DNA from: Candidatus Tectimicrobiota bacterium
GTDB lineage: Bacteria > JACPUC01
NCBI GenBank assembly: GCA_016192455.1
Contig: JACPUC010000010.1
Coordinates: forward strand, 90,856-154,855
DNA: 64,000 bases
Direction of reading: 5' to 3'
The notes below the pieces were generated by a model, which ran no database searches, was not told the DNA's origin, and saw nothing but the letters and a program-made list of their open reading frames with translations. Made by a program: the position numbers and the translations under genes. Of this stretch, positions 1 through 64,000 are shown piece by piece. Numbering within the stretch: position 1 is the stretch's first letter; each line of letters starts with the position of its first letter.

Positions 1-238
1 CTACACCCTGCGGCGAGCCGCGCAGATCGAGTTCTTCGCCGCCGGCGGCGGCGGCTTTGGAAATCCCCTGGAGCGCGACCTCGACCTCGTTGCCGACGAT
101 CTACGCAATGGTTTCATCACTCCCGAGGCCGCCGTGCGCGACTACGGCGCCGTCCTGAACGCGGACGGCAGCCTCAATCACGCCGCCAGTGCGGCCCGCC
201 GGGGACAGCTCCGGGCAGAGGTCAAGAGCGGTTGCTGA
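1..238 (+). CDS. Hydantoinase B/oxoprolinase family protein, C-terminal fragment (runs off the window)
   Basis: Frame 2 reads ...FFAAGGGGFGNPLERDLDLVADDLRNGFITPEAAVRDYGAV...KSGC* (TGA 236-238), matching the GGGG(Y/F)GxPLER...DYG C-terminus of this family. It is not in the ORF track. Confidence 0.8.
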   Translation, partial: YTLRRAAQIEFFAAGGGGFGNPLERDLDLVADDLRNGFITPEAAVRDYGAVLNADGSLNHAASAARRGQLRAEVKSGC

Positions 239-300
239 AGCGTTACTCCTTTCCGCGCCTGCACCCGCCGCGAGAGCGACGTCTTCCCTGGCGCTCACCC

Positions 301-1695
301 CTACCCACCCTCCGCGCTCCTCCCGCGGATGTCCCCGTAGCGGCGCAGCACGTGCATGGCGTAAGCAGCCTGGTCGGGCGACGTGTAGGCCGGGGCGCCG
401 TGTTTGCGCAGGGTCGTCACCAGCGCCGGCACCTCGTCGCGGCCCATGAGGCACCAGGCCGTCGGTTTGCCGGTGCGCTGCACGTGGCCGCGGCAGGCCT
501 CCCACAGCCCCATGATCGTCTCGTCCGTGATGTAGGCGTTCACCAGGAGGATGAGCAGCACGCCGTCGATGCTCGGGTCCTCGAACATGCCACGCATGGA
601 GACCTGCAGCATCTCCTCGCCGGCGTTGCCGAGATCGACGGGGTTGGTCTGCCGCAGGAACTCCGGCACGACCCTCTTCAGCTCGGCGCGGGTGGCGTCG
701 CCGAGGCGCGGGAAGCGGAAGCCGAACGCCTCGGCGGCCTCCATGCAAATGGCCGCCAGGCCGCCGCTCATGGTCACCAAGCCGAGGCGGTCGCCGGTGA
801 AGGGGGGTTGACGCAGCAGCGCGGTGAGGGCTGCCATCATCTCCGTGGGGGTGTCGAGGCGGATGACGCCGCACGCCTGGAACAGCTTGTCGTAGGCGCG
901 GTCGTCGCCGCAGTCGCTCGCCGTGTTGGTGGAGGAGATGTCCCGCCCCGCTTCGCTGCGGCCGATCTTCACGGCGACGATCGGCTTGCGGCGCACGACC
1001 TCTTTGGCGGCGCGCTCGAACGCCTGCGGGTCCGCCACCGACTCGAGGAAGAGGGCGACGGCTTTGGTATGCTCGTCTTCAGCGAGGTACTCGAGGAGCT
1101 CCGCCTCGTGGACATCGCAGCGGTTGCCCAGGGCCAGGTGCTTGCCGAAGCCCACGCCCTCCCGCGCGCCGTGCATGTTCATCACCGTGCCGAAGGCGCC
1201 GCTCTGCGTCACCAGGCTCACCGGCCCGATCTCCCGCGCCAGGGGATTGAATGACAGGTTCAACTTCGCGGCGGCGTTGTAAATGCCGTTAATGTTCGGC
1301 CCAAAGATGCGGATGCCGGTGCGCTTGTGGAGATCGACGAGCTGCTGCTGGAGCCTGGCGCCTTCCTGATCTTTTTCCGCGAAGCCGCCGGCATAGATGA
1401 CGACCCCTTTCACCCCCTGCTCGGCGCACTCGGCCACCGTCCCGGGTACGGCCCGCACCGGCACGGCCAGCGCCGCCACGTCGATCTCCTCCTGCACGTC
1501 GGTGATCTTCGCGTACGCCGTGAAGCCGCCGACCTCCGGCTCGGAGGGGTTGATCGGGAAGACCTTCCCTTCGTACCCCTGGCCCATGAGGTTCTGCAGG
1601 ACCTGGTTGCCGATCTTGCCCGGCTTGTTGCTGGCGCCGATGAGCGCCACGGAGCGGGGATTGAGGATGTGACGGAGTGTCGCCTGACCTGTCAT
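301..1695 (-). CDS. NDP-forming acyl-CoA synthetase alpha-like / CoA-binding protein (no ATP-grasp domain)
   Basis: Motifs LNPRSVALIGAS, VFPINP, AGGFAE, RIFGPN, VTQSGA, LGNRCD and NPVDLG; AGGAG RBS before ATG 1695. Confidence 0.85.
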   Translation of the reverse strand: MTGQATLRHILNPRSVALIGASNKPGKIGNQVLQNLMGQGYEGKVFPINPSEPEVGGFTAYAKITDVQEEIDVAALAVPVRAVPGTVAECAEQGVKGVVIYAGGFAEKDQEGARLQQQLVDLHKRTGIRIFGPNINGIYNAAAKLNLSFNPLAREIGPVSLVTQSGAFGTVMNMHGAREGVGFGKHLALGNRCDVHEAELLEYLAEDEHTKAVALFLESVADPQAFERAAKEVVRRKPIVAVKIGRSEAGRDISSTNTASDCGDDRAYDKLFQACGVIRLDTPTEMMAALTALLRQPPFTGDRLGLVTMSGGLAAICMEAAEAFGFRFPRLGDATRAELKRVVPEFLRQTNPVDLGNAGEEMLQVSMRGMFEDPSIDGVLLILLVNAYITDETIMGLWEACRGHVQRTGKPTAWCLMGRDEVPALVTTLRKHGAPAYTSPDQAAYAMHVLRRYGDIRGRSAEGG

Positions 1696-1913
1696 GGGGT
1701 ACTCCTGCGAACGAAGAGAGAGAGTGATGGGTTCCAGCGCCCGGCTCGCCCGGCGCGGTGCGGATAAACGTCCTCCTTGGCCGCGGCGGCTCGATGGGGC
1801 GCTCATGGCGGCGGGGACGACGGGCGCGAGGCCGCCTTGCCAAGGCGCACGCCTGCGGTCTCGACTGAGTGCTCTAATTCATAAGTCCGGTGACGTATCC
1901 CGGTTCGTTGGGT

Positions 1914-3398
1914 CTATGCCGCCGGCTCCGGCATGCCGTACGCCTCCCAGGCGGCGCGCACCTGCTCGAGGGCCGCTGCCGCGGGGCGCGACGGAGGCGG
2001 CGTGGGACGCGCGCGGCCGGCTTCGCCGGCGGTCTTCCTGGTGGCGTCGATGCCCAGCTTCGAGCACAGGTTGAAGGAGGTGTAGTTCACCTCCGGGCCG
2101 CCCTCGACGCGGGCGCGCGCCGCCGGGTTGAGGGCGTTCACCCCCACCGCCGGCAGGATCACCACGTCGAGCTCCGGGTCGACGCGCGTTGAGAGCGCCC
2201 AGAGCACGTCCTTCCATTCATAGATGTTGATGTCCTCGTCCACGACGATGACCGTATTCACCAGGGTCATGCCGAAGCCCGACCCCAGGGCGGTCATGAT
2301 CGCCTGCTTGCCCCAGCCGGGGTAACGCTTCTTGATCTGCACCACGGCCACGTACATGCGCCCTTCCAGCGGCAGGTAGAGGTCGCGGAAGCCGACGATC
2401 TCCTTCTGCATGGCGGCGTACCAGGCGAACGGCTGCGGGTAGGTCATGACGTTCGTCTCGCTGTACACGTGCCCCGAGGTGCAGGAGACGTAGATGGGGT
2501 CGCGCCGCTGCGTGATGCAGTGGATGCGCAGGTAGGGCTGCTCGAGCTGCTCGCTGGTGTAGCCGGTGTACTCGCCGAAGGGGCCTTCGCGGCGCTTCTC
2601 GTTGAGGAGGAGCTTGCCTTCCAGGACGATCTCCGAGCTTGCCGGCACCTCCACGTCGATGGTCTCGCAGCGCACCAACTCGACGGGCTTGCCGGTCAGG
2701 CCGCCGGTGAAGCGGAACTCGGCGTCGCGCCCCACCTCGGGCATCTTGGCCGCGCCGGCGAGGTGCAGGATGGGGTCGTAGCCCAGGGCCACGGCGCAGT
2801 CCAACTCCGTCTGGCCCCGCTGCCGGGCGCGGGCGCAGAAGACGCCGGCATCCTGGGTGGCGCTCGCCACCAGGCCGGCGGTGCGCGCGTCATGGATCAT
2901 GATGCGGTAGATGCCGAGGTTCTGGCGCCACTCCGGGTCCTTCATCACCACCCCGGGGAGGGTGATGTAGGGGCCGCCGTCATCGGGGTGCCAACGAAAC
3001 GCCGGCAGCATGCCGAGGTTCACGTCGTCGCCCTTCAGGATGACCTCCTTGCAGGGCGCCTCTGCGACGATGACGGGCTTCGGCCAGCTCGCCCGCTGCC
3101 GGATGTTCTCCAGGAAGTGGGCGCGGATTTCCTTGATCGTCGTCATCCGCCTCCAGTTCGGCAGCCCGCACATCAGCCCCCAGCGCCGGATCGACCCGAA
3201 GACATTGATGACGAGGGGCATGGCGCGGCCGACAACGTTCTCGAAGAGCACCGCCGGCGCGGTCCAGCCATGGCGCTCGTACATCTCCCAGATGAAGGCG
3301 CCGATCTCATCGCCGTCGCTCACCGGCTTGGAGATGCGGACGAGCTCGCCTTCCGCTTCCAGCGCCTCCAGGAAGGCGCGCATCTCGGTATAGACCAT
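1914..3398 (-). CDS. UbiD family prFMN-dependent (de)carboxylase #1
   Basis: MRAFLEALEAEGELVRI, DGGPYIT, NLGIYR, EGPFGEYTGY and VVDEDINI..DVLWALSTRVDP. Confidence 0.92.
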   Translation of the reverse strand: MVYTEMRAFLEALEAEGELVRISKPVSDGDEIGAFIWEMYERHGWTAPAVLFENVVGRAMPLVINVFGSIRRWGLMCGLPNWRRMTTIKEIRAHFLENIRQRASWPKPVIVAEAPCKEVILKGDDVNLGMLPAFRWHPDDGGPYITLPGVVMKDPEWRQNLGIYRIMIHDARTAGLVASATQDAGVFCARARQRGQTELDCAVALGYDPILHLAGAAKMPEVGRDAEFRFTGGLTGKPVELVRCETIDVEVPASSEIVLEGKLLLNEKRREGPFGEYTGYTSEQLEQPYLRIHCITQRRDPIYVSCTSGHVYSETNVMTYPQPFAWYAAMQKEIVGFRDLYLPLEGRMYVAVVQIKKRYPGWGKQAIMTALGSGFGMTLVNTVIVVDEDINIYEWKDVLWALSTRVDPELDVVILPAVGVNALNPAARARVEGGPEVNYTSFNLCSKLGIDATRKTAGEAGRARPTPPPSRPAAAALEQVRAAWEAYGMPEPAA

Positions 3399-3963
3399 CA
3401 GGTTACCCTCGCTGAGCCGCACGAGCTGTGGGTTGACACGTCTTCTTCGGAAATGGGTTTGGGGGAGGAATGAACCTACACCTTCCGCCCGCGTTGCTTG
3501 GCGGTCGATTCCGGGCGGCGAGAGCAGACTTGCGCCCAGCCTGGCGGTTTCCGCGTGGTTCGCCGCGGCACGAACGCGGTTTCTGAAACCGCGACACCGA
3601 AGGAACCACGCCGCGCGCGGCATGCGCGCCGCACCCTGGGTGCCTACCTGATTTACTGGAGTATGTCAAGAGAGGGAGGGCGTGAGGGGAAGAGCCTCAG
3701 CCGGGCAGGCGCCGAAGACGTCAGAGCCTTGCAAATGCCGTGCGGGGCCTCCCCTTCCGTGCCAACGCGGCGTCGCGCCGTAAGGTTGGAAGGGAGCACC
3801 CGCAGCGCGATACAGGGACGCGCCGAAGCGTGGGAGGCGCTCCCATTTCGTCCACACAACGTTCGAGCCATTGTTGAACTTGAGGGGGGAGGCTGGGAAT
3901 AGATCTCGTCCCTTACTGGTTAGGTCAAGGAGAGTCCTTCATCAAGCGAGGCAAGAGTTACAC

Positions 3964-4338
3964 ATGAAGGCGCCCCACATTTCCAAGGTTTCCCCAGCCG
4001 CTGAGCCATCCTCCCCCACCGCGAGGAACCCGCAGGGGGAGTCGAGCCTTCAAGTCAGTGGAGAAGCCCCTGCCGCACAGCACGACACTCTCCCGGCCCT
4101 GCCGCTCCGGCACAATCACAAACAGCGAGGAGTTCTTGGCTACGCGCTCTTGCTGAGTGGGTTTATCGCCTGCCCCTGTCATGCGCCGCTGCTGCTTGCC
4201 GTCTTGGCGGGCACGACGATCGGCTCCCAGCTTCTCGAGCACACGGTCACCCTTGTCATCGCCATGGGAAGCTACTTCTTCTTCTCGCTGTTTCTCGGAC
4301 TCCGACTCGTCAAGCGTCGCGAGCAAGCCGCGCGCTAG
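3964..4338 (+). CDS. merE: MerE-like mercury/metal transport membrane protein
   Basis: GYALLLSGFIACPCHAPLLLAVLAGTTIG...EH matches the MerE CPCHxP..LAGTT signature, with two hydrophobic helices. The start is uncertain. Confidence 0.7.
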   Translation: MKAPHISKVSPAAEPSSPTARNPQGESSLQVSGEAPAAQHDTLPALPLRHNHKQRGVLGYALLLSGFIACPCHAPLLLAVLAGTTIGSQLLEHTVTLVIAMGSYFFFSLFLGLRLVKRREQAAR

Positions 4339-4558
4339 AGAAAAAACCCCCTTTCCCCCACCTCATGCGCCGCACTGGGGGGCGGTGAACAAGCCACGTC
4401 ACCGGCACGGTGAGCCGCGGGCGAACTCGTTCCTCTTCCCCATATCCCTGGGAACACCCCACGGGAGGCGTCACGGCATCCTCTCTGCCGACGCGGCCGG
4501 GAATCTCGAACGCCCCACTGTGATCGAGATGACGGCTACGGGTCGCCCGCCCCGCAGG

Positions 4559-4918
4559 CTATTTCTTCTCCATCACTACCCGCTTGCCTTTGTCCGATAC
4601 CGTGAAGGAGATTTGATCGCCGGGCGAGAAGCCGAAGTAATCAACCATAAGGGGGCGACCAAGCAGGACGGTGCCGTTCTTCCCAACCTTGCGGCTGCTG
4701 CTCCCTCTCCTGCCCAAGTCGATGAGCGGCCGCGCTTTCCCCTTATCGACCAGGCCGCGAAGATAGAGGGCGTCGACCTGGTTCTTGGTTTGAATCTTCA
4801 ACTCCTTCTGAATCTCCTGGACGGTTTTCCCGGCATCCACCAACTCGACAACCTTAAGATGCTTGTCGGTGATTCTGGCCCTTTTGCGTGTGGCTTGCTT
4901 CGCCTTCGGCTCGCTCAT
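4559..4918 (-). CDS. Small basic DNA-binding protein (HTH-like N-terminus, AbrB/SpoVT-like C-terminus)
   Basis: GGAGG RBS; Lys/Arg-rich; GKTVQEIQKELKI helix pair and KVGKNGTVLL..FGFSPGDQISF AbrB-like pattern. Confidence 0.55.
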   Translation of the reverse strand: MSEPKAKQATRKRARITDKHLKVVELVDAGKTVQEIQKELKIQTKNQVDALYLRGLVDKGKARPLIDLGRRGSSSRKVGKNGTVLLGRPLMVDYFGFSPGDQISFTVSDKGKRVVMEKK

Positions 4919-5757
4919 AGGTTCCTCCATGAGTGAAGAGAAAAAGTTAGGGAGAAATATAGCAGGTAGAAAGAAGAATCACAAGCGAGTAAAGAAAAAT
5001 TCTGAAAATAATTCGCAGCAATTCCGCAGATGCTGGAGCCCAAAGCTCCGAAACGGTGCACCGCCATTCCTCACGCCGGCTGGTGGTGGCTCGTGGGATT
5101 GCCGCGCCGAGGGGAATGTGGCGTCACCTAGTGAGGAACGTGTGGTAAACGGTGGCGCCCTTCGATCCTCGCCGCGGTGAGGAGGCAGTACCTCTGCAAC
5201 TCAGTCTTCGTGTTGTATTCAACCAGCAACAGATGATGTCCTTCATTGAGCGAAGCTTTGTGAAGTGGAGCGGTTCTTGTTTTCACGAAGACCTGGCGGA
5301 AACACCCCGCACCGAACGCCTGCCGCGCCACCTTCGCCTCGCGGCGCTCCACCCATCACCACGTGGAAGGGCGAAATCAAAGGCGCCGTAGCAACGGCAA
5401 GAGCGCAGCCGGACATGAGCATGAAGAGGCGAGGGACACGTACGGAGCGGCTGCGCCGGCCGTTCGGTGAACCTCGCCCAGCACTACGGAAGGTAACGCG
5501 ATACCGTTGCGTCGTCATGGCTGGCTTGCTTGGCAATGGACCATGGAGAGAGTGGCAGGGAGCGCCGCCGCCACATCCGTGGCTGGGCTTGCGCCAGGTA
5601 GACCTCGCCTGCCGCAGCCCTGCTCCCTCTTGCCAGGGGCCGCTCCTGGGAGCCGATCGCCTGGAGCCAGCCCTTGGCAATGTGCGCGGCGCCGCCTCAT
5701 CACTTTCCGCAAGCTGTAGGCGCCCGGCTCCTCAGTGTTTGTCCTCCCGTCGCCCCC

Positions 5758-6810
5758 TTACTTGGAGCCGATTCGCCGATGCGCCTCCTTGAGCCAGGAG
5801 AGGTCCACATAATCGCTGACCTTGAACTGCTTCTCCATCAGGCCGTACTTGTGCAGGGTATCGACGTTGCGCTGGAATGCGTCGATGTTCGGCCAGGCGT
5901 TCGGGTCGCGGTACGAGTCCCATTGCCGCAGCAGGAACCAGGAACTGAAGGCTGCTTCCGGTCGCTTGGTGAACTTCGCCGCCACCTTCACGGCTTCGTC
6001 GCGGTTGGCGGGATCGAGGTACCACTTCCAGGCCCGCAGGAAGTCTTCCATGAAGTCCTTCGCCACCTCGGGACGGTTGCGTAGGAAATCGCCGCGGCCG
6101 TTAAACGCGACGATCTGCGTGGGACCGTCCATGGCGTCCATCATGGTGAAGATGGTGCGCAGGCCGCCGGTCTTCAGGGCGTTGCTCCAGAACGGCTGTA
6201 CAAAGATGGCGAGATCGATCTTCCCCTGGCGCAGCATCACCTCTTGATTAGGGAACATCACTTCCACCACCGTGTAGTCCTTCCCCGCAACCAGGTTGTT
6301 CTTCTTCAGCATTACCTGCATGGCGAGGTCGACGGCCGTCCCATGCGCATTGGTGGCGAGAAGCTTCCCCTTCAGGTCCTTGACGGTCTTGATGGGGGAG
6401 CTTTCAAGCACCGTCCATGGCTCGGTGAAGGCGCCATTTGTCCCATCCTGCAGGTCGTCGGCGAGGATCTTCAAGTCGAGGCCAGCGTTCGTCACGGCGA
6501 GGGGGAAGCTCGAGTACGCCAGCGCCCCGAACTCGACCGCCTTGGCGGCAAAGCCTTGGATTTGCGGCGTCGAGCCGCGGAAGTTGATGAGCTCCGTGGT
6601 GTACGACTTGCCGTAGTGCTTCAGCAGCTCCGGCTTCATGTAGAAGAGCGTGTGGATTTCGAACGCCGGCACCGTATAGCCGATGCGGATTGGGATGGGC
6701 TGGGCGTTGGCCGCTCCGGCAACCACCGCCAGCACCACCGCGCCGCAAAGCAGGCCTGCCGCCCAGCTCAGGTTCAGCTTGGTGCGCCACGTTCTCTTTC
6801 TCCCCTTCAT
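5758..6810 (-). CDS. ABC transporter substrate-binding protein (SsuA/NMT1-like)
   Basis: Signal peptide (AANA/Q), then IKTVKDLKGK, and LRQGKIDLA..QPF. Confidence 0.85.
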   Translation of the reverse strand: MKGRKRTWRTKLNLSWAAGLLCGAVVLAVVAGAANAQPIPIRIGYTVPAFEIHTLFYMKPELLKHYGKSYTTELINFRGSTPQIQGFAAKAVEFGALAYSSFPLAVTNAGLDLKILADDLQDGTNGAFTEPWTVLESSPIKTVKDLKGKLLATNAHGTAVDLAMQVMLKKNNLVAGKDYTVVEVMFPNQEVMLRQGKIDLAIFVQPFWSNALKTGGLRTIFTMMDAMDGPTQIVAFNGRGDFLRNRPEVAKDFMEDFLRAWKWYLDPANRDEAVKVAAKFTKRPEAAFSSWFLLRQWDSYRDPNAWPNIDAFQRNVDTLHKYGLMEKQFKVSDYVDLSWLKEAHRRIGSK

Positions 6811-7415
6811 GTCAACCCCCTCCTCTGACAAGCGCGGGGCGCCACGTTCAGCAGCCATGCCTGCGGCGGCGCCAGCCTTGCGCCGTCACCAGGCCGCTGG
6901 GCGCACCCCACGCTCTTTGTTCTGGATGGTCGCCGCACCCGCCTGGGGCCGAACGCCAAGGTCCGCGCCCCGCTGCCCCTCATGGGGTCTCGCGGGCGTA
7001 GGTTGTGCGAGCTCGATTCTAGCAAGTTGGGGCGTGGGCGTATAGGGGAGGTGGAAAAGGGAGGTAGAGGGAGATGGTAACGATGGCGCGCCGCCACGAT
7101 GGTGTGAAAGGGGGATGCGCCGTGGCGAGATCGGTGAAAGTGGAGAGGAGTTAAGGTGACAGCGGACTCGCCGGCCGGCCGCTCCCGCTGCCACGAAAAG
7201 AGGCGCGTACGTGCTTGATTTTAGGCGATGATGAGGCTGACGGTCGTGCGCCGGTGTCCTTCATCTCCGCGTTCTCTGCGCCTCTGCGGTTCAATGGAGT
7301 GCACCGCGGAGACGCAGAGGACGCAGAGAAGGTAGCAGAAGGAACCACAGGTGCGCGGGTTCACCCAGCTATCGGTGTCCATCCGTGTGCATCAGTGGTT
7401 CCTTGCATCCCGCTG

Positions 7416-7443
7416 GTAGGGGCGGTTCGCGAACCGCCCCTAC
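7416..7443. repeat. GTAG-type REP palindrome, copy 1
   Basis: Perfect 28-bp palindrome GTAGGGGCGGTTCGCGAACCGCCCCTAC, which recurs at 19680 and 20050. Confidence 0.85.
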
Positions 7444-7794
7444 GGTCGATGGGCTGGAAGACTGGCCTCCCATCTCTGCGATCTCTGCGTCTGCCGCGAC
7501 AATAGGCGTCTAGGTGGTTGATTTCACGACCTTGCAGGTTTGCCACCGCGCGTCTCACAGCGAACGGGATGTGCAGAGCCGTAGGGGCGGGGCTTGCCCC
7601 GCCCGCTGAGTCGTCCCCGCTGAGCCGCCACGCCGGGGCGCAGCAAGCGGCGCCCCTACACCCGGGGTGCCGAACCCTTCGACAAGAGAGACGGTTGCTC
7701 CTGGTACACCCCATGTTCATCGCTTCGCGGGCGGGCCGGAGGCCCATGGGGAACTGCCTCGACTCTTCCCGCCATGCGCCGGATGCCCAGCCCC

Positions 7795-9438
7795 TCAGTG
7801 TTCGGTAACCTCCTCCGGGGTGGGCCGGGCCCGCAGCGAGTAGTACTCTTTCAGCCAGTCGTCGCGGTCAATCGCCATCACCGGCTTATACGTGATATCG
7901 GACAGCCCGTATTCATCCCAGCGCTTCTTGGTGGCCTCGTCGATATCGTTCTCAAGCACCTGGATGGGTGGGTAGACGCTGTAGTTCCACTGCTCCCAGC
8001 GCTGGAAGTTCCAGTTGCGCGTCGCGTCCACCAGCACGCGACACCACTTCCCGGAACCGAATTTCGTAATGTCGCGCTCCTCGAGGCGCGTGCTCGGGTC
8101 CAGAGGCGCGCCGTGGCAGCCGGGGCGGAACTCGATGTCGCCGACTTCGGCGTTCACCCGCCAGGCATAGGCCCATTCCATTTCTTCCGGGTTGTGAATA
8201 TCGATGTCTTCCTCGACGACGGTAACGTTCTTGAACATCCATTGGGCGGCGTTCGAGGCCCACAGGGCGGCGGCCGCCTGTTTGGCCTGACCGCGGTAGG
8301 TCTTGTGAATTTGCACCGCGATATTGGCCGCGAAGTTCAGGTGCGAGGTGAAGACGTCGGTCACGCCCGGCACGCCGGCCGTCTCCAGGATGTTCCAGGC
8401 CATGGCGGAAAAGGCGATAGAGGCGAAGGTGCCGGTTTCGTTCGGCCAGCCTGGACGGAATCCTTCCAGGGAGCCCTCGAAGATGGGATTGTTGCGGTGG
8501 CTGATGCAGTCGACGCGGATGGTCGGTTTCAGCGAGGCGGCGCCGCCGTAGTACCCGGTGTACTCGCCGAAAGGCCCTTCGAGGCGGAGGTCTTTTTGGT
8601 CGATGGAGACGATGCCTTCAAGGACGTACTCCGCGTGCGCCGGAACGAGCAGGTCCGAGGTTTCACACTTCACGAGTTCGATGGGGCGCCCGCGCATGGC
8701 GCTCGCCACCTCGTACTCGTTGGTCCCCGCCGGCAAGGGGGTGCCGGCGCAGAAGCGCAGGATCGGGTCAAAGCCGATGACGACGGCCGCCGGCATCGGG
8801 TAGCGGCCAATCTTGTACTTCGAGTAATGAATGCCCCAGTGTTGCGCCGCGATCAGCAGGCAGGAGATGAGATTCCTTTCGTTGGGAACGATCATGCCGC
8901 GGTACGTCCCAACGTTCAGGATGCCGGTTTCCGGGTCCTTCGTCACGACCGAGCACGAGGTGTTGATGTAGCGGCCGCCGTCCCACTTGTGCCACCTCGG
9001 CACGGGAAGGGCGTCCAGGTCGATGTCGCGCCCCCGAATGATGTTCTCTTTCACCGGCCCCCCGCCAACCTGAACGGGGGCGAGACGTTTCTTGAACCCG
9101 TCGCGGCACGCCTTGATCATCTCTTTGTTCGTCGTCTCAGGAGAAAGCCCCAGAAGCGTGGCGATGCGCCGGTACTTCGCCAGCGACCCAGAGACCACCT
9201 TGCTGCCCAGCGGGTTCTTCTGGTACCCCTTGATGTTCTCGAACAGCAGGGCGGGACCCTGCGCGGCCATGACCTTGCGCACGATGGTTCCCAGTTCCTC
9301 CTCTGGACTCACCTCCGCCTTGATGCGCCGCAGCTCACCTTCCTTCTCCAAGAGCTGGATCCAGCTCCGGAGATCCGTAATCTCAGATGCCGAATCCGAG
9401 CCGCGCCAACTTCTTAATTCCGCTTCTTTCAGTGCCAT
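7795..9438 (-). CDS. UbiD family (de)carboxylase #2
   Basis: DLRSWIQLLEKEGELRRI, DGGRYINT, NVGTYR, EGPFGEYTGY and VVEEDIDI; GGAGG RBS. Confidence 0.92.
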   Translation of the reverse strand: MALKEAELRSWRGSDSASEITDLRSWIQLLEKEGELRRIKAEVSPEEELGTIVRKVMAAQGPALLFENIKGYQKNPLGSKVVSGSLAKYRRIATLLGLSPETTNKEMIKACRDGFKKRLAPVQVGGGPVKENIIRGRDIDLDALPVPRWHKWDGGRYINTSCSVVTKDPETGILNVGTYRGMIVPNERNLISCLLIAAQHWGIHYSKYKIGRYPMPAAVVIGFDPILRFCAGTPLPAGTNEYEVASAMRGRPIELVKCETSDLLVPAHAEYVLEGIVSIDQKDLRLEGPFGEYTGYYGGAASLKPTIRVDCISHRNNPIFEGSLEGFRPGWPNETGTFASIAFSAMAWNILETAGVPGVTDVFTSHLNFAANIAVQIHKTYRGQAKQAAAALWASNAAQWMFKNVTVVEEDIDIHNPEEMEWAYAWRVNAEVGDIEFRPGCHGAPLDPSTRLEERDITKFGSGKWCRVLVDATRNWNFQRWEQWNYSVYPPIQVLENDIDEATKKRWDEYGLSDITYKPVMAIDRDDWLKEYYSLRARPTPEEVTEH

Positions 9439-9749
9439 CACTACCTCCTCCCGTGGATTTCCCCCTTGCCGACCTGCGGCGGCTGTCCGCCCTTCCTTCG
9501 CAGCCCGCAGGCGAAGCTGGCCTTCTCACCAGACCTCGCATCTCTCAGCCCCTGGCGGGATGCCAGAGGGCATCCTGCGCTCGTAACCCAGCCCGCCGTT
9601 ACCGCAACAGCCCCTTCTTCCAGCTTCGCTCATCGAGGCCGCGTGATTAGTCCTGCCCTCGAGCAGCGGGGGAATCTCCGGTCATCGGCGGTCGCCCGAT
9701 GATTCGACCCCATGCGAGGAGTGATAAAAGGAACGGCTCGCAGCGCGGA

Positions 9750-9775
9750 CCAAATATATTTTGGATATATTATCC
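9750..9775. promoter_or_regulatory. AT-rich dyad, putative operator upstream of UbiD #2
   Basis: CCAAATATATTTTGGATATATTATCC contains two overlapping near-palindromes in a very GC-rich context. Confidence 0.35.
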
Positions 9776-9971
9776 TTCAGGGTGCAGGCAGACGCTGGTT
9801 ATTTCCATGACCTTTGTCAAGATTTGCGGAAATTTCGGCCCTGCTTGCGCTGTGGACACCCCTGACTTCAGCGGGAGGGCGGCTCAAGGACGCGCCCGTC
9901 AGGAAGGGGAGCGTGCCGGTTCCTGCCCCGAGATTGCAGGGCACCGGGGCTATCAAGGTGGGCGAGCCGGC

Positions 9972-10820
9972 TCAGGCGAGGGCCAGCCCGGCGTACGACG
10001 CCAGGCGCACCCCGGCGCGCGCCAGGGCTTCGCGCACGGCCGGAGCGCACAAGCCACGCAGCTCCTCGACGCGCTGCCAGGAGTAGCTCGTGGGCGGCGC
10101 CTCATCCTGCGCCAGCCGGCCTGGGTGGCACATCAGCTCCGTCCAGCCGGACTGGAGGTTCAGGATGGCGTGGACGAGCTTTGCCTCCGTCCAGGCTGGG
10201 GGTTGCTCGCTGCCGCTGAGGAAGTAGTCGCCGAGGAATGCCGTGGTGTGGCGCACGCCCGCGGCGCGGCACGCCGCGCGCGTGGCGGGGAGGGCCGCGC
10301 GCAGCGGCAGGGCATGCAAGCTCGCGCAGCGCAGCATGGCCTCACGCACGGCAGGAAAACGATCGAGATGCTTGTGGGCATCGAGATGGGTGGGAAGTCG
10401 ACCAAGGAGCCGGCTGAAGCGAGCCATCTGCATCCGCAGCTCGCGCTCGATCTCCTCCGCGGCAGCCGAGGGAAGGAGCGCCTCGGCATCGCGGCTGAAC
10501 CGCCCGTCGTCCGCCACGAGGCTCGGCACCTCCGCGGCGGGCGACAGCGGCTTGCCCAGGGAGAGGTTGAGGTGCAGCCCGACGCCGAGCGGCATGCCAG
10601 GCAGGGCCGGGGCGGATCGGCTGCGAGCCTCGGCGTCAGGAAGAGACCGGAGCGCGGCCGCGGCGGCTTCCGCACCCGGCAGGGTGACGATCAGCGTGGT
10701 GCTGCTCACGATGCCCTGCTCGTACGCCGCCAGGATGCCCGCGTCGATGGCAGGCGCCAGGCCGAAGTCATCGGCGTTGACGATCAGGAACCGCGCGCGC
10801 TCCGCCTCCGCCACCTGCAC
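9972..10820 (-). CDS. ChbG/HpnK (YdjC) family deacetylase
   Basis: LIVNADDFG, VGLHLNL, PTHLDAHKH and ELMCHPG. Confidence 0.9.
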   Translation of the reverse strand: MQVAEAERARFLIVNADDFGLAPAIDAGILAAYEQGIVSSTTLIVTLPGAEAAAAALRSLPDAEARSRSAPALPGMPLGVGLHLNLSLGKPLSPAAEVPSLVADDGRFSRDAEALLPSAAAEEIERELRMQMARFSRLLGRLPTHLDAHKHLDRFPAVREAMLRCASLHALPLRAALPATRAACRAAGVRHTTAFLGDYFLSGSEQPPAWTEAKLVHAILNLQSGWTELMCHPGRLAQDEAPPTSYSWQRVEELRGLCAPAVREALARAGVRLASYAGLALA

Positions 10821-10898
10821 GCTCCAGACGCGCCGCGCTCATGGTCGCCCCGCCGGCGCAGCCTCGCGCCGGCCCGCGGGCTGCCCCGCTGCCGCGCC

Positions 10899-11072
10899 CT
10901 ACGGCTGCGCCTTGTGCTCCTGCCGATCCCTCTGGATGCCGCGGTAAATGAGGTAGGCGCCGCCTATCACGATGAAGGTGAGCACGCCCCACCAGAGGAG
11001 GTGTCCAATCCACATGGTCGGCCACAGCCAGGAACCACCAAAGCCAGCACCCATATGCCACTGCGAGAACAT
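10899..11072 (-). CDS. Small single-pass membrane protein (57 aa)
   Basis: GGAGG RBS; MFSQWHMGAGFGG...LLWWGVLTFIVIGGAYLIYR with one TM helix. Confidence 0.55.
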   Translation of the reverse strand: MFSQWHMGAGFGGSWLWPTMWIGHLLWWGVLTFIVIGGAYLIYRGIQRDRQEHKAQP

Positions 11073-11230
11073 CGCATCCTCCCTTGCAGTACCTACATCC
11101 GCCGCCCCCCACCCCACGCACCGCGTGCGTTCTAGCTGGAAGACGACAGGGGGTTCCGTGGCGGCCGCCTGGAGGATGCCCGGGGCCACCGCCGGTGCGC
11201 AGCTCGCCCCCTCCCGTTCGCCGGCGGCGG

Positions 11231-11749
11231 CTACAGGCCAAGGAGGCGTTCCACCTCTGGAATCACCGCTTCGGCCTTGCGCCGCAGCTCCTCCTCATCC
11301 GCGTTGGCGATGGGGTGCGCCGTGCCGGCGAAGGCGTAATCGGCCTTGCCCCAGCTCGCCGCCATGGCGCGGCCCGTCTCCATGAACGCATCGGTGCAGA
11401 TCACCGCCGCCGGCGTGCCGCGCTTCTCCAAGAGAATCCCGTCGAGCACACTGCTCGAGCTGCACGACCCTCAGTCGCCGATGCCGGCGATGACGACATC
11501 GCACTGCCGCGCCAGCTCCGCAACCAGCTCATCGCTGGCCGGCATGGAGGCCGTGAACTTGCGCCGCTCGATGAGGGCGGCGACGCCGTGCTTCTCCTGC
11601 AGCAGCCTCCCCACCAGCCGCAGCAGGCGGTCGCTGTTGGTCTTCGTGTTGTCGAGCAGGCCCACCACCTTGCCCCGCAAGGAGCCGAGGCGCGCGGCAA
11701 GCTCGAAGCCGCCGGTCTCTGGCCCGGCCGTCGGATCGAAGACTTTCAT
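11231..11749 (-). CDS. UGSC family selenoprotein (172 aa, Sec at TGA 11473-11471)
   Basis: ORFs 11471..11827 and 11231..11449 share a frame. Read-through gives VIAGIGD-U-GSCSSSSVLDGILLEKRG (UxxC motif), and the family-like VGLLDNTK motif is present. Confidence 0.9.
11442..11458 (-). promoter_or_regulatory. Putative bacterial SECIS hairpin
   Basis: On the mRNA strand, TCGAGCA-GTG-TGCTCGA (7-bp stem, G-initiated loop) starts 12 nt after the UGA. Confidence 0.65.
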
Positions 11750-11804
11750 GGATTCTCCTCCAAAATTCGGTTGCAAGGGCGGGCGAGTTAATGGTACCCC
11801 ACTC

Positions 11805-12011
11805 TCAATCGTTTGGCAGCCGAGCACCGCGCTCGCGCTTGTCGATACTCTTCAGTTCACGCCGAGCCGTCTGAAGGAGCCTGTCCCTGGCCCATCCTGA
11901 CAAGCTCAATCCTGCTGCAGCCGCCGCGCGTTGGAAGTATTCCGCCATCTCAGCGCTGACGCGGACCTGCAAAGGACGATCGTGCTTACGCTTTGGCGGG
12001 TTCTTCATCAT
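11805..12011 (-). CDS. Ribbon-helix-helix-like small protein
   Basis: LQVRVS..AEYFQRAAAAAGLSLSGWARDRL fits the strand-helix-helix pattern. Confidence 0.6.
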   Translation of the reverse strand: MMKNPPKRKHDRPLQVRVSAEMAEYFQRAAAAAGLSLSGWARDRLLQTARRELKSIDKRERGARLPND

Positions 12012-12223
12012 CCGTACGTCTACTGCCAGGGGTACGAAAAGTCAAGACCAGCAAGGACTTTGCCGGCGCGCCGACATTTGCCTTGCAATGTACTGCCAGT
12101 GGCATTACATTTTGGAATGGAGGCGGAGCTGCCGCGCCACCCTCTTGGTCCCACCGGCAATGGGGGCGGGATTCCGACACGTCGCAGGAGCACGCCCCAA
12201 CTGGTCATGGAGCATAGCAAGCT

Positions 12224-12898
12224 ATGGAACTCTTCCCGCTGACGAACAACTGTGAACAAGAGCAATCAGGCAAACGGCCTCTCGAAGCACTCTATGCAGG
12301 TGATCAGGACATCAATGAGATTACCGGCCGATTTGGAACCATCCTCATAGATCCGCCCTGGAGATTCCTGAATAGAACGGGCAAGATGGCCCCAGAACAT
12401 AAGAGGCTTCGCCGCTACAGAACCATGAGCTTTGCAGAGATCGCTGCCTTACCAATTGCAAAATTCGCCTGCGAGAAAAGCCACCTATACCTCTGGTGTC
12501 CGAATGCCTTGCTTCTCGAAGGCTTGACTATTATGAAATCGTGGGGCTTCGAGTACAAGACGAATATCGTTTGGTATAAAGTCCGCAAGGATGGTGGCCC
12601 CGATGGCCGCGGTGTGGGATTCTACTTTAGAAATGTCACTGAGCTTGTTCTATTCGGTGTCAAGGGCACTCTGCGAACCCTGAAGCCAGGTAGAAGTCAA
12701 GTTAATATTATCGTTTGTCGCAAGAGGGAACACTCACGCAAGCCAGAGAAAATATACGATGTCATCCAGAGATGCAGCCCGGGCCCTTACCTTGAGCTCT
12801 TCGCAAGGGAGAAAGTAACCGGTTGGACGCAGTGGGGTGACGAATTGGCGACCTACGAGCGCACGAAACCGAACCACAAAGGGTACAGTTGGTCATGA
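12224..12898 (+). CDS. MT-A70 family adenine methyltransferase
   Basis: ILIDPPW, HLYLW, WGFEYKTNIVWYK, FRNVTE, REHSRKP and LELFAR. Confidence 0.92.
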   Translation: MELFPLTNNCEQEQSGKRPLEALYAGDQDINEITGRFGTILIDPPWRFLNRTGKMAPEHKRLRRYRTMSFAEIAALPIAKFACEKSHLYLWCPNALLLEGLTIMKSWGFEYKTNIVWYKVRKDGGPDGRGVGFYFRNVTELVLFGVKGTLRTLKPGRSQVNIIVCRKREHSRKPEKIYDVIQRCSPGPYLELFAREKVTGWTQWGDELATYERTKPNHKGYSWS

Positions 12899-12919
12899 AG
12901 CTGGATCATTCAACACCAT

Positions 12920-13549
12920 CTAACGGTTTATTCGCTGATGAACTTTTTCGTAAACCTGACGTACCCGTTGGCGATCAGAAAGATGATAATCATCGCTCTC
13001 TAAAGGCATGTCAACCAGGATGATATTAACTGGAACTGAAGGAAAATTTTTCGACAAGCGTTCTAAATCGTAAACCAACTGTTCCCCATAGGATACCCCT
13101 GAAGACATCTGCCGCTGAAGAAAATGACATGGCACAATCTCCACTCCAAGACGAATTGTACCCTTATTGTAAAAGTATTGAAACTTAGCCAGATCATAAA
13201 ACATGAAAGCATATTTCCCAAACTGTACTTCGACGAGCACCGGTTCCTTATAGAAATCACACTGCTTATATGCCCCGAAGATCTTGTGCGGGTAGTTGGG
13301 GATTTCAATATCATAAAAGTCTTTGAGCTCACCCCAACCATAGTGATAGAATAGATTCTTGAATAGCTGATTTATTTCTTTTGGAGAGTAAAGTTGCTTA
13401 TCTAATTTCGTCTTCTCCTTACTCTTTTTGTTGCGACCGGGATTCTCTACTTGCAGTATTATATTCTTCAGCTGCTCATATACTTCAGGAAACCTGACAA
13501 GGAGAATTTCCTCGCCACCAAGATGAGAATAGGTATAAACAATATCCAC
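12920..13549 (-). CDS. BglII/BstYI family type II restriction endonuclease
   Basis: YSHLGG N-terminus; CDFYKEPVLVEVQFGKYAFMFYDL has the D..ExQ active site of BglII-type enzymes; low GC. Confidence 0.82.
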   Translation of the reverse strand: MDIVYTYSHLGGEEILLVRFPEVYEQLKNIILQVENPGRNKKSKEKTKLDKQLYSPKEINQLFKNLFYHYGWGELKDFYDIEIPNYPHKIFGAYKQCDFYKEPVLVEVQFGKYAFMFYDLAKFQYFYNKGTIRLGVEIVPCHFLQRQMSSGVSYGEQLVYDLERLSKNFPSVPVNIILVDMPLESDDYHLSDRQRVRQVYEKVHQRINR

Positions 13550-13579
13550 AGTAATGAGTTATCCTTTCTAGGATACTAG

Positions 13580-14500
13580 TTAGGACTGTTGCTTAAAGGG
13601 GTTTCTTGTCAAAGAGGTATCCTGAGGAGGTTCGTAGATCTCCCGCCCCATGGGTCGGACCTGCAAGAGCCCCTCGGCCGCCAAGCCGGCGCGCGCAAGT
13701 GCAATTTCTAGATACTTGGCATCGAGCTCGGCCCCCGCCACGCGACGCCCATGTCGCACCGCAGCCACTGCGGTTGAGCCAACCCCCATGAACGGATCGA
13801 AAACTAGATTATCTTTTTCCGTGAGACCCAAGACTAACCTTTCAACCAGTTCAACCGGGAACTGACAGGGGTGCTCAGTCTTTTCAATATGATTGTGTTT
13901 CACATTTGGAATAACCCACACGTCTCCTGGATTCTTGCCGAGAGGATTGCAGGAGTACTCTCCGGCCTTCGGTCCCTTAAAATATCGCTTCCCCGGATAC
14001 TTCTGGGGCACACGCAGAGCGTCGAGGTTGAAAATGTAGTCAGCGGATTTCGTGAACCAGAGAATGACCTCGTACCGTCCGGAAAATCGTCTCGAACAAT
14101 GCAGTCCATGCTCAAAGTGCCAGACAATACGATTCCTCATCTTCAAACCATGCCGTTGAAATGCTGGATAAAGAAGCACATCTAAAGGTATGATCGAACC
14201 GCGTTCTACGTAGTTCCCAACTTGCCAGCAGATGCTACCGCGTTCATTGAGAATTCTGACGCATTCAGTAATCACGCCAGCCTGTTGTGCTACGTAGAGA
14301 TCAATATCGAGTTTATTCTCATATACTTTGCCCAAGTTATACGGTGGCGAGGTTACAATGAGTTGTGCACTATTCTCAGGGATCGTGGCAAGAAGGGCGA
14401 GGCAGTCGCCGTGAAACAGGGTTACACGGTTCTCAGCTCGGTACTCCGACATAACGCCGAAAGGGATACCCAATGAGAGGTGAAGCTGTCGTCCTGTCAC
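13580..14500 (-). CDS. Beta-class N4-cytosine/N6-adenine DNA methyltransferase
   Basis: GDCL, VTSPPYN, HPCQFP and DPFMGVGST, with motif IV before motif I. An alternative start lies at 14452. Confidence 0.92.
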   Translation of the reverse strand: MTGRQLHLSLGIPFGVMSEYRAENRVTLFHGDCLALLATIPENSAQLIVTSPPYNLGKVYENKLDIDLYVAQQAGVITECVRILNERGSICWQVGNYVERGSIIPLDVLLYPAFQRHGLKMRNRIVWHFEHGLHCSRRFSGRYEVILWFTKSADYIFNLDALRVPQKYPGKRYFKGPKAGEYSCNPLGKNPGDVWVIPNVKHNHIEKTEHPCQFPVELVERLVLGLTEKDNLVFDPFMGVGSTAVAAVRHGRRVAGAELDAKYLEIALARAGLAAEGLLQVRPMGREIYEPPQDTSLTRNPFKQQS

Positions 14501-14613
14501 CTTATCATCCCCATGTTAGGCTTGAAGAATTGCTCAAGTGCAACCTTCTCCCGTTTCAGCACCGTACAGTCACCCCATGTGGAAACTCAGTGTATTGCGT
14601 CGCCCGCGGGACG

Positions 14614-15678
14614 TCAACCTTCCCTTTGCGCCACCCGCTTCGTGACGCTGTGGGTGCTGAGGCCGCCGGCCCAGCCGGGGACGAAGGCGGAGAAGCGCCC
14701 GGCGTCGCCGCCGGCGGCGATGACCATGATCTCCTCCGGCGCCGGCACGGCGGTCTTCATCGTCCTCTCGTCCTCCGGGGTGATGGGGCCGGGGAGGCGC
14801 CCGGCGCGCTTTACCTCGGCGAGGGGGCGGCGGGCCTTCTCGAAGAGGTAGCCGCGGATGCGCGACTTGTCCCAGCCGGCGCCGGCGATCGTCTGGCGAT
14901 GCTCGCCGCTGATGACGATGAGGGCCTCGGTGCGTCCCATGATGTTCGCCGCACCCAGCGTCACCATGGAGTCGGCGATGGTGTCGAGGATGCCCTCCGG
15001 GCTGCGGCTGGTGTGGTTGCTCACCGAGTGCGGCGCGTCGGCGGCGAAGACGGTTACGGCGCTCTCCGCCGCCGCGAAGCCGCGCTCGACGTGCATCGGC
15101 GTCCAGGGGCTGTCGGCTTCGTCCTCGGCGATGCAGTAGGTGTACTTGCCGGGATGCCCGAGGGTGGCGCGGTCGAGCTGGCCGGGGATGGCCCCGCAGA
15201 CGTTCATGAGGACGAGGCGCACGGCCCGACCGATGCCGGCGTTAGCCCGCCAGCCCTGGCCGAACAGATTCGCCTTGCTGTTCACGCCGATGGCCCGGGC
15301 GATCGGCCCATGGACGATGACCAGGACCGCCACGCCGGCGGTGCTTGCCACCGGCCCGTGCAGGCCAAAGCGCGGATCGCACATCGCCTCCATGGCCGCC
15401 GCCAGCACCGGCATGTATTCCGGCAGGCACCCCGCCATCACCGCGTTGATCGCCAGCTTCTCGGCGGTAATGACACGCTGGCGCTCGTGGACCGTGCCCA
15501 GCACCCTCTCCGGGGCGAGGTCCGCGGCGGCGAGCATGGCCCGGATGCGCGGCTCGGTCGGCGGCACGATGGGCAGCCCATCGGTCCAGCCGCGCTCATG
15601 GTAAAGCTCCATGGCCGCCACCTCATCGTGCGCCTCGTAGCTTCTCGAAGTAAGCGGGGCTTGCGTCCCTTGGCTCAT
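14614..15678 (-). CDS. Conserved protein of the GWTDGLPxVPPT family, usually adjacent or fused to UGSC proteins
   Basis: GWTDGLPIVPPT, EKLAINAVMAGC, RANAGIGRAVRL and LGHPGKY. Confidence 0.8.
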   Translation of the reverse strand: MSQGTQAPLTSRSYEAHDEVAAMELYHERGWTDGLPIVPPTEPRIRAMLAAADLAPERVLGTVHERQRVITAEKLAINAVMAGCLPEYMPVLAAAMEAMCDPRFGLHGPVASTAGVAVLVIVHGPIARAIGVNSKANLFGQGWRANAGIGRAVRLVLMNVCGAIPGQLDRATLGHPGKYTYCIAEDEADSPWTPMHVERGFAAAESAVTVFAADAPHSVSNHTSRSPEGILDTIADSMVTLGAANIMGRTEALIVISGEHRQTIAGAGWDKSRIRGYLFEKARRPLAEVKRAGRLPGPITPEDERTMKTAVPAPEEIMVIAAGGDAGRFSAFVPGWAGGLSTHSVTKRVAQREG

Positions 15679-16144
15679 GGGCGTTTCCCTCTCCATGCGG
15701 CTCCGCGCCGACGTGGCATGTTTCAGCACAGCCGCTCTGGGCATCGACGCCCGAGGGCTATGCCGCCGCCCTCCCTTCGTCGGCGGGCAGCTTTATGGTA
15801 AGGCGCTGATTCCCTGCGGAAAGGAACTTGTTCGACTGCTGATCCGGAAGTTTGATCCTTCTTGTTGCCCATCGGCTGACCATCCCGGCCTCCCTCGCAC
15901 TGACAATCCAGCCTTGCCCGCCGGGCCAGCGGAAAGACGATGCGATCGCTTCTTTGATGCCCGCCTTGGTCGTACCCGACCTGTTCCCGCCATCGGAATC
16001 CGCATCTTCGCAATGATCAGCGATACACGGTCCAGTTCAACTGCATCTAAGAAGTTTCGGCATCATCGGGATACACCGACCAAACTTGTAAGTCTGCTCA
16101 CACGCACCGCGGGACGCTCTTTCCGCGCCGCTCCTTTCCGCCTC

Positions 16145-16843
16145 TCAAGTGGCTGCTTTCTCGGGGCCTGCTGGCTTTGGCTTCCCCGCCGCTTCGCCGC
16201 CCAGCCCCTTGCAGCGCGCGTCAGCATGGGGACCCGTGGGCGCCATCGTGAAGACGGATTCAACCGACGTGTAGTCGAAGTATCCCAGCCGGGCGAGGGG
16301 GCGGATTTTCAGGACGTCTACGCGTCCGTCATCGGTCAAGGCGTCGTCGCGGATGTGCACCCCGATGACCTTTCCCACCACGACGTACACGACATTCTCC
16401 ACCGTGTGGCCGGGGAGGACCAGCGACGTGGAGAAGAGGCATTCGAGATGGACCGGCGAGGCGGCGAGGCGCGGTGGCTTGACGAGCCGCGAGGGGATGG
16501 TCTCCAGCCCGGCGAGCACGGTCTCATCGACCTCGGGATCGACGAGCTGCGAGGAGACGTTGACCGCCTCGCGCAACTCCCAGGTCGCCATGTTGCAGAC
16601 GAACTCGCCGGTTTCAACGGCGTTCACCACGCTGTCCTTGCGGCTGCCGTCCGGACGCGCCTGCGCGGAGAACATCACGTAGGGCGGGTCATAGCCAAGG
16701 TTGTTGAACTGGCTGTAGGGCGCCAGGTTAACCACGCCGCCGCGGCTCAGCGTCGTGATCCAGCCGATGGGGCGCGGGATGACGCAGGATTTGTAGGGGT
16801 TGTAGGGCAGTCCGTGATCGTTCTTCTCAGTCTCGTAGAACAT
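16145..16843 (-). CDS. Flavin reductase family (DIM6/NTAB) protein
   Basis: PRPIGWITT, NLAPYS, KDSVVN..ETGEFVCN and PLARLG. Confidence 0.9.
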   Translation of the reverse strand: MFYETEKNDHGLPYNPYKSCVIPRPIGWITTLSRGGVVNLAPYSQFNNLGYDPPYVMFSAQARPDGSRKDSVVNAVETGEFVCNMATWELREAVNVSSQLVDPEVDETVLAGLETIPSRLVKPPRLAASPVHLECLFSTSLVLPGHTVENVVYVVVGKVIGVHIRDDALTDDGRVDVLKIRPLARLGYFDYTSVESVFTMAPTGPHADARCKGLGGEAAGKPKPAGPEKAAT

Positions 16844-16979
16844 GGCGGATGGCGCTCCCTGAAGAAACTTCGCCAGTCCCGACTAGAATCTTCTGCGCCC
16901 TCAGTGGTCACCCTGGCGGGCCTCGGGCCGGCCTTCGGCAGCCGCCGACCCTCCGCTCCGTGCCTGAGGGGGCGCTTCC

Positions 16980-17768
16980 TTACGGCGCCCACTCGACGCC
17001 GCAGGTGAGGTTGATGTGCTGGGCGGTGACGCTCTTGGCGGCGTCGGAGGCCAGCCACAGGGCGCACTCGGCAACCTCGCGCGGATCGGTGACGTGGTGC
17101 AGGGGGGACTGATCGATGATCCATTCGCGCACCGCCTCGGGCGTCTTCTTCTGCACTCGGGCGCGGTTGCGCACCACGCTCTCGAAGCGGTCGCCCGCCA
17201 CCGGCCCGGGGCAGATGGCGTTGACGCGGATGCCGAAGGCCGCCAGCTCCACGCCAAGGCTGCGCGCGATGGCGACGTCCGCCGCCTTCGAGGTGGCGTA
17301 GGGGAGTCGGTTGGGGTAGGCCCGCAGGCCCCCGCCCAGCGACGACAGGTTGATGATGCAGCCGCGGCTCTCCTTCAGCATCGGCACGGCGGCGCGGCAG
17401 CAGAGGAAGACCCCGCGCACGTTGACGTTCATCACCTGGTCCCACTGCTCGTCGGTGATCTCCGTCACCGGCGCGGTGGGCCCCTCGATGCCGGAGTTGT
17501 TGACCAGCACGTCGAGGCGGCCAAGCTCCTGCCGGGTGCGCTCGAAGAGGTGCCGCACGGCGCTGCTGTCGCAGAGGTCGATGGGCACGCAGAGCGCCTT
17601 GCCGCCGAAGCCGCGGATGATCGCCGCCGTCTCCTCCAGCGCCGGTACCGTGCGCGCGGCGAGCACCGAGGTGGCGCCGGCGCGCGCGAACTCGACGGCG
17701 ATGGCCCGCCCGATCCCCTTGCCCCCGCCCGTCACCACCGCAACCTTGCCCGCAAAATCGAAGTTCAT
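16980..17768 (-). CDS. SDR family oxidoreductase
   Basis: TGGGKGIG, LVNNSG, YATSK and VNAICPG. Confidence 0.92.
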   Translation of the reverse strand: MNFDFAGKVAVVTGGGKGIGRAIAVEFARAGATSVLAARTVPALEETAAIIRGFGGKALCVPIDLCDSSAVRHLFERTRQELGRLDVLVNNSGIEGPTAPVTEITDEQWDQVMNVNVRGVFLCCRAAVPMLKESRGCIINLSSLGGGLRAYPNRLPYATSKAADVAIARSLGVELAAFGIRVNAICPGPVAGDRFESVVRNRARVQKKTPEAVREWIIDQSPLHHVTDPREVAECALWLASDAAKSVTAQHINLTCGVEWAP

Positions 17769-18184
17769 GATCACGCCCCCTGCTGCCGTACGATCTGTCC
17801 CAACCTGTAGGCAGCCCCCATTGGGAGCCTCTCCGTTGACGCGAAAGGCTCTTCAATCAGGGCCGCCGCCGGCATGCTGACGCCGGCGTTCTTCCTCGCC
17901 CGGCATCGCCAGGATGTTTCAGGCGACGGTTTCCCGGACAAGCCCGATTGTAGCAGAGAGGCGGAGCTTGACTCAACGTCACCTGATACACCGACCCCGC
18001 GCCGCCTCCTTCCGCACTGCCTCCGGCAGCGGGCGCGCGAGATGCCCCACGCCGCGGAGCGCGCGCAGCATGCACAGCCAGAGCGGGCGGCTGCCGGTTG
18101 ACAGAGTGGCCAGGGATTGCTACGAATCGCCAGAAGCGGGGTGAGGGCGCCGCCGGCGAATGCAGCGCGGGGAGAGATGACAGC

Positions 18185-19606
18185 ATGGCTTCTGACGGGA
18201 ATGTCGAGTTCAGTCTGCGCGGTTACGTGATGGACCTCGCCCGCGAGCTCCCCGGGGCCTGCGAACGTCTGCCTGCGCCGGTCGACCGGCGGCGCCAGCC
18301 GGAGGGGCTCGCCGCCGAGCTTGCCGGGCAGGACCGCTGGCCGGTGCTCTGGGGAGAGCTGCCGGGGAGCAGCCCGTGCGGCGTCGCGGCGAACCTCTTT
18401 GCGGACCGCGCCCGCATGGCGGCCTGGTTTGGTGCGCCGCCGGAGCGGCTCAGCGCGGCGCTCCTCGGTCGTCTGGCGGGAGCCGGGCGCGCCGGGATGC
18501 GGCGCGAGGCGGGGCAGGCGCCGGTGCGGCAGGTGATCCTGCACGGGGAAGAGGTTGATCTCACGGCGCTGGCGATCCCCCGGCACGGCGGCGCGGGCGG
18601 CGCCGTGATCACCGGCGGGCTGCTCATCACCTGCGACCCCGGCGACGGCAAGGAGCGCATCTGCCAGCAGCGCGCCCTGATCACCTCGCCGACCAGCCTC
18701 GCCCTCCCCCTCGACCACCACAGCCAGCTCAGCCGCGCCGCCGATGCCGCCCGCCTGCGCGGCGAGCGCCTGCGCGCCGTCCTCTGGATCGGCCACCACC
18801 CCGCCCTGGTGCTGGCGGCGGCCTGCCTGGGGGAGCGGGCTGAGGTTTGGGAGCGTCTCGGCGCGGCGATCAACCGCGACCTGGCCGTCACCCCGTCGCT
18901 GAGCTTCGGCAAGGCGCTGTGCGTCCCCGCCGAGGCGGAGCTGGCGCTGGAGGGGGAGATCGACCCGAGCGCCCGCGAGGAGCACGCCGGCTTCCCCGCC
19001 GGCAACGGCTGCACGGCCGGCCCCACGCCGGCCCTGCGGATGGAGGTGCGCTGCCTGAGCCGGCGGGCGGAAGCCTGGTGGTGCGACGTAGTGCCGGAGC
19101 AGCTTGATGCCTACCAGCTCTCGGGCGTGCCCCTCGAGGTCGCCCTCCTCGACGAGGTGGGACGCCGGGCGCCGTCGCTGCGCAACGTCCACGTGCCGCC
19201 CACCGCCGGCGGCGCCCTGCACGCCTATCTGCAACTCAAGGAGCCCCGCAAGGGAGAGGCCCGCGAGGCCATCCTCACCGCCTTGCCGGTGGACGCGCGC
19301 CTGAAACACGTCTTCGTCGTCGATGACGACGTGAACATCTTCGACGACCGCGAGGTGCTGTGGGCGCTGGCCACGCGCTCGCAGTGGGAGCGCGATGTCC
19401 TCATCATGCCAGGGCTGCGCGGCTCGCGCCTCGACCCGCTGGCCGAGGGGGGCGTGGGGGTGAAGGGGGGTTTCGACTGCACCCGCCCGGCAGGCGAGAG
19501 CTACAGCGAGCGCAACGCCGTGTCACCGTCGGTCTACGCCGAGGTGCGCATCGAGGATTACCTCGACGCGGCGCACCTGGCGCGCATCCCCGTCGAGCGG
19601 CAGTAG
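18185..19606 (+). CDS. UbiD-like protein #3 with degenerate active site (possible non-catalytic subunit)
   Basis: The UbiD C-terminal domain is intact (VVDDDVNIFDDREVLWALATR, KGGFDCT), but EGPFGE is replaced by HAGFPA. Confidence 0.82.
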   Translation: MASDGNVEFSLRGYVMDLARELPGACERLPAPVDRRRQPEGLAAELAGQDRWPVLWGELPGSSPCGVAANLFADRARMAAWFGAPPERLSAALLGRLAGAGRAGMRREAGQAPVRQVILHGEEVDLTALAIPRHGGAGGAVITGGLLITCDPGDGKERICQQRALITSPTSLALPLDHHSQLSRAADAARLRGERLRAVLWIGHHPALVLAAACLGERAEVWERLGAAINRDLAVTPSLSFGKALCVPAEAELALEGEIDPSAREEHAGFPAGNGCTAGPTPALRMEVRCLSRRAEAWWCDVVPEQLDAYQLSGVPLEVALLDEVGRRAPSLRNVHVPPTAGGALHAYLQLKEPRKGEAREAILTALPVDARLKHVFVVDDDVNIFDDREVLWALATRSQWERDVLIMPGLRGSRLDPLAEGGVGVKGGFDCTRPAGESYSERNAVSPSVYAEVRIEDYLDAAHLARIPVERQ

Positions 19607-19679
19607 ATCATGTGCTGTTTCTTCAATCAGATCGCAGAGAGGCGCGAGGGAGCCTCGCCCCCTCGCGCACCCTTCATCG

Positions 19680-19707
19680 GTAGGGGCGGTTCGCGAACCG
19701 CCCCTAC
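19680..19707. repeat. GTAG-type REP palindrome, copy 2
   Basis: Identical to 7416-7443. Confidence 0.85.
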
Positions 19708-19836
19708 GGCTCGCGGGGAGTGGGGGGCAAGGGTCTCCTCCAAAAGATTCCCCTCTCGCCTGGCACGAAGAAGGCGTCGAATTTAGGTTGGAACTTGTGC
19801 GAGGTGACGCCAGGCGATGCCGCAGGAGAACCGCGC

Positions 19837-19995
19837 ATGCCCATGGTGAAGGTGTACTGGCTGACCTGCCCGAAATGCGGCTGGCGCTACTACGTGGGAG
19901 AGTCGCTGCTGCGCATCAAGGACTTCCCCACCGTCTGCCCGAAGTGCAAGCATGAGTACCTGCCGGAGCAGTCGAGCACCGGCATCGAGGGGTAG
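19837..19995 (+). CDS. 52-aa zinc-ribbon protein
   Basis: AGGAG RBS; MPMVKVYWLTCPKCGWRYY...TVCPKCKHEY has two CxxC pairs; host-like codon usage. Confidence 0.75.
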   Translation: MPMVKVYWLTCPKCGWRYYVGESLLRIKDFPTVCPKCKHEYLPEQSSTGIEG

Positions 19996-20049
19996 CGGGC
20001 AGGCTGCCATTTTTTTTTGGGGGACCATTGCTCCCCCACACCCCCATCC

Positions 20050-20077
20050 GTAGGGGCGGTTCGCGAACCGCCCTTAC
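20050..20077. repeat. GTAG-type REP palindrome, copy 3
   Basis: One mismatch to copies 1 and 2. Confidence 0.8.
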
Positions 20078-20150
20078 AAAGCGGGGTGCGCGAGGGGGCA
20101 CTGCTCCCTCGCAGCTCTCCTGCTTAGAGCGCGCGGTTCGAGGAGCGGCG

Positions 20151-21497
20151 ATGCAGGTAGACCTCCAGAGCTTTCTGCGGGAGTACGAGAAGGAGCACCC
20201 GGAGGACGTGGTGCGGATCGATAAGGAGATCGGCATCGAGGAGGAGGTCTCCACCCTCTGCGTCAAGCTCGAGGAGCAGTGCCGCTACCCGATCATCTAC
20301 TGCACCAACGTCGTCAACCGCATGGGGCGCCGCTACGAGATGCCGCTCGTCTTCAACCTGCTGGCCAGCCGCAGCCGCTGCGCGCGCGCCCTGGGCTCGG
20401 ACGTGCGCAGCGTCGGGCGGGACTTCTACAACCTGTCGCGGCTGCAGACGATCCCGCCGGTGGTGGTGCGGCGCGAGGAGGCCTTGGTGAAGCAGCGGGT
20501 GCTGCGCGGCGAGGCCATCGACCTGTTCTCGCTGCCGGCCCTGGTGCACCATCGCCAGGACCCCGGCCAGTACTTCACCGCCGGTTTCCTCACCACCATC
20601 GATCCCGACAGCGGCGTCGACAACTGCTCGCTGCAGCGCGGCTGGATCGTCGGGCCGCGCACCATGCGCTGCCTGCTCAGCCCCTACTCGCACAACCGCT
20701 ACAACTACGACAAGCTGGAGGCGCGCGGCGAGGACACGCGCATGGCCTACTGGATCGGCCATCACCCCCTGGTGTGCCTGGGTGCGCAGGTGCGCCTCGG
20801 CTATCCGGAGAGCCACTACGGCGCCATCGGCGGCATCCTGCGCCAGCCGCTGCGGCTCGTCCCCTCGGAGACCCTCGGCAATGACTTCCTCGTCCCCGCC
20901 GACGCGGAGGTCGTCATCGAGGGGCGGCTCATCGCCAACAAGCGCGTGCCGGAGGGGCCGTTCGGCGAGTACACCGGTTACACCGGCCCGCAGGTGCCGA
21001 GCCTCGAGTTGCAGGTCTCCTGCATGACACACCGCCAGGGCGCCCACTGGCACGATATCTTTACTGGCCACGCCGACACGCTGATTATGGGCTCGTTCGC
21101 CCTCGAAGGAGTGACGTACGAGGCCGTGAAGCAGCGCGTGCCGTCGCTGAAGAACGTCTACCTGCCGCTCTCCGGCGCCAGCCGCTTCAACATCTACCTG
21201 CAGCTCGAGGGGGCGCGGCGCGGCGATGCCCGCGAGGCGATCATGACGGCGCTGCCGCTCGACTACCGCCACAAGCACGTCTTCGTCTTCGATGAGGACA
21301 TTGACATCTTCGACGAGCGGCAGGTGATGTGGGCCCTGGCGACGCGCAGCCGCCTGGACCGCGATATGATGATCTTTCCGAAGGTGCGCGGCTCCGTCCT
21401 TGACCCGAGCATCGTCGATGAGCTGACAACCAAGGGCGGCATCGACTGCACCATCCCGCCCGGCGACACGCGGCCGCCGCGCTACAGCGTCCGCTAG
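20151..21497 (+). CDS. UbiD family (de)carboxylase #4
   Basis: GAGGAG RBS; DLQSFL, EGPFGEYTGY and FDEDIDIFDERQVMWALATR. Confidence 0.92.
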   Translation: MQVDLQSFLREYEKEHPEDVVRIDKEIGIEEEVSTLCVKLEEQCRYPIIYCTNVVNRMGRRYEMPLVFNLLASRSRCARALGSDVRSVGRDFYNLSRLQTIPPVVVRREEALVKQRVLRGEAIDLFSLPALVHHRQDPGQYFTAGFLTTIDPDSGVDNCSLQRGWIVGPRTMRCLLSPYSHNRYNYDKLEARGEDTRMAYWIGHHPLVCLGAQVRLGYPESHYGAIGGILRQPLRLVPSETLGNDFLVPADAEVVIEGRLIANKRVPEGPFGEYTGYTGPQVPSLELQVSCMTHRQGAHWHDIFTGHADTLIMGSFALEGVTYEAVKQRVPSLKNVYLPLSGASRFNIYLQLEGARRGDAREAIMTALPLDYRHKHVFVFDEDIDIFDERQVMWALATRSRLDRDMMIFPKVRGSVLDPSIVDELTTKGGIDCTIPPGDTRPPRYSVR

Positions 21498-21564
21498 CGC
21501 CGGCGGGGGGCCCTGGAGGGGCCGATCCTCAGCACGCGGCCAGCCGGGCGGCGAAGGAGGCGAC

Positions 21565-22128
21565 GTGGAACACGAATTTCGGATGAAGCGCGGCCATCGT
21601 CTGCTCCTCGTGGCTCTCATGGTGGTGGTGGCGGCCTGCGTGGTCTACTTCGTGGCGCTCGCCCTGAGGCTGCTGGACTCCGCCACCCTCCTCGATCTGC
21701 CGCGCGACTCGGTGCAGGTCCTCTACGGCGCCTTCTTCCTCTATGCCATCCCGGTGCTCTTCCTGGTCCTCTACGTGCTCAGTCTGATCACCTTGCGTCT
21801 TACGTACAACGAGGAAGGGCTGGAGCTGCGCAGCCTCTTCCGCCGTTTCCGGGCCTCCTGGGCGGAGGTGCGCCACGCCTTCGTCATCAACCGCAACCTC
21901 CACGTGGCCACGCGGCAGGGGTCCTTCAAGCTGCCCCTCGGCATGTTCCGCGGCGACGCGGAGAGCCTGCGCCCCTTCATCCCCGGCGAGCGCTGGCTGG
22001 AAGGCGAGGCGGCGCGGCGTCTGCGCCTGCGCAAGCTCCTGCCCTACCTCCTGGGCTGCATTCTCCTGGCGCTGCTCCTCCTCATCTTCCTGCAGCGCTA
22101 CCTCAACAGCCTGCTCAAGGCGATGTAA
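21565..22128 (+). CDS. Membrane protein with a bacterial PH-like domain
   Basis: Three hydrophobic helices flanking LTYNEEGLELRSLFRRFRASWAEV; AGGAGG RBS. Confidence 0.6.
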   Translation: MEHEFRMKRGHRLLLVALMVVVAACVVYFVALALRLLDSATLLDLPRDSVQVLYGAFFLYAIPVLFLVLYVLSLITLRLTYNEEGLELRSLFRRFRASWAEVRHAFVINRNLHVATRQGSFKLPLGMFRGDAESLRPFIPGERWLEGEAARRLRLRKLLPYLLGCILLALLLLIFLQRYLNSLLKAM

Positions 22129-22218
22129 GCCTGGCGCGCCTCCAGCCCGGCCCGCAACCGCGCGGGACGCCTCCCGCCGGCCTCCCGTCCCACCCACCTC
22201 CATGCGCCGAGCCGATGA

Positions 22219-23205
22219 TTACCGCGGTTTGATCTTCGTCGAGGTGTAGAGCGCCGCGGCGTTCTTGTGGTAGATGCGCTCGCGCTCCTCGGCGCCGCAC
22301 GCGAGCCCTTCAATCACCTTCAAGGTGATCGGGTACTGCGCGTAAGGGTAATCCGAGCCGTAGAGCAGCCGGTCGGCGCCGAACATGCGGTAGCACATGT
22401 CCATCGCCTCCTGGTGGTAGGTGACGGTATCCAGGTAGAAGTTCTTGAACTGCTCGCTCACCGGCCCCTTGATCATCGACTTGCTGCCGGGCACCGCGGC
22501 GATGTTGTCGATGCGCCCCAAGACGTAGGGGATGATGCTGCCGATGTGCGGCAGGACGATCTTGATGCCCGGGAACTCCTCGAAGATGCCGGCGTGGATG
22601 ATGCGCAGCGCCGCAAGCGTGGTGTCGAAGAGGAAACCGACGCAGGCCATGAGGTGGAACTCCTGCATGCCGGCCATGTTGAGCGGGCGGGTGGGGTGCA
22701 GGAAGATGGGCAGGTCGTACTCGTGCATGCGGGCGAAGAAGGGGCGCAGTTCGGCATGGTCGACGGTGCGGCCGTTGATGTTGGCGAAGAGCTGCGCGCC
22801 GCGGAAGCCGAGCTGCCGGATGCAGCGGTCGAGCTCCTTCAGGGAGCTGTCCATGTCGCCGAAGCCGAGGGTGGCGTAGCCCCAGTAGTGCGCGGGGTCC
22901 TGCTTGATGATCGCGGCCAGGGCATCGTGGCCATAGGCGGCCATGTCCTCCGCCTCCTGGCCCCCCAGCAGCTCCGGCCCCGGCATGCTGATGCTGAGGA
23001 TGGCGACGTCCACGCCCCGCGCCAGCATCTCCTTGGTCTTCTTCTCCATGTCGATGAGCTGCGGGGTGAACGGGATGATCAGGCCGTCCGCCAGCTTCGA
23101 CCACCACATGCCGTTGCGGTGCTCGAACGTGGGGAGGCTGGTGCGCTTTGCCAACCGCGCCGCGAACTCCGCGGCCTGAAAGTGGTTCTGCACGTCAATT
23201 CGCAT
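22219..23205 (-). CDS. Amidohydrolase_2 (ACMSD/LigW-like) protein
   Basis: IDVQNH, PIFLHP, IVLPHIG, FYLDT and LLYGSDYP. Confidence 0.88.
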   Translation of the reverse strand: MRIDVQNHFQAAEFAARLAKRTSLPTFEHRNGMWWSKLADGLIIPFTPQLIDMEKKTKEMLARGVDVAILSISMPGPELLGGQEAEDMAAYGHDALAAIIKQDPAHYWGYATLGFGDMDSSLKELDRCIRQLGFRGAQLFANINGRTVDHAELRPFFARMHEYDLPIFLHPTRPLNMAGMQEFHLMACVGFLFDTTLAALRIIHAGIFEEFPGIKIVLPHIGSIIPYVLGRIDNIAAVPGSKSMIKGPVSEQFKNFYLDTVTYHQEAMDMCYRMFGADRLLYGSDYPYAQYPITLKVIEGLACGAEERERIYHKNAAALYTSTKIKPR

Positions 23206-23487
23206 GCTGCGCTCCTTCTCGCTGGCGCTGTCGCAGGTTTCTGCGGTGGGGTCCCCCGGGTGGTCCACGATGCCGCCCCAGCGGCGGCCTGATCGGCGGA
23301 GAGATGACTACCAGAGAAGCCCGGGGGACGCAAGGCGATGGCGGCGCGCGGCAGGCGCTCCGCGCCGCCAGGGCGCGACCAGGACGGACCGTTGACGGAG
23401 GCTCGAACTATCGCTAGATAGAGAGCTCATGCGCCGCCGCTCTCCCTGGAGCGTCGCTCACGGTCCCATGTCGTCAGGAGTGCCGCC

Positions 23488-24261
23488 GTGCCCTCGCCCA
23501 CCCCGCGCCGACGCGCCCTCCCCGCCCGCCTCGAGGAGCTCTTCACGATTGCGCTGCGGCTCATCTCGGAGAAGGGCTTCCGCGGCGTCACCATGCGCGA
23601 CCTCGCCCAGAGCATGGGGATCAAGGAACCGAGCCTCTACAACTACATCAGCGAGAAGGATGAGCTGCTGGTGCGCCTGCTGCGGCCCCACATCCGCCGG
23701 CTCTGCGTCTCGGCGCAAGCGATCGTCGACTCCGAGCAGCCTGGGCCGGCGAAGTTGCGCGCCTTCATCCGCAACCATATGGAGCAGTACCGCACGCATC
23801 ACTTACCGCTGACCATCCTTTTTCAAGAGAAGGTCTATCTGCTCAACTCGAAGCATCGCGCCTGGTACCGCACCTCGTCGCGGCGCTACGAGGAAATCTT
23901 GCAGCGCCTGCTGCGCGACGGCATGGCGCGGGGGGAGTTTGTGGAGGATGACCCGCGCCTCTGCGCCTACCTGGTGCTGGGGGCCTGCAACTCCAGCCTG
24001 AGCTGGTACCGCAGCGAAGGCTCCCTTTCGCTCGAGCGCATGATCACGCGCTTCACCGAGACCCTGGTGCGGGGGCTGCTGCCTGCCACGGGGATGCCGG
24101 AGGCGGCGCATCCCCCGGCGGCTTCTTCGGACCCTGCCGGAACGTCGCCGCGGAGGAGGGCGGCGCGGCGGCGCGGAACCACCGCCAGCGGCGCACCGGC
24201 AAGGCGCCGACGACCCGGGCGCGCTGCCGGCGGGCAAGGTGATGACGCAGGGGCCGCCTGA
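23488..24261 (+). CDS. TetR/AcrR family regulator
   Basis: ALRLISEKGFRGVTMRDLAQSMGIKEPSLYNY HTH and a KstR2-like C-terminus (WYRSEG). Confidence 0.9.
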   Translation: MPSPTPRRRALPARLEELFTIALRLISEKGFRGVTMRDLAQSMGIKEPSLYNYISEKDELLVRLLRPHIRRLCVSAQAIVDSEQPGPAKLRAFIRNHMEQYRTHHLPLTILFQEKVYLLNSKHRAWYRTSSRRYEEILQRLLRDGMARGEFVEDDPRLCAYLVLGACNSSLSWYRSEGSLSLERMITRFTETLVRGLLPATGMPEAAHPPAASSDPAGTSPRRRAARRRGTTASGAPARRRRPGRAAGGQGDDAGAA

Positions 24262-24496
24262 AGGCGCGGCGCCGGCTGGGCAGGGGTTGCGTCCCGGTGG
24301 GTCCGGCGGCTCGCCCCGCCGCCGGGCGCGCTGGAGCCGGGCCGTCCCGACCTCGTCCCGCTTTGACGAAAGGCGCGCGCCGTGCTATGAGCTGGAGAGA
24401 ACTATCGCCGTTTCACCATCCACACGTACGCTGCGGCGCCATCGAGCGTGGCCACGCACGGCGCCGAACAACGCTCACGTGACGAGGAGGGAGGAG

Positions 24497-25669
24497 ATGA
24501 AACTTCTATCCCGCGGTTTCGTTGGCATGCTGCTGCTCGGGTTCATTCTCAGTCTGGCGGGAAGTTCGCCGGTTCAGGCGCAGGAGGGCGAGGCGGTCCT
24601 TGGCCTCCTGCTGCCGACCACCGGCTTCGTCGCTTACTACGGCAAGCAGATGCGTCTCTCGGCGGATATGGCCGTGGAGGACATCAACAAGGCCGGCGGC
24701 ATCAACGGCAAGAAGATTCGCCTCGTCTTCTACGACACCGGCGGCAAGCCTGAGGAGGCCATCAACTCGACGCGGCGCTTGGCGACCTCCGACAACGTCG
24801 TGGCCATCATGGGGCCGATGACCAGCAGCGAGTGCCGGGTGGCCTATCCGCTGGCGAACCGCCTCGGCATTCCCATCGTCGCTTCGGCCTGCTCGGCCCC
24901 TGGGCTGGGCGCCGCCAACCGCCCGTGGGCCTTCCGCAACACCGTGCTCGAGGCGGACGTGGCCGCCCCGTCTCTCACTTACTGGGCCAAGAAGCACAAC
25001 GTCAAGAGCGTCGTGGTGTTCTACGATAACAAGGACATCGTCAGCAAGTCCTTCGGCCTGGAAGTGATGCCAGCCCTCCTGAAAGATAACGGCATCAAGC
25101 TCGTCGACTCGATCTCGGTGGTGACGGGAGATATGGACTACAGCGCCCAGGTCACCAAAGCCAAGTCGCTGAACGCGGAGGGGCTGGTCCTCTCCGCCCT
25201 GGCGAACGAGTCGGCGGGGATTGCCCGCGAGGCGCGCCGCCAGGGGCTGAAGCAGCCGATGTTCGGCGGCAGCTTCCTGGCCGGGCCGCAGTTCATCTCC
25301 AAGGGCGGCAGCGCGGTGGAAGGCGTGATCATGGGGAGCGGCTTCTGGCAGGATAACCCCGACCCGACCATCGCCGCCTTCGTGAAGCGCTTCAAGGAGC
25401 GCGAACCGAGCAAGGAGCCGCCACACCAGGTGACGGTCTATCAGTACGAAACGATCACCATCATGAAGTATTGTTCCGAGAAGACGGGCGTGCAGTTCAA
25501 GCCTGAAACGCTGAAACAAGACCGCGAGAAAATCCGCGATTGCTGGCAGAACCTGCGCAACCACAAGGTGCTTAGCAGCACCATGTCGATGATCGAAGGC
25601 GACGGCAAACGCCCACCCCTCATCATCGAAGTCAAAGGCGGCACCTTCGAGCTCCTGAAGACGAACTAA
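24497..25669 (+). CDS. LivJ-like ABC substrate-binding protein
   Basis: Signal peptide, then AVEDINKAGGINGKKIRLVFYDT and DYSAQVTK. Confidence 0.9.
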   Translation: MKLLSRGFVGMLLLGFILSLAGSSPVQAQEGEAVLGLLLPTTGFVAYYGKQMRLSADMAVEDINKAGGINGKKIRLVFYDTGGKPEEAINSTRRLATSDNVVAIMGPMTSSECRVAYPLANRLGIPIVASACSAPGLGAANRPWAFRNTVLEADVAAPSLTYWAKKHNVKSVVVFYDNKDIVSKSFGLEVMPALLKDNGIKLVDSISVVTGDMDYSAQVTKAKSLNAEGLVLSALANESAGIAREARRQGLKQPMFGGSFLAGPQFISKGGSAVEGVIMGSGFWQDNPDPTIAAFVKRFKEREPSKEPPHQVTVYQYETITIMKYCSEKTGVQFKPETLKQDREKIRDCWQNLRNHKVLSSTMSMIEGDGKRPPLIIEVKGGTFELLKTN

Positions 25670-25710
25670 GCCAGGAGACGAAGCCCCGGCTATCTTGAGG
25701 GGAGGAGAAG

Positions 25711-25807
25711 GTGGGGGATCATTGATCCCCCACAAATAGACCCCGCAACAGCTCGACCTTAGCTCAGAAGTCTCGACAGGGCAAGGGGATACGCAAGTAT
25801 CCCCTTG
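25711..25807 (+). terminator. Two hairpins downstream of the binding-protein gene (terminator or REP-like)
   Basis: GTGGGGGATCA-T-TGATCCCCCAC, and CAAGGGGATAC-GCAA-GTATCCCCTTG followed by TTT. Confidence 0.55.
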
Positions 25808-26037
25808 TTTCGTAAGGAGTAAGTCCGCTAACACCTCGCCTTGATGGTGGGCTGGAAGGAGACGAAGCAACACGAGCAGAGCCCCGGGTGGAGGAAAAAA
25901 CTGGCACAGAATCTTGCACAAACGACCCGCAAAAGACTCCTGGCGGTCGGGCCGAGAAGCCTGCCGCTCCGTCATGGGTGCACTGGAGTTGACCCGTTTT
26001 CGTGGACACGCGATGCTTTGAGCAGGAGGTGTTCACG

Positions 26038-26349
26038 ATGCCCAAGACAAGACGACCGTATCCCCCGGAGTTCCGCCGTCAGATGGTGGAGCTGGTGCGT
26101 GCCGGCCGCAGCCCGGATGAGCTGGCACGTGAGTTCGAGCCCTCCGGCCAGTCCATCCGCAATTGGGTGCGCCAAGCGGCGCGTGAAGCTGGCGCTGGCG
26201 ACGGGTTGAGCGCCGATGAGCGCCAGGAGTTGCGCCGGCTGCGCCGCGAGGTGCGGCAGCTGCGCACGGAACGGGAGATTCTGGCAAAAGCCGCGGCCTG
26301 GTTCGCTCGGGAGACCGACTCGCTCACCTCGAGGCCTTCGAGTTCGTGA
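26038..26349 (+). CDS. IS3 transposase OrfA
   Basis: YPPEFRRQMVELV, an HTH, and a leucine zipper ending EREILAKAAAWFA. Confidence 0.9.
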   Translation: MPKTRRPYPPEFRRQMVELVRAGRSPDELAREFEPSGQSIRNWVRQAAREAGAGDGLSADERQELRRLRREVRQLRTEREILAKAAAWFARETDSLTSRPSSS

Positions 26350-27194
26350 AGGCGCACCAGGTCCGCTATCCGGTGGCCACCATGTGTCGCCTGCTGGGTG
26401 TCTCCGCCAGCGGCTACCATGCGTGGCGGAAACGCCTGCCGTCGGGACGGGCGCGGGCCGATCGGGAGCTGACTATGCAGATTCGGGCCATCCACGCGCG
26501 CTCGCGCGGCACCTACGGGGCGCCACGGGTACAGGCTGAACTCGCCGCCCAGGGCATCCGCGTGGGCCAGAAACGGGTGGCGCGCCTGATGCGGGCCGCG
26601 GGCTTGGCAGGCGTCAGTCGCCGGCGCCGCGTGCGCACGACCACGCGCGGCTCCGCGGCTCACCCCGCCGCCGACCTGGTGGCACGCGACTTCACGGCAG
26701 CGGCCCCCGACCGCCTGTGGGTGGCCGACATCACGTATCTCCCCACCGGCGCGGGATTCCTCTACCTCGCCGTCGTCCTCGACGCCTTCAGCCGCCGCAT
26801 CATCGGCTGGGCCATGGAAGGGCACCGGCGCACCGAGCTCGTCCTCCAGGCGCTCGATATGGCCCTCCGCCAGCGCTGCCCGCGGGGCGTCGTGCATCAT
26901 TCCGACCACGGCACCCAATACACCTCCCTCGCCTTTGGAACGCGCTGCCGAGAGGCCGGCGTGCGCCCCTCCAGGGGACCGGTGGGGGACTGCTACGACA
27001 ACGCCCTGTGCGAGAGCTTCTTTGCCACCCTGGAGTGCGAGCTGCTGGACCGCCACCGCTTCCGCACCCACGGGGAAGCGCGGCGGGCGGTGTTCGAGTT
27101 CATCGAAGGGTGGTACAACACCCATCGTCGCCACTCGTCCCTCGGCCACCTCTCTCCCCTCGACTACGAAAGGACCTACTCACCTGCGGCCTAA
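26346..27194 (+). CDS. IS3 transposase OrfB (DDE)
   Basis: WVADITY, HHSDHGTQY and DNALCESFF; GTGA overlap with orfA. Confidence 0.92.
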   Translation: MKAHQVRYPVATMCRLLGVSASGYHAWRKRLPSGRARADRELTMQIRAIHARSRGTYGAPRVQAELAAQGIRVGQKRVARLMRAAGLAGVSRRRRVRTTTRGSAAHPAADLVARDFTAAAPDRLWVADITYLPTGAGFLYLAVVLDAFSRRIIGWAMEGHRRTELVLQALDMALRQRCPRGVVHHSDHGTQYTSLAFGTRCREAGVRPSRGPVGDCYDNALCESFFATLECELLDRHRFRTHGEARRAVFEFIEGWYNTHRRHSSLGHLSPLDYERTYSPAA

Positions 27195-27370
27195 AGGCGA
27201 AAGCTGTTTACCGTCTACGAAAGCGGGTGAACTTCACCCAAAGCCGCCTGGTCGAGACTGGTGATGAAATTCGGCCTGCGCCCTTGGCGATCCCGCAAGG
27301 AGGCGAATCACTTCGCGAAAGACCTCGACAACGTTGTCTCAAACGACGAAACCGGGTCAACTCCCTCTCA

Positions 27371-29134
27371 TCACCATTGGGTGCGTTCGAGCAGCTTCAT
27401 GAAATTCCGCTTGGGCTTGTGCGCCGCGCGGACCGACGCGAGGTATTGCGCAAACTCGGACTCCCGGCCCAGACGCGCCATCAACTCCTGGACCTTCTTC
27501 AGCAGCCCGACGGCCTCCCGGTACGCTTCGTTGTTCTTCCGGCTCAGCGTGGGCTCGATCCGCCGCTGGTAGAGCGGCAGGGCGTCCTCAGGATGGCTCT
27601 TCTCTCGTTTCTTGGCGAGCTCCATCCACTGGTCGTCGGCGCAGCCGCCCTCGGTGGCCTCCCGCCAGGCCGCCTTGATGTCCTTCTCCCAGAGGAAGAC
27701 CCGCACGAGTTCCGTGTGGTCCGACCGCCGCTCCCAGGCCCATCGGTCGCCGCTGGCCTGGCGCTTCGCCGCGGCGATTGATTGCCGAAGGAGATCCAGC
27801 GCCTTCGCTCGCCACGTCGTCCACTGGCCGATCTTGTCGGCGTGGCGTTTCAGGTTTTGGTACCGGTCGAGTGTGGGCGACTCCGCGAACTCTGCCCAGG
27901 CGAGGGCCATCGCGTCGTCGTGGCGCCCGCGGCGGTGATACTCGGCGGCCAGGAACTCCCGCAGCCGCGGGTCGGTCCGCGTGGGGAAGGCCGTGACGCC
28001 GCGCTCCGCCCAGTCGAGCGCCAAGTCGTGCTTCCCGGCCTGCTGGTACGTCTCGGCGATCTGGAGATAGTCGTAGGCCGTGGAGAGGTCGCGGGTCTTG
28101 ACCGCGACGACCGCCTCCACGTCGCCCGTCCGCCGCGCCAGCGTCTCCATGATGTGGGTGATGCGGAAGCGTGTTCCATACTTCGCCGGGTCGTCGCGGC
28201 CGGGGCCGAGGGGGCGCACCTTGGCCCATTCGGCCTCCGCCAGCGTCCGGTACACTGCCAGTCCCTTCTCGCCGAGAACATCCGCGTAGGTGTCCGCCGC
28301 GCCGTAGAAGGTGTCCCACTCGGCGCGCAGCTCCCACGCGAAGAGGCGCCTGGCCAGCTCTTCAGGGTCGGGCATAGCTTTCCGGCACGCCTTGAGGTGG
28401 AGCTCCTGCAGGCGTTCAAGGATGCCGCCCATGTGGCCGTCCGAATCGTCGACGGACTCGATCGCCGCTTCCACGTCTTCCAGCGCATGCTCGGTCAGGT
28501 CGATGACCTCGGAGGCATATCCCCCTTTGAGGATGTCCTCTACCGCATCGATCACTTCTTCAATCCGCGAAGCGTAGTCGTAGGCGCCCCGGTAATCGAC
28601 GAAGCCGCCCCCATCCACGGCCTCATCGATCGCCAGCCGATAGGTGGCGAGGTCGAGCCCCTTGGCACGCTCCTTCGCGGCCTTCATGAGCAGCCGCTGG
28701 CGCAGTCGATCGTCGTCCATGCCTTGCTCCATGAGCAGGTCGACGAGCGCATTCTTGTCCTGACCGGCGAGGTAGGCGCGGACATCCTTCATGGTCACCA
28801 CTGGCTTGGCGAGTTTCTTTTCCCCGGCGTGATCCGGTCGCGCTTGGTCCAGCCACGCCAAGCCCACGGCCACGCAGTGCTTGCAGAAGGCGCCGTCCTG
28901 GCCAACCGGACAGGTGCACGAGTACCGGACCTTGCCGTCTTCGATCCAAAACTTGACCCGATACGGCAGGGTCCCCCGAACCTTCGCGGTGACCGTTCCC
29001 CCATGCTCGGCCAGGGATCCGACCCGCCCGCCGGCGAAATACCCTTCGCCGCGCTCGAATGACCGCGCCCCCGCCGCGCGTTGGAGCATGCGGCGATCCA
29101 GGACTGCCGTGAGGTCCCGTGCCTTCGACGTCAT
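27371..29134 (-). CDS. SWIM zinc-finger protein with a helical/TPR-like C-terminus
   Basis: SFERGEGY..VRGT..Y and CTCP..FCKHCVAV (SWIM CxC..CxH). Its start overlaps the cas6 stop (ATGA 29134-29131). Confidence 0.85.
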   Translation of the reverse strand: MTSKARDLTAVLDRRMLQRAAGARSFERGEGYFAGGRVGSLAEHGGTVTAKVRGTLPYRVKFWIEDGKVRYSCTCPVGQDGAFCKHCVAVGLAWLDQARPDHAGEKKLAKPVVTMKDVRAYLAGQDKNALVDLLMEQGMDDDRLRQRLLMKAAKERAKGLDLATYRLAIDEAVDGGGFVDYRGAYDYASRIEEVIDAVEDILKGGYASEVIDLTEHALEDVEAAIESVDDSDGHMGGILERLQELHLKACRKAMPDPEELARRLFAWELRAEWDTFYGAADTYADVLGEKGLAVYRTLAEAEWAKVRPLGPGRDDPAKYGTRFRITHIMETLARRTGDVEAVVAVKTRDLSTAYDYLQIAETYQQAGKHDLALDWAERGVTAFPTRTDPRLREFLAAEYHRRGRHDDAMALAWAEFAESPTLDRYQNLKRHADKIGQWTTWRAKALDLLRQSIAAAKRQASGDRWAWERRSDHTELVRVFLWEKDIKAAWREATEGGCADDQWMELAKKREKSHPEDALPLYQRRIEPTLSRKNNEAYREAVGLLKKVQELMARLGRESEFAQYLASVRAAHKPKRNFMKLLERTQW

Positions 29135-30021
29135 CCCGCCTGCCTCCCTTCCGCCGGCTCCAACGGCTCCACCACAAGCTGCCCCAAGCCCACCACGGCG
29201 CCCTTGCCGAGGTGCAGCCATTGGGCGGCGGCGAGCAGGGGCCAGAGATCGCCGGGGCCCTCTGGCAGATCGAGGTGTCCGGTTACGCCGCGCATCTCGA
29301 TCTCGCTCTGCTGGCGGGCGGAGTAACGCACCAAATCGAGGCGCTCACCCTGCCAGGGCAACGTGGCGATACTCTGCGCCAGGTCGAGGAGCTGCGGGCG
29401 CAAGGCTGCAAGCTGTTCCTGGTCTTCCGGGGTGAGAAGGGGCTGGAGGCGGCGGGCGCCGGCCACCACGAGGTCGGCCAGAGTGGGATGGGCGAGCAGA
29501 CGGTGACGGCGCAGCAGCCGCAGCGGGGCGGGAAAGGTGAGGCGGCAGGGGGTGCTTGCGGGTGGACCAGCGAGGGGCCAGGCGGCTTCGCTGAGGGGCC
29601 AGGCGGTGTCGGCGCCACTGCTTTCGCAAGGCTGGCCATCAGGACCAAGCAGCCGTAACACCCGGACGTGGAACCGCTGGCGGTCGGGACCAAGCCCCAT
29701 GCCGGAGGCGATGTCCCAGGCGCGCAGTAAAAGGGCATCGTGCCGCAGGCCGGCGCCGAAGGAGACCCACTCCAGGGCCGGCGCATCCTCTGGATCGTAC
29801 GGGGCGGGACGCAGGATAAACGCCGGCGAGCGCCGCGTGGACCGGCCCTCACCTTCGAAGACAGTGAGATAGGCTTGAGAATCGAGGTCGTGCAGCGCTG
29901 CCCCCCAGACGCCGCGCAACATCGGCGCCGTGGCCTGCACGCCTGGGGTGCTCAGCGACAGGCGACGCGGCAGGACACGGATGCCGGTAAGCAACCTGCG
30001 CAGCGAGGATTCAAGCGTCAC
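29131..30021 (-). CDS. cas6: CRISPR pre-crRNA endoribonuclease Cas6
   Basis: MLRGVWG, PAFILRP, R-Y-S-x-RQ..MRGVTG and the C-terminal G-rich loop LHLGKGAVVGLGQ; adjacent to the array. Confidence 0.85.
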   Translation of the reverse strand: MTLESSLRRLLTGIRVLPRRLSLSTPGVQATAPMLRGVWGAALHDLDSQAYLTVFEGEGRSTRRSPAFILRPAPYDPEDAPALEWVSFGAGLRHDALLLRAWDIASGMGLGPDRQRFHVRVLRLLGPDGQPCESSGADTAWPLSEAAWPLAGPPASTPCRLTFPAPLRLLRRHRLLAHPTLADLVVAGARRLQPLLTPEDQEQLAALRPQLLDLAQSIATLPWQGERLDLVRYSARQQSEIEMRGVTGHLDLPEGPGDLWPLLAAAQWLHLGKGAVVGLGQLVVEPLEPAEGRQAG

Positions 30022-30202
30022 GCCACAATCCCCTCAAGAACGGGGCTCCCTTCTCATTTGCTGAATACCCACCCGGCTGACCGGCTCCATTCTCCCCGCT
30101 TGTAGTCTCCTCTAAACCTGTCTAAACCTGGCTTTCTTTCAAGGGCCCGCCGCGGGGCGCCGCCCCGCACCCCGCTGGGGTCATCGACCCCAGACCCCAC
30201 TA

Positions 30203-30699
30203 CTTTCAATCCCCTCTAAAGCGGGGCATCTTCTGCAACGACATCAAAAAGCAGCTTTCAATGACGCTGGAACTTCTGGAAGAGTTTCAATCCCCTCTAA
30301 AGCGGGGCATCTTCTGCAACGAAAATAGCCCGCTGGGAACGATTAGCTGACGATTTCAGTTTCAATCCCCTCTAAAGCGGGGCATCTTCTGCAACGGAAC
30401 GAAGGAGCTGTCCAAGGGTTCATCAGCTCGTGGACGTTTCAATCCCCTCTAAAGCGGGGCATCTTCTGCAACCGGGATCAGCACTGCTCCGCCCCGTCCG
30501 AAGAGCTCCTGCGTTTCAATCCCCTCTAAAGCGGGGCATCTTCTGCAACCTGGGCGATACGAACTTGGTTCGCCGCCAACTGCCGGGTTTCAATCCCCTC
30601 TAAAGCGGGGCATCTTCTGCAACAAGACCTAGCAGGGATGGGAAGGACATGAGAGCGACTGAGTTTCAATCCCCTCTAAAGCGGGGCATCTTCTGCAAC
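30203..30699 (-). CRISPR. CRISPR array: 7 x 37-bp repeats and 6 spacers (44, 38, 40, 40, 37, 39 bp)
   Basis: Repeat (minus strand) is GTTGCAGAAGATGCCCCGCTTTAGAGGGGATTGAAAC, starting at + positions 30203, 30284, 30359, 30436, 30513, 30587 and 30663. The 30203 copy has a terminal mismatch, marking the trailer end. Confidence 0.98.
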
Positions 30700-30900
30700 C
30701 GCGGTTCCTGGAATCCCTTGCTTGCAAAAGGGTTGGGGAGACGATTTCCGTAACCATCCGAAAACCCTTCTTGAAGGGCCGGCATCCTCCTCGACGCGGC
30801 TCCTCAAGATTTCGGCAAGCCATTAATTCGCATCCGCTTCCGCCGTTTCCGTAACCTCCCCCCGAAAACGGGGCTGAAGAGGTTACGGAAGTGTTGCAGG
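30700..30900 (-). promoter_or_regulatory. CRISPR leader
   Basis: Non-coding DNA between cas2 and the intact end repeat, with repeated TTTCCGTAACC motifs. Confidence 0.65.
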
Positions 30901-30982
30901 TTACCCCACCCGGGGCAACTCGTGGCGGCCTTCTTCACGCGCACGGCACGCCACGCTTCTTCTCGTTCCCTTCACCAATACG

Positions 30983-31279
30983 CTACACGATGAAGACGAT
31001 CTCCTCGCCCGGCGCCTCGTCGCTCCCTTGTCCGACCCGCCAGCTCTTGCGGGCGCAGGCCGCGCAGAGGGGGTAGATGGCGAGGCGATCCTCTTCCAGG
31101 TTGATGAGCTTCGCTGCCTGCTGGCGCATCTTGTCAAAGAGCGCGCGGTCGAGGACCGCCTCGAAGATGCTATACTGCACCCGGTCGCCGTAGGCGTCAA
31201 GCAGTTTTGCCAGGCTGGCGCGGCGCTTGTCGTCGGGTACGTCGTAGCAGATGACGTAGCGCGTGGCGTCATCGGTCAT
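30983..31279 (-). CDS. cas2: CRISPR-associated Cas2
   Basis: YVICYDVPDDKRR...GDRVQYSIFE. Confidence 0.95.
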   Translation of the reverse strand: MTDDATRYVICYDVPDDKRRASLAKLLDAYGDRVQYSIFEAVLDRALFDKMRQQAAKLINLEEDRLAIYPLCAACARKSWRVGQGSDEAPGEEIVFIV

Positions 31280-31284
31280 GGCGC

Positions 31285-32325
31285 TCAGCCCCCATAGCGG
31301 AACGGCTGGTAGGGTTCGCCGCCGCGCAGGCTGACGGCGAGGCGCTCCACCTGGCGGCGCAGCAGGGCGGTGGGTTCAATCTTTGCGTCGCTCTCCTGTT
31401 CGCGCAGGGGGCGCAGGAGGTGTTTCTCCCACTCGCGGAAGAAGAGGCGCAGGCCGTCGCGCGTCAGGCGCACGCCGCCGGGGCGCTCGGCATCGGCCTC
31501 GAAGTGCTCCGGACGAAGAATGCGCAGATTGCAGGCGCGCAGCACGAAGCGGTCCACGAGGGGATGGCGCAGCTCTTCGAGCAGGTCGAGGGCAAGGCTG
31601 GGGCGGCCGGGCCGCACCTCGTGGAAGAAGCCGAGGGCGGGGTCGAGACCGCGCGCCTCGATCAGTCCCGCCAGCAGATTGCCGAGCAGCACGTAGCCGA
31701 AGGAAAGGAGGGCGTTGGCCGGGTCGGGGGGCGGGCGGCGCTGGCGCCCGGTGAAGGGGATGTCGGCGCGGAAGGCGTTGCCGAGGGCCTGGAAGTAGGT
31801 GTGGGCGCCGGCGCCCTCGAGGCCGAGGAGCCTGCCGCTCTCGTCCTGCGCGGCATCTTCTCTGGATGCGGGCGGGACGCCCGCGCTCCCGCCACTTTCG
31901 ACCTGGTCGACCATCTCCTTGAGCCGGGCGATGGCGTCGGCGAGGCTGGGGGCGTCGGCCTCGTTGCTCTGGATGTCGCGCAGCACCTCGCGGGCGTTGG
32001 CCAGCTTGGCGGCGACCACGGCGCGGGCGCGGCGCAGGCGGCGGGCGGGATCGTACGCGGTTTCGTACTGGCGCAGGCGCAGGTCGGCGGAGCGCGGCAT
32101 CTCCGGCGCGAGGCGGCCGAGGTAGCCGCCGTCCCAGGCGAACCAGGCGACGCCGATGCCGCGTTGCAGGCAGAAGCGGGTGGCGTCGGCGGTGATGTGG
32201 ACGCGCACGACGAGGGCGATGATCTCCAGGCGGTGCGGCTCCACCTCGATGAGGGTGCGGCGGCGTTCCGGCTCGGGGCCGGCGGGGCCGTCGGGGTTCA
32301 CCTCGGCGGTGACGACGAGGCGCAG
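31285..32325 (-). pseudogene. cas1: Cas1, 5'-truncated at an IS1380 remnant
   Basis: LLGLEG...YF, RRPPPDPANALLSFGY, GLDPALGFFH and SLALDLLEELR. The sequence upstream of LRLVVTAE is antisense transposase. Confidence 0.88.
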
Positions 32326-33479
32326 CGCCGCCACGGGGTGGAGCCGACCTACCGCAGCGTGAAGGGCTTCCAGCCGCTGCACCTCACCTGGGGGCGCTTC
32401 ATCATCGACGTCGTCTTCCGCGGCGGCAGCAAGCACAGCAACCACGCCGACACCGCGGCGCACCTGCTGCGCCACGTCGTGCAGCTCATCCACGGCGCTA
32501 CCGGCGGAACGTCTCCATCATCGTGCGCAGCGACAGCGGCTTCTTCGACCAGAAGCTCTTCCGCCTCTGCGAGGACCTCGGCATCGGCTACGTCTGCGTC
32601 GGCAGGCTCTTCGACGGCCTGAAGGAGCGCCTCGCCGGCCTCGACCCCTCTGCCTGGCGCCACTACCAGAACCGCTCCCAGGCCTGGGACTACGTCGAGG
32701 TCGCCGACCGCCGCGGCTCCTGGCGTCGGATTCGCCGCGCCCTCTACTGCCGCCCGCGCTACGACGGCGCCCAGCTCCTGCTGGAGTTCGCGCGCCCCGA
32801 GACCCTCCTCTACACCAACCTCGGCCAGGAGCAGGTCATCGACGCGCACCTCAAGGACGCCGGCCTTGCGAGCTGGACCGCCGCCGAGCAGGTCATCGAG
32901 CTGGCCCACGGACGCGGCCGCGACGAGCTCGCGCGCCGGGCGCTGAAGGACTTCGCCAGCGAGACGCTCCCCTTCCTGCGCTTCGCCCCCAACGCCGCCT
33001 TCTACGCGACGATGCTCCTCGCCTTCGCCCTCTCCGAAGCCTTCAAGGAGGACGTCACCGCCCCCGTCGTGCCGGTCACCGCCTACCCCACGACGCTGCG
33101 CCGCACCCTCATCGACATCGCCGCCAAGATCGTCCGCCGCGGCGGCAGGATCATCCTCAAGGTCACCCCGGCTGCCTGGCAGCGCCTGCGCATAGCCGAC
33201 CTCTGGCGCCGCAGCGGCAGCCCGCCGCGCTTCGCCTGGACGACGTAGCCCGCGGCGCAGCACCCCACCACGATCCAGGAGGCTGAACCAGGAGCCTCTA
33301 GAGGGAGTGATCTGCCTCGCAAGGCAGCTCCGCGCTCATCTCGCCCTCTCGGCGCTCCTCTGCGGGGCGCCGGGATCACCCAAAAGGCGAATCCTCGCTC
33401 CTCACGCGCCGGCACCTGCTGCCATGGCGCCGCACAAGCCTCTCTCTACTACCTGTGCGCAGGAATCGCTCAATTTAGG
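32311..33479 (+). mobile_element. IS1380 family remnant (5'-truncated, frameshifted transposase; right IR present)
   Basis: DEAQRRHGVEPTYRSVKGFQPLHLTW..HSNH, then a frame change near 32500 to RSDSGFFDQ...RGRDEL..KDF..NAAFY..LIDIAAKIV (stop 33248). The right end is ATCGCTCAATTTAGG. Confidence 0.8.
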
Positions 33480-33505
33480 ATCGTAGCTCGTCTCCTTGGT
33501 CAAGG

Positions 33506-36500
33506 CTATTCTCTAATATCAATGTTCGGCCAATAGGCAACGTTTCCGGTGGAGTCGGTGGCTTTGATTCCGAAGCCGGGAACGCTGAATTCACCAGCGG
33601 GCAATGCAGCAGCTGGAATTCCTGGAATGATTACCGTGTAGGTGCCATCGCCGTCCTCATCGAGCAATTCGAGGAGTTCCTGGTCCGGCTCACTACCGCT
33701 TCCTTGCAAGATAGCAGCAACTCTCAAGGGATGTGTACCGCCGAGGACCTGTGCCTGGATCGTAAGAATACCACCCGCGGAATCAGTAAGTTGGTAGGGG
33801 CTGCGCCCGAAGCCAGCGTTCAAGATAACAGGCAACTCTAGTGTTTCGTCAGGCAGTGGCAGCGGCTGAACGCTAGGCAAGAACGCTGGTTGGCTTTCAC
33901 TGACGTTGAGGGCGGGCCACGTGCCCTTATTTCCATCCCGGTCGATGGCACGAATGGTCAGGCCTGGCACTTGCAAGCGTCCAATAGGCAAGCCAGGTGG
34001 CAGGTCGAGCTTGAACTCAAAGATGCCGTCATCATCCGTGACGGTCAGCTCTCCAAAGTTCTGCTGTACGAAGTTGCCGAAGGGACCTTGTACGTCCAGG
34101 AAGAACTCGACACTTAGTTCCGAGGTGGGGGCGTCATCAGCTACTTGGGCCTGGAGGGTAATGGTGCCGCCGGCCGTTGAACTGTACATCAGCGGAGATA
34201 GTCCCCAGCCCGCCGTGGTGATCACCGGTATCTGCTCCGCCGGTGTCGCCGCGGCCACGGTAATGCGTGTGCCGGTAGTGAGGCCGGGGTTGTTACGATC
34301 GATGACCACTAACGTAGCTGCTCCCGTTCCTTGCCCGGCAATGAACAGGTTGGTGCGGCCTTCGGTACTCTGAAGGCTGCCGAGGGCCACGTCACCTTCA
34401 AACGTCCAACGGAACGAGCCGCTGCCGCCGCTGACCGTGAACGTAATCGTTCGGCCTACCAGCAGCGTCGGGTCGGAGGGGCTGAGGACGAGCTGCCCTG
34501 TCGGGGCGCCGACATCGATCCTGGCGCTGCCTGTTTCACCAGAGCTGTCGTGGACGACCAGGTCATACGTGCCGGGGAAGTTCGGCGCCGTATACAGAAC
34601 AGTGGCATTTGACGTTGTAGTAATGGCGCCGGCGTCCGCGGTCCATGCGTAGGGGAGGAGGCCGCCGACGCCCAAGAATTCTATCTGTTGGCCCACGCTG
34701 AGCTCGGTGAATGCCGGGCTGATCTGCACCGCATTCGTCACCACCCGGATGACAGCCGCCACTTGGCGCCCAGCCGAATCGTTGAGGAACAGACTGAAGA
34801 GGCCGGCGCGTTCCGGGGCCGTATAGACCACGCGTGCGCCGGTCACCGCATCAAGGTTGCCGGCTTGCACGGTCCAGGTGTAGTCGCCGCTGCCGCCCAG
34901 GGCAGCGAAGGTGCGTTCTTCGTGCGGGCGCAGACTGGCGCTCGCCGGTGTAACCCGGAGGTCGCCTACCACGGTGTTGGTGGCGAAGGCGGCGTTGCCC
35001 GCCGTGTCGGTGACAGTGAGGAGGAATCCGCCGATGATTCGTGGGGCCGTGTAAGTGACGAGCGTGCCGCTTGTCGTGTTGAGGTCTCCCCGCTGCGCCG
35101 ACCACGAGTATGATCCAGTGCCACCAAGCGCCGTGAAGTGTGCCTGATCTCCCGGCTCAAGCTCAACCAGCTCAGGTGTTAGGCGCAGTTCCGTGCCGAT
35201 GACATGAACGGTTGCCATGGCCGTCCTCCCGGCCTCGTCGGTGGCGATCACGCTGAACACACCGCCGGTCTGGGGAGGCGTATAGGTGACCGACGCACCG
35301 CTTGTGGCGCTGAGATCGCCCGCCGTGGCCCGCCAGGTAGCAGCGCCGGCGGGATTTGTAGCAGTGAACTGCTGTGTGACGCCAACCCGTAACGTTGCCA
35401 GCCCGGGGGTCACTCTGAGCGCCGCCGCCACGGTCACCGTGGCTGTCGCCGACAAGCCGTTCGCATCAAACACCGCCACCTCGAAGCGGCCCGTTGATGG
35501 GGGAGCCGTATAGGTTACCTGGCGGCCTTGAGTACTTGCCAGTTCGCCGTCAGTCGCCGTCCAGGCGAACGGTTCTTGTCCGCCGGCGGCGCGGAACACG
35601 CGCGTCTCGCCAGGTGCAAGCCGTGGCGACTCAGGGCTGATCAGGAAACGCTCGCTGACGACAACCGTCGTCGTTGCCGAGGCTGCTTCACCCGCCTCAT
35701 TCGTCGCGGTGAGGACTACCGTATACGTTCCTGGCTCAGAGTAAGTATGCGATGCGTTAGCTCCCGAACTTGTCGCGCCATCACCAAAGCTCCAGTTCAA
35801 GGTCATCTGTTGGTTCTGAGGATCACTCACCTGGCTAGAGAATTGTACACTGAGCGGGGCACTCCCTGATGATGGATTGGCGTGCACCGTTACTGATGGA
35901 GCAAGCAAGGATTTCTCGACAGTTATCCCGTAGATACTGAACGCTGGATCCTGGCTTCCGGCGGTTTCATTCGATGTATCACGAACGCTGACCTCAAGGA
36001 GGTTTGATGTATTCGAGATGTCGAACGATAGAAGGTCAAGAACCACCGTGACCCTCTCGTCTGGCGTGCTACAGCGATAAACCTCTCTAACATTTCTACT
36101 CTGAAAAACATCAATAACTCCAGAGACTCCAACAGCATTATCCCGAAGATTCTCGCTCACAATCAGGACAACCCTCTCCTCCAAACCATCCGCAAACCTT
36201 AATAGCAGCTCGCCTACCTGCTGGTTGCGAAATCGTTCAAACGTGTTCCCGCCATTTAAAAGGATGTGAACCCTTCTTGCCTTCGCGACATTCGTTGGTA
36301 TAGTTACACTCTCGGGAAAATGTGGGAAAACGGATGCCTGCGTTGAAACATAGTTTTGGGTAACTCGAGGAATTGTAAATGGAATACCACCAAACGAGGT
36401 CCTACCGATAGGAATATCCTTGAACAGTGCACTGATATCTCGATTCGCCACCCCCCGGAGGTCGAGAGATACAAATTCCCGAGCAGGATCCTCAGCAGCG

Positions 36501-38167
36501 AGAACATCTACGCCTTTCCCGGCAAGCTGGATAACGAGATCCTCCTGTTGTGAATTGTCACCACGAATCACAATACTATCGCTGAAACAGCCGGCAGAGC
36601 TCGGCGTAAAGTTTACCGTGAAAGTAAGTGATCCCCGAGGTGCAATAGTCGTTGGGAGGGGAGGCTGACTCTGCAGGGAAAACGGTGCGCGCGGCGGTAT
36701 GAGGTTCGTTACGATTAAGCCCATCATCTCCGGGTTGCTAATGGTTATGCTGGCTGGTTCTGCCGTAGTACCTACCGGCACGGCGCCAAAATCGACGGTG
36801 CGAGGTGTAACAGAGGCTTGCGCTAGGCTAGAGGCGCCTAGCCTCGACTCTGCGAACGTAACCTTGCGAATACGATGGTGCCGACTATCAGCGATAAACA
36901 AGCTGCCATCAGCTGCGAGAGTAAGACTAATAGGAAAATCAAGCCGCGCGCTGGTTGCTGGACCGCCGTCGCCAAGAACGGTTAGAGGATCCCCTCCCCC
37001 CGCAACGGTGCTAATGATTCCCGCTGGATCTACTTTGCGGATGAGAGCAAAGGCAGAGGAAAAGTAGAAACTGCCATCAGGACCCACTGCAATTCCGCTG
37101 GCTGGGCCAATGCTGGTGAGTGTAGCGGGACCGCCATCACTACCTGGAGTCCTATCTCCAGTCCCCGCAACGGTTGTAATGATACCGTGGGGATCAACCT
37201 TACGGATGCGAAAGTCTCGCTCATCAGCAATGAAGAGGCTTCCGTCAGGGCCTAGGGCAATGCCGGTTGGGAACTTGATCCTGGCGCTGGTAGCTGGACC
37301 CCCGTCACCATTACCGTCTTCTGGCTCGCCTCCGCCTGCCACGGTAGTGATGATTCCCTGTCGATCTACCTTTCGAATTCTCCTGCCTTCAGCAATGAAG
37401 AGGCTGCCGTCCGGGGCAATCGCGATGTCATAAGTCAAATTGAAAAATGCAATGGTCGCCGGTTCACCGTCCCGAGGATCCTGCAGTGAAAGAGGCACAC
37501 CGACTTCAGGTTCTATCCCACCGGCGACGGTCGTGATGATTCCATCTAAATCCACCTTCCGAATGCGTTGGTTGAACTCGTCAGCAATAAAGATTGAACC
37601 GTCAGAGCCGATGGCAACGCCAGATGGTGCATTCAGGCAAGCACTCGTAGCCGCACCGCCATCGCCCCCGAAATCCCCCTCGAAAAAACCGAAGTGACAT
37701 TCCATACCTCCGCCGGCTATGGTCGTAATGATTCCCTCCGGATCCACTTTCCGAATGCGATGATTGTTCGTATCAGCGATGATGAGACTGCCATCAGGCG
37801 CTACCGCCACGTCGAAGGGGTCGTGCAGTTTGGCATCAGTGGCAAGCCCTCCATCTCCGCTGAAATTGAGCCCTTGAATAGAACCTATGGGACCACTGCC
37901 CGCCACAGTCGTGATGATACTCTCTTGGGAAAAAACAGGACCGTTACTGAAAAGAATCGACAGAATACCAAAGAACAACAGGCTGAAGCCTTGGCGCCCT
38001 CTCGAGGGATGGGGCTGAGAGGGTGGTGGTAAAGCAAAGGCGTTTTCCAAGCACTCACTTCGACTTTTGCTACGGCACATCTTCAGCATGTCGCAATATC
38101 GCACGATTCCGTTGAGCCGCAACATAGTGTGCTTTTCCCTTTGACCTTGCATACACGATGCTGGCAA
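33506..38167 (-). CDS. Giant secreted/surface protein: NHL-repeat propeller, ASH-type Ig, PKD, about 6 Ig-like repeats and a tandem C-terminal domain
   Basis: Repeated ITTVAG..GDGG.AT.A...P..IA..PDGSLFIAD..RIRKVD; WSFGDG..HTYSEPGTYTV; repeated VTP....L..GE...F.A.GG...W. The true start is probably downstream of 38167. Confidence 0.85.
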   Translation of the reverse strand: MPASCMQGQREKHTMLRLNGIVRYCDMLKMCRSKSRSECLENAFALPPPSQPHPSRGRQGFSLLFFGILSILFSNGPVFSQESIITTVAGSGPIGSIQGLNFSGDGGLATDAKLHDPFDVAVAPDGSLIIADTNNHRIRKVDPEGIITTIAGGGMECHFGFFEGDFGGDGGAATSACLNAPSGVAIGSDGSIFIADEFNQRIRKVDLDGIITTVAGGIEPEVGVPLSLQDPRDGEPATIAFFNLTYDIAIAPDGSLFIAEGRRIRKVDRQGIITTVAGGGEPEDGNGDGGPATSARIKFPTGIALGPDGSLFIADERDFRIRKVDPHGIITTVAGTGDRTPGSDGGPATLTSIGPASGIAVGPDGSFYFSSAFALIRKVDPAGIISTVAGGGDPLTVLGDGGPATSARLDFPISLTLAADGSLFIADSRHHRIRKVTFAESRLGASSLAQASVTPRTVDFGAVPVGTTAEPASITISNPEMMGLIVTNLIPPRAPFSLQSQPPLPTTIAPRGSLTFTVNFTPSSAGCFSDSIVIRGDNSQQEDLVIQLAGKGVDVLAAEDPAREFVSLDLRGVANRDISALFKDIPIGRTSFGGIPFTIPRVTQNYVSTQASVFPHFPESVTIPTNVAKARRVHILLNGGNTFERFRNQQVGELLLRFADGLEERVVLIVSENLRDNAVGVSGVIDVFQSRNVREVYRCSTPDERVTVVLDLLSFDISNTSNLLEVSVRDTSNETAGSQDPAFSIYGITVEKSLLAPSVTVHANPSSGSAPLSVQFSSQVSDPQNQQMTLNWSFGDGATSSGANASHTYSEPGTYTVVLTATNEAGEAASATTTVVVSERFLISPESPRLAPGETRVFRAAGGQEPFAWTATDGELASTQGRQVTYTAPPSTGRFEVAVFDANGLSATATVTVAAALRVTPGLATLRVGVTQQFTATNPAGAATWRATAGDLSATSGASVTYTPPQTGGVFSVIATDEAGRTAMATVHVIGTELRLTPELVELEPGDQAHFTALGGTGSYSWSAQRGDLNTTSGTLVTYTAPRIIGGFLLTVTDTAGNAAFATNTVVGDLRVTPASASLRPHEERTFAALGGSGDYTWTVQAGNLDAVTGARVVYTAPERAGLFSLFLNDSAGRQVAAVIRVVTNAVQISPAFTELSVGQQIEFLGVGGLLPYAWTADAGAITTTSNATVLYTAPNFPGTYDLVVHDSSGETGSARIDVGAPTGQLVLSPSDPTLLVGRTITFTVSGGSGSFRWTFEGDVALGSLQSTEGRTNLFIAGQGTGAATLVVIDRNNPGLTTGTRITVAAATPAEQIPVITTAGWGLSPLMYSSTAGGTITLQAQVADDAPTSELSVEFFLDVQGPFGNFVQQNFGELTVTDDDGIFEFKLDLPPGLPIGRLQVPGLTIRAIDRDGNKGTWPALNVSESQPAFLPSVQPLPLPDETLELPVILNAGFGRSPYQLTDSAGGILTIQAQVLGGTHPLRVAAILQGSGSEPDQELLELLDEDGDGTYTVIIPGIPAAALPAGEFSVPGFGIKATDSTGNVAYWPNIDIRE

Positions 38168-38271
38168 GAAGGTGAAATCGACATGATGACCACGATAATT
38201 TCATCTCCACTGATTTGCTGAATCAATGCGAATCCTGTGAAACAATTCGAGCGTTCACCGGCTTTAACCTC

Positions 38272-38818
38272 CCTAAGGTGAGCAATGTGTTCCTGGGAAA
38301 AGGGCCAACCTTTTGGTTACGATGGTGTAGACACACGAGTTACAACATCGCGGGAAGCTGACCACGTGCAACCCAAGAGGTGGAAACTTGAGCATGGCAC
38401 GACTCGCCTCCCGCAGCAATCCCCCAACGCCGCCTTCTACGCGAGGCTGCTCCCCACCTTCGTGCTCTCTGAGGCCTTCAAGGTGGACGTCAGCGCCCCT
38501 GTCGTGCCGGTCACCGCCTATCCCAGGAAGCGGTTCCGCACCCGCATCGACATCGCCGCCAAAATCGTCCGCCGCCGCGGCAGCCCGCCCAGCTTCGCTT
38601 CGACGACGTTGCCCGCAGCGCAGGCCGCACAACGATATCGGGAGACGTCCGCCTTGCAGCCCCCTTGGAGGGCGGGTCGCACCTGCTCGACGGCTCACTC
38701 ACGGTGCGCTCTTGACGGCTGTCGCCCCGCCACGGGGGAGCGGAGTAAAGTTGACGACGACAAAGGGGTGGACCAAGCTCCGAAATTCCCCCTACGCCGT
38801 AGAATCGATCGATTTAGG
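38272..38818 (+). mobile_element. Internally deleted IS1380 derivative (MITE-like, 547 bp)
   Basis: The left end CCTAAGGTGAGCAAT matches the reverse complement of the 33479 end (CCTAAATTGAGCGAT). The right end is GAATCGATCGATTTAGG. It retains the fragment PNAAFY..SEAFK.DV.APVVPVTAYP..IDIAAKIVRR. Confidence 0.75.
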
Positions 38819-38948
38819 GTTCCGTCAGATGCTAAGCCAAGAAGATAAACTTCTCCTCGATCAAGCGCAAGAGATTTGCCGATTTGCCTGACGCTTCGCT
38901 GGTGCCAGGGTTGGGCCAGCCGTAGCGCGACCCTGTCAAGGGGATCTC

Positions 38949-41900
38949 CTACGGTATGGCCACGGCGAGCCACCGGCGGACTACCCCTTGCGGCGTGCTC
39001 ACGAGCCACTCGAAGACGCCGTTCGTTTCGGGTGTGAGGGCAAAGCCGGAGAAGGAAGCGGAGCCAATCGCAACTTGGTTCCCTCGGAATGCCCCACTGG
39101 TGAAGTTCAGGAGTGGAACAAGCCGAGTGTTCAACTCGTGCGGGCCTAGAAAGAGCCGCTCAGCAAGGAGCGGTTCGGCTTCTCCAGGGACGTGCAGCCG
39201 CAGCGTGAGAAGGACCGGGGCGGTCGAAGTAATACGGTCCGGGACGACGCTCAGGAAGGGAGGAAGCGGAAGGTTGGGGAAGGTTTCCAGCTCGAAGCTC
39301 GCCACTTCGTTGGTTGCGCTGTCCGTCACATAGGCGCGCCCGCCCCCAGGCGCCACGGCGACGCGCTGAAGGTGCCCGCCCAGCACGATTCTGCGGCTGA
39401 CGGCCAGCACGTCAAGGTCGAGCACGTGCAGCTCGCCCCGCCCGCCGTTGAGGACCAATGCCTGCAATCCGTTGGGCGTGAGGGCGATGCCGAAGGGCCG
39501 GTTGATGATCTGGCCGGAAGAGGTGACTGTAAGGTCTCGAAGGTCAACGGCACTGACGCTGTTCCCAAGCTCGCTGACGACGTAGGCGGTTCGGCCACTC
39601 GGAGCTACAACGACGGCGTTGGGCGCTTCATCGACCGCCAAGCGCGCCAGCACGCCGAGTGGCTCGAGCGCGACGAGCACTACCTGAGCAGCAGCTTGAT
39701 CGGTAACTACAGCAAGAGATCCATCCGCCGTCAACGCAATGCCGACGGGTGCGCCGCCGATTTCGAGCGTGCCTAGCTGGGCAAGTGCATCAAGGTCAAC
39801 TACGCTGAGACTGCCGCCAAGTACATTGGCCACCACCGCGGTCGAACCGTCGGGGGTAATGGCAACGCCATGCGGGCCCTCGCCGACTGCCACCTCGCCT
39901 CGCACGGTGAGGCCACCCAGGTCTACAACGGTGACGCTGCCGCCCTCAAAGTTGGTGACCACGGCCGTTGAGCCGTCGCTGCTGATTGCTGCTTCCACCG
40001 GCCGCTGCCCCACGGGGAGCGTGGCCACGATTTCATGGGTCGCGGTGTCGATCAGGCTCAGCGAATTCCGCTCGCTTGAACCCGGGCCCCTTGAATTGAC
40101 GACCAGCACCTGCTGGCCGCCTGGCCGCACGGTGATCCCTACGGGAACATCGCCCATGGGGGAGCGGGCTGCTGCCGGGGAGCGCTGGATGCTTCCAGCA
40201 GGTTGAAGGATAACGAAGTTGCCGCTGCGCTCTTCCTGCACCAGGAGGCCATCGCGGGTGATGTAACGGATGCCTGCCGTCTGCAAACTGCCGAAATCGG
40301 TGGCTACGCCCCGCCCGTCCGCAAACACATATGCGGGGGACCTGACAAAGTCTGCCCGGTGGCCATCCACCAGTGCGGAGTATGCCAGAAACCGCTCGCG
40401 GGGATTTATCGCCAGCCATCCATTGGGCGGCAATGTCAATGGCCCTTGCTCGGGCAGCGCGACGCGCCACGGCAGCGGCGTGTGGTCGTCCTGGCCGTCG
40501 GCATCTGCATCGATAAACCCATCGTGGTTGACGTAGACCGTAAGCCCGTTTGCATACTGGCTCACGATGCGAACGTCAACGAAGTCGATACCCTCGATCA
40601 GCGCCTCTGACAGAGTCAGGATCGCATCGCCGCTCACGTAGCGGATCGACGCCAGCGGCGCGGCAAGGTACTGCGCCTGAAGTTGTTGCATCAGGTAGTA
40701 CTCTTTGATCGCGGTGCGGAGGAACTGGTTGTCCGTCGTCACCTCGAAGTCGAACCCGGCGTCGGAGAAGTAGCCTGCGTGGCCGAAGGCGATCTGTGTG
40801 GCGCGGTACCGATCAAAGTCGAACCTGCCAGGATCGATCTTTGCTGGCGGCAGGAACGGGCCGCGGAAGCTGCCGGCGAAGCGGTCGTAGAGACCCATGC
40901 CGTGGTTGGCCATGAGCGGCTTCACCACCGTCAGCTCGAAGTCGGGTATGAGGCGAGCCCCTGCCCCTCCCTCAATCTCGCGTTCCACGCCATCGACATA
41001 ACCGGCGTAGTACGAATCGAAGCGGTGGCTGTCGCGTCCCCCCTCGCCCAGCAGGGGACCCTGGTAGATCTGCTGCTGGTGACGAAACAGCTCCCTGGCG
41101 CTCGCAATCATCTGCCGCAAACTGCGCGCCTGGGGGTTGGCGGCGTTCAAATCGGCGAGGTTGAGGGAGCCGGGATCGACCGAGGGGAGCACGTCGAGGA
41201 AGCCGGCGCCGGGGTTGTAGGCGCGGGCGATGCGCGAGCTCTGGTCGCGGGCGAAGGGGAGCATCTTGTCCGGTGCAATGAGGTACGACTGGATCCCTCT
41301 CGTCACGTTAAGCCAGCCCTCCTTGAAGCTGAGGTCGGCGTGGCGCGCGATGGCCGCCTCCTCGAAGAGTGGACTGTTCGGATACATGTGGAGGTAGTTT
41401 TCGTGCAACGCCAGAAGATAGCCGGCCTCGCGCACCGCTGCCAGCAGCTCGCCGAACGAGCCAGACCTCTCCGGCGTGAAATCGTTGGCGGGAAAATGCG
41501 CCGGCAGCTCATTGTCGAAGCCGGCCTGCTGCCATTGGTGGTAGAGCAGGAGCACGTCGTTCAGACCCAGGGCCGCCAGCTGGCGCACCAGCGACGCCGC
41601 GGTGCGGAAGCGTCGGCCGCTGCCGGGCGAGCCTCCTTCGGCTATCAGGAAGGCCGTGTCCGATGTTCCCTGCCAGCGCCCCGTGCGGCCATCGAAGACG
41701 AGGTCGGACACCTCGTCGCGATTCAGTTCCCGGTAGAACCAGTTGCGCTGGCCCTGGGTGGGACTGAAATCTGTCGAGGCAGCGAACCGCTCACCGTTGA
41801 ATTCAATCTGCGCCTCGAAGGCGGTGAGGTTGTAAGGGGAAGGCAGCAGGGCGAGAATGTTGAAAGCAAGCTCATCAGCGCGCTCCAGGTCCACCATGAG

Positions 41901-43031
41901 GTCAAAGGAAACCTCTTCGGTGGCGCCATTCTCAATGGTGTGCGACCACAGGCGCTGCCCGTTCTTGGTAATCTCGACCAGCACTTCAAAACCGAGATCG
42001 TCCAGATCGCGAGCACTGCCGAACACGTGAGCTCGCCCCTGACCAGGACTGACCCACACCCGCGCCACCCCGCTCCTAAACAGGTCGAAATTCCACAGGT
42101 CCCAGACCACCCGTGTGTTGAGCGCGTCGCGGTACGGCGACTTCTCATGGGCGATGTTGGGGAACAGGTCCTCGACTCGCTGGCTAACGGTGACGTACAT
42201 CGTCTCGTCGAGCGCCAGCACGTCTCCGTCGCTGTCCTGCTCATAGAGCGCCGTCGTGCTCGCCCGAATCGAGTCAGGGCCGAAGATCTCCGGACTGTCT
42301 TTCTCGATGCGCGTCGCGTTACTCAGCACCTTATCCGGGTAGAGGGAGAAGAAGAGATTCTGCTGACCTTTGCTGAGCGCGATCGGAATGTCCGACATGT
42401 AAGGGATGACGATCTCCTCTGGACTGGGCGTGTTCAGGCTGCGGCCAATGTGAAACCCGGCATAACCGAAGAGCGTCTTTGCACTCACCCCTACAGAGGC
42501 GACGTGGACCACCAGCGTTCTGCCGCATAAGCGCACCTCGTAGCGTCGCTCAAGAACCTCTTCTCCAAACATGTCGCGAAACCTGAGGATGACCGCGTCA
42601 CCTGCCTGCTCATGCGATACCAGGGCGCTGTGCCCCATCTCGAGGAAGCTGCCCTGCCAGATGATCGAGCCGTCGGCTAACCGATAAAGGGGCCCGGCAA
42701 ATGCCGTGGGGCTGATGTACGTCTCCCCTCCATCAACCGAGGCGTTGATCTTCAGCAACCCGGCAGAGAGATCAGCCAGGTTCATGGTGTACTCGACTGC
42801 GTCGTCTGGGCGGAACAAAAACCGATAGCGTGCGACAGGAGAAGTCTCGAAGACAACAGACGTATCGCCAATGCGAGTAGCGCCCAGAGGTGGAAGGGTT
42901 ACCTGCCCGCCGTTCCAGCAAGCATCGGCTGCGCCACTTAAGAGTAAGGTTAGGAAGAGCAGCAACACAGGGGCCAGGACCCACCTGTACGACACAAGTT
43001 TTCGAGCAACTGTGGAAAGAAGGTGATTCAT
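38949..43031 (-). CDS. Large secreted protein: putative GH101/DUF5696-like glycoside hydrolase barrel plus YVTN beta-propeller
   Basis: Signal peptide; WQQAGFDNELPAHFP..REAGYLLALHENY; repeated VG..P.G.AITPDG...VV.N.....SVVD. Confidence 0.65.
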   Translation of the reverse strand: MNHLLSTVARKLVSYRWVLAPVLLLFLTLLLSGAADACWNGGQVTLPPLGATRIGDTSVVFETSPVARYRFLFRPDDAVEYTMNLADLSAGLLKINASVDGGETYISPTAFAGPLYRLADGSIIWQGSFLEMGHSALVSHEQAGDAVILRFRDMFGEEVLERRYEVRLCGRTLVVHVASVGVSAKTLFGYAGFHIGRSLNTPSPEEIVIPYMSDIPIALSKGQQNLFFSLYPDKVLSNATRIEKDSPEIFGPDSIRASTTALYEQDSDGDVLALDETMYVTVSQRVEDLFPNIAHEKSPYRDALNTRVVWDLWNFDLFRSGVARVWVSPGQGRAHVFGSARDLDDLGFEVLVEITKNGQRLWSHTIENGATEEVSFDLMVDLERADELAFNILALLPSPYNLTAFEAQIEFNGERFAASTDFSPTQGQRNWFYRELNRDEVSDLVFDGRTGRWQGTSDTAFLIAEGGSPGSGRRFRTAASLVRQLAALGLNDVLLLYHQWQQAGFDNELPAHFPANDFTPERSGSFGELLAAVREAGYLLALHENYLHMYPNSPLFEEAAIARHADLSFKEGWLNVTRGIQSYLIAPDKMLPFARDQSSRIARAYNPGAGFLDVLPSVDPGSLNLADLNAANPQARSLRQMIASARELFRHQQQIYQGPLLGEGGRDSHRFDSYYAGYVDGVEREIEGGAGARLIPDFELTVVKPLMANHGMGLYDRFAGSFRGPFLPPAKIDPGRFDFDRYRATQIAFGHAGYFSDAGFDFEVTTDNQFLRTAIKEYYLMQQLQAQYLAAPLASIRYVSGDAILTLSEALIEGIDFVDVRIVSQYANGLTVYVNHDGFIDADADGQDDHTPLPWRVALPEQGPLTLPPNGWLAINPRERFLAYSALVDGHRADFVRSPAYVFADGRGVATDFGSLQTAGIRYITRDGLLVQEERSGNFVILQPAGSIQRSPAAARSPMGDVPVGITVRPGGQQVLVVNSRGPGSSERNSLSLIDTATHEIVATLPVGQRPVEAAISSDGSTAVVTNFEGGSVTVVDLGGLTVRGEVAVGEGPHGVAITPDGSTAVVANVLGGSLSVVDLDALAQLGTLEIGGAPVGIALTADGSLAVVTDQAAAQVVLVALEPLGVLARLAVDEAPNAVVVAPSGRTAYVVSELGNSVSAVDLRDLTVTSSGQIINRPFGIALTPNGLQALVLNGGRGELHVLDLDVLAVSRRIVLGGHLQRVAVAPGGGRAYVTDSATNEVASFELETFPNLPLPPFLSVVPDRITSTAPVLLTLRLHVPGEAEPLLAERLFLGPHELNTRLVPLLNFTSGAFRGNQVAIGSASFSGFALTPETNGVFEWLVSTPQGVVRRWLAVAIP

Positions 43032-43156
43032 CTCAACCCCGACCCTTTTGGTGACAGCGCAGAGCATGATATGCTTTGGCTCCGCTCCCCCTTCGTGCGC
43101 TACTTACGTGGCATCTGCGTGCGGGCCCATTGCGCAAGTTCACTCTGGCCTTCTCC

Positions 43157-46100
43157 TCATTCCCGCACCGCCTCCCCTTGCGCTCGAACCTCCTCGTACA
43201 CCCGCTTCTGCAGGTGCTTACCAACGAGATTCTGGAACTCCTTGTCATTGATGAAGCGGGCCGTGATGTCTTCGTTCTGCTCCATGCGGTCGATGAACAG
43301 ACCCTCAAGCGCCTTCAGGAAGACGTAGCCGAAGTTCTCTATGGTGTTGGCCAGGGCGGCCTGCCGGATGCCAGGATTGGCGATGGCGTCCTCCCGGATC
43401 GAATCAAGGAAAAGTTGGTCCCCTGGCTTGAAGTCCGTGCCGAAGCGTTCGTTGAGGAGGTCGATCAACCTCGACAGCTCGATTTCCTCGCCTTGCATGG
43501 CGCCGGTTCCGACAGCTACCGGCCCCGCGACCTCGCCGCCTTTTCCCGCTTCAAGGCTGATCGAGCCCTCGCTGATCTTTTGCAGCCGGTAGAACTTCAG
43601 CGCCACCTCCTCATCGAAGCTGTAGACAGGCCCCAGGTCGCCTTTCGGCAACTTTGCGAGAAGGTATCGGAGGTAGGAGTAGAGCTTCTCCAAGTCCGAG
43701 TCCTGGAATGGAATAACCTGTGACAGAAAGGCGTAGAGATTCCGGAAGGCGATGAGCGTGGTGCGGAACTCCTCTCGATCCTCGTCGTCGAGCTGCTGGT
43801 ACCTCGCCACCGCCGGGTCGAGGCAAGCGTTCATGCGGGCGTTGTCCGCGGCGGTCTGCGTGCGCTTCGGCCTGTAGAAAACCCTGCAGAACTCCTCCAC
43901 CTCGGCCTGGTGGTAGACTTGCCGGCTATCGAGCTTCGCCTGAAGCTCGTAGAGCTGCCTCGGCTCGGCCCGCTCGCCGATGAGCGTCTGTTCATAGTAC
44001 GGCTGGAAGGCCGCCAGGATTTCCTCGGGTTCGTTTACGAAGTCGAGGACGAACGTATCCTCCTTGCCGGGGCACACGCGGTTCAGGCGCGACAGGGTCT
44101 GCACCGCCTGCAAACCCGCCAGGCGCTTGTCGACGTACATCGTGTGGAGGAGGGGCTGGTCAAAGCCGGTCTGGTACTTCTCGGCCACCAGGAGGACCTG
44201 GTACTCGTCCGTAGCGAAGCGCTCCGGTAGCTCCTTCTCGCGGATGCCCTGGTTCATTCCCGGCTCGGTGTACTCAACACCCGGCGCGTCGGGGTCTGCA
44301 ACCGTGCCCGAGAAGGCGACCAGCACCTTGATCCCCGCATAGCCCTTCTCGGCGATGTAGCTATCGAACGCCTGCTTGTAGCGCACGGCGGGTAGGCGGC
44401 TGGAGGTCACCACCATGGCCTTGGCCCTGCCGCCGATCTTGTGCATCGTGAAGTGCCGGAAGTGCTCGACCATCACCTCCGTCTTCTGGGCGATGTTGTG
44501 CGGGTGCAGGCTCATGAACCGCGCCAGCGCCCGCGCCGCCTTGCGCTTGTCCACGCGCGGATCGTCGGCAATGGACTTGATGAGGCGGTAGTAGGTCTTG
44601 TAGGTCGTGTAGTGCCGCAGCACGTCGAGGATGAACCCCTCCTCGATGGCCTGGCGCATGCTGTAGAGGTGCGAGGGGTGCGGCTTGCCGTCCGGCCCTT
44701 CCTGCCCGAAGACCTCCAGCGTCTTGTACTTCGGGGTGGCGGTGAAGGCGAAGAAGCTGATGTTCGGCTGGTGCCCGCGCTTCAGGATCGCCTTCAGGAT
44801 TTCTTCCTCGTAATCCGGCAGGCTCCGGCCCCCGGCATACGCGGCTACTTCTTCCCGCACCACGGCTTCGGCCAGGACGCCCTTCAGCTCCGTCGCCGTC
44901 TCGCCCCCTTGCGAGCTGTGGGCTTCGTCGATGATGACGGCGTAGCGGCGCTTCGGCAGGTCGCCGATCTTCTCGGTGACGAAGGGAAATTTCTGCAGCG
45001 TCGTGATGACGATGGGCACGCCCACCGCCAACGCCTGCGCGAGCTGGGCCGAGTCCGCGTCGATCTTCCGCACCACGCCTTGCTTGTGCTCGAACTGGTA
45101 GATCGTGTTCTGGAGCTGCTGGTCAAGCACCACGCGGTCGGTCACGACGATGACGGAGTCGAACACCTTCTCGTCGCGCTCGTCGTAGAGGCTTGCCAGC
45201 CGGTGGGCGAGCCAGGCGATGGAATTGCTCTTGCCGCTGCCGGTGGAGTGCTGGACGAGGTAGTTGACCCCCGCCCCCGCCTGTCGCGCCTGGGAAACCA
45301 GCCGTCGCACACAGTCGAGCTGGTGGTGGCGCGGAAAGATCATGCTCTCCCGCCGCACCCGCTTGCCGCCGAGCCGCTTCTCCTCGATCTGCAGGTGGAT
45401 GAACCGCCCCAGGATGTCGAGCAGGCTATGACGCTCCAGGACTTCCTCCCACAGGTAGGCCGTCCTCCAGCCCTTGGGGTTCTCCGGGTTACCCGCGCCA
45501 CCTGCGCAGCCCTTGTTGAACGGCAGGAAATGGGTGCTGCGGCCCGAGAGGCGCGTGGTCATGGAGACCTCGTCGGGGTCCACCGCGAAATGGACGAGGG
45601 CGCGCCTCTTGAACTGAAAGATGAGGTCGGCGGGGTCGCGGTCGTGCTGGTACTGGTGCGCGGCGTTGCGCCAGGTCTGCCCGGTCATCGGGTTCTTCAG
45701 CTCCGCCGTGACGATGGGGATGCCGTTCAGGCTCAGAACCACGTCCAAGGTGTTGCCGTGGCGGTTTGAGTAACGGAGCTGGCGGGTGATGGTCAGGCGG
45801 TTGGCGGCGTAGAGGCGCTGCGTCTCGGGGTTCATGCCGCTGGCGGGCGCGAAGTAAGCGGCGCGGAAGAGCTTGCCGAAGCACTTGAAACCGTGCCGCA
45901 GCACCTTCAGGCAGCCCACGTGCTCCGAGTCGAGCGCCCGGCAGAGGTCCTCCAGCAGCGTCGCCTCGGCCTTCTCCTTTTGCAGGTTCTTGAGGTACTC
46001 CCACTCCTTTGGCTGCGTCTCCAGGACGAAGGCGAGGAAGACCTTCAGGTCGATGCAGCGCTCGCGGTCGAAGGCGTCACGCTCGCCCTTGGCGTAGCCG

Positions 46101-46165
46101 CCGGAAGAGACGAGGTATTCCTCGATGGCTGATTCAAAGGCGGCTTCGGTGTGTGGGCCGGGCAT
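43157..46165 (-). CDS. hsdR: Type I restriction endonuclease subunit R
   Basis: D.VLSLNGIPIVTAELKN, HSTGSGKS, DEAH, FTATP, TGFDQP and QTLSRLNR. Confidence 0.95.
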   Translation of the reverse strand: MPGPHTEAAFESAIEEYLVSSGGYAKGERDAFDRERCIDLKVFLAFVLETQPKEWEYLKNLQKEKAEATLLEDLCRALDSEHVGCLKVLRHGFKCFGKLFRAAYFAPASGMNPETQRLYAANRLTITRQLRYSNRHGNTLDVVLSLNGIPIVTAELKNPMTGQTWRNAAHQYQHDRDPADLIFQFKRRALVHFAVDPDEVSMTTRLSGRSTHFLPFNKGCAGGAGNPENPKGWRTAYLWEEVLERHSLLDILGRFIHLQIEEKRLGGKRVRRESMIFPRHHQLDCVRRLVSQARQAGAGVNYLVQHSTGSGKSNSIAWLAHRLASLYDERDEKVFDSVIVVTDRVVLDQQLQNTIYQFEHKQGVVRKIDADSAQLAQALAVGVPIVITTLQKFPFVTEKIGDLPKRRYAVIIDEAHSSQGGETATELKGVLAEAVVREEVAAYAGGRSLPDYEEEILKAILKRGHQPNISFFAFTATPKYKTLEVFGQEGPDGKPHPSHLYSMRQAIEEGFILDVLRHYTTYKTYYRLIKSIADDPRVDKRKAARALARFMSLHPHNIAQKTEVMVEHFRHFTMHKIGGRAKAMVVTSSRLPAVRYKQAFDSYIAEKGYAGIKVLVAFSGTVADPDAPGVEYTEPGMNQGIREKELPERFATDEYQVLLVAEKYQTGFDQPLLHTMYVDKRLAGLQAVQTLSRLNRVCPGKEDTFVLDFVNEPEEILAAFQPYYEQTLIGERAEPRQLYELQAKLDSRQVYHQAEVEEFCRVFYRPKRTQTAADNARMNACLDPAVARYQQLDDEDREEFRTTLIAFRNLYAFLSQVIPFQDSDLEKLYSYLRYLLAKLPKGDLGPVYSFDEEVALKFYRLQKISEGSISLEAGKGGEVAGPVAVGTGAMQGEEIELSRLIDLLNERFGTDFKPGDQLFLDSIREDAIANPGIRQAALANTIENFGYVFLKALEGLFIDRMEQNEDITARFINDKEFQNLVGKHLQKRVYEEVRAQGEAVRE

Positions 46166-46689
46166 CAGTCCCCTCCCGTCCATTCAAACCGAATGGCTAA
46201 ATCCTTGAGCATGAAAAAGGTGTCCTTGTAGGTCACGTTGAATTGGGCGCAAACATCGGGAAGCAGGACGCGGTTTCTGGATTCAGGGCGCGGCTGTTCA
46301 TTCGTCACAACAATCGTATCGTGGATCATCGCGTACGCAACGAGCCAGCCGTCCGCTTCCGTTGCAAACTTCGCCTTGGCTCGGTCGAAATACTGGGGAT
46401 TTCGCTGCTCCCATAGCATGACTTCGGCATAGGCAGAAGTCACGCCTTCGCCGTCCGTGTTGAGAAAGAAGTCGGAGCGCAGGTTTTTTTTGACCCATTG
46501 CACCAGATCCTCGGTCTTCCTCCCGGCAAGCAGCTCGCTTCTCACTCTATCGAGGCTGCGGATCCTCCCGGCTTTGTAATGGTGAATCAGGCTTCCCCAG
46601 AATCCGGGACAAATCTCGAATGCGTAATACTGATTTTTTGCTGATATGAACACATCCGCGTCCATAATATATATCCGTGCTGCATTCAT
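46165..46689 (-). CDS. DUF4411 family PIN-like protein
   Basis: YIMDADVFISAK..YYAFEICPGFW, ADGWLVAYA and VVTNE..LPDVC. Confidence 0.85.
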   Translation of the reverse strand: MNAARIYIMDADVFISAKNQYYAFEICPGFWGSLIHHYKAGRIRSLDRVRSELLAGRKTEDLVQWVKKNLRSDFFLNTDGEGVTSAYAEVMLWEQRNPQYFDRAKAKFATEADGWLVAYAMIHDTIVVTNEQPRPESRNRVLLPDVCAQFNVTYKDTFFMLKDLAIRFEWTGGD

Positions 46690-47840
46690 GGCAGGTCAAA
46701 TCCCAGGCGGCGGGCATACTCTTGGAAGGCGCCGCCACGCAACCCGGTTAAGTCATATGCCTCTTTGAAGCTGACCCGCCCTTCTTTCGCGGCACGGATG
46801 ATCTGCATGGCAAACATTTGACTAACACGCACATTCTGGTTGTTGTAGAAATCGCCTCCACCCGCACTCTTCCTCTGCCTGCGCTCTTGCCTGATGTAGG
46901 CATAGTAGAAGGTAAAAAACGTTTCACGGTCCACCAAACGTAGGTCCATTGCCCGGCGGCCGGCGACGGTGGGGCTGACTTTGAATTCTCTGGCAAGCTC
47001 CTCGAACGGTTGCGGCTTGTCTTTCACGTCACGCCAGTGGGCTTTCAGCTCCCGCGCCGGCAGCAGGAATTCCGCCGCTGCCTTGTCACAAAATCTTTCG
47101 ACTTCCGTACCGTCGGGAAAAATGTCCCTGAATCCGGACACCCCTTCGCCTTCGGGACCCAACCAGATATGCGCCAGTTCGTGAGCCAGCGTGAACATCT
47201 GCGCCGACTTCGCGTCCGCGCCGTTTACGAAGATGAGGGGCGCATACGCATCACAGAGGGCGAAGCCGCGAAACTCCTCCACGTCCAGCGTGCGGTGCGT
47301 GTTATTCCCCACCACGCCGTTGATCACCGCCATAATGCCCAGGTGCTCGATACCGCGGCGCAATTCGCCGACCGCTTCTTCCCAAGTGCGGACCTCGGCG
47401 GCCCACCCCTCGCCGAAACCGATGGTGCGCCGCATCTCACGCCCGACAGCATCCGGATCGTCGGTCAACCGTGCGGTTCCCACGAAATCCAACGGCTCCG
47501 CTTCGCATTCGAGGCGCTCCTCACGCAGCCATGCCTGGCGCCGTTGCATCGTGTAGATGGTGTCCAGCAGATCGGGGCTTGGACGGGTAACCTCCCCAGG
47601 ACGGATCGTGCGAAAATCGGGAATCGGGATACGTTCCTCGGGGGGATCGGGCAGAAAGAGGTACCCGATTGGAACGTACAACGCCTTCGCGAAGTCCTCC
47701 AACTGCTTGAGCGTCGGTTGCGCTTCGCCTTGTTCCCATTGATCGAGCTTCGGGAACTTCTTGGCAAGCTCCTCCACGGTGCGATCAGCCCGCTCGCGTG
47801 CCCAGCGCAGCAGCTTCGGTTGGACCATGACCCGGGCCAT
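46686..47840 (-). CDS. XRE-HTH plus ImmA/IrrE metallopeptidase
   Basis: LRWARER..WEQGEAQPTLKQL HTH and the HExxH motif FTLAHELAH. Confidence 0.9.
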   Translation of the reverse strand: MARVMVQPKLLRWARERADRTVEELAKKFPKLDQWEQGEAQPTLKQLEDFAKALYVPIGYLFLPDPPEERIPIPDFRTIRPGEVTRPSPDLLDTIYTMQRRQAWLREERLECEAEPLDFVGTARLTDDPDAVGREMRRTIGFGEGWAAEVRTWEEAVGELRRGIEHLGIMAVINGVVGNNTHRTLDVEEFRGFALCDAYAPLIFVNGADAKSAQMFTLAHELAHIWLGPEGEGVSGFRDIFPDGTEVERFCDKAAAEFLLPARELKAHWRDVKDKPQPFEELAREFKVSPTVAGRRAMDLRLVDRETFFTFYYAYIRQERRQRKSAGGGDFYNNQNVRVSQMFAMQIIRAAKEGRVSFKEAYDLTGLRGGAFQEYARRLGFDLP

Positions 47841-49093
47841 CAGGCGACCTCCTGGCGCACGTCGATCTTGCCGGTCACCGCCGCGGAGATGAGGGCGATG
47901 CGGTATTCGCGGAGGAGAGCGACGCTATGCTCGATCGTGGTGCTGATTGAAGAGACGTCTTCGCTCACTCGATCGAGGTGTTCTGCAATCACTTGCTGCT
48001 CGTTAAGGGGTAGAAGCAGGACACGAAGACCCGCTATTAGTTCGCAATTCAGGGCAGGCTGATTGGCTCCACGGCCTCCTTCGCGGATCGGCTCGTACAT
48101 GTGCTGGAGCAAGTAGTGCACGTATCGGCCAACCAATCGGCTCCTCGGAATGATAGCGGCCATGTTTTGATTGATTGCAGCATCGGTTGCCATCAGGGCC
48201 GACATGCCACGCGTACGACCTTGACCAACCAACCCGATCACCACAGAACCGGCAGGCACGACCTCCAGTCCGGACTCTAGCCGGGCGGTCTCGGTGATCC
48301 ACTCGGATGGTTCCGTAATTATGTCTTCATTGACCTTCGAACTCGATAGCCACGGAACGTCTCCGTCCATCCAGTACTCCATGTGGGTACGTGACGGCGT
48401 CGAACCGTTCCGCACTCGCGCAAAGTACCCAAGCCGCACAACTAACCAGTACGCGGGAACTTCACCCAGCCACTCGATGCCGGAGTCCTTCATCTTGACG
48501 CTATGATTAAGGCCCTTGGTGACCGCATGGCTGATGAGGGCGGCGCGCTTCTCCTGGAGGAGCTCGATCTGCCGCTGCTTCTTCGCAATCAGCAAATCAA
48601 TCCGCGCCGTCTCGCGGTCAAGGAAGGCGGCAATGGACCGCTGTTCGTCGGGGGGAGGAGTTGGCAGACGTCGGCCATATGCGTCCTCGCGGTCCAACCC
48701 GGGGACTGCGGAGTCCTTTGACACATCATCGAGCCGAACCCACGTCAGAGCGTAGTACAACCACCGAAGGTTCACATTCGAGAAGCGAGCGTCGACGAAA
48801 TAGGTTGTGTCAATCGCGAATACCGGAGCTTCGGAGTATTGCACCTTTCCAAATGAGCCTTTACGTCCAACAACGATACACGGAGCGATCGCATTTGAAT
48901 GATTGTGTGCGCCCACCGGACCATTCGAACCGTAGACCGGAATCTCACCATCGCCACGATTATCGGATGCCAATGCTTCACCGTACGCTAGCCGACAAAT
49001 GCGTTTCAGACCATGAAAATCCCAATGCTCGGGCACGTCGCCCAGCCATTCGACGCCGGACGGCTTGTACCGTGGATACGCCTCCTTGCTCAT
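47840..49093 (-). CDS. hsdS: Type I R-M specificity subunit
   Basis: Two SG(V/I)EWLG..P..W repeats, PP.DEQ..IA.FLD and ALISAAVTGKIDV. Confidence 0.95.
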   Translation of the reverse strand: MSKEAYPRYKPSGVEWLGDVPEHWDFHGLKRICRLAYGEALASDNRGDGEIPVYGSNGPVGAHNHSNAIAPCIVVGRKGSFGKVQYSEAPVFAIDTTYFVDARFSNVNLRWLYYALTWVRLDDVSKDSAVPGLDREDAYGRRLPTPPPDEQRSIAAFLDRETARIDLLIAKKQRQIELLQEKRAALISHAVTKGLNHSVKMKDSGIEWLGEVPAYWLVVRLGYFARVRNGSTPSRTHMEYWMDGDVPWLSSSKVNEDIITEPSEWITETARLESGLEVVPAGSVVIGLVGQGRTRGMSALMATDAAINQNMAAIIPRSRLVGRYVHYLLQHMYEPIREGGRGANQPALNCELIAGLRVLLLPLNEQQVIAEHLDRVSEDVSSISTTIEHSVALLREYRIALISAAVTGKIDVRQEVA

Positions 49094-50268
49094 TCGCCGT
49101 CCCTCCTGCGTGGATTTCGTGTCGTCTTCGCCTTCTTCTTGCCCTTCTGGTGAACCGTCAAGTTTTCCTTCACGGCTGCCGCCGGAGATGCCCCTCTAGC
49201 ATCGACCACATCCGATGCGCGATTCTCGATGGCCAAGCGGGAACGCTTGATGGCCTCATGCAGTTTGTGTTTCAGAACATCCTTGGGAGGCAGGGCAGTC
49301 AGGTATTCGGCAACGTGGATGCCGGCGCGGCCTAGTTCGAGCAACTCGATCTGTTCGCTGTTTTTCCCGGCGCAAAGGATGATGCCCAAGGGCGTATCTT
49401 CGCCTGATTTACGCTCGTGCCTGTCGAGCCAGCGCAGGTAAAGTTCCATCTGGACCTTGTGATCGGGCCGAAACTTATCGAGTTTGAGTTCCACGGCGAC
49501 CAGGCGCCGCAGATCGCGATGGAAAAAGAGGAGGTCCAGGTAGAAATCGTCATGATCGACCATGATGCGCTTCTGGCGGGGGACGAAGGTGAACCCGGCG
49601 CCCAGTTCCATGATAAAGGCTTCCAGTTCGCGCAGGATGGCCGCTTCCAGGTCTTTTTCCTGATAAGCGCCTTTCAGACCGAGGAAGTCAAGCAGGTAAG
49701 GGTCGCGGAAGACCAGATCGGGGGTCAGACGATCTTCTTCCCGCAATGCCTGAAGTTCAAGCTTCGCCAGCTCTGCCGGCTTCTTGGAAAGAGCCGTCCG
49801 CTCGTACAGCATGGATGCGATTTTCTGCCTCAGGGCGCGCACGCTCCAACGTTCCAGCCGACACATCTCGGCATAGAACTCTTTCTGCATCGGCTGTTGC
49901 AGGTAGATAATCTCCTTGAAATGCGACCAACTCAATTGTCTCGACAGCGTAGAGACTATTCCCCCGTCCGGGAACGCTTCGGCGAATCTGATCGTGTGGC
50001 GGAGGTTCTTGGCGGAAAATCCGTTCCCATATTCCGCCTCCAACTGTCTCGACACCGTGGAGACAATTTCCGCTCCATAATCAGCGCGCTTTCCTTTTAG
50101 CATTTCTTGATTGATCCGGTCTCCGATCCGCCAGTACAGCATGGTAAGCGCGGCATTCACCGTGACGGCCACGGCGGCGCGGGTTTCCTCGATCATTTGA
50201 CGGATGTCGCCGAGCAACCGGGTAGAAGCTGCACGCGGACCCGAGGATTTCACCGGCTTGTCGCTCAC
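49090..50268 (-). CDS. yhcG: YhcG/DUF1016 PD-(D/E)xK nuclease
   Basis: LYWRIG, LSWSH, WSVR.L, RDPY.LDFL and DLLFFH..LVAVELK. Confidence 0.88.
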   Translation of the reverse strand: MSDKPVKSSGPRAASTRLLGDIRQMIEETRAAVAVTVNAALTMLYWRIGDRINQEMLKGKRADYGAEIVSTVSRQLEAEYGNGFSAKNLRHTIRFAEAFPDGGIVSTLSRQLSWSHFKEIIYLQQPMQKEFYAEMCRLERWSVRALRQKIASMLYERTALSKKPAELAKLELQALREEDRLTPDLVFRDPYLLDFLGLKGAYQEKDLEAAILRELEAFIMELGAGFTFVPRQKRIMVDHDDFYLDLLFFHRDLRRLVAVELKLDKFRPDHKVQMELYLRWLDRHERKSGEDTPLGIILCAGKNSEQIELLELGRAGIHVAEYLTALPPKDVLKHKLHEAIKRSRLAIENRASDVVDARGASPAAAVKENLTVHQKGKKKAKTTRNPRRRDGE

Positions 50269-52280
50269 TCCGTCACCTCCGCCAGCATCTCGGCGATCTC
50301 CTGCTCGATCTTCTTCAGGTCCTCTTCGATCTCTGCCAACGGGCGCGGCGGTGTGTAGGTATAGAAGTAGCGATTGACGTTGATCTCATAGCCGATCCTG
50401 GTCTTCGATTCATCCATCCAGGCATCGGGAACGTGGGGCAGCACCTCGCGCCGCATGTACTCCTCTACGTCCTCCTTGAGCGGCACGTTTTCGTAATCGC
50501 GCAGCTCGGGATCGGGCTCGGGGTTGCCCCTGGCGTCGGTGCAGAGCTCCGCCGTCCCATCCCGCTCCGCCAGGGCCATGAGGATGGCCTTGAAGAGCGC
50601 CGCGGGGATCTTGAGCCGGGCCTCTCTGAAGGCGGCGTCTAGCAAGTCAGCAAAGGTGTCGCGGTTCTTGATCACGCCCTTCGCCGCGAGATCCTCCAGG
50701 GCGGAGATGATGGCCTGCTGCATCCTCTGGCCTTCCACCGCTTCGGCCTGGGCGGCTTTGGCATCCTTGCGCTTGCGGCTCGCCGCCAGCTTCACAAAGG
50801 CCGAGGCCTCTTCTAGGCGTTCGATGCGCGCCTCGTCCACGGCGAAGTTGAGCCGCAGGGGGCGTTCGACCGTCAGGCGCCGGTAGCCGAAGTCCTCGTT
50901 GTTGAAGATGCGGACGTGCTCGCACTCCTTGAAATCGCCGTAAAGGCGCGTGATCTCGTCGCGCTGCGGTTCGCAAATCTCGTGGCGCTTGTTGCCGAGG
51001 CTGCGGCGCATCTTCTTGAAGAAGCCGCGCGCGTCCACGAGCTGCACCTTGCCGCGGCGGTGCGGCGCCTTGCGGTTGGTGACGATCCACAGGTAGGTGA
51101 AGATGCCGGTGTTGTAGAAGAGCTGGTCCGGCAGGGCCACGATGCCCTCCAGCCAGTCGTGCTCGATGATCCAGCGGCGTATCTCGCTCTCGCCCGAGCC
51201 AGCCCCGCCCGTGAACAGCGGCGAGCCGTTGAAGACGATGCCGAGGCGCGTGCCCCCCTCCCGCGGCTCCTTCATCTTGCTGATCATGTGCAGCAGGAAG
51301 AGGAGCGAGCCGTCGTTGATGCGCGGCAGGCCCGCCCCGAAGCGGCCGGCGAAGCCCTGCTCCTCGTGCTCACGGCGGATGAAACCCTCCTGGGCCTCCC
51401 ACTTCACGCCGAAGGGCGGATTGGCGAGCATGTAGTCGAACGTCTTCGCGGGGAAATGGTCGTCCGTGAAGCTGTCGCCGAAGCAGATGTTCTCGATGGT
51501 CTGGCCCTTGATCATCATGTCCGAACCGCAGATGGCGTAGGCCTGATCATTGTAGTCCTGGCCGAAGACCACCAGCCGCGCGTCGGGGTTGAGCTCGCGC
51601 AGGTACTCCTCGGCGACGGAGAGCATGCCGCCGGTGCCGCAGGCGGGGTCGTAGAGCGTCTTGACGATCCCCCTGGTGGTGAGGGAATCGCTGTCCGGCA
51701 GGAAGAGGAGGTCAACCATCAGCCGGATGACCTCGCGCGGCGTGAAGTGGTCGCCCGCCTCTTCGTTCGACGCCTCGTTGAACTTCCGGATGAGCTCCTC
51801 GAAGATGTAGCCCATCTCGATGTTGGGCACCGTGTCCGGGTGCAAGTCGATCTCGCAGAACCTCGAGACCAGCAGGTAGAGGCGGTCGGCCTTGTCGAGC
51901 TTGGCGATCTGCTCCTCGAAACCGAAGTGCTCGATGATGTCGCGGGCGCGGCTGGAGAAGCCCTTGATGTAATTCGTGAGGTTGGCGGCGATGTTGGAGG
52001 GGTCGCCCCTGAGCTTCTCGAAGGTGAAGCGGCTGGTGTTGTAGAAGGGGACGCCGGTGACGCGGCAGAGGATGGGTTCGACGTTCGTGATCTTGCTCTC
52101 CCGCAGGCTCTTCAGGCGCTCGCGGACCTGCTCCTTGGTCGGTTCCAGCACGCAGTCGAGCCGCCGCAGGACGGTCATCGGCAGCATCACGTCCTTGTAC
52201 TGATTGGGACGATACGGGCCACGCAAGAGGTCCGCGACCGACCAGATGAAGCTCACCTTCTCGCCGAAGTTGTTCACCAT
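50265..52280 (-). CDS. hsdM: Type I R-M methyltransferase subunit M
   Basis: IWSVADLLRG, HFTPREV, YDPACGTGGML and NPPF. Confidence 0.95.
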   Translation of the reverse strand: MVNNFGEKVSFIWSVADLLRGPYRPNQYKDVMLPMTVLRRLDCVLEPTKEQVRERLKSLRESKITNVEPILCRVTGVPFYNTSRFTFEKLRGDPSNIAANLTNYIKGFSSRARDIIEHFGFEEQIAKLDKADRLYLLVSRFCEIDLHPDTVPNIEMGYIFEELIRKFNEASNEEAGDHFTPREVIRLMVDLLFLPDSDSLTTRGIVKTLYDPACGTGGMLSVAEEYLRELNPDARLVVFGQDYNDQAYAICGSDMMIKGQTIENICFGDSFTDDHFPAKTFDYMLANPPFGVKWEAQEGFIRREHEEQGFAGRFGAGLPRINDGSLLFLLHMISKMKEPREGGTRLGIVFNGSPLFTGGAGSGESEIRRWIIEHDWLEGIVALPDQLFYNTGIFTYLWIVTNRKAPHRRGKVQLVDARGFFKKMRRSLGNKRHEICEPQRDEITRLYGDFKECEHVRIFNNEDFGYRRLTVERPLRLNFAVDEARIERLEEASAFVKLAASRKRKDAKAAQAEAVEGQRMQQAIISALEDLAAKGVIKNRDTFADLLDAAFREARLKIPAALFKAILMALAERDGTAELCTDARGNPEPDPELRDYENVPLKEDVEEYMRREVLPHVPDAWMDESKTRIGYEINVNRYFYTYTPPRPLAEIEEDLKKIEQEIAEMLAEVTE

Positions 52281-52724
52281 GGTGCCGCCTTCCCGCAAGG
52301 GCCTTACAGGTGCGCAGCCATCGCATGCCGCAGGCTCATTCCGCGTGAACCGCTTGCATTCTACATGTTTTCAGGCCCTCTCGGTAGCCCGCCAAGCCTG
52401 TCAGCTCGGGCTGGTAGTCTCAGGGACGAATGCTCCATGGTTTCGCGGACGATCTTGCGGATGATCTCTTGCTGAGGCCGCCTGTTACGCGCTGGGCGAA
52501 GTGGCCCGAACAGTCGGCAAGAAACCGGCCACCGTCGAGCTCGACCTGGAGATGATGAAGGAGGCGATGACCTGGCTGCCCGGCAACGAGCTCTGTGGGA
52601 TGACGCTGCTCCAGACCCAGATGTTAAGCCTGAACTAACCCATATCTGACCACACCCTGCACCCGACCCCATCTTGCGCGTGCGGCAAATGGAAGTTATA
52701 TTCGCCGCAGGAGGTGCGGTGATT

Positions 52725-53840
52725 ATGGCCTATATTCACGAGAGACCGAGGTGGCCGAACTTCACCTGGGACAGTGAGGTGCTCTCGCCCATGCTGGCCG
52801 CGCTGCGCTATCGGCAGGGGCGGCTACTCGGCCGCATGCAGGCCCTGGGCTTTGACCTCAAGATGGAAGCCAACCTGCACACCCTAACCAATGAGGTCGT
52901 CAAGTCTTCAGCGATTGAGGGCGAGAAGCTCAATCCCGAAGCGGTCCGTTCCTCACTTGCCCGGCGTCTCGGCCTTGATGCCGGCGGACTGGCCCCGGCG
53001 GGGCGTGATGTTGAAGGCGTCGTCGAGATGATGCTTGATGCCACGCAGCATCACGAACAGGAGCTGACATCGGAGCGCCTGTGTGCCTGGCACGCTGCCC
53101 TCTTCCCGACCGGGCGCAGCGGCATGCGGCGGATCACGGTCGGCGCCTGGCGTCCGAAGGAAGTTGGCCCCATGCAGGTAGTCTCCGGCCAGCTCGGGCG
53201 TGAGACCGTCCATTTCGAAGCACCGGCAGCGGAACGCCTCGACACCGAGATGAGGCGCTTCCTCGACTGGTTCAATGGTCCAACGGGCATCGACTCGGTT
53301 CTCAAGGCGGGGCTAGCGCATTTCTGGTTCGTGACGATCCACCCCTTTGAAGATGGCAACGGCAGGATTGCCCGTGCCATTGCCGACCTGGCACTGGCGC
53401 GGGCCGACGGCAGCAAGGAGCGCTTCTACAGCATGTCGTCGCGGATCGACGCGGAACGCAACGCCTACTACGAGCACCTGGAAGCACAGCAGCGGAACGA
53501 CCTCGATGTGACGGCATGGCTTGCCTGGTTCCTTGGTTGCCTCGACCGCGCGATTGAGAGCGCCGAGGAAACGCTCCAGGCGGTCCTTTACAAGGCCAAG
53601 CTTTGGGAAACGGTCAATCGCCGGCCGGTCAATGATCGTCAGCGCCAAGTCGTCAACCGCATGCTCGATAGCTTCCAGGGGCACCTGAATACGTCGAAAT
53701 ACGCCAAGCTTGCGAAATGCTCGACCGATACAGCCTTGCGCGACATTCGTGAGCTGCTCGACCGGGGTATTCTGATCCGGAATCCCGGCGGCGGCCGCAG
53801 CACCAGCTACCGGTTGGCGAGGATCGACGAGCTGGCCTGA
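52725..53840 (+). CDS. Fic family protein (DUF4172 + Fic + C-terminal HTH)
   Basis: WPNFTWD, SSAIEGE and the canonical HPFEDGNGRIAR motif. Confidence 0.92.
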   Translation: MAYIHERPRWPNFTWDSEVLSPMLAALRYRQGRLLGRMQALGFDLKMEANLHTLTNEVVKSSAIEGEKLNPEAVRSSLARRLGLDAGGLAPAGRDVEGVVEMMLDATQHHEQELTSERLCAWHAALFPTGRSGMRRITVGAWRPKEVGPMQVVSGQLGRETVHFEAPAAERLDTEMRRFLDWFNGPTGIDSVLKAGLAHFWFVTIHPFEDGNGRIARAIADLALARADGSKERFYSMSSRIDAERNAYYEHLEAQQRNDLDVTAWLAWFLGCLDRAIESAEETLQAVLYKAKLWETVNRRPVNDRQRQVVNRMLDSFQGHLNTSKYAKLAKCSTDTALRDIRELLDRGILIRNPGGGRSTSYRLARIDELA

Positions 53841-54122
53841 GAGCGCCTCGCATTCATTGGCGCCAACCTGTTCGTCCGGACCGGACGTTTCCAGAGGGTC
53901 TCTGGACCGGAGCGGCTCCCGAAACGAGGTCCTGACCAGGGTGGACAGCACCGAGCGCTCGCTTCTCACCACATCGAGCGCGGCACCGTCTTCCCGCTCC
54001 AGCAACCGCAGATTGCGCTACCCGCTCCGGCGGCCCCCACGCCCTTCGGATTTGCGATCTCATTGCGTGATGTCAAGCATGCTCGTCCGTTGTAAACTGG
54101 AAAAAGCAACGCTCCAGGGAGC

Positions 54123-54770
54123 CTACCGCCTGCCGCCGCCGACCATCCCCCTCATCGCCTCCACCCCCTCGCTCATCCGCTCCGGCTCAACGTCCGCGTA
54201 GACCGCCGTGACGGCCGGCGAGCTGTGGCGGGCCTGCTTCTGCACCAGCCGCAGGTCCTTGGTGGCGGCGTAAAGGTAGGTGCAGTAGGTGTGCCGGGCG
54301 CTGTGGATGGAGTAGCGCTCGCGCGGGATGCCGGCGGCTTCGAGACAGAGCTTGAACGTCTTGTGCAGAGCGTCGCGGGTGTACGGCTGCCCGCTGAGCT
54401 TGCAAAGCAGGTAGTCGTCCACCCCCAACGGCTCACCCACCCGCTCCTTTCGCGTCAGGTACTCCCGCAGGTGCCGGACGAAGGCCGTGTCCAGGTAGAC
54501 CGCGCCGGGCTTGCCCCCCTTGCCGTTCCGTACCACCAGGTGCGCCTTGCCGCCCAGCCGCAAGTCGCCGCACCGCAGGTTGACCATCTCCGACACGCGA
54601 AGCCCCGACGACAGCGCCAGGTCCACGAGCATCCACCGCTTCACCCACAGGGTGCGTCCCTTGGCGAGGTCGAGAGCCGCTTTCGCCTCGACCGCCTGCC
54701 GGAGCCGCCGCACCTCGTCCAAGGTCAGGAACTTGTCCGCCGTCATCTCCCACTTGCGCCCGCGCGCCAT
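54123..54770 (-). CDS. Tyrosine recombinase, catalytic domain only (215 aa)
   Basis: SGLRVSE, GKGG, HSARH and ARHSS..VTAVY (R-K-H-R-H-Y residues). Confidence 0.9.
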   Translation of the reverse strand: MARGRKWEMTADKFLTLDEVRRLRQAVEAKAALDLAKGRTLWVKRWMLVDLALSSGLRVSEMVNLRCGDLRLGGKAHLVVRNGKGGKPGAVYLDTAFVRHLREYLTRKERVGEPLGVDDYLLCKLSGQPYTRDALHKTFKLCLEAAGIPRERYSIHSARHTYCTYLYAATKDLRLVQKQARHSSPAVTAVYADVEPERMSEGVEAMRGMVGGGRR

Positions 54771-54938
54771 ATCTGAGCCCCTCCCAGAGTATGCAAGACA
54801 TGGCTCAGTATATGGCATACCACGCGAGAAACGCAAGGGGATTATTCATATGATGCCTTCTGTAGAAATTACTTGGAGTGGTCGGAACGAAACGATAGGG
54901 GCTGATCTTTTCCTTGGCCTGCGCCAACCAAACGTTCT

Positions 54939-55472
54939 TTACGTTGCCGTGGGCGCGTCGAGGTCTGGCGACTGGTTCAGCAAAGCCCGTACCGACAGGT
55001 CGCGGTTGAGGCGCTCGACGATCTTGTCGCGGGTCGCGGGGTCGGCCTCGCCAATGGCTTGCAGGACGACAGTCTGGAAGTTCTTGTGCTCGTTCACGTC
55101 CCACATGATCTTCCAGGCCTCGACCTGAAACTTGATTTGGTCCAGGATGGAGTTGAGCACCTTCACGAAAGAACTTGCCTTGGCCCTCGGGTTGTCCTTG
55201 AGCTTCGGGTCGGACCGAAGCTCCTCCATCAGGCGATGGGCCTCTTCATTGATGGTTCCGAGCTGCTCCATGACGGCCAGCCCCCCGTCCACAAGTTTTC
55301 TTGACCGGGCGACATCGAGGCCGCTGGCAGCCGTGCGCGCACCAATTTTCCGCAACCGTTCCCGCACGGAGGCAGGCTGCACACCCAGCTTCTTGGCAAT
55401 CTGATTCGGGTTCAACCCCTGTCGTCGCAGGTTTAGCAGCTCTTCATCGGTGAACTTCAGTTTCGCAGGCAT
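54939..55472 (-). CDS. HTH-domain phage-type protein (possibly terminase small subunit-like)
   Basis: GLNPNQIAKKLGVQPASVRERL HTH followed by coiled helices. Confidence 0.6.
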   Translation of the reverse strand: MPAKLKFTDEELLNLRRQGLNPNQIAKKLGVQPASVRERLRKIGARTAASGLDVARSRKLVDGGLAVMEQLGTINEEAHRLMEELRSDPKLKDNPRAKASSFVKVLNSILDQIKFQVEAWKIMWDVNEHKNFQTVVLQAIGEADPATRDKIVERLNRDLSVRALLNQSPDLDAPTAT

Positions 55473-55604
55473 ACTATCACCAAACTTGCGGCAACCGCCA
55501 CGCAATCAATAGGTTGCGCGGGATGCCTTCCATTGGCGCAGAAAAATGGCTTGAAACCACCCAATCGGCGGCATTGAAGCCTTGCGAAGCCTTCGCAGCA
55601 CTGC

Positions 55605-56042
55605 TCACGCCTGGGCCTCCGCGAGGCTGAGCTGCACCACCTCGCCCAGCGCCTTGGTGTCGGCGAAGACCAGCCCGTGACGCTTGATGGTCCCCACGAA
55701 GTCTTGCACGTCGTGGTCTACCATGGTCCACTTCTGCTTCTTCCTATCCCAGCCGCAGTGGCTCAGCTCGTGGTCGATGAGGGCGTGCTTCTGGTCTTCG
55801 GTGAGGTCCTGCCAGACATCATCGTAGACCGTGATGATGAAGTCCGGGGTGTCACCCGGAGCAATCAGCTCCAAGATGCCGGCGAGCCTGCCGCCTACCT
55901 TGCTGGCCGACGCCAGCCGCCGCTTGGGGGCCTTGTCCTCCATCACGTAGAGGATGGATGCCTGGCCAAGGTGCTCAAACTCGTTCACCGTCTCGATGAG
56001 GTGGCGGGCTATCTGTTTCACTTCCTCCGGCGCATGCTTCAT
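55605..56042 (-). CDS. Putative phage metallopeptidase
   Basis: PDFIITV..W..L...QKHALIDHELSHC...HDVQDF..IKRHG. Confidence 0.8.
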   Translation of the reverse strand: MKHAPEEVKQIARHLIETVNEFEHLGQASILYVMEDKAPKRRLASASKVGGRLAGILELIAPGDTPDFIITVYDDVWQDLTEDQKHALIDHELSHCGWDRKKQKWTMVDHDVQDFVGTIKRHGLVFADTKALGEVVQLSLAEAQA

Positions 56043-56138
56043 CGTGGACGCCCTCCTTGCGCCGCACCGTGATGCGGCAGATTTCCACCTCGACCACCTC
56101 GTCCTCTCACGGTGAGGGTTTCCGTGACAGGTCCTTGC

Positions 56139-56552
56139 TTACAGGATGCTCACGCCAGGATCGTTGTGGATCATGGCCGCCGCCTTCCTGATCTGCTGCT
56201 TGCGGCGAACGACTCGGCGGAGTGCCTGCCGCCCGCGTTGGATGATCTCGCTCACCGTCTGGTGGGTGATGTTCAGTGCCGCGCCGATCTCCACGACGGT
56301 CTCACCCAGCAAGTAGTAGCGGGAGATAACGTCGGCCTGGTGCTCACTGAGGTACTGGAGGTCGGGGGCGCTGAGGGGCAACTCAGGCATCCCCTCGATC
56401 TCCGTCCATGCCGAACGTGAGGGGTCGATGGTGATCCCCACCAGCTCGCGGTCGGTGTTCTGCCCCTTGTGGTCCTGGGAGACGTAGGCTTCGGCCTCGG
56501 GGCAGAGCTCGACGCAGGTGGCGCGCTTCGGACAGGCTTCGCAGAGGACCAA
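56139..56552 (-). CDS. Sigma-70 region 4-like regulator with a Cys-rich N-terminus
   Basis: CEACPKRATCVELCP and LSEHQADVI..YYL.GETVVEIGAALNITHQTVS. Confidence 0.7.
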   Translation of the reverse strand: MVLCEACPKRATCVELCPEAEAYVSQDHKGQNTDRELVGITIDPSRSAWTEIEGMPELPLSAPDLQYLSEHQADVISRYYLLGETVVEIGAALNITHQTVSEIIQRGRQALRRVVRRKQQIRKAAAMIHNDPGVSIL

Positions 56553-56555
56553 TGC

Positions 56556-57191
56556 TTACCCTCCTATACCGCCAGGCGTGGCAGCCCCATCAAGCATGGA
56601 CGATGCCGCCGCACCCAGCATGGCGGCGTAGTTCGCGGTGTCGCCGGCCTTGTCCTGAACGGCCACCAGGAGATCGAGGTACTCCTGCCCGCCAGGCGTC
56701 ACATGAGCCAGCCGGCCCAGCATCGACTGCAACCGTTTGCAGCCCTCGTTCACGTACTGGAGCAGCGACGTACAGCCGAGCAGGAAGTGGTCGCCAATCG
56801 CCACGCCGTCGCTGTTGTAGGCCGCGCTCCGTTCCTCCAGGAGATCGACCAAGTACTTCAAGAACTCTTGCGTGGCTCCCACGAGGTCTTCCGGCAGCTC
56901 GCCCACGTAGACGGTGCGGCAACCGTTGCCTGCAGGCGTGGCAACCGGATGCCGCTGGAGTTGCTCGGAGTACGGTTCGCCGAGGCGCGAGGCAGTAAAG
57001 GCGGGCGGCACAGGAGACTGGAAGAGCCTGTGAAGTTCCTCCAGGCGGTGGACCGGCACGCCGTTGCGCTTCCACAAACGAACCGCCTTCGCGGTAATGC
57101 CGAACGCCCTGGCGACCGCACCGACGGTCAACCCGTTCGCTTCAAGACACTGCTGAAACTCGAACCCGTTCAATGATCTCCCTCCCGACAA
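56556..57191 (-). CDS. Hypothetical phage protein with a Cro-like N-terminal HTH
   Basis: GLTVGAVARAFGITAKAVRLWKRNGVP; part of the operon; start uncertain. Confidence 0.55.
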   Translation of the reverse strand: MSGGRSLNGFEFQQCLEANGLTVGAVARAFGITAKAVRLWKRNGVPVHRLEELHRLFQSPVPPAFTASRLGEPYSEQLQRHPVATPAGNGCRTVYVGELPEDLVGATQEFLKYLVDLLEERSAAYNSDGVAIGDHFLLGCTSLLQYVNEGCKRLQSMLGRLAHVTPGGQEYLDLLVAVQDKAGDTANYAAMLGAAASSMLDGAATPGGIGG

Positions 57192-57717
57192 GGCCTGACA
57201 CGACGGCGTGGCAGATTGCTACGGCCAGCGCATCAGCCGCGTCTTCCTGCGGCTTCTTGGGCAGCCCGAGGATGTCACGCACCGCCGCCTTGACCTGCGG
57301 CTTGCGCGCTCTGCCGTAGCCGGTCACGCGCAGTTTCACGGTCTGCGGTTGATACTCGGCGACGGCCACGCCGACCCTCCCCAATGACTGGAGAATGACG
57401 CCCCGCGCCTCGACGACCGGGAAGATGGTCGGCGTGGCCATCCTGAACACCGGCGCCTCAAGCGCGGCTACCATGCCGAATTCTGCCTCCACCATGGTTG
57501 GCATCCAGTTGCGCAATGCCTCATCAATCAACTCCCCCAGTTGAACAAGCCGCACCGGAAACGTCTTCTCCTCGTCCAACACATGGGTGGCGTGAAAGAG
57601 GTGCTTCACGTAATCATGGCTGGCGTCGATCACCCCCACACCAACTCTCTTACTCCCAGGGTCGATGCCGATGATTCGCACCACCGCCGCGGCTGCAACC
57701 GCTTGCACCTCAGGCAT
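57142..57717 (-). CDS. ruvC: RuvC Holliday junction resolvase
   Basis: IIGIDPG, ALE, EARGV, TGYGRA.K.QV and DAADALAVAICH. Confidence 0.9.
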   Translation of the reverse strand: MPEVQAVAAAAVVRIIGIDPGSKRVGVGVIDASHDYVKHLFHATHVLDEEKTFPVRLVQLGELIDEALRNWMPTMVEAEFGMVAALEAPVFRMATPTIFPVVEARGVILQSLGRVGVAVAEYQPQTVKLRVTGYGRARKPQVKAAVRDILGLPKKPQEDAADALAVAICHAVVSGLVGREIIERVRVSAVS

Positions 57718-59068
57718 GCTCCATCTCCCGCGCCAGGTCGGCGAAGCGGTTCAACGCCGGCTGGAAGGACATCTCCACGAAGCCGGTCTTGCCGTTGCGC
57801 TGCTTGCCGACGATGACCTCGGCCACGCCCTTGTCCTTGCTGTCGCGGTTGTACACCTCATCGCGGTACAGGAAGAGGATGTTGTCGGCGTCCTGCTCGA
57901 GGGCGCCGCTGTCGCGCAGGTCCGCCAGCATGGGGCGCTTGTTCTGCCGCTTCTCGCAATCCCGGTTGAGCTGCGAGAGAGCCAGGACGTGGCAGTTCAG
58001 CTCCTTCGCCAACCCCTTCAGGGCGCCGGAGATGTGGCTCACCTGGTCGCGCTTCTCCTGCCCCGGCGCGCCCATGATCTGGATGTAGTCGAAGATCACC
58101 ATGCCGGGCCGGTGGCCGAGAGCCACGAGGCGCCGCAACCGCGCCCGCGCCACCTCCACGGAGATGCGGTAGGTGTCGTCAAGCCAGATCAGGTCCCCAA
58201 GCGGCGTCTTGCCGCCGTCGTACCCAGAGATCAGGCTGGCGGCCCCGGTAACACGCTGCCATTCGTCCGTGCCAATCTTGCCGGACTTGAACGATGAGGC
58301 ATCGACCCGCGCCAGGTTGGAAAGCATTTTCTGGCAGACCTCGACGTTACTCATCTCACAGGTGAAAATCGGCACGGTCCTGCCGCCAGCAGCAACAAGG
58401 AGAGCGACATTGAGGGCCATGGTGGTCTTGCCCATGGATGGCCGGGCCGCGAGAATGGTCAGCTCGCCAGGGCGCCAGCCGTAGATGATCCTTTCAAGAG
58501 TCCTGAAGCCGGTGGGGATTCCAATCGCGCTTGGCTTGTCAGCCTTCGCGTCCTCGATGGACTGAATGCTAAGCTCCATCGCCTCGCCCATCGAAATGAG
58601 GCTGCCACCTCCATGGAAACCACGCGCATGAATCGAGAACACCCGCCCCAGATGCTGCTCGATCAGCTCATCCGTCTCGATCTCTCCACCATAGCAATCC
58701 CCTACCGTCTCGGTGGCGACCGTCAGCAGATCACGCCGTGCCGCCAGCCCCTCTACTATTCTCGCGTAGTGCAGGACGTTGGCGGCGGTCGGGATGCTCT
58801 CCGCCAGCGTGGCGAGGTAGCTGACGCCGCCGACCTCCTCCAAGACGCCGCTTTTCTCCAGCCGGTCGCTCAGCGTGATGAGGTCGATAGGCTGGTTCTG
58901 GTTGAACAGCTCCGTGGCCGCCCCGAAGATCAGCCGGTGGGACTTGCGGTAGAACTGCTGCGCGTTGACGGTCTCCGACACCTTGGCGATGGCCTCGGGG
59001 TCGATCATCAAGGCGCCGATCACGCACTGCTCGGCTTCGAGGTTCTGCGGCGGCAAGCGATGTGTCAC
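57710..59068 (-). CDS. dnaB: Replicative DNA helicase DnaB (element-borne)
   Basis: PPQNLEAEQ, AARPSMGKT, DYIQ, LSQLNR, DLRDSGALEQDAD and KQRNG. Confidence 0.95.
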   Translation of the reverse strand: MTHRLPPQNLEAEQCVIGALMIDPEAIAKVSETVNAQQFYRKSHRLIFGAATELFNQNQPIDLITLSDRLEKSGVLEEVGGVSYLATLAESIPTAANVLHYARIVEGLAARRDLLTVATETVGDCYGGEIETDELIEQHLGRVFSIHARGFHGGGSLISMGEAMELSIQSIEDAKADKPSAIGIPTGFRTLERIIYGWRPGELTILAARPSMGKTTMALNVALLVAAGGRTVPIFTCEMSNVEVCQKMLSNLARVDASSFKSGKIGTDEWQRVTGAASLISGYDGGKTPLGDLIWLDDTYRISVEVARARLRRLVALGHRPGMVIFDYIQIMGAPGQEKRDQVSHISGALKGLAKELNCHVLALSQLNRDCEKRQNKRPMLADLRDSGALEQDADNILFLYRDEVYNRDSKDKGVAEVIVGKQRNGKTGFVEMSFQPALNRFADLAREMEHA

Positions 59069-60081
59069 AGTGGAACCTCCTCATCGGCGTGGGCTTCGGC
59101 TTGTTTCTCCCACGATTCCATGGCGATCCGATCTCGTTCATCCATGGCGTCCATCATCTCCGGGGTAATCTCCTCGTAATACGATGGCACCGGCTCTTGG
59201 GGTCCGGCATCACCTCCGCTTTGCATCCAGGCGATATGAGCCTCGCCTTCGTCACGGCCCTGGCCCAGGTAGGTTGTCGGCATCGGACAGTACTCGCCGT
59301 TCTCTCGGCACAGGTAGGCGCGGCGCTCCTCAAGGAGTTCAAGCTGCTCTTCGGTGCGCTCCTCCAGTCCGCGCCGCTTCCAGATGGCAAAGGCCTTGGG
59401 CTTCGCGTCCTTGCGATAGGGTGGGTATGCCTTCCACCAACGCAAGAAGCCAGGCGTGTACTTCAGGCCAGGAGCCTTGGGTTTCTCGTCAGGAGAATCT
59501 TGAGCCCCAACCACGCGGTCGGGTTCGACAGAATCCGACAATATATGCTTTCTGGGTACGTCTAGTACTTCTGGTACTTCTTCTTGTTCCCCGCGTTGTA
59601 TCCCACGTTGTATCCCGCACCGTTTCCTTGTTGTATTCCGCACCGTTTCCGTTGTGGCTTCGTATGACTGGTAAGCCTCATAGTTTCTGATGGTTATCAC
59701 GCTGAACTTGTGTTTCCGGTTGAACGAAATCTCGATCATTTGTTCGCTCTCTAACCAATCGAGAGCTTTCTTGATGGTTTTGAGGCTGGGGGACGTCGTT
59801 TTGAACCCCACACCCCATGACACGCCCTGCGCGATTGCCCGGTAGCTCGTTGCGAGCTGTCCAAGCTTGAGCTGGATGGTCTCTCCGTTTCTCAGCTTCA
59901 GCTCGTAATCCTTGAAGCAGGCATGGCTGATGAGCCACAGCCAGATGTCGCGGTATGGTGGTCCCATCCGGTACACGTTCGAGGTGTACAGGCCGCGGTG
60001 GAGCTTCACCCATGAGCCTGACAGGTCGTTGCGCTGGAACTCGTCTGCCGCTTCTGGCACCAACACCCCTCCCCTTGCCAT
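59065..60081 (-). CDS. Phage-type replication initiator / replisome organizer
   Basis: GSWVKLHR..WLWL...GQLATS wHTH and a C-terminal F..WW..YP..K..A...W...P.TYL; directly upstream of dnaB. Confidence 0.78.
   Translation of the reverse strand: MARGGVLVPEAADEFQRNDLSGSWVKLHRGLYTSNVYRMGPPYRDIWLWLISHACFKDYELKLRNGETIQLKLGQLATSYRAIAQGVSWGVGFKTTSPSLKTIKKALDWLESEQMIEISFNRKHKFSVITIRNYEAYQSYEATTETVRNTTRKRCGIQRGIQRGEQEEVPEVLDVPRKHILSDSVEPDRVVGAQDSPDEKPKAPGLKYTPGFLRWWKAYPPYRKDAKPKAFAIWKRRGLEERTEEQLELLEERRAYLCRENGEYCPMPTTYLGQGRDEGEAHIAWMQSGGDAGPQEPVPSYYEEITPEMMDAMDERDRIAMESWEKQAEAHADEEVPL
59594..59655. repeat. Iteron-like direct repeats inside the initiator gene (putative origin)
   Basis: CGTTGTATCCC x2 and GTTGTATYCCGCACCGTTTCC x2. 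Confidence 0.6.
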
Positions 60082-60143
60082 TCAACCTCGCGTTAAACGA
60101 CTCGTGTGGTGGACCTATACTGAGGCTCACCAGTAGCGCCGTG

Positions 60144-60407
60144 CTACGCTGCGGTCTCCACTTGGGACGGCACCTCGTTCTGGACCGTTGCCGCTGTCCC
60201 GTTGGGCGGGGCGCCGTACATCATCACGTTGTCGAGGAAGCTGACGAGCAGGATCGTGCTGCCGGAGATCACCTTCGTCTCCATGATGTTGTCCATATCC
60301 GCTGCCTTCAGGGCCTCCTCGATTTGCTCCAGTCTGGGGCGGAAGGTCCGCTTCTCGGTCTGGTACGATACCCCCTCGGCGATCTCGTGCAGGCTGGTCA
60401 GCCTCAT
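60144..60407 (-). CDS. Hypothetical protein (87 aa)
   Basis: Host-like codon usage and same orientation as the replication operon. Confidence 0.5.
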   Translation of the reverse strand: MRLTSLHEIAEGVSYQTEKRTFRPRLEQIEEALKAADMDNIMETKVISGSTILLVSFLDNVMMYGAPPNGTAATVQNEVPSQVETAA

Positions 60408-60791
60408 CAGATGGCAAGGTAGCTGGCCGCCGTTTCATCCGCTGGGGGGGTAGGAGTCTGATCCGCGCAGGTTGCTCGCCTCCCTCCCCGTCGTTCTCCG
60501 GGGGAAGTGTCACGTGAAGCCGGGGCACCCCTGCGGGTGGCGGGATGTCGCTCGGGAGCGCGATCCTTGATGGACCTGCTCACCCCTCGTTCCCTTGCAA
60601 CCGATTGCAGCCGGGGCGTCCAGGTTCTTCGCACCCGCGCACGCTACCCTGACACCCACGGCGACGGGCGCCTGTTGCTCCCTCGCAGGCATCCTTGCGC
60701 ACAGCTGCCGCCAGCCGATGGCGAGCCCCTCTTGGGTACAGGATGGTGATGGATCATCGCTCCATGGTATTTTAGGCAAGGAAGTAAAGAT

Positions 60792-60838
60792 TGTCAACAT
60801 ATAGTAGTGCGAAAAAGTTGTTCATCAATATGTTGTGG
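60792..60838. promoter_or_regulatory. Tandem NrdR-box-like sites
   Basis: tgtCAACATATAGtag and catCAATATGTTGtgg, 31 bp apart, each fit the consensus acaCwAtATaTwGtg. Confidence 0.6.
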
Positions 60839-61398
60839 TTTCTCTAGTTTAATCATCCATGTCATGCGAGGCTGGAAAGGAGAAACACCGCTTGGCGTCA
60901 AGTCACCACGCGCCGAACTCTCCTACCCGGAAGGCCGCTCCACAATGCGGCGACCGACCTCCACCTCGCATCCCTTCCCAGCAATGCAGCGCCCGCCGCA
61001 GGGCGTGATGACCCACGACCACGCGAGTGCCATGCGGCAGCATCGGGGGGCTCCCCACGGTAGACCGCCAGGCCTCTCCGGAGCGCTCCGACCGTGATCT
61101 CAAGGCTCCGGGGGCTCGGCATGCCGGCCCGCCGCGCGGAAGGGGCGCAACCGCGGCGGACGACGGCGGGAGATGGGAAGGTGTCGGCGGTAGGGCAGTG
61201 GCATCGAGCGCCGTTTTGATGCTCGGATCGACCAAGCGCTTTCACCTGTTTGCCCACCTGGATTCCTCTGATCTGTTCCCCGGATATCCGACATCCCTTC
61301 CTCCTCCTTACCCGGCAGTGCTTATCCCTTAGTACCCCCCCACCCACCCTTTACTATAATGTGTTACCATTTCATGTTTAAGCTTTTTCATCAATGAC

Positions 61399-62769
61399 TT
61401 ACGGAGCATTCTCCGAAGCAGATGGAAGCTGGTCCCCGGGCAGCAAGGCGTAGTGGTTGGCTCGTGGCTTGCACCGTCCTCCCATTTCACCATCACGCCT
61501 GCGCCACCAAACGTTTCCCGCACAGTAGTTCTTCGTCTTCTCGATGAGCGTGCCGCGCATCTTTCCCAACAGCCTGGCGTAGTTGCGCGGATGGGCGTGG
61601 GGAAACGTCAGGACGAGGTTGCGGGGCATGGCGCGCTCCGCATAACCATAGAGGTGGCGCACCACGGCTTCCATGAACCGGCGCTCCTTGGGGTGGTCTG
61701 TCAACCCTTGAATTACCCGCTGATAGGCCTCCGGGATGATGCGCTGCCGTGGCGTGTACCCCCGCTCCCTTGCGGTCCGGTAATGGCAGCGCACCGCCGC
61801 GGCAAGCTCCCGCAACACCTGTGTCGGTCGCCTCGACCAGTCCTTGCTGAGGCCGTTCGTCATCCCTGCCGTGTACCACGCACGCAGCTCCGCCTCGCAC
61901 TCAGCCTCCGAAATCCCTGACGACCAGTAGTGAAAGATGAGCTTGAGCTGCGCCTGGTGGCGTTGCCCCTCCTCCCACAGCCCGTCTCGGAGGAGGCGGG
62001 CGATGTAGGCCTTGAACTCCTTTCCGTGGAGGGTCTCCGGGTGGGCCTGCTCAATGGCGCCGTGGTCCACCTGGGGGTGGCAGCATGCCTGCTCCTCGTC
62101 AGCATCGTCGTCGAAGACATCCCGGAGCGTGAGGGCGAAGATGATGTCCCTGCTGATGAGGGCGATCGCATCAGCCACGCACTCTGCCACGGGGATGAAG
62201 CCCTCACGGTCCAGGAGGCGGGAGCCGAACCCCAACGGCAGGCGCGAAGCGCGGTTGGGCCGCGGGAAGACCTCCACGTGACCAGGCCGGACAGTGACAC
62301 CGTACCGTCGCAGCCGTTCCGTGGTGATCTGGTGGAGGTAGCGGCTATGGACCTTGAAATTGAAGAAGACGTAGTGGTGCAGGTGACCGCTGGCCGAGCT
62401 ACGGATCGTGAGGCCGTCCGGAAAGGCCTCCTGGATCGAGGAGAAGTAGTGCTCCGGTTTGTCGACGTCCAGGCAGAGCCAGGAGGCGTAGGGAGACCGC
62501 GTGAAACTCCCGTAGATGCGCCGGTCGGCCAGCAGGTGCTTGGCCACGAGGTTGCGCTCCAAGGGGTAGGGGGAGGTGACCCACGCATCATCGCTCGGAG
62601 GAAACGGTTCCACCTCGCGGACGACATAGCCCTTGCCGCCCTGCACGAACAGGCCGCGGTAGAACTGGAACTGTTCGGCGGTGAGCTGCAAGCGCGCCAG
62701 CTTTTCCGAAAAGGGAACCCGGCGTGCCCGGGGACGGAGGGAGGTCTTGGGTAAGTTTGTGGACTGCAT
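61399..62769 (-). CDS. AEP-superfamily primase-polymerase-like replication protein
   Basis: WLCLDVD (DxD), RSSASGHLHHY (SxH) and VEVFP..RLPLG, plus a helical PriCT-like C-terminus (GQRHQ). Confidence 0.65.
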   Translation of the reverse strand: MQSTNLPKTSLRPRARRVPFSEKLARLQLTAEQFQFYRGLFVQGGKGYVVREVEPFPPSDDAWVTSPYPLERNLVAKHLLADRRIYGSFTRSPYASWLCLDVDKPEHYFSSIQEAFPDGLTIRSSASGHLHHYVFFNFKVHSRYLHQITTERLRRYGVTVRPGHVEVFPRPNRASRLPLGFGSRLLDREGFIPVAECVADAIALISRDIIFALTLRDVFDDDADEEQACCHPQVDHGAIEQAHPETLHGKEFKAYIARLLRDGLWEEGQRHQAQLKLIFHYWSSGISEAECEAELRAWYTAGMTNGLSKDWSRRPTQVLRELAAAVRCHYRTARERGYTPRQRIIPEAYQRVIQGLTDHPKERRFMEAVVRHLYGYAERAMPRNLVLTFPHAHPRNYARLLGKMRGTLIEKTKNYCAGNVWWRRRDGEMGGRCKPRANHYALLPGDQLPSASENAP

Positions 62770-62997
62770 GGAATCCCCCTGTCGTGAGGAAATCATCGGA
62801 GGCTCCCAGCCGCTGGATGGACCGGGAGACGCTTCGGCCTTCACGTATGTCGCGGAGTGCAGGGGGCTCCGAAAAGACAGGAGATTCCATTGATGAAACT
62901 GAATCAGAAGAAGTTGCTTGGATATTTGTGACTCTTCTCCTATCGGATAATCATTGCCCTGTGGAAAAGGCCCCTGACGAGACCACGCACGGAGCTC

Positions 62998-63170
62998 ATG
63001 GTGACCGCGGAGGAGCGCGCCACCCTGAGCCTGGAGGTGCGTGCCGGCAACACGGCCGAGCAACGCCTGGCGCAATGCGCCACGACCATCCTCCTGGCCG
63101 CCGACGGCAAGTCTTGGGAGGCGATTCGCCGGCAGACCGGCGTGAGCGCCGCTCAGGCCAGGGATGCAGG
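62998..63170 (+). pseudogene. IS630-like transposase N-terminal HTH fragment
   Basis: VTAEERATL......EQRLAQCATTILLAADGKSWEAIRRQTGVS; similarity is lost after this. Confidence 0.5.
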
Positions 63171-63667
63171 GGGCTCAGGAGGAAATGCGGTGGCTGGCGG
63201 GGCTGTGGTGGGGCGGGTTCCTGGATCACGACAGAGGTGGGACACACGTGTCAAGGTGGAGGAACAAAGCGGAGGGCTTGAGGGCAGCGGCGCTGAGCGA
63301 GCTTCTGGATAAGTGGTGAGGTACCGACGAGTATCGATGCCTCCATCTGATGAGTTTTTTCACCTGTCATGTGAAAAAGCTCATGAGAGCTATGGTCGGC
63401 GCGGCAAGCGAACGAGCGACGCCCGCCGAGCTTATTCCTGGGCGTGCGGGATTACCACTCCGCAGCGTTGCTGGCATGACGGGTGCTCCGGAACGCTAGG
63501 AACGGGAGCAACTCCGCGCATCAGAGGTCCCGAGGGAGGCGGGCGAGGGGAGAGATCGCAAATGCTAGATTGAGATTTCTACCTATAGATGAGAGAATTC
63601 ATATGAGATGAGTTTATGGCTCCGTAACGTGCTCCTTCATCGCTGTGCGGTTCGTGGAGGTGCTCGG

Positions 63668-64000
63668 ATGACCACGCAGGAACGGCTCTTCCTGGCAGCC
63701 CTGGCGCTCGGCAAGCTCAGTGCCGCCGAACTCAAGCTCTGCCTCTACCTGCACCTGCGGGGCCAGGGGCCGAAGAGCGCGCAGGGCCTCCAGATCGGCC
63801 ATGAAGCCCTGCGGCGCGTCACCGGGGCTGCCGACAAGACGTACGTCTCGAACAAGATCAAGAGGCTGCGCGACCGCAAGGTGCTCATCCGGGTGCGCTC
63901 CGAAGCGGGCAAGGAGAACGCCTACCGCCTGAACTACGACGTGTCGGCCTGGAAGGGCTGCCTGGATCACAACGTGCTGCAAGAGAATGTCGAGCAGGGA
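63668..64000 (+). CDS. Lambda O-like replication protein, N-terminal wHTH (runs off the window)
   Basis: GGAGG RBS; MTTQERLFLAALALGKLSAAELKLCLYL...VSNKIKRLRDRKVL...YRLNYDVSAW. It is not in the ORF track. Confidence 0.6.
   Translation, partial: MTTQERLFLAALALGKLSAAELKLCLYLHLRGQGPKSAQGLQIGHEALRRVTGAADKTYVSNKIKRLRDRKVLIRVRSEAGKENAYRLNYDVSAWKGCLDHNVLQENVEQG

Follow-up and report, generated by a model that had tools for sequence, protein, structure and literature searches.

The window (the whole 64,000-nucleotide stretch of DNA analysed here) encodes a degenerate UbiD paralog (U3), a zinc-ribbon protein (the ribbon) and an intact UbiD (U4), and we read this cluster, with roughly even confidence, as a VdcCD-like two-component enzyme of U4 and the ribbon, with U3 as a dead paralog kept as an assembly partner. 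Under this model, the locus would give rise to a two-component prFMN decarboxylase built like the vanillate decarboxylase VdcCD, in which U4 would be the catalytic UbiD subunit and the ribbon would grip its catalytic-Glu loops and keep them in shape. U3 stands in the usual UbiD-before-ribbon slot, where it would bind neither metal nor prFMN and would not catalyse. It would be kept for a C-terminal oligomerisation domain and tail that remain functional, and its most likely role would be that of a non-catalytic protomer co-assembling with the tail-less U4. The features of the locus are listed in Table 1.

Table 1. Features of the U3–ribbon–U4 locus, in positions of the window.
Feature	Coordinates	Strand	Basis
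U3, predicted dead UbiD paralog, 473 aa	18185..19606	+	Pfam, motif columns, structure model, branch length
U3–ribbon intergenic stretch with one REP/MITE-like palindromic copy (about 19637-19748)	19607..19833		repeat analysis
Ribbon, four-Cys zinc-ribbon protein, 52 aa, candidate UbiD small subunit	19837..19995	+	family scans, synteny, complex model
Terminator-like hairpin followed by nine T, directly 3′ of the ribbon stop	19991..20017	+	consensus scan only
Second REP/MITE-like copy, inverted relative to the first	20009..20119		inverted pairs I1 and I2, pattern matches
U4, intact HmfF-like UbiD, apparent decarboxylase, 448 aa	20151..21497	+	Pfam, PDB matches, motifs

An earlier note on this DNA had placed a CPKC..CPKC gene with its own ribosome-binding site between two UbiD genes. 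Its coordinates proved exact, Pfam confirmed the families, and an AGGAGA box lies 7 nt 5′ of the ribbon ATG. U4 scored above the cut-offs for all three UbiD domains (UbiD 160.6, UbiD_C 95.2 and UbiD_N 38.1 bits), and U3 matched UbiD_C (95.4 bits) and UbiD (77.7 bits), with UbiD_N not detected. The two proteins share 34% identity over 449 aligned residues (E 4e-84). Two further UbiD genes lie in the window on the minus strand, at 1914-3623 and 7795-9441.

U4 looks active on the residues that it retains. Every catalytic motif checked is present, including EGPFGEYTGY, in agreement with the earlier view of this protein as the active UbiD, and the alignments place N158, R163, E268 and E273 at what we take to be the Asn ligand, the Arg and both Glu of E-x-P-F-G-E. 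These roles, with Asn as a metal/phosphate ligand and Arg and Glu as catalytic residues, derive in part from the accessible portion of PMC8379154. The best PDB matches of U4 are 6h6x and 6h6v (HmfF; 237.6 and 234.5 bits), and its score against TIGR00148 (242.6 bits) falls just below the cut-off of 244.85. Its clade carries Ser-His at a site where most UbiD paralogs of the same genome are acidic at both positions (Asp/Glu-Glu or similar). U4 ends ~25 residues before the family end, the sole such case among 36 clade rows and 59 own-genome paralogs, and no frameshifted remnant of the tail was seen in the three frames inspected downstream. Elsewhere in the genome, a UbiX-sized flavoprotein (PF02441 at C28:55401-55889, 146.6 bits, 225-aa frame) is a candidate UbiX that would supply U4 with prFMN. 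The substrate is probably an aromatic or heteroaromatic carboxylate.

Judged from its residues, U3 is almost certainly catalytically dead. Alignment confirmed that it reads HAGFPAGNGC where U4 has EGPFGEYTGY, with both Glu gone (to His and Ala). D-N has become E-R, so that Arg replaces the Asn at the metal ligand position, the S-H of the clade reads E-V, and the HHxxDPGxY loop reads RHGGAGGAV; among the ligand and catalytic residues checked, only the Arg remains. With the Asn, S-H, the HHxxDPGxY loop and both Glu all lost, the original designation as a dead UbiD stands; the first three of these losses had been overlooked when it was made. The structure model of U3 (pLDDT 82.1, lowest confidence at loops 135-137 and 271-278) retains the UbiD fold, with HmfF 6h6v as best PDB match (TM 0.80/0.84; 162.4 and 161.7 bits for the sequence match to HmfF), but most of the residues expected of an active enzyme are gone. 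U3 is a UbiD member through descent, not function.

We found no relative of U3 above 38% identity in ~15 billion proteins, and a search for shorter proteins gave two matches at 41-43% identity. Against a 50%-cluster library, which would mask orthologs above 50%, the best non-self match reached 35%. Orthologs encoded on contigs of related populations (below) are absent from the protein collection. The likeness of the U3 and U4 C-terminal domains, on which the earlier note had laid weight, is real but lies at the level of the family and marks no special bond between the two: the top match of the U3 C domain is the metagenome UbiD UP_L045 (57%), with U4 no higher than 10th of 35. At synonymous sites the two genes differ evenly across the three domains (pS 0.41-0.49), which gives no sign of recent gene conversion; this uniformity and the rank of U4 rule it out as the source of the likeness. 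U3 and U4 may stem from a recent tandem duplication, although a tree made to join them as a single clade is worse by 14.0 lnL units (p-AU 0.079). We infer that U3 descends from a ribbon-linked UbiD clade shared with U4.

The ribbon is very probably a UbiD subunit, which bears out the small-subunit role first proposed for it, and it probably activates its UbiD enzymes. Four Cys form its knuckles (C11-x2-C14 and C34-x2-C37) and are invariant in alignment A2; a metagenome scan yielded 168 relatives, and CxxC-x18/19-CxxC is kept in 62 of 62 distinct ones. Family matches are generic only (26 bits for an MJ0042-type zinc finger; Cys_rich_KTR under the cut-off), and the Foldseek matches, to MCM and ribosomal proteins, are generic ribbons as well. 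With a profile of 10 ribbon sequences and E values up to 10 allowed, a search of the full set of PDB chains recovered 51 sequences, 0 of them from 7ae4, 7ae5 or 7ae7, and the VdcD model is absent among the NCBIfam matches; the term 'VdcD/BsdD-type', if meant as family membership, is not supported. PpcD, PpcC and VdcD were each ruled out as the identity of the ribbon, as no family match was found.

Ribbon queries alone gave a set of 80 metagenome loci. In 61 of these a same-strand UbiD gene ends upstream of the ribbon at a distance of ≤400 bp; among the 67 loci with >600 bp visible, 54 show this arrangement. UbiD lies directly downstream in 19/80, on both sides in 12/80 and on neither in another 12/80, and the adjacency spans several UbiD clades. 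The genome itself holds five ribbon copies, four of them adjoining a UbiD gene and one, on C13, without; among 29 GTDB loci retrieved with U3, UbiD is followed by a ribbon in 5. The nearest ribbons (L045-L048, 51-62% identical) sit 4-21 bp after U4-like UbiDs, and UP_L045 is 60% identical to U4. Other UbiD-ribbon-UbiD trios carry motif-bearing UbiDs on both sides (canonical or D..K variant), the second Glu is retained in every row with visible motif columns, and none is a dead-plus-live pair; in L065 (396 bits), L066 and L085 the downstream UbiD is PpcA-like. The UbiD-ribbon pair is widespread and the exact U3-ribbon-U4 trio lineage-specific. Conserved synteny of a trio with a dead UbiD, as had been envisaged, was not borne out, since U3 lacks a relative above 38% identity and occurs only in near-identical populations. 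Nor did the supposed link to neighbouring SDR, flavin reductase, amidohydrolase and TetR genes recur: the three nearest UbiD-ribbon loci (L045, L047 and L048) have other neighbours, namely transporters of the carboxylate and ABC types, Fe-ADH, aldolase or MBL genes, and of the original neighbours only the Peripla_BP_6 binding protein reappears, in L047 only. Separately, the flavin-reductase neighbour at 16145-16843 was considered as a PhdC-type prFMN maturase and rejected; the likeness is at family level only, and its best PDB matches are 3bpk and 4z85, with PhdC, as described in the accessible portion of PMC13040415, absent.

Modelling of the complex, which the earlier note had called for, was run on U4 and the ribbon and gave an ipSAE of 0.72 (0.74, 0.72 and 0.72 in three runs), against 0.00 for the best of three controls. 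Partner pLDDT was at least 86 and contacts agreed between runs to 78% or more; of solved complexes 58/80 reach this mark, and of mismatched pairs 2/110. The modelled interface on U4 comprises residues 136-139, 265, 267, 269-270, 279-283, 419 and 421 and flanks E268 and E273, which suggests that the ribbon binds the loops carrying the catalytic Glu. Likeness to, or memory of, the solved VdcCD complex may explain why the model passed, despite the lack of a sequence match to VdcD. The predicted ribbon-contact loops of U4 are exactly the loops degraded in U3; therefore U3, although its gene takes the place of the partner, has probably lost the ability to bind the ribbon.

The REP/MITE-like element that separates U3 from the ribbon has 124 core copies genome-wide, and in a contig of a relative (run X5) position 19606 is joined to 19834, with 24 letters in place of 227 bases. 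A consensus scan found two terminator-like sites in the region against 1.2 expected. Because the element now lies between U3 and the ribbon, with a terminator-like site between the ribbon and U4, co-expression of the trio is only putative. No RNA run was among those found to contain the region.

Whether U3 is retained or decaying bears directly on our reading. U3 could be a relic heading for loss, U4 having taken over catalysis and the ribbon after duplication, so that U4 and the ribbon make up the working enzyme; we consider this unlikely. U3 does bear marks of relaxed selection: it is an orphan without a relative above 38% identity, on a very long terminal branch (2.35; U4 has 0.61, and the median is 0.11), and in composition it has shifted to G+C-rich codons, its G+A+R+P content of 0.416 ranking second among 59 paralogs (median 0.317). 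Its catalytic, metal and ribbon-contact loops are all gone, and the REP insertion disrupts the tight UbiD-ribbon spacing still present in the relative. The open frame of U3 is itself little evidence of retention, since open frames are cheap in 72% G+C DNA and the antisense frame 17771-19309 is likewise open over 512 codons. Uniform decay, however, does not predict the uneven conservation along U3. The C domain holds 43 of 52 columns conserved at ≥70% (0.83, against 0.71-0.87 in eight family members including U4), whereas the prFMN domain holds 48 of 90 (0.53, against 0.79-0.92 in the same eight; Fisher p = 5e-4). The C-terminal oligomerisation domain is, by these alignment counts, conserved like that of active paralogs, and the N-terminal and prFMN domains appear relaxed. 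Near-identical populations sampled in three other studies also carry the trio, with U3, the ribbon and U4 covered by contigs of four runs, and in whole-piece counts against them the C part of U3 diverges by 7.0-7.6%, about as little as U4 (6.0-6.6%), against 11.7-12.8% for its N-terminal and middle parts. Listed indels are rare or compensated within the frame and common just upstream: 9 of the 12 listed U3 pieces are gap-free, in one case a -1 is offset by a +1 six bases away, and all five listed indels of the X5 piece fall upstream of the U3 ATG. Retention of U3 as an assembly partner, taken on its own, has in our view slightly less than an even chance; the original proposal of a retained pseudo-enzyme subunit is partly supported by the uneven selection along U3, from which a partner role would follow only indirectly.

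U3 also retains the C-terminal tail absent from U4, which is consistent with an obligate U3-U4-ribbon hetero-oligomer arisen by complementary degeneration, U4 having lost its tail and U3 its catalytic and cofactor residues but not its oligomerisation core, neither sufficing alone and the ribbon clamping U4 only; we regard this as possible but doubtful. It is improbable that U3 has taken on a new job independent of U4, such as ligand binding, regulation or a complex of its own with the ribbon. U3 does occupy the ribbon-partner slot, 24 nt 5′ of the ribbon in the relative, the terminator-like site 3′ of the ribbon would make U3 and the ribbon one transcription unit, and the fast change of the N-terminal and prFMN domains could be adaptive instead of relaxed. 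However, the loops that hold the ribbon in the U4 model have become Gly/Ala-rich, low-confidence loops in U3, the composition shift resembles mutation pressure, and a conserved new motif is not definable as no diverged orthologs were found. Very improbable, finally, is a generic zinc-ribbon, a regulator or nucleic-acid binder that lies near UbiD genes by chance. Its generic family and fold matches (MJ0042-type, MCM and ribosomal ribbons) would fit this, as would the C13 copy and the 12/80 loci without an adjoining UbiD, but the same-strand adjacency in 61/80 loci, with gaps of few bases and across several UbiD clades, and the U4 complex model far above controls argue against it, with VdcD as a precedent (accessible portion of PMC8379154).

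Tied to HmfF-like and related UbiDs across environmental genomes, a second ribbon family would show which small gene to co-express with such enzymes. HmfF-like enzymes are of interest in furan and aromatic acid conversion. If U3 is a retained scaffold, the locus would be a case of a homo-oligomeric decarboxylase turning heteromeric; if complementary degeneration is true, the UbiD family would have in U3 its first described pseudoenzyme subunit, and the ribbon would add to VdcD a second family of zinc-ribbon activators. In literature searches of openly accessible articles, nothing linked UbiD with a pseudoenzyme, and UbiD with 'zinc ribbon' led to the VdcCD paper only.

The known system nearest to our reading is the vanillate/4-hydroxybenzoate decarboxylase VdcCD (ShVdcCD, PDB 7ae4/7ae5/7ae7; BsdCD/YclCD in Bacillus), which, in the accessible portion of PMC8379154, pairs a UbiD with a <10 kDa partner bearing two CxxC knuckles and one zinc; VdcD contacts the loops that form the catalytic E-R-E motif and is required for activity. 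The ribbon resembles VdcD in its four invariant Cys, their similar spacing, its UbiD-adjacent gene and, in the model, an interface with loops of this type, but has neither detectable sequence similarity to VdcD nor a Pro-rich tail. Moreover, U4 is HmfF-like and not VdcC (198 bits on NF041204, where the cut-off is 650), and the cluster holds a second, dead UbiD gene. The closest solved relative of both U4 and U3 is HmfF, the 2,5-furandicarboxylate decarboxylase of Pelotomaculum thermopropionicum (6h6v/6h6x), hexameric according to the same portion of PMC8379154. No small subunit or dead paralog is noted for HmfF in the accessible parts of the literature examined, and the stretch of ~25 residues that aligns to the HmfF end is missing from U4. 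Phenylphosphate carboxylase combines UbiD-like alpha and beta subunits with small subunits, and the naphthalene carboxylase of culture N47 is a ~750 kDa complex whose cluster of nine genes includes four that are UbiD-like (PMC12016498 and PMC8379154, each in its accessible portion). U4 (110 and 68 bits) and U3 (40 and 45 bits) lie far below the PpcA and PpcB cut-offs of 565 and 469, and the scanned neighbouring genes include no phosphatase-like gamma subunit, which sets the locus apart from PpcABCD; a dead paralog is not reported for these complexes in the accessible parts of the literature examined. In these multi-UbiD carboxylases, UbiD paralogs from adjoining genes join with small additional subunits in a single enzyme; the present locus likewise has UbiD paralogs close together, and U3 and U4 may assemble too.

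U3 and U4, the two prFMN-type decarboxylase (UbiD) paralogs encoded on either side of a 52-aa CPKC..CPKC protein (the ribbon), share 34% identity, and HmfF, the 2,5-furandicarboxylate decarboxylase of Pelotomaculum thermopropionicum, is the best solved relative of each. Pfam detected UbiD and UbiD_C in both, with UbiD_C on par (95.4 bits in U3, 95.2 in U4) and the prFMN domain (UbiD) scoring half as high in U3 as in U4 (77.7 versus 160.6 bits); UbiD_N was not found in U3 by the same scan. Motif comparison against 59 UbiD paralogs from its own genome, 12 database homologs and a 36-row clade alignment revealed that U3 replaces D-N with E-R, the clade's S-H with E-V, HHxxDPGxY with RHGGAGGAV and EGPFGE with HAGFPA. 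Arg alone is retained among the catalytic residues checked, and 24 of the 82 clade columns conserved at 90% or more are lost. An AlphaFold model of U3 (pLDDT 82.1, pTM 0.84) retains the UbiD fold, with confidence below 50 at residues 1–5, 135–137 and 271–278, the last two stretches being the degraded loops. With the Asn, the Ser-His pair, the HHxxDPGxY loop and both Glu of EGPFGE replaced, U3 is almost certainly catalytically dead, as the earlier note had proposed; judging by its motifs, all of which are intact where checked, U4 is not.

G+C around the U3–ribbon–U4 stretch is 61–72%, and genuine frames were told apart by third-position G+C. The 52-aa gene with its own ribosome-binding site that the earlier note had placed between the UbiDs was recovered. 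That note had also linked the trio to the neighboring genes; these differ from the genes at the nearest UbiD–ribbon loci and are therefore a poor guide to substrate. The flavin-reductase-like gene stands two genes from U3, and the best solved relatives of its product are 3bpk and 4z85. PhdC, a prFMN maturase described in excerpts of PMC13040415 as a distant HpaC-like flavin reductase, was not among the matches. Elsewhere in the window, a low-G+C island is probably an acquired restriction-modification system, and two overlapping ORFs lie just past the binding-protein gene.

Coordinates of the U3–ribbon–U4 genes, their neighbors and other elements in the window
Feature	Coordinates	Strand	Remarks
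U3	18185–19606	+	473 aa; Shine-Dalgarno-like box
Ribbon gene	19837–19995	+	52 aa; Shine-Dalgarno-like box
U4	20151–21497	+	448 aa; Shine-Dalgarno-like box
Flavin-reductase-like gene	16145–16843	-	
SDR gene	16980–17774	-	
Small membrane protein gene	21565–22128	+	
Amidohydro_2 gene	22219–23268	-	
TetR gene	23488–24261	+	
Peripla_BP_6 binding protein gene	24239–25669	+	
REP/MITE-like palindromic element	7419–7440; 19637–19748; 20009–20119		
Low-G+C island	12224–14500		G+C 0.485 vs about 0.65; encodes MT-A70 methylase, BglII-like endonuclease, N6/N4 DNA methylase
ORF	26002–26349		overlaps next ORF
ORF	26346–27194		HTH_21 and rve domains of IS3-type transposase

The Glu loop is also missing, in a different and conserved fashion, from five members of the same 36-row clade (P0013, P0023, P0025, P0028 and P0030, of which P0028 represents 34 member sequences). 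In this subfamily, Asn is kept, Arg is changed to Ser and SGHYAGDH replaces EGPFGE, a pattern that may mark another non-canonical or non-catalytic UbiD line. Non-canonical UbiDs thus occur beyond U3, though these are not close to it. The own genome (4.46 Mb, 88% complete, with the window at C9:90856–154855), the sole member of its phylum among the genomes compared, holds 59 UbiD-family genes and a single UbiX-sized flavoprotein match (C28:55401–55889). Two of its paralogs (C23:165277–166983 and C15:84070–85626) carry ..LLHS for the Arg motif and DYKHGNF for EGPFGE. Furthermore, a ribbon-linked UbiD subgroup in which Asp replaces Asn, Lys replaces Arg and Gln or Val replaces the first Glu occurs in the own genome (C7:80841–82244, C27:63057–64607) and at nine other loci (L081, L091, L101, L102, L108, L124, L067, L094 and L119); conservation of this pattern over many loci suggests that the active site has been modified and is not simply decaying.

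The ribbon carries four invariant Cys; its family-database matches are generic only, as are the Foldseek matches of its model (pLDDT 72.8). Four of the five ribbon copies in the own genome adjoin a UbiD gene, those on contigs C15, C7 and C27 directly 3′ of a single UbiD and the window copy between U3 and U4, while the fifth (C13:49131–49286, + strand) lies between genes for a DsbA-like thioredoxin and an MFS transporter. A metagenome scan by ribbon alignment identified 168 relatives, from which 80 loci were kept. UbiD was present in 69 of these, and in 61 a same-strand UbiD ends within 400 bp upstream of the ribbon; a UbiD lies directly downstream in 19, on both sides in 12 and on neither side in 12. 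Every ribbon-linked UbiD row with visible motif columns keeps the second Glu. The nearest ribbons (51–62% identical) lie 4–21 bp 3′ of U4-like UbiDs, with no UbiD after them. By gene order, five Syntrophales-type GTDB loci from MAGs (L006, L008, L009, L011 and L033) represent another type of ribbon-containing multi-UbiD cluster: a divergent UbiD, scoring 267–281 bits against a profile of the 59 own-genome paralogs, precedes a canonical UbiD by ~2.2 kb, and a 57-aa ribbon follows immediately. The ribbon–UbiD partnership is well supported. As for the earlier assignment of the ribbon to the VdcD/BsdD type, its UbiD-adjacent, four-Cys character held up, and membership of the family of VdcD, the zinc-ribbon small subunit of vanillate decarboxylase, did not: a profile of ten ribbons found no VdcD among PDB chain sequences. 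Paenibacillus homologs annotated as hypothetical proteins are 76% (P0040) and 74% (P0043) identical to the window's ribbon, with P0044 listed alongside them; since Paenibacillus is far from this lineage, they hint that the ribbon module spread horizontally.

Modeling of U4 with the ribbon, using alignments of 25 and 10 rows, respectively, gave an ipSAE of 0.72 (best of three controls, 0.00), a partner pLDDT of at least 86 and agreement between runs in at least 78% of contacts. Of 80 solved complexes, 58 reach the ipSAE mark, as do 2 of 110 mismatched pairs; these counts are only rough here because user-built alignments served as input. The modeled ribbon contacts U4 at residues 136–139 (QDPG of the HHxxDPGxY loop), 419 and 421, and at 265, 267, 269–270 and 279–283, which flank E268 and E273. 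The ribbon would thus bind the U4 loops bearing catalytic Glu, as VdcD does in ShVdcCD, where, according to excerpts of PMC8379154, this zinc ribbon is needed for activity and touches the Glu-Arg-Glu motif loops. Because the ShVdcCD complex is already solved, the model's pass may reflect likeness to it rather than independent evidence. At the corresponding contact positions U3 has GAGG, R.E.AG and AGPTP, from which we infer that the ribbon would serve U4 rather than U3.

We then placed U3 in a tree of 102 UbiDs, leaving out fragments shorter than 400 aa, open-ended ORFs and duplicates. U3 and U4 share the 36-row clade (support 100) and a 14-row subclade (support 90) that also holds the C15 paralog and the ribbon-linked UP_L045, UP_L047 and UP_L048, the UbiDs upstream of the ribbon at those loci. 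A U3+U4 clade was neither supported nor rejected (p-AU 0.079), leaving the exact position of U3 unsure. No U3 relative above 38% identity was found among 5.8 billion clusters, and the best non-self match among 1.84 billion representatives was 35% identical. Contigs spanning U3, ribbon and U4, mostly at 87–95% nucleotide identity, came from four groundwater and soil metagenome runs (X5, X7, X9 and X6) of three other studies. The arrangement is limited to this small group of close relatives, and the synteny of the trio raised in the earlier note is not broadly conserved. In X5, a 1390-base contig joins U3 to the ribbon through 24 letters, versus 227 in the window, without the REP/MITE-like element; U3 there precedes the ribbon with canonical spacing and therefore occupies the ancestral ribbon-partner slot. 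Two mutually inverted copies of this element flank the ribbon gene in the window, the upstream one missing in one related population, and the own genome contains 124 copies of the element's 18-base core.

U4 stops ~25 residues short of every other member and is unique in its ending column (1 of 36 clade rows, 1 of 59 own paralogs); beyond that column, clade rows extend at least 18 residues (median 25) and own paralogs at least 11 (median 24). No tail remnant was found downstream of U4, and the X5 contig has no indel across 20953–21506. U3 keeps the full C-terminal tail, and in alignments this tail matches the C-terminal end of HmfF. In excerpts of PMC8379154, the hexameric core is assigned to the C domains, and the C-terminal helix is treated as a structural element in its own right. 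Such complementary losses, with a tail on the dead protomer and none on the live one, would fit an obligate heteromer.

U3 may instead be decaying, as argued by its long terminal branch (2.35, compared with 0.61 in U4 and a median of 0.11), its composition (G+A+R+P 0.416, second of 59 paralogs), its lost loops, the REP insertion and the ease with which frames stay open in this DNA. Decay is less readily reconciled with the C domain of U3, which, unlike its prFMN domain, is conserved as in active family members: identity to consensus is 0.52 for the C domain (0.40–0.64 in eight compared members) and 0.34 for the prFMN domain (0.57–0.65 in the same eight), and of the columns at least 70% conserved, U3 keeps 43 of 52 in the former and 48 of 90 in the latter (Fisher p = 5e-4). 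Divergence between populations is 11.7% (79/675) and 12.8% (52/407) in the N/mid part of U3, 7.0% (33/470) and 7.6% (76/999) in its C part, and 6.0–6.6% in U4. By a hand estimate rather than tool output, which takes synonymous rates as equal, roughly one site in four as synonymous and U4 dN/dS as ~0.1, neutral sequence would differ by ~18%, and dN/dS would be near 0.5 for the N/mid part of U3 and near 0.15–0.2 for the C part. Among the pieces listed, 9 of 12 are gap-free on U3; the indels listed include one -1/+1 pair in U3, six bases apart, that restores the frame, and all five listed for the first X5 piece lie upstream of the U3 ATG, a partial picture with most differences and 20 further indels outside the listing. 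Retention of U3 as a scaffold is the best, though unproven, reading.

Multi-UbiD carboxylases likewise carry UbiD paralogs side by side, as described in excerpts of PMC12016498, and U3 and U4 are excluded from them by score. Although the ribbon here is not detectable as a VdcD family member and its partner UbiD is not VdcC, the system resembles VdcCD in its predicted mode of action.
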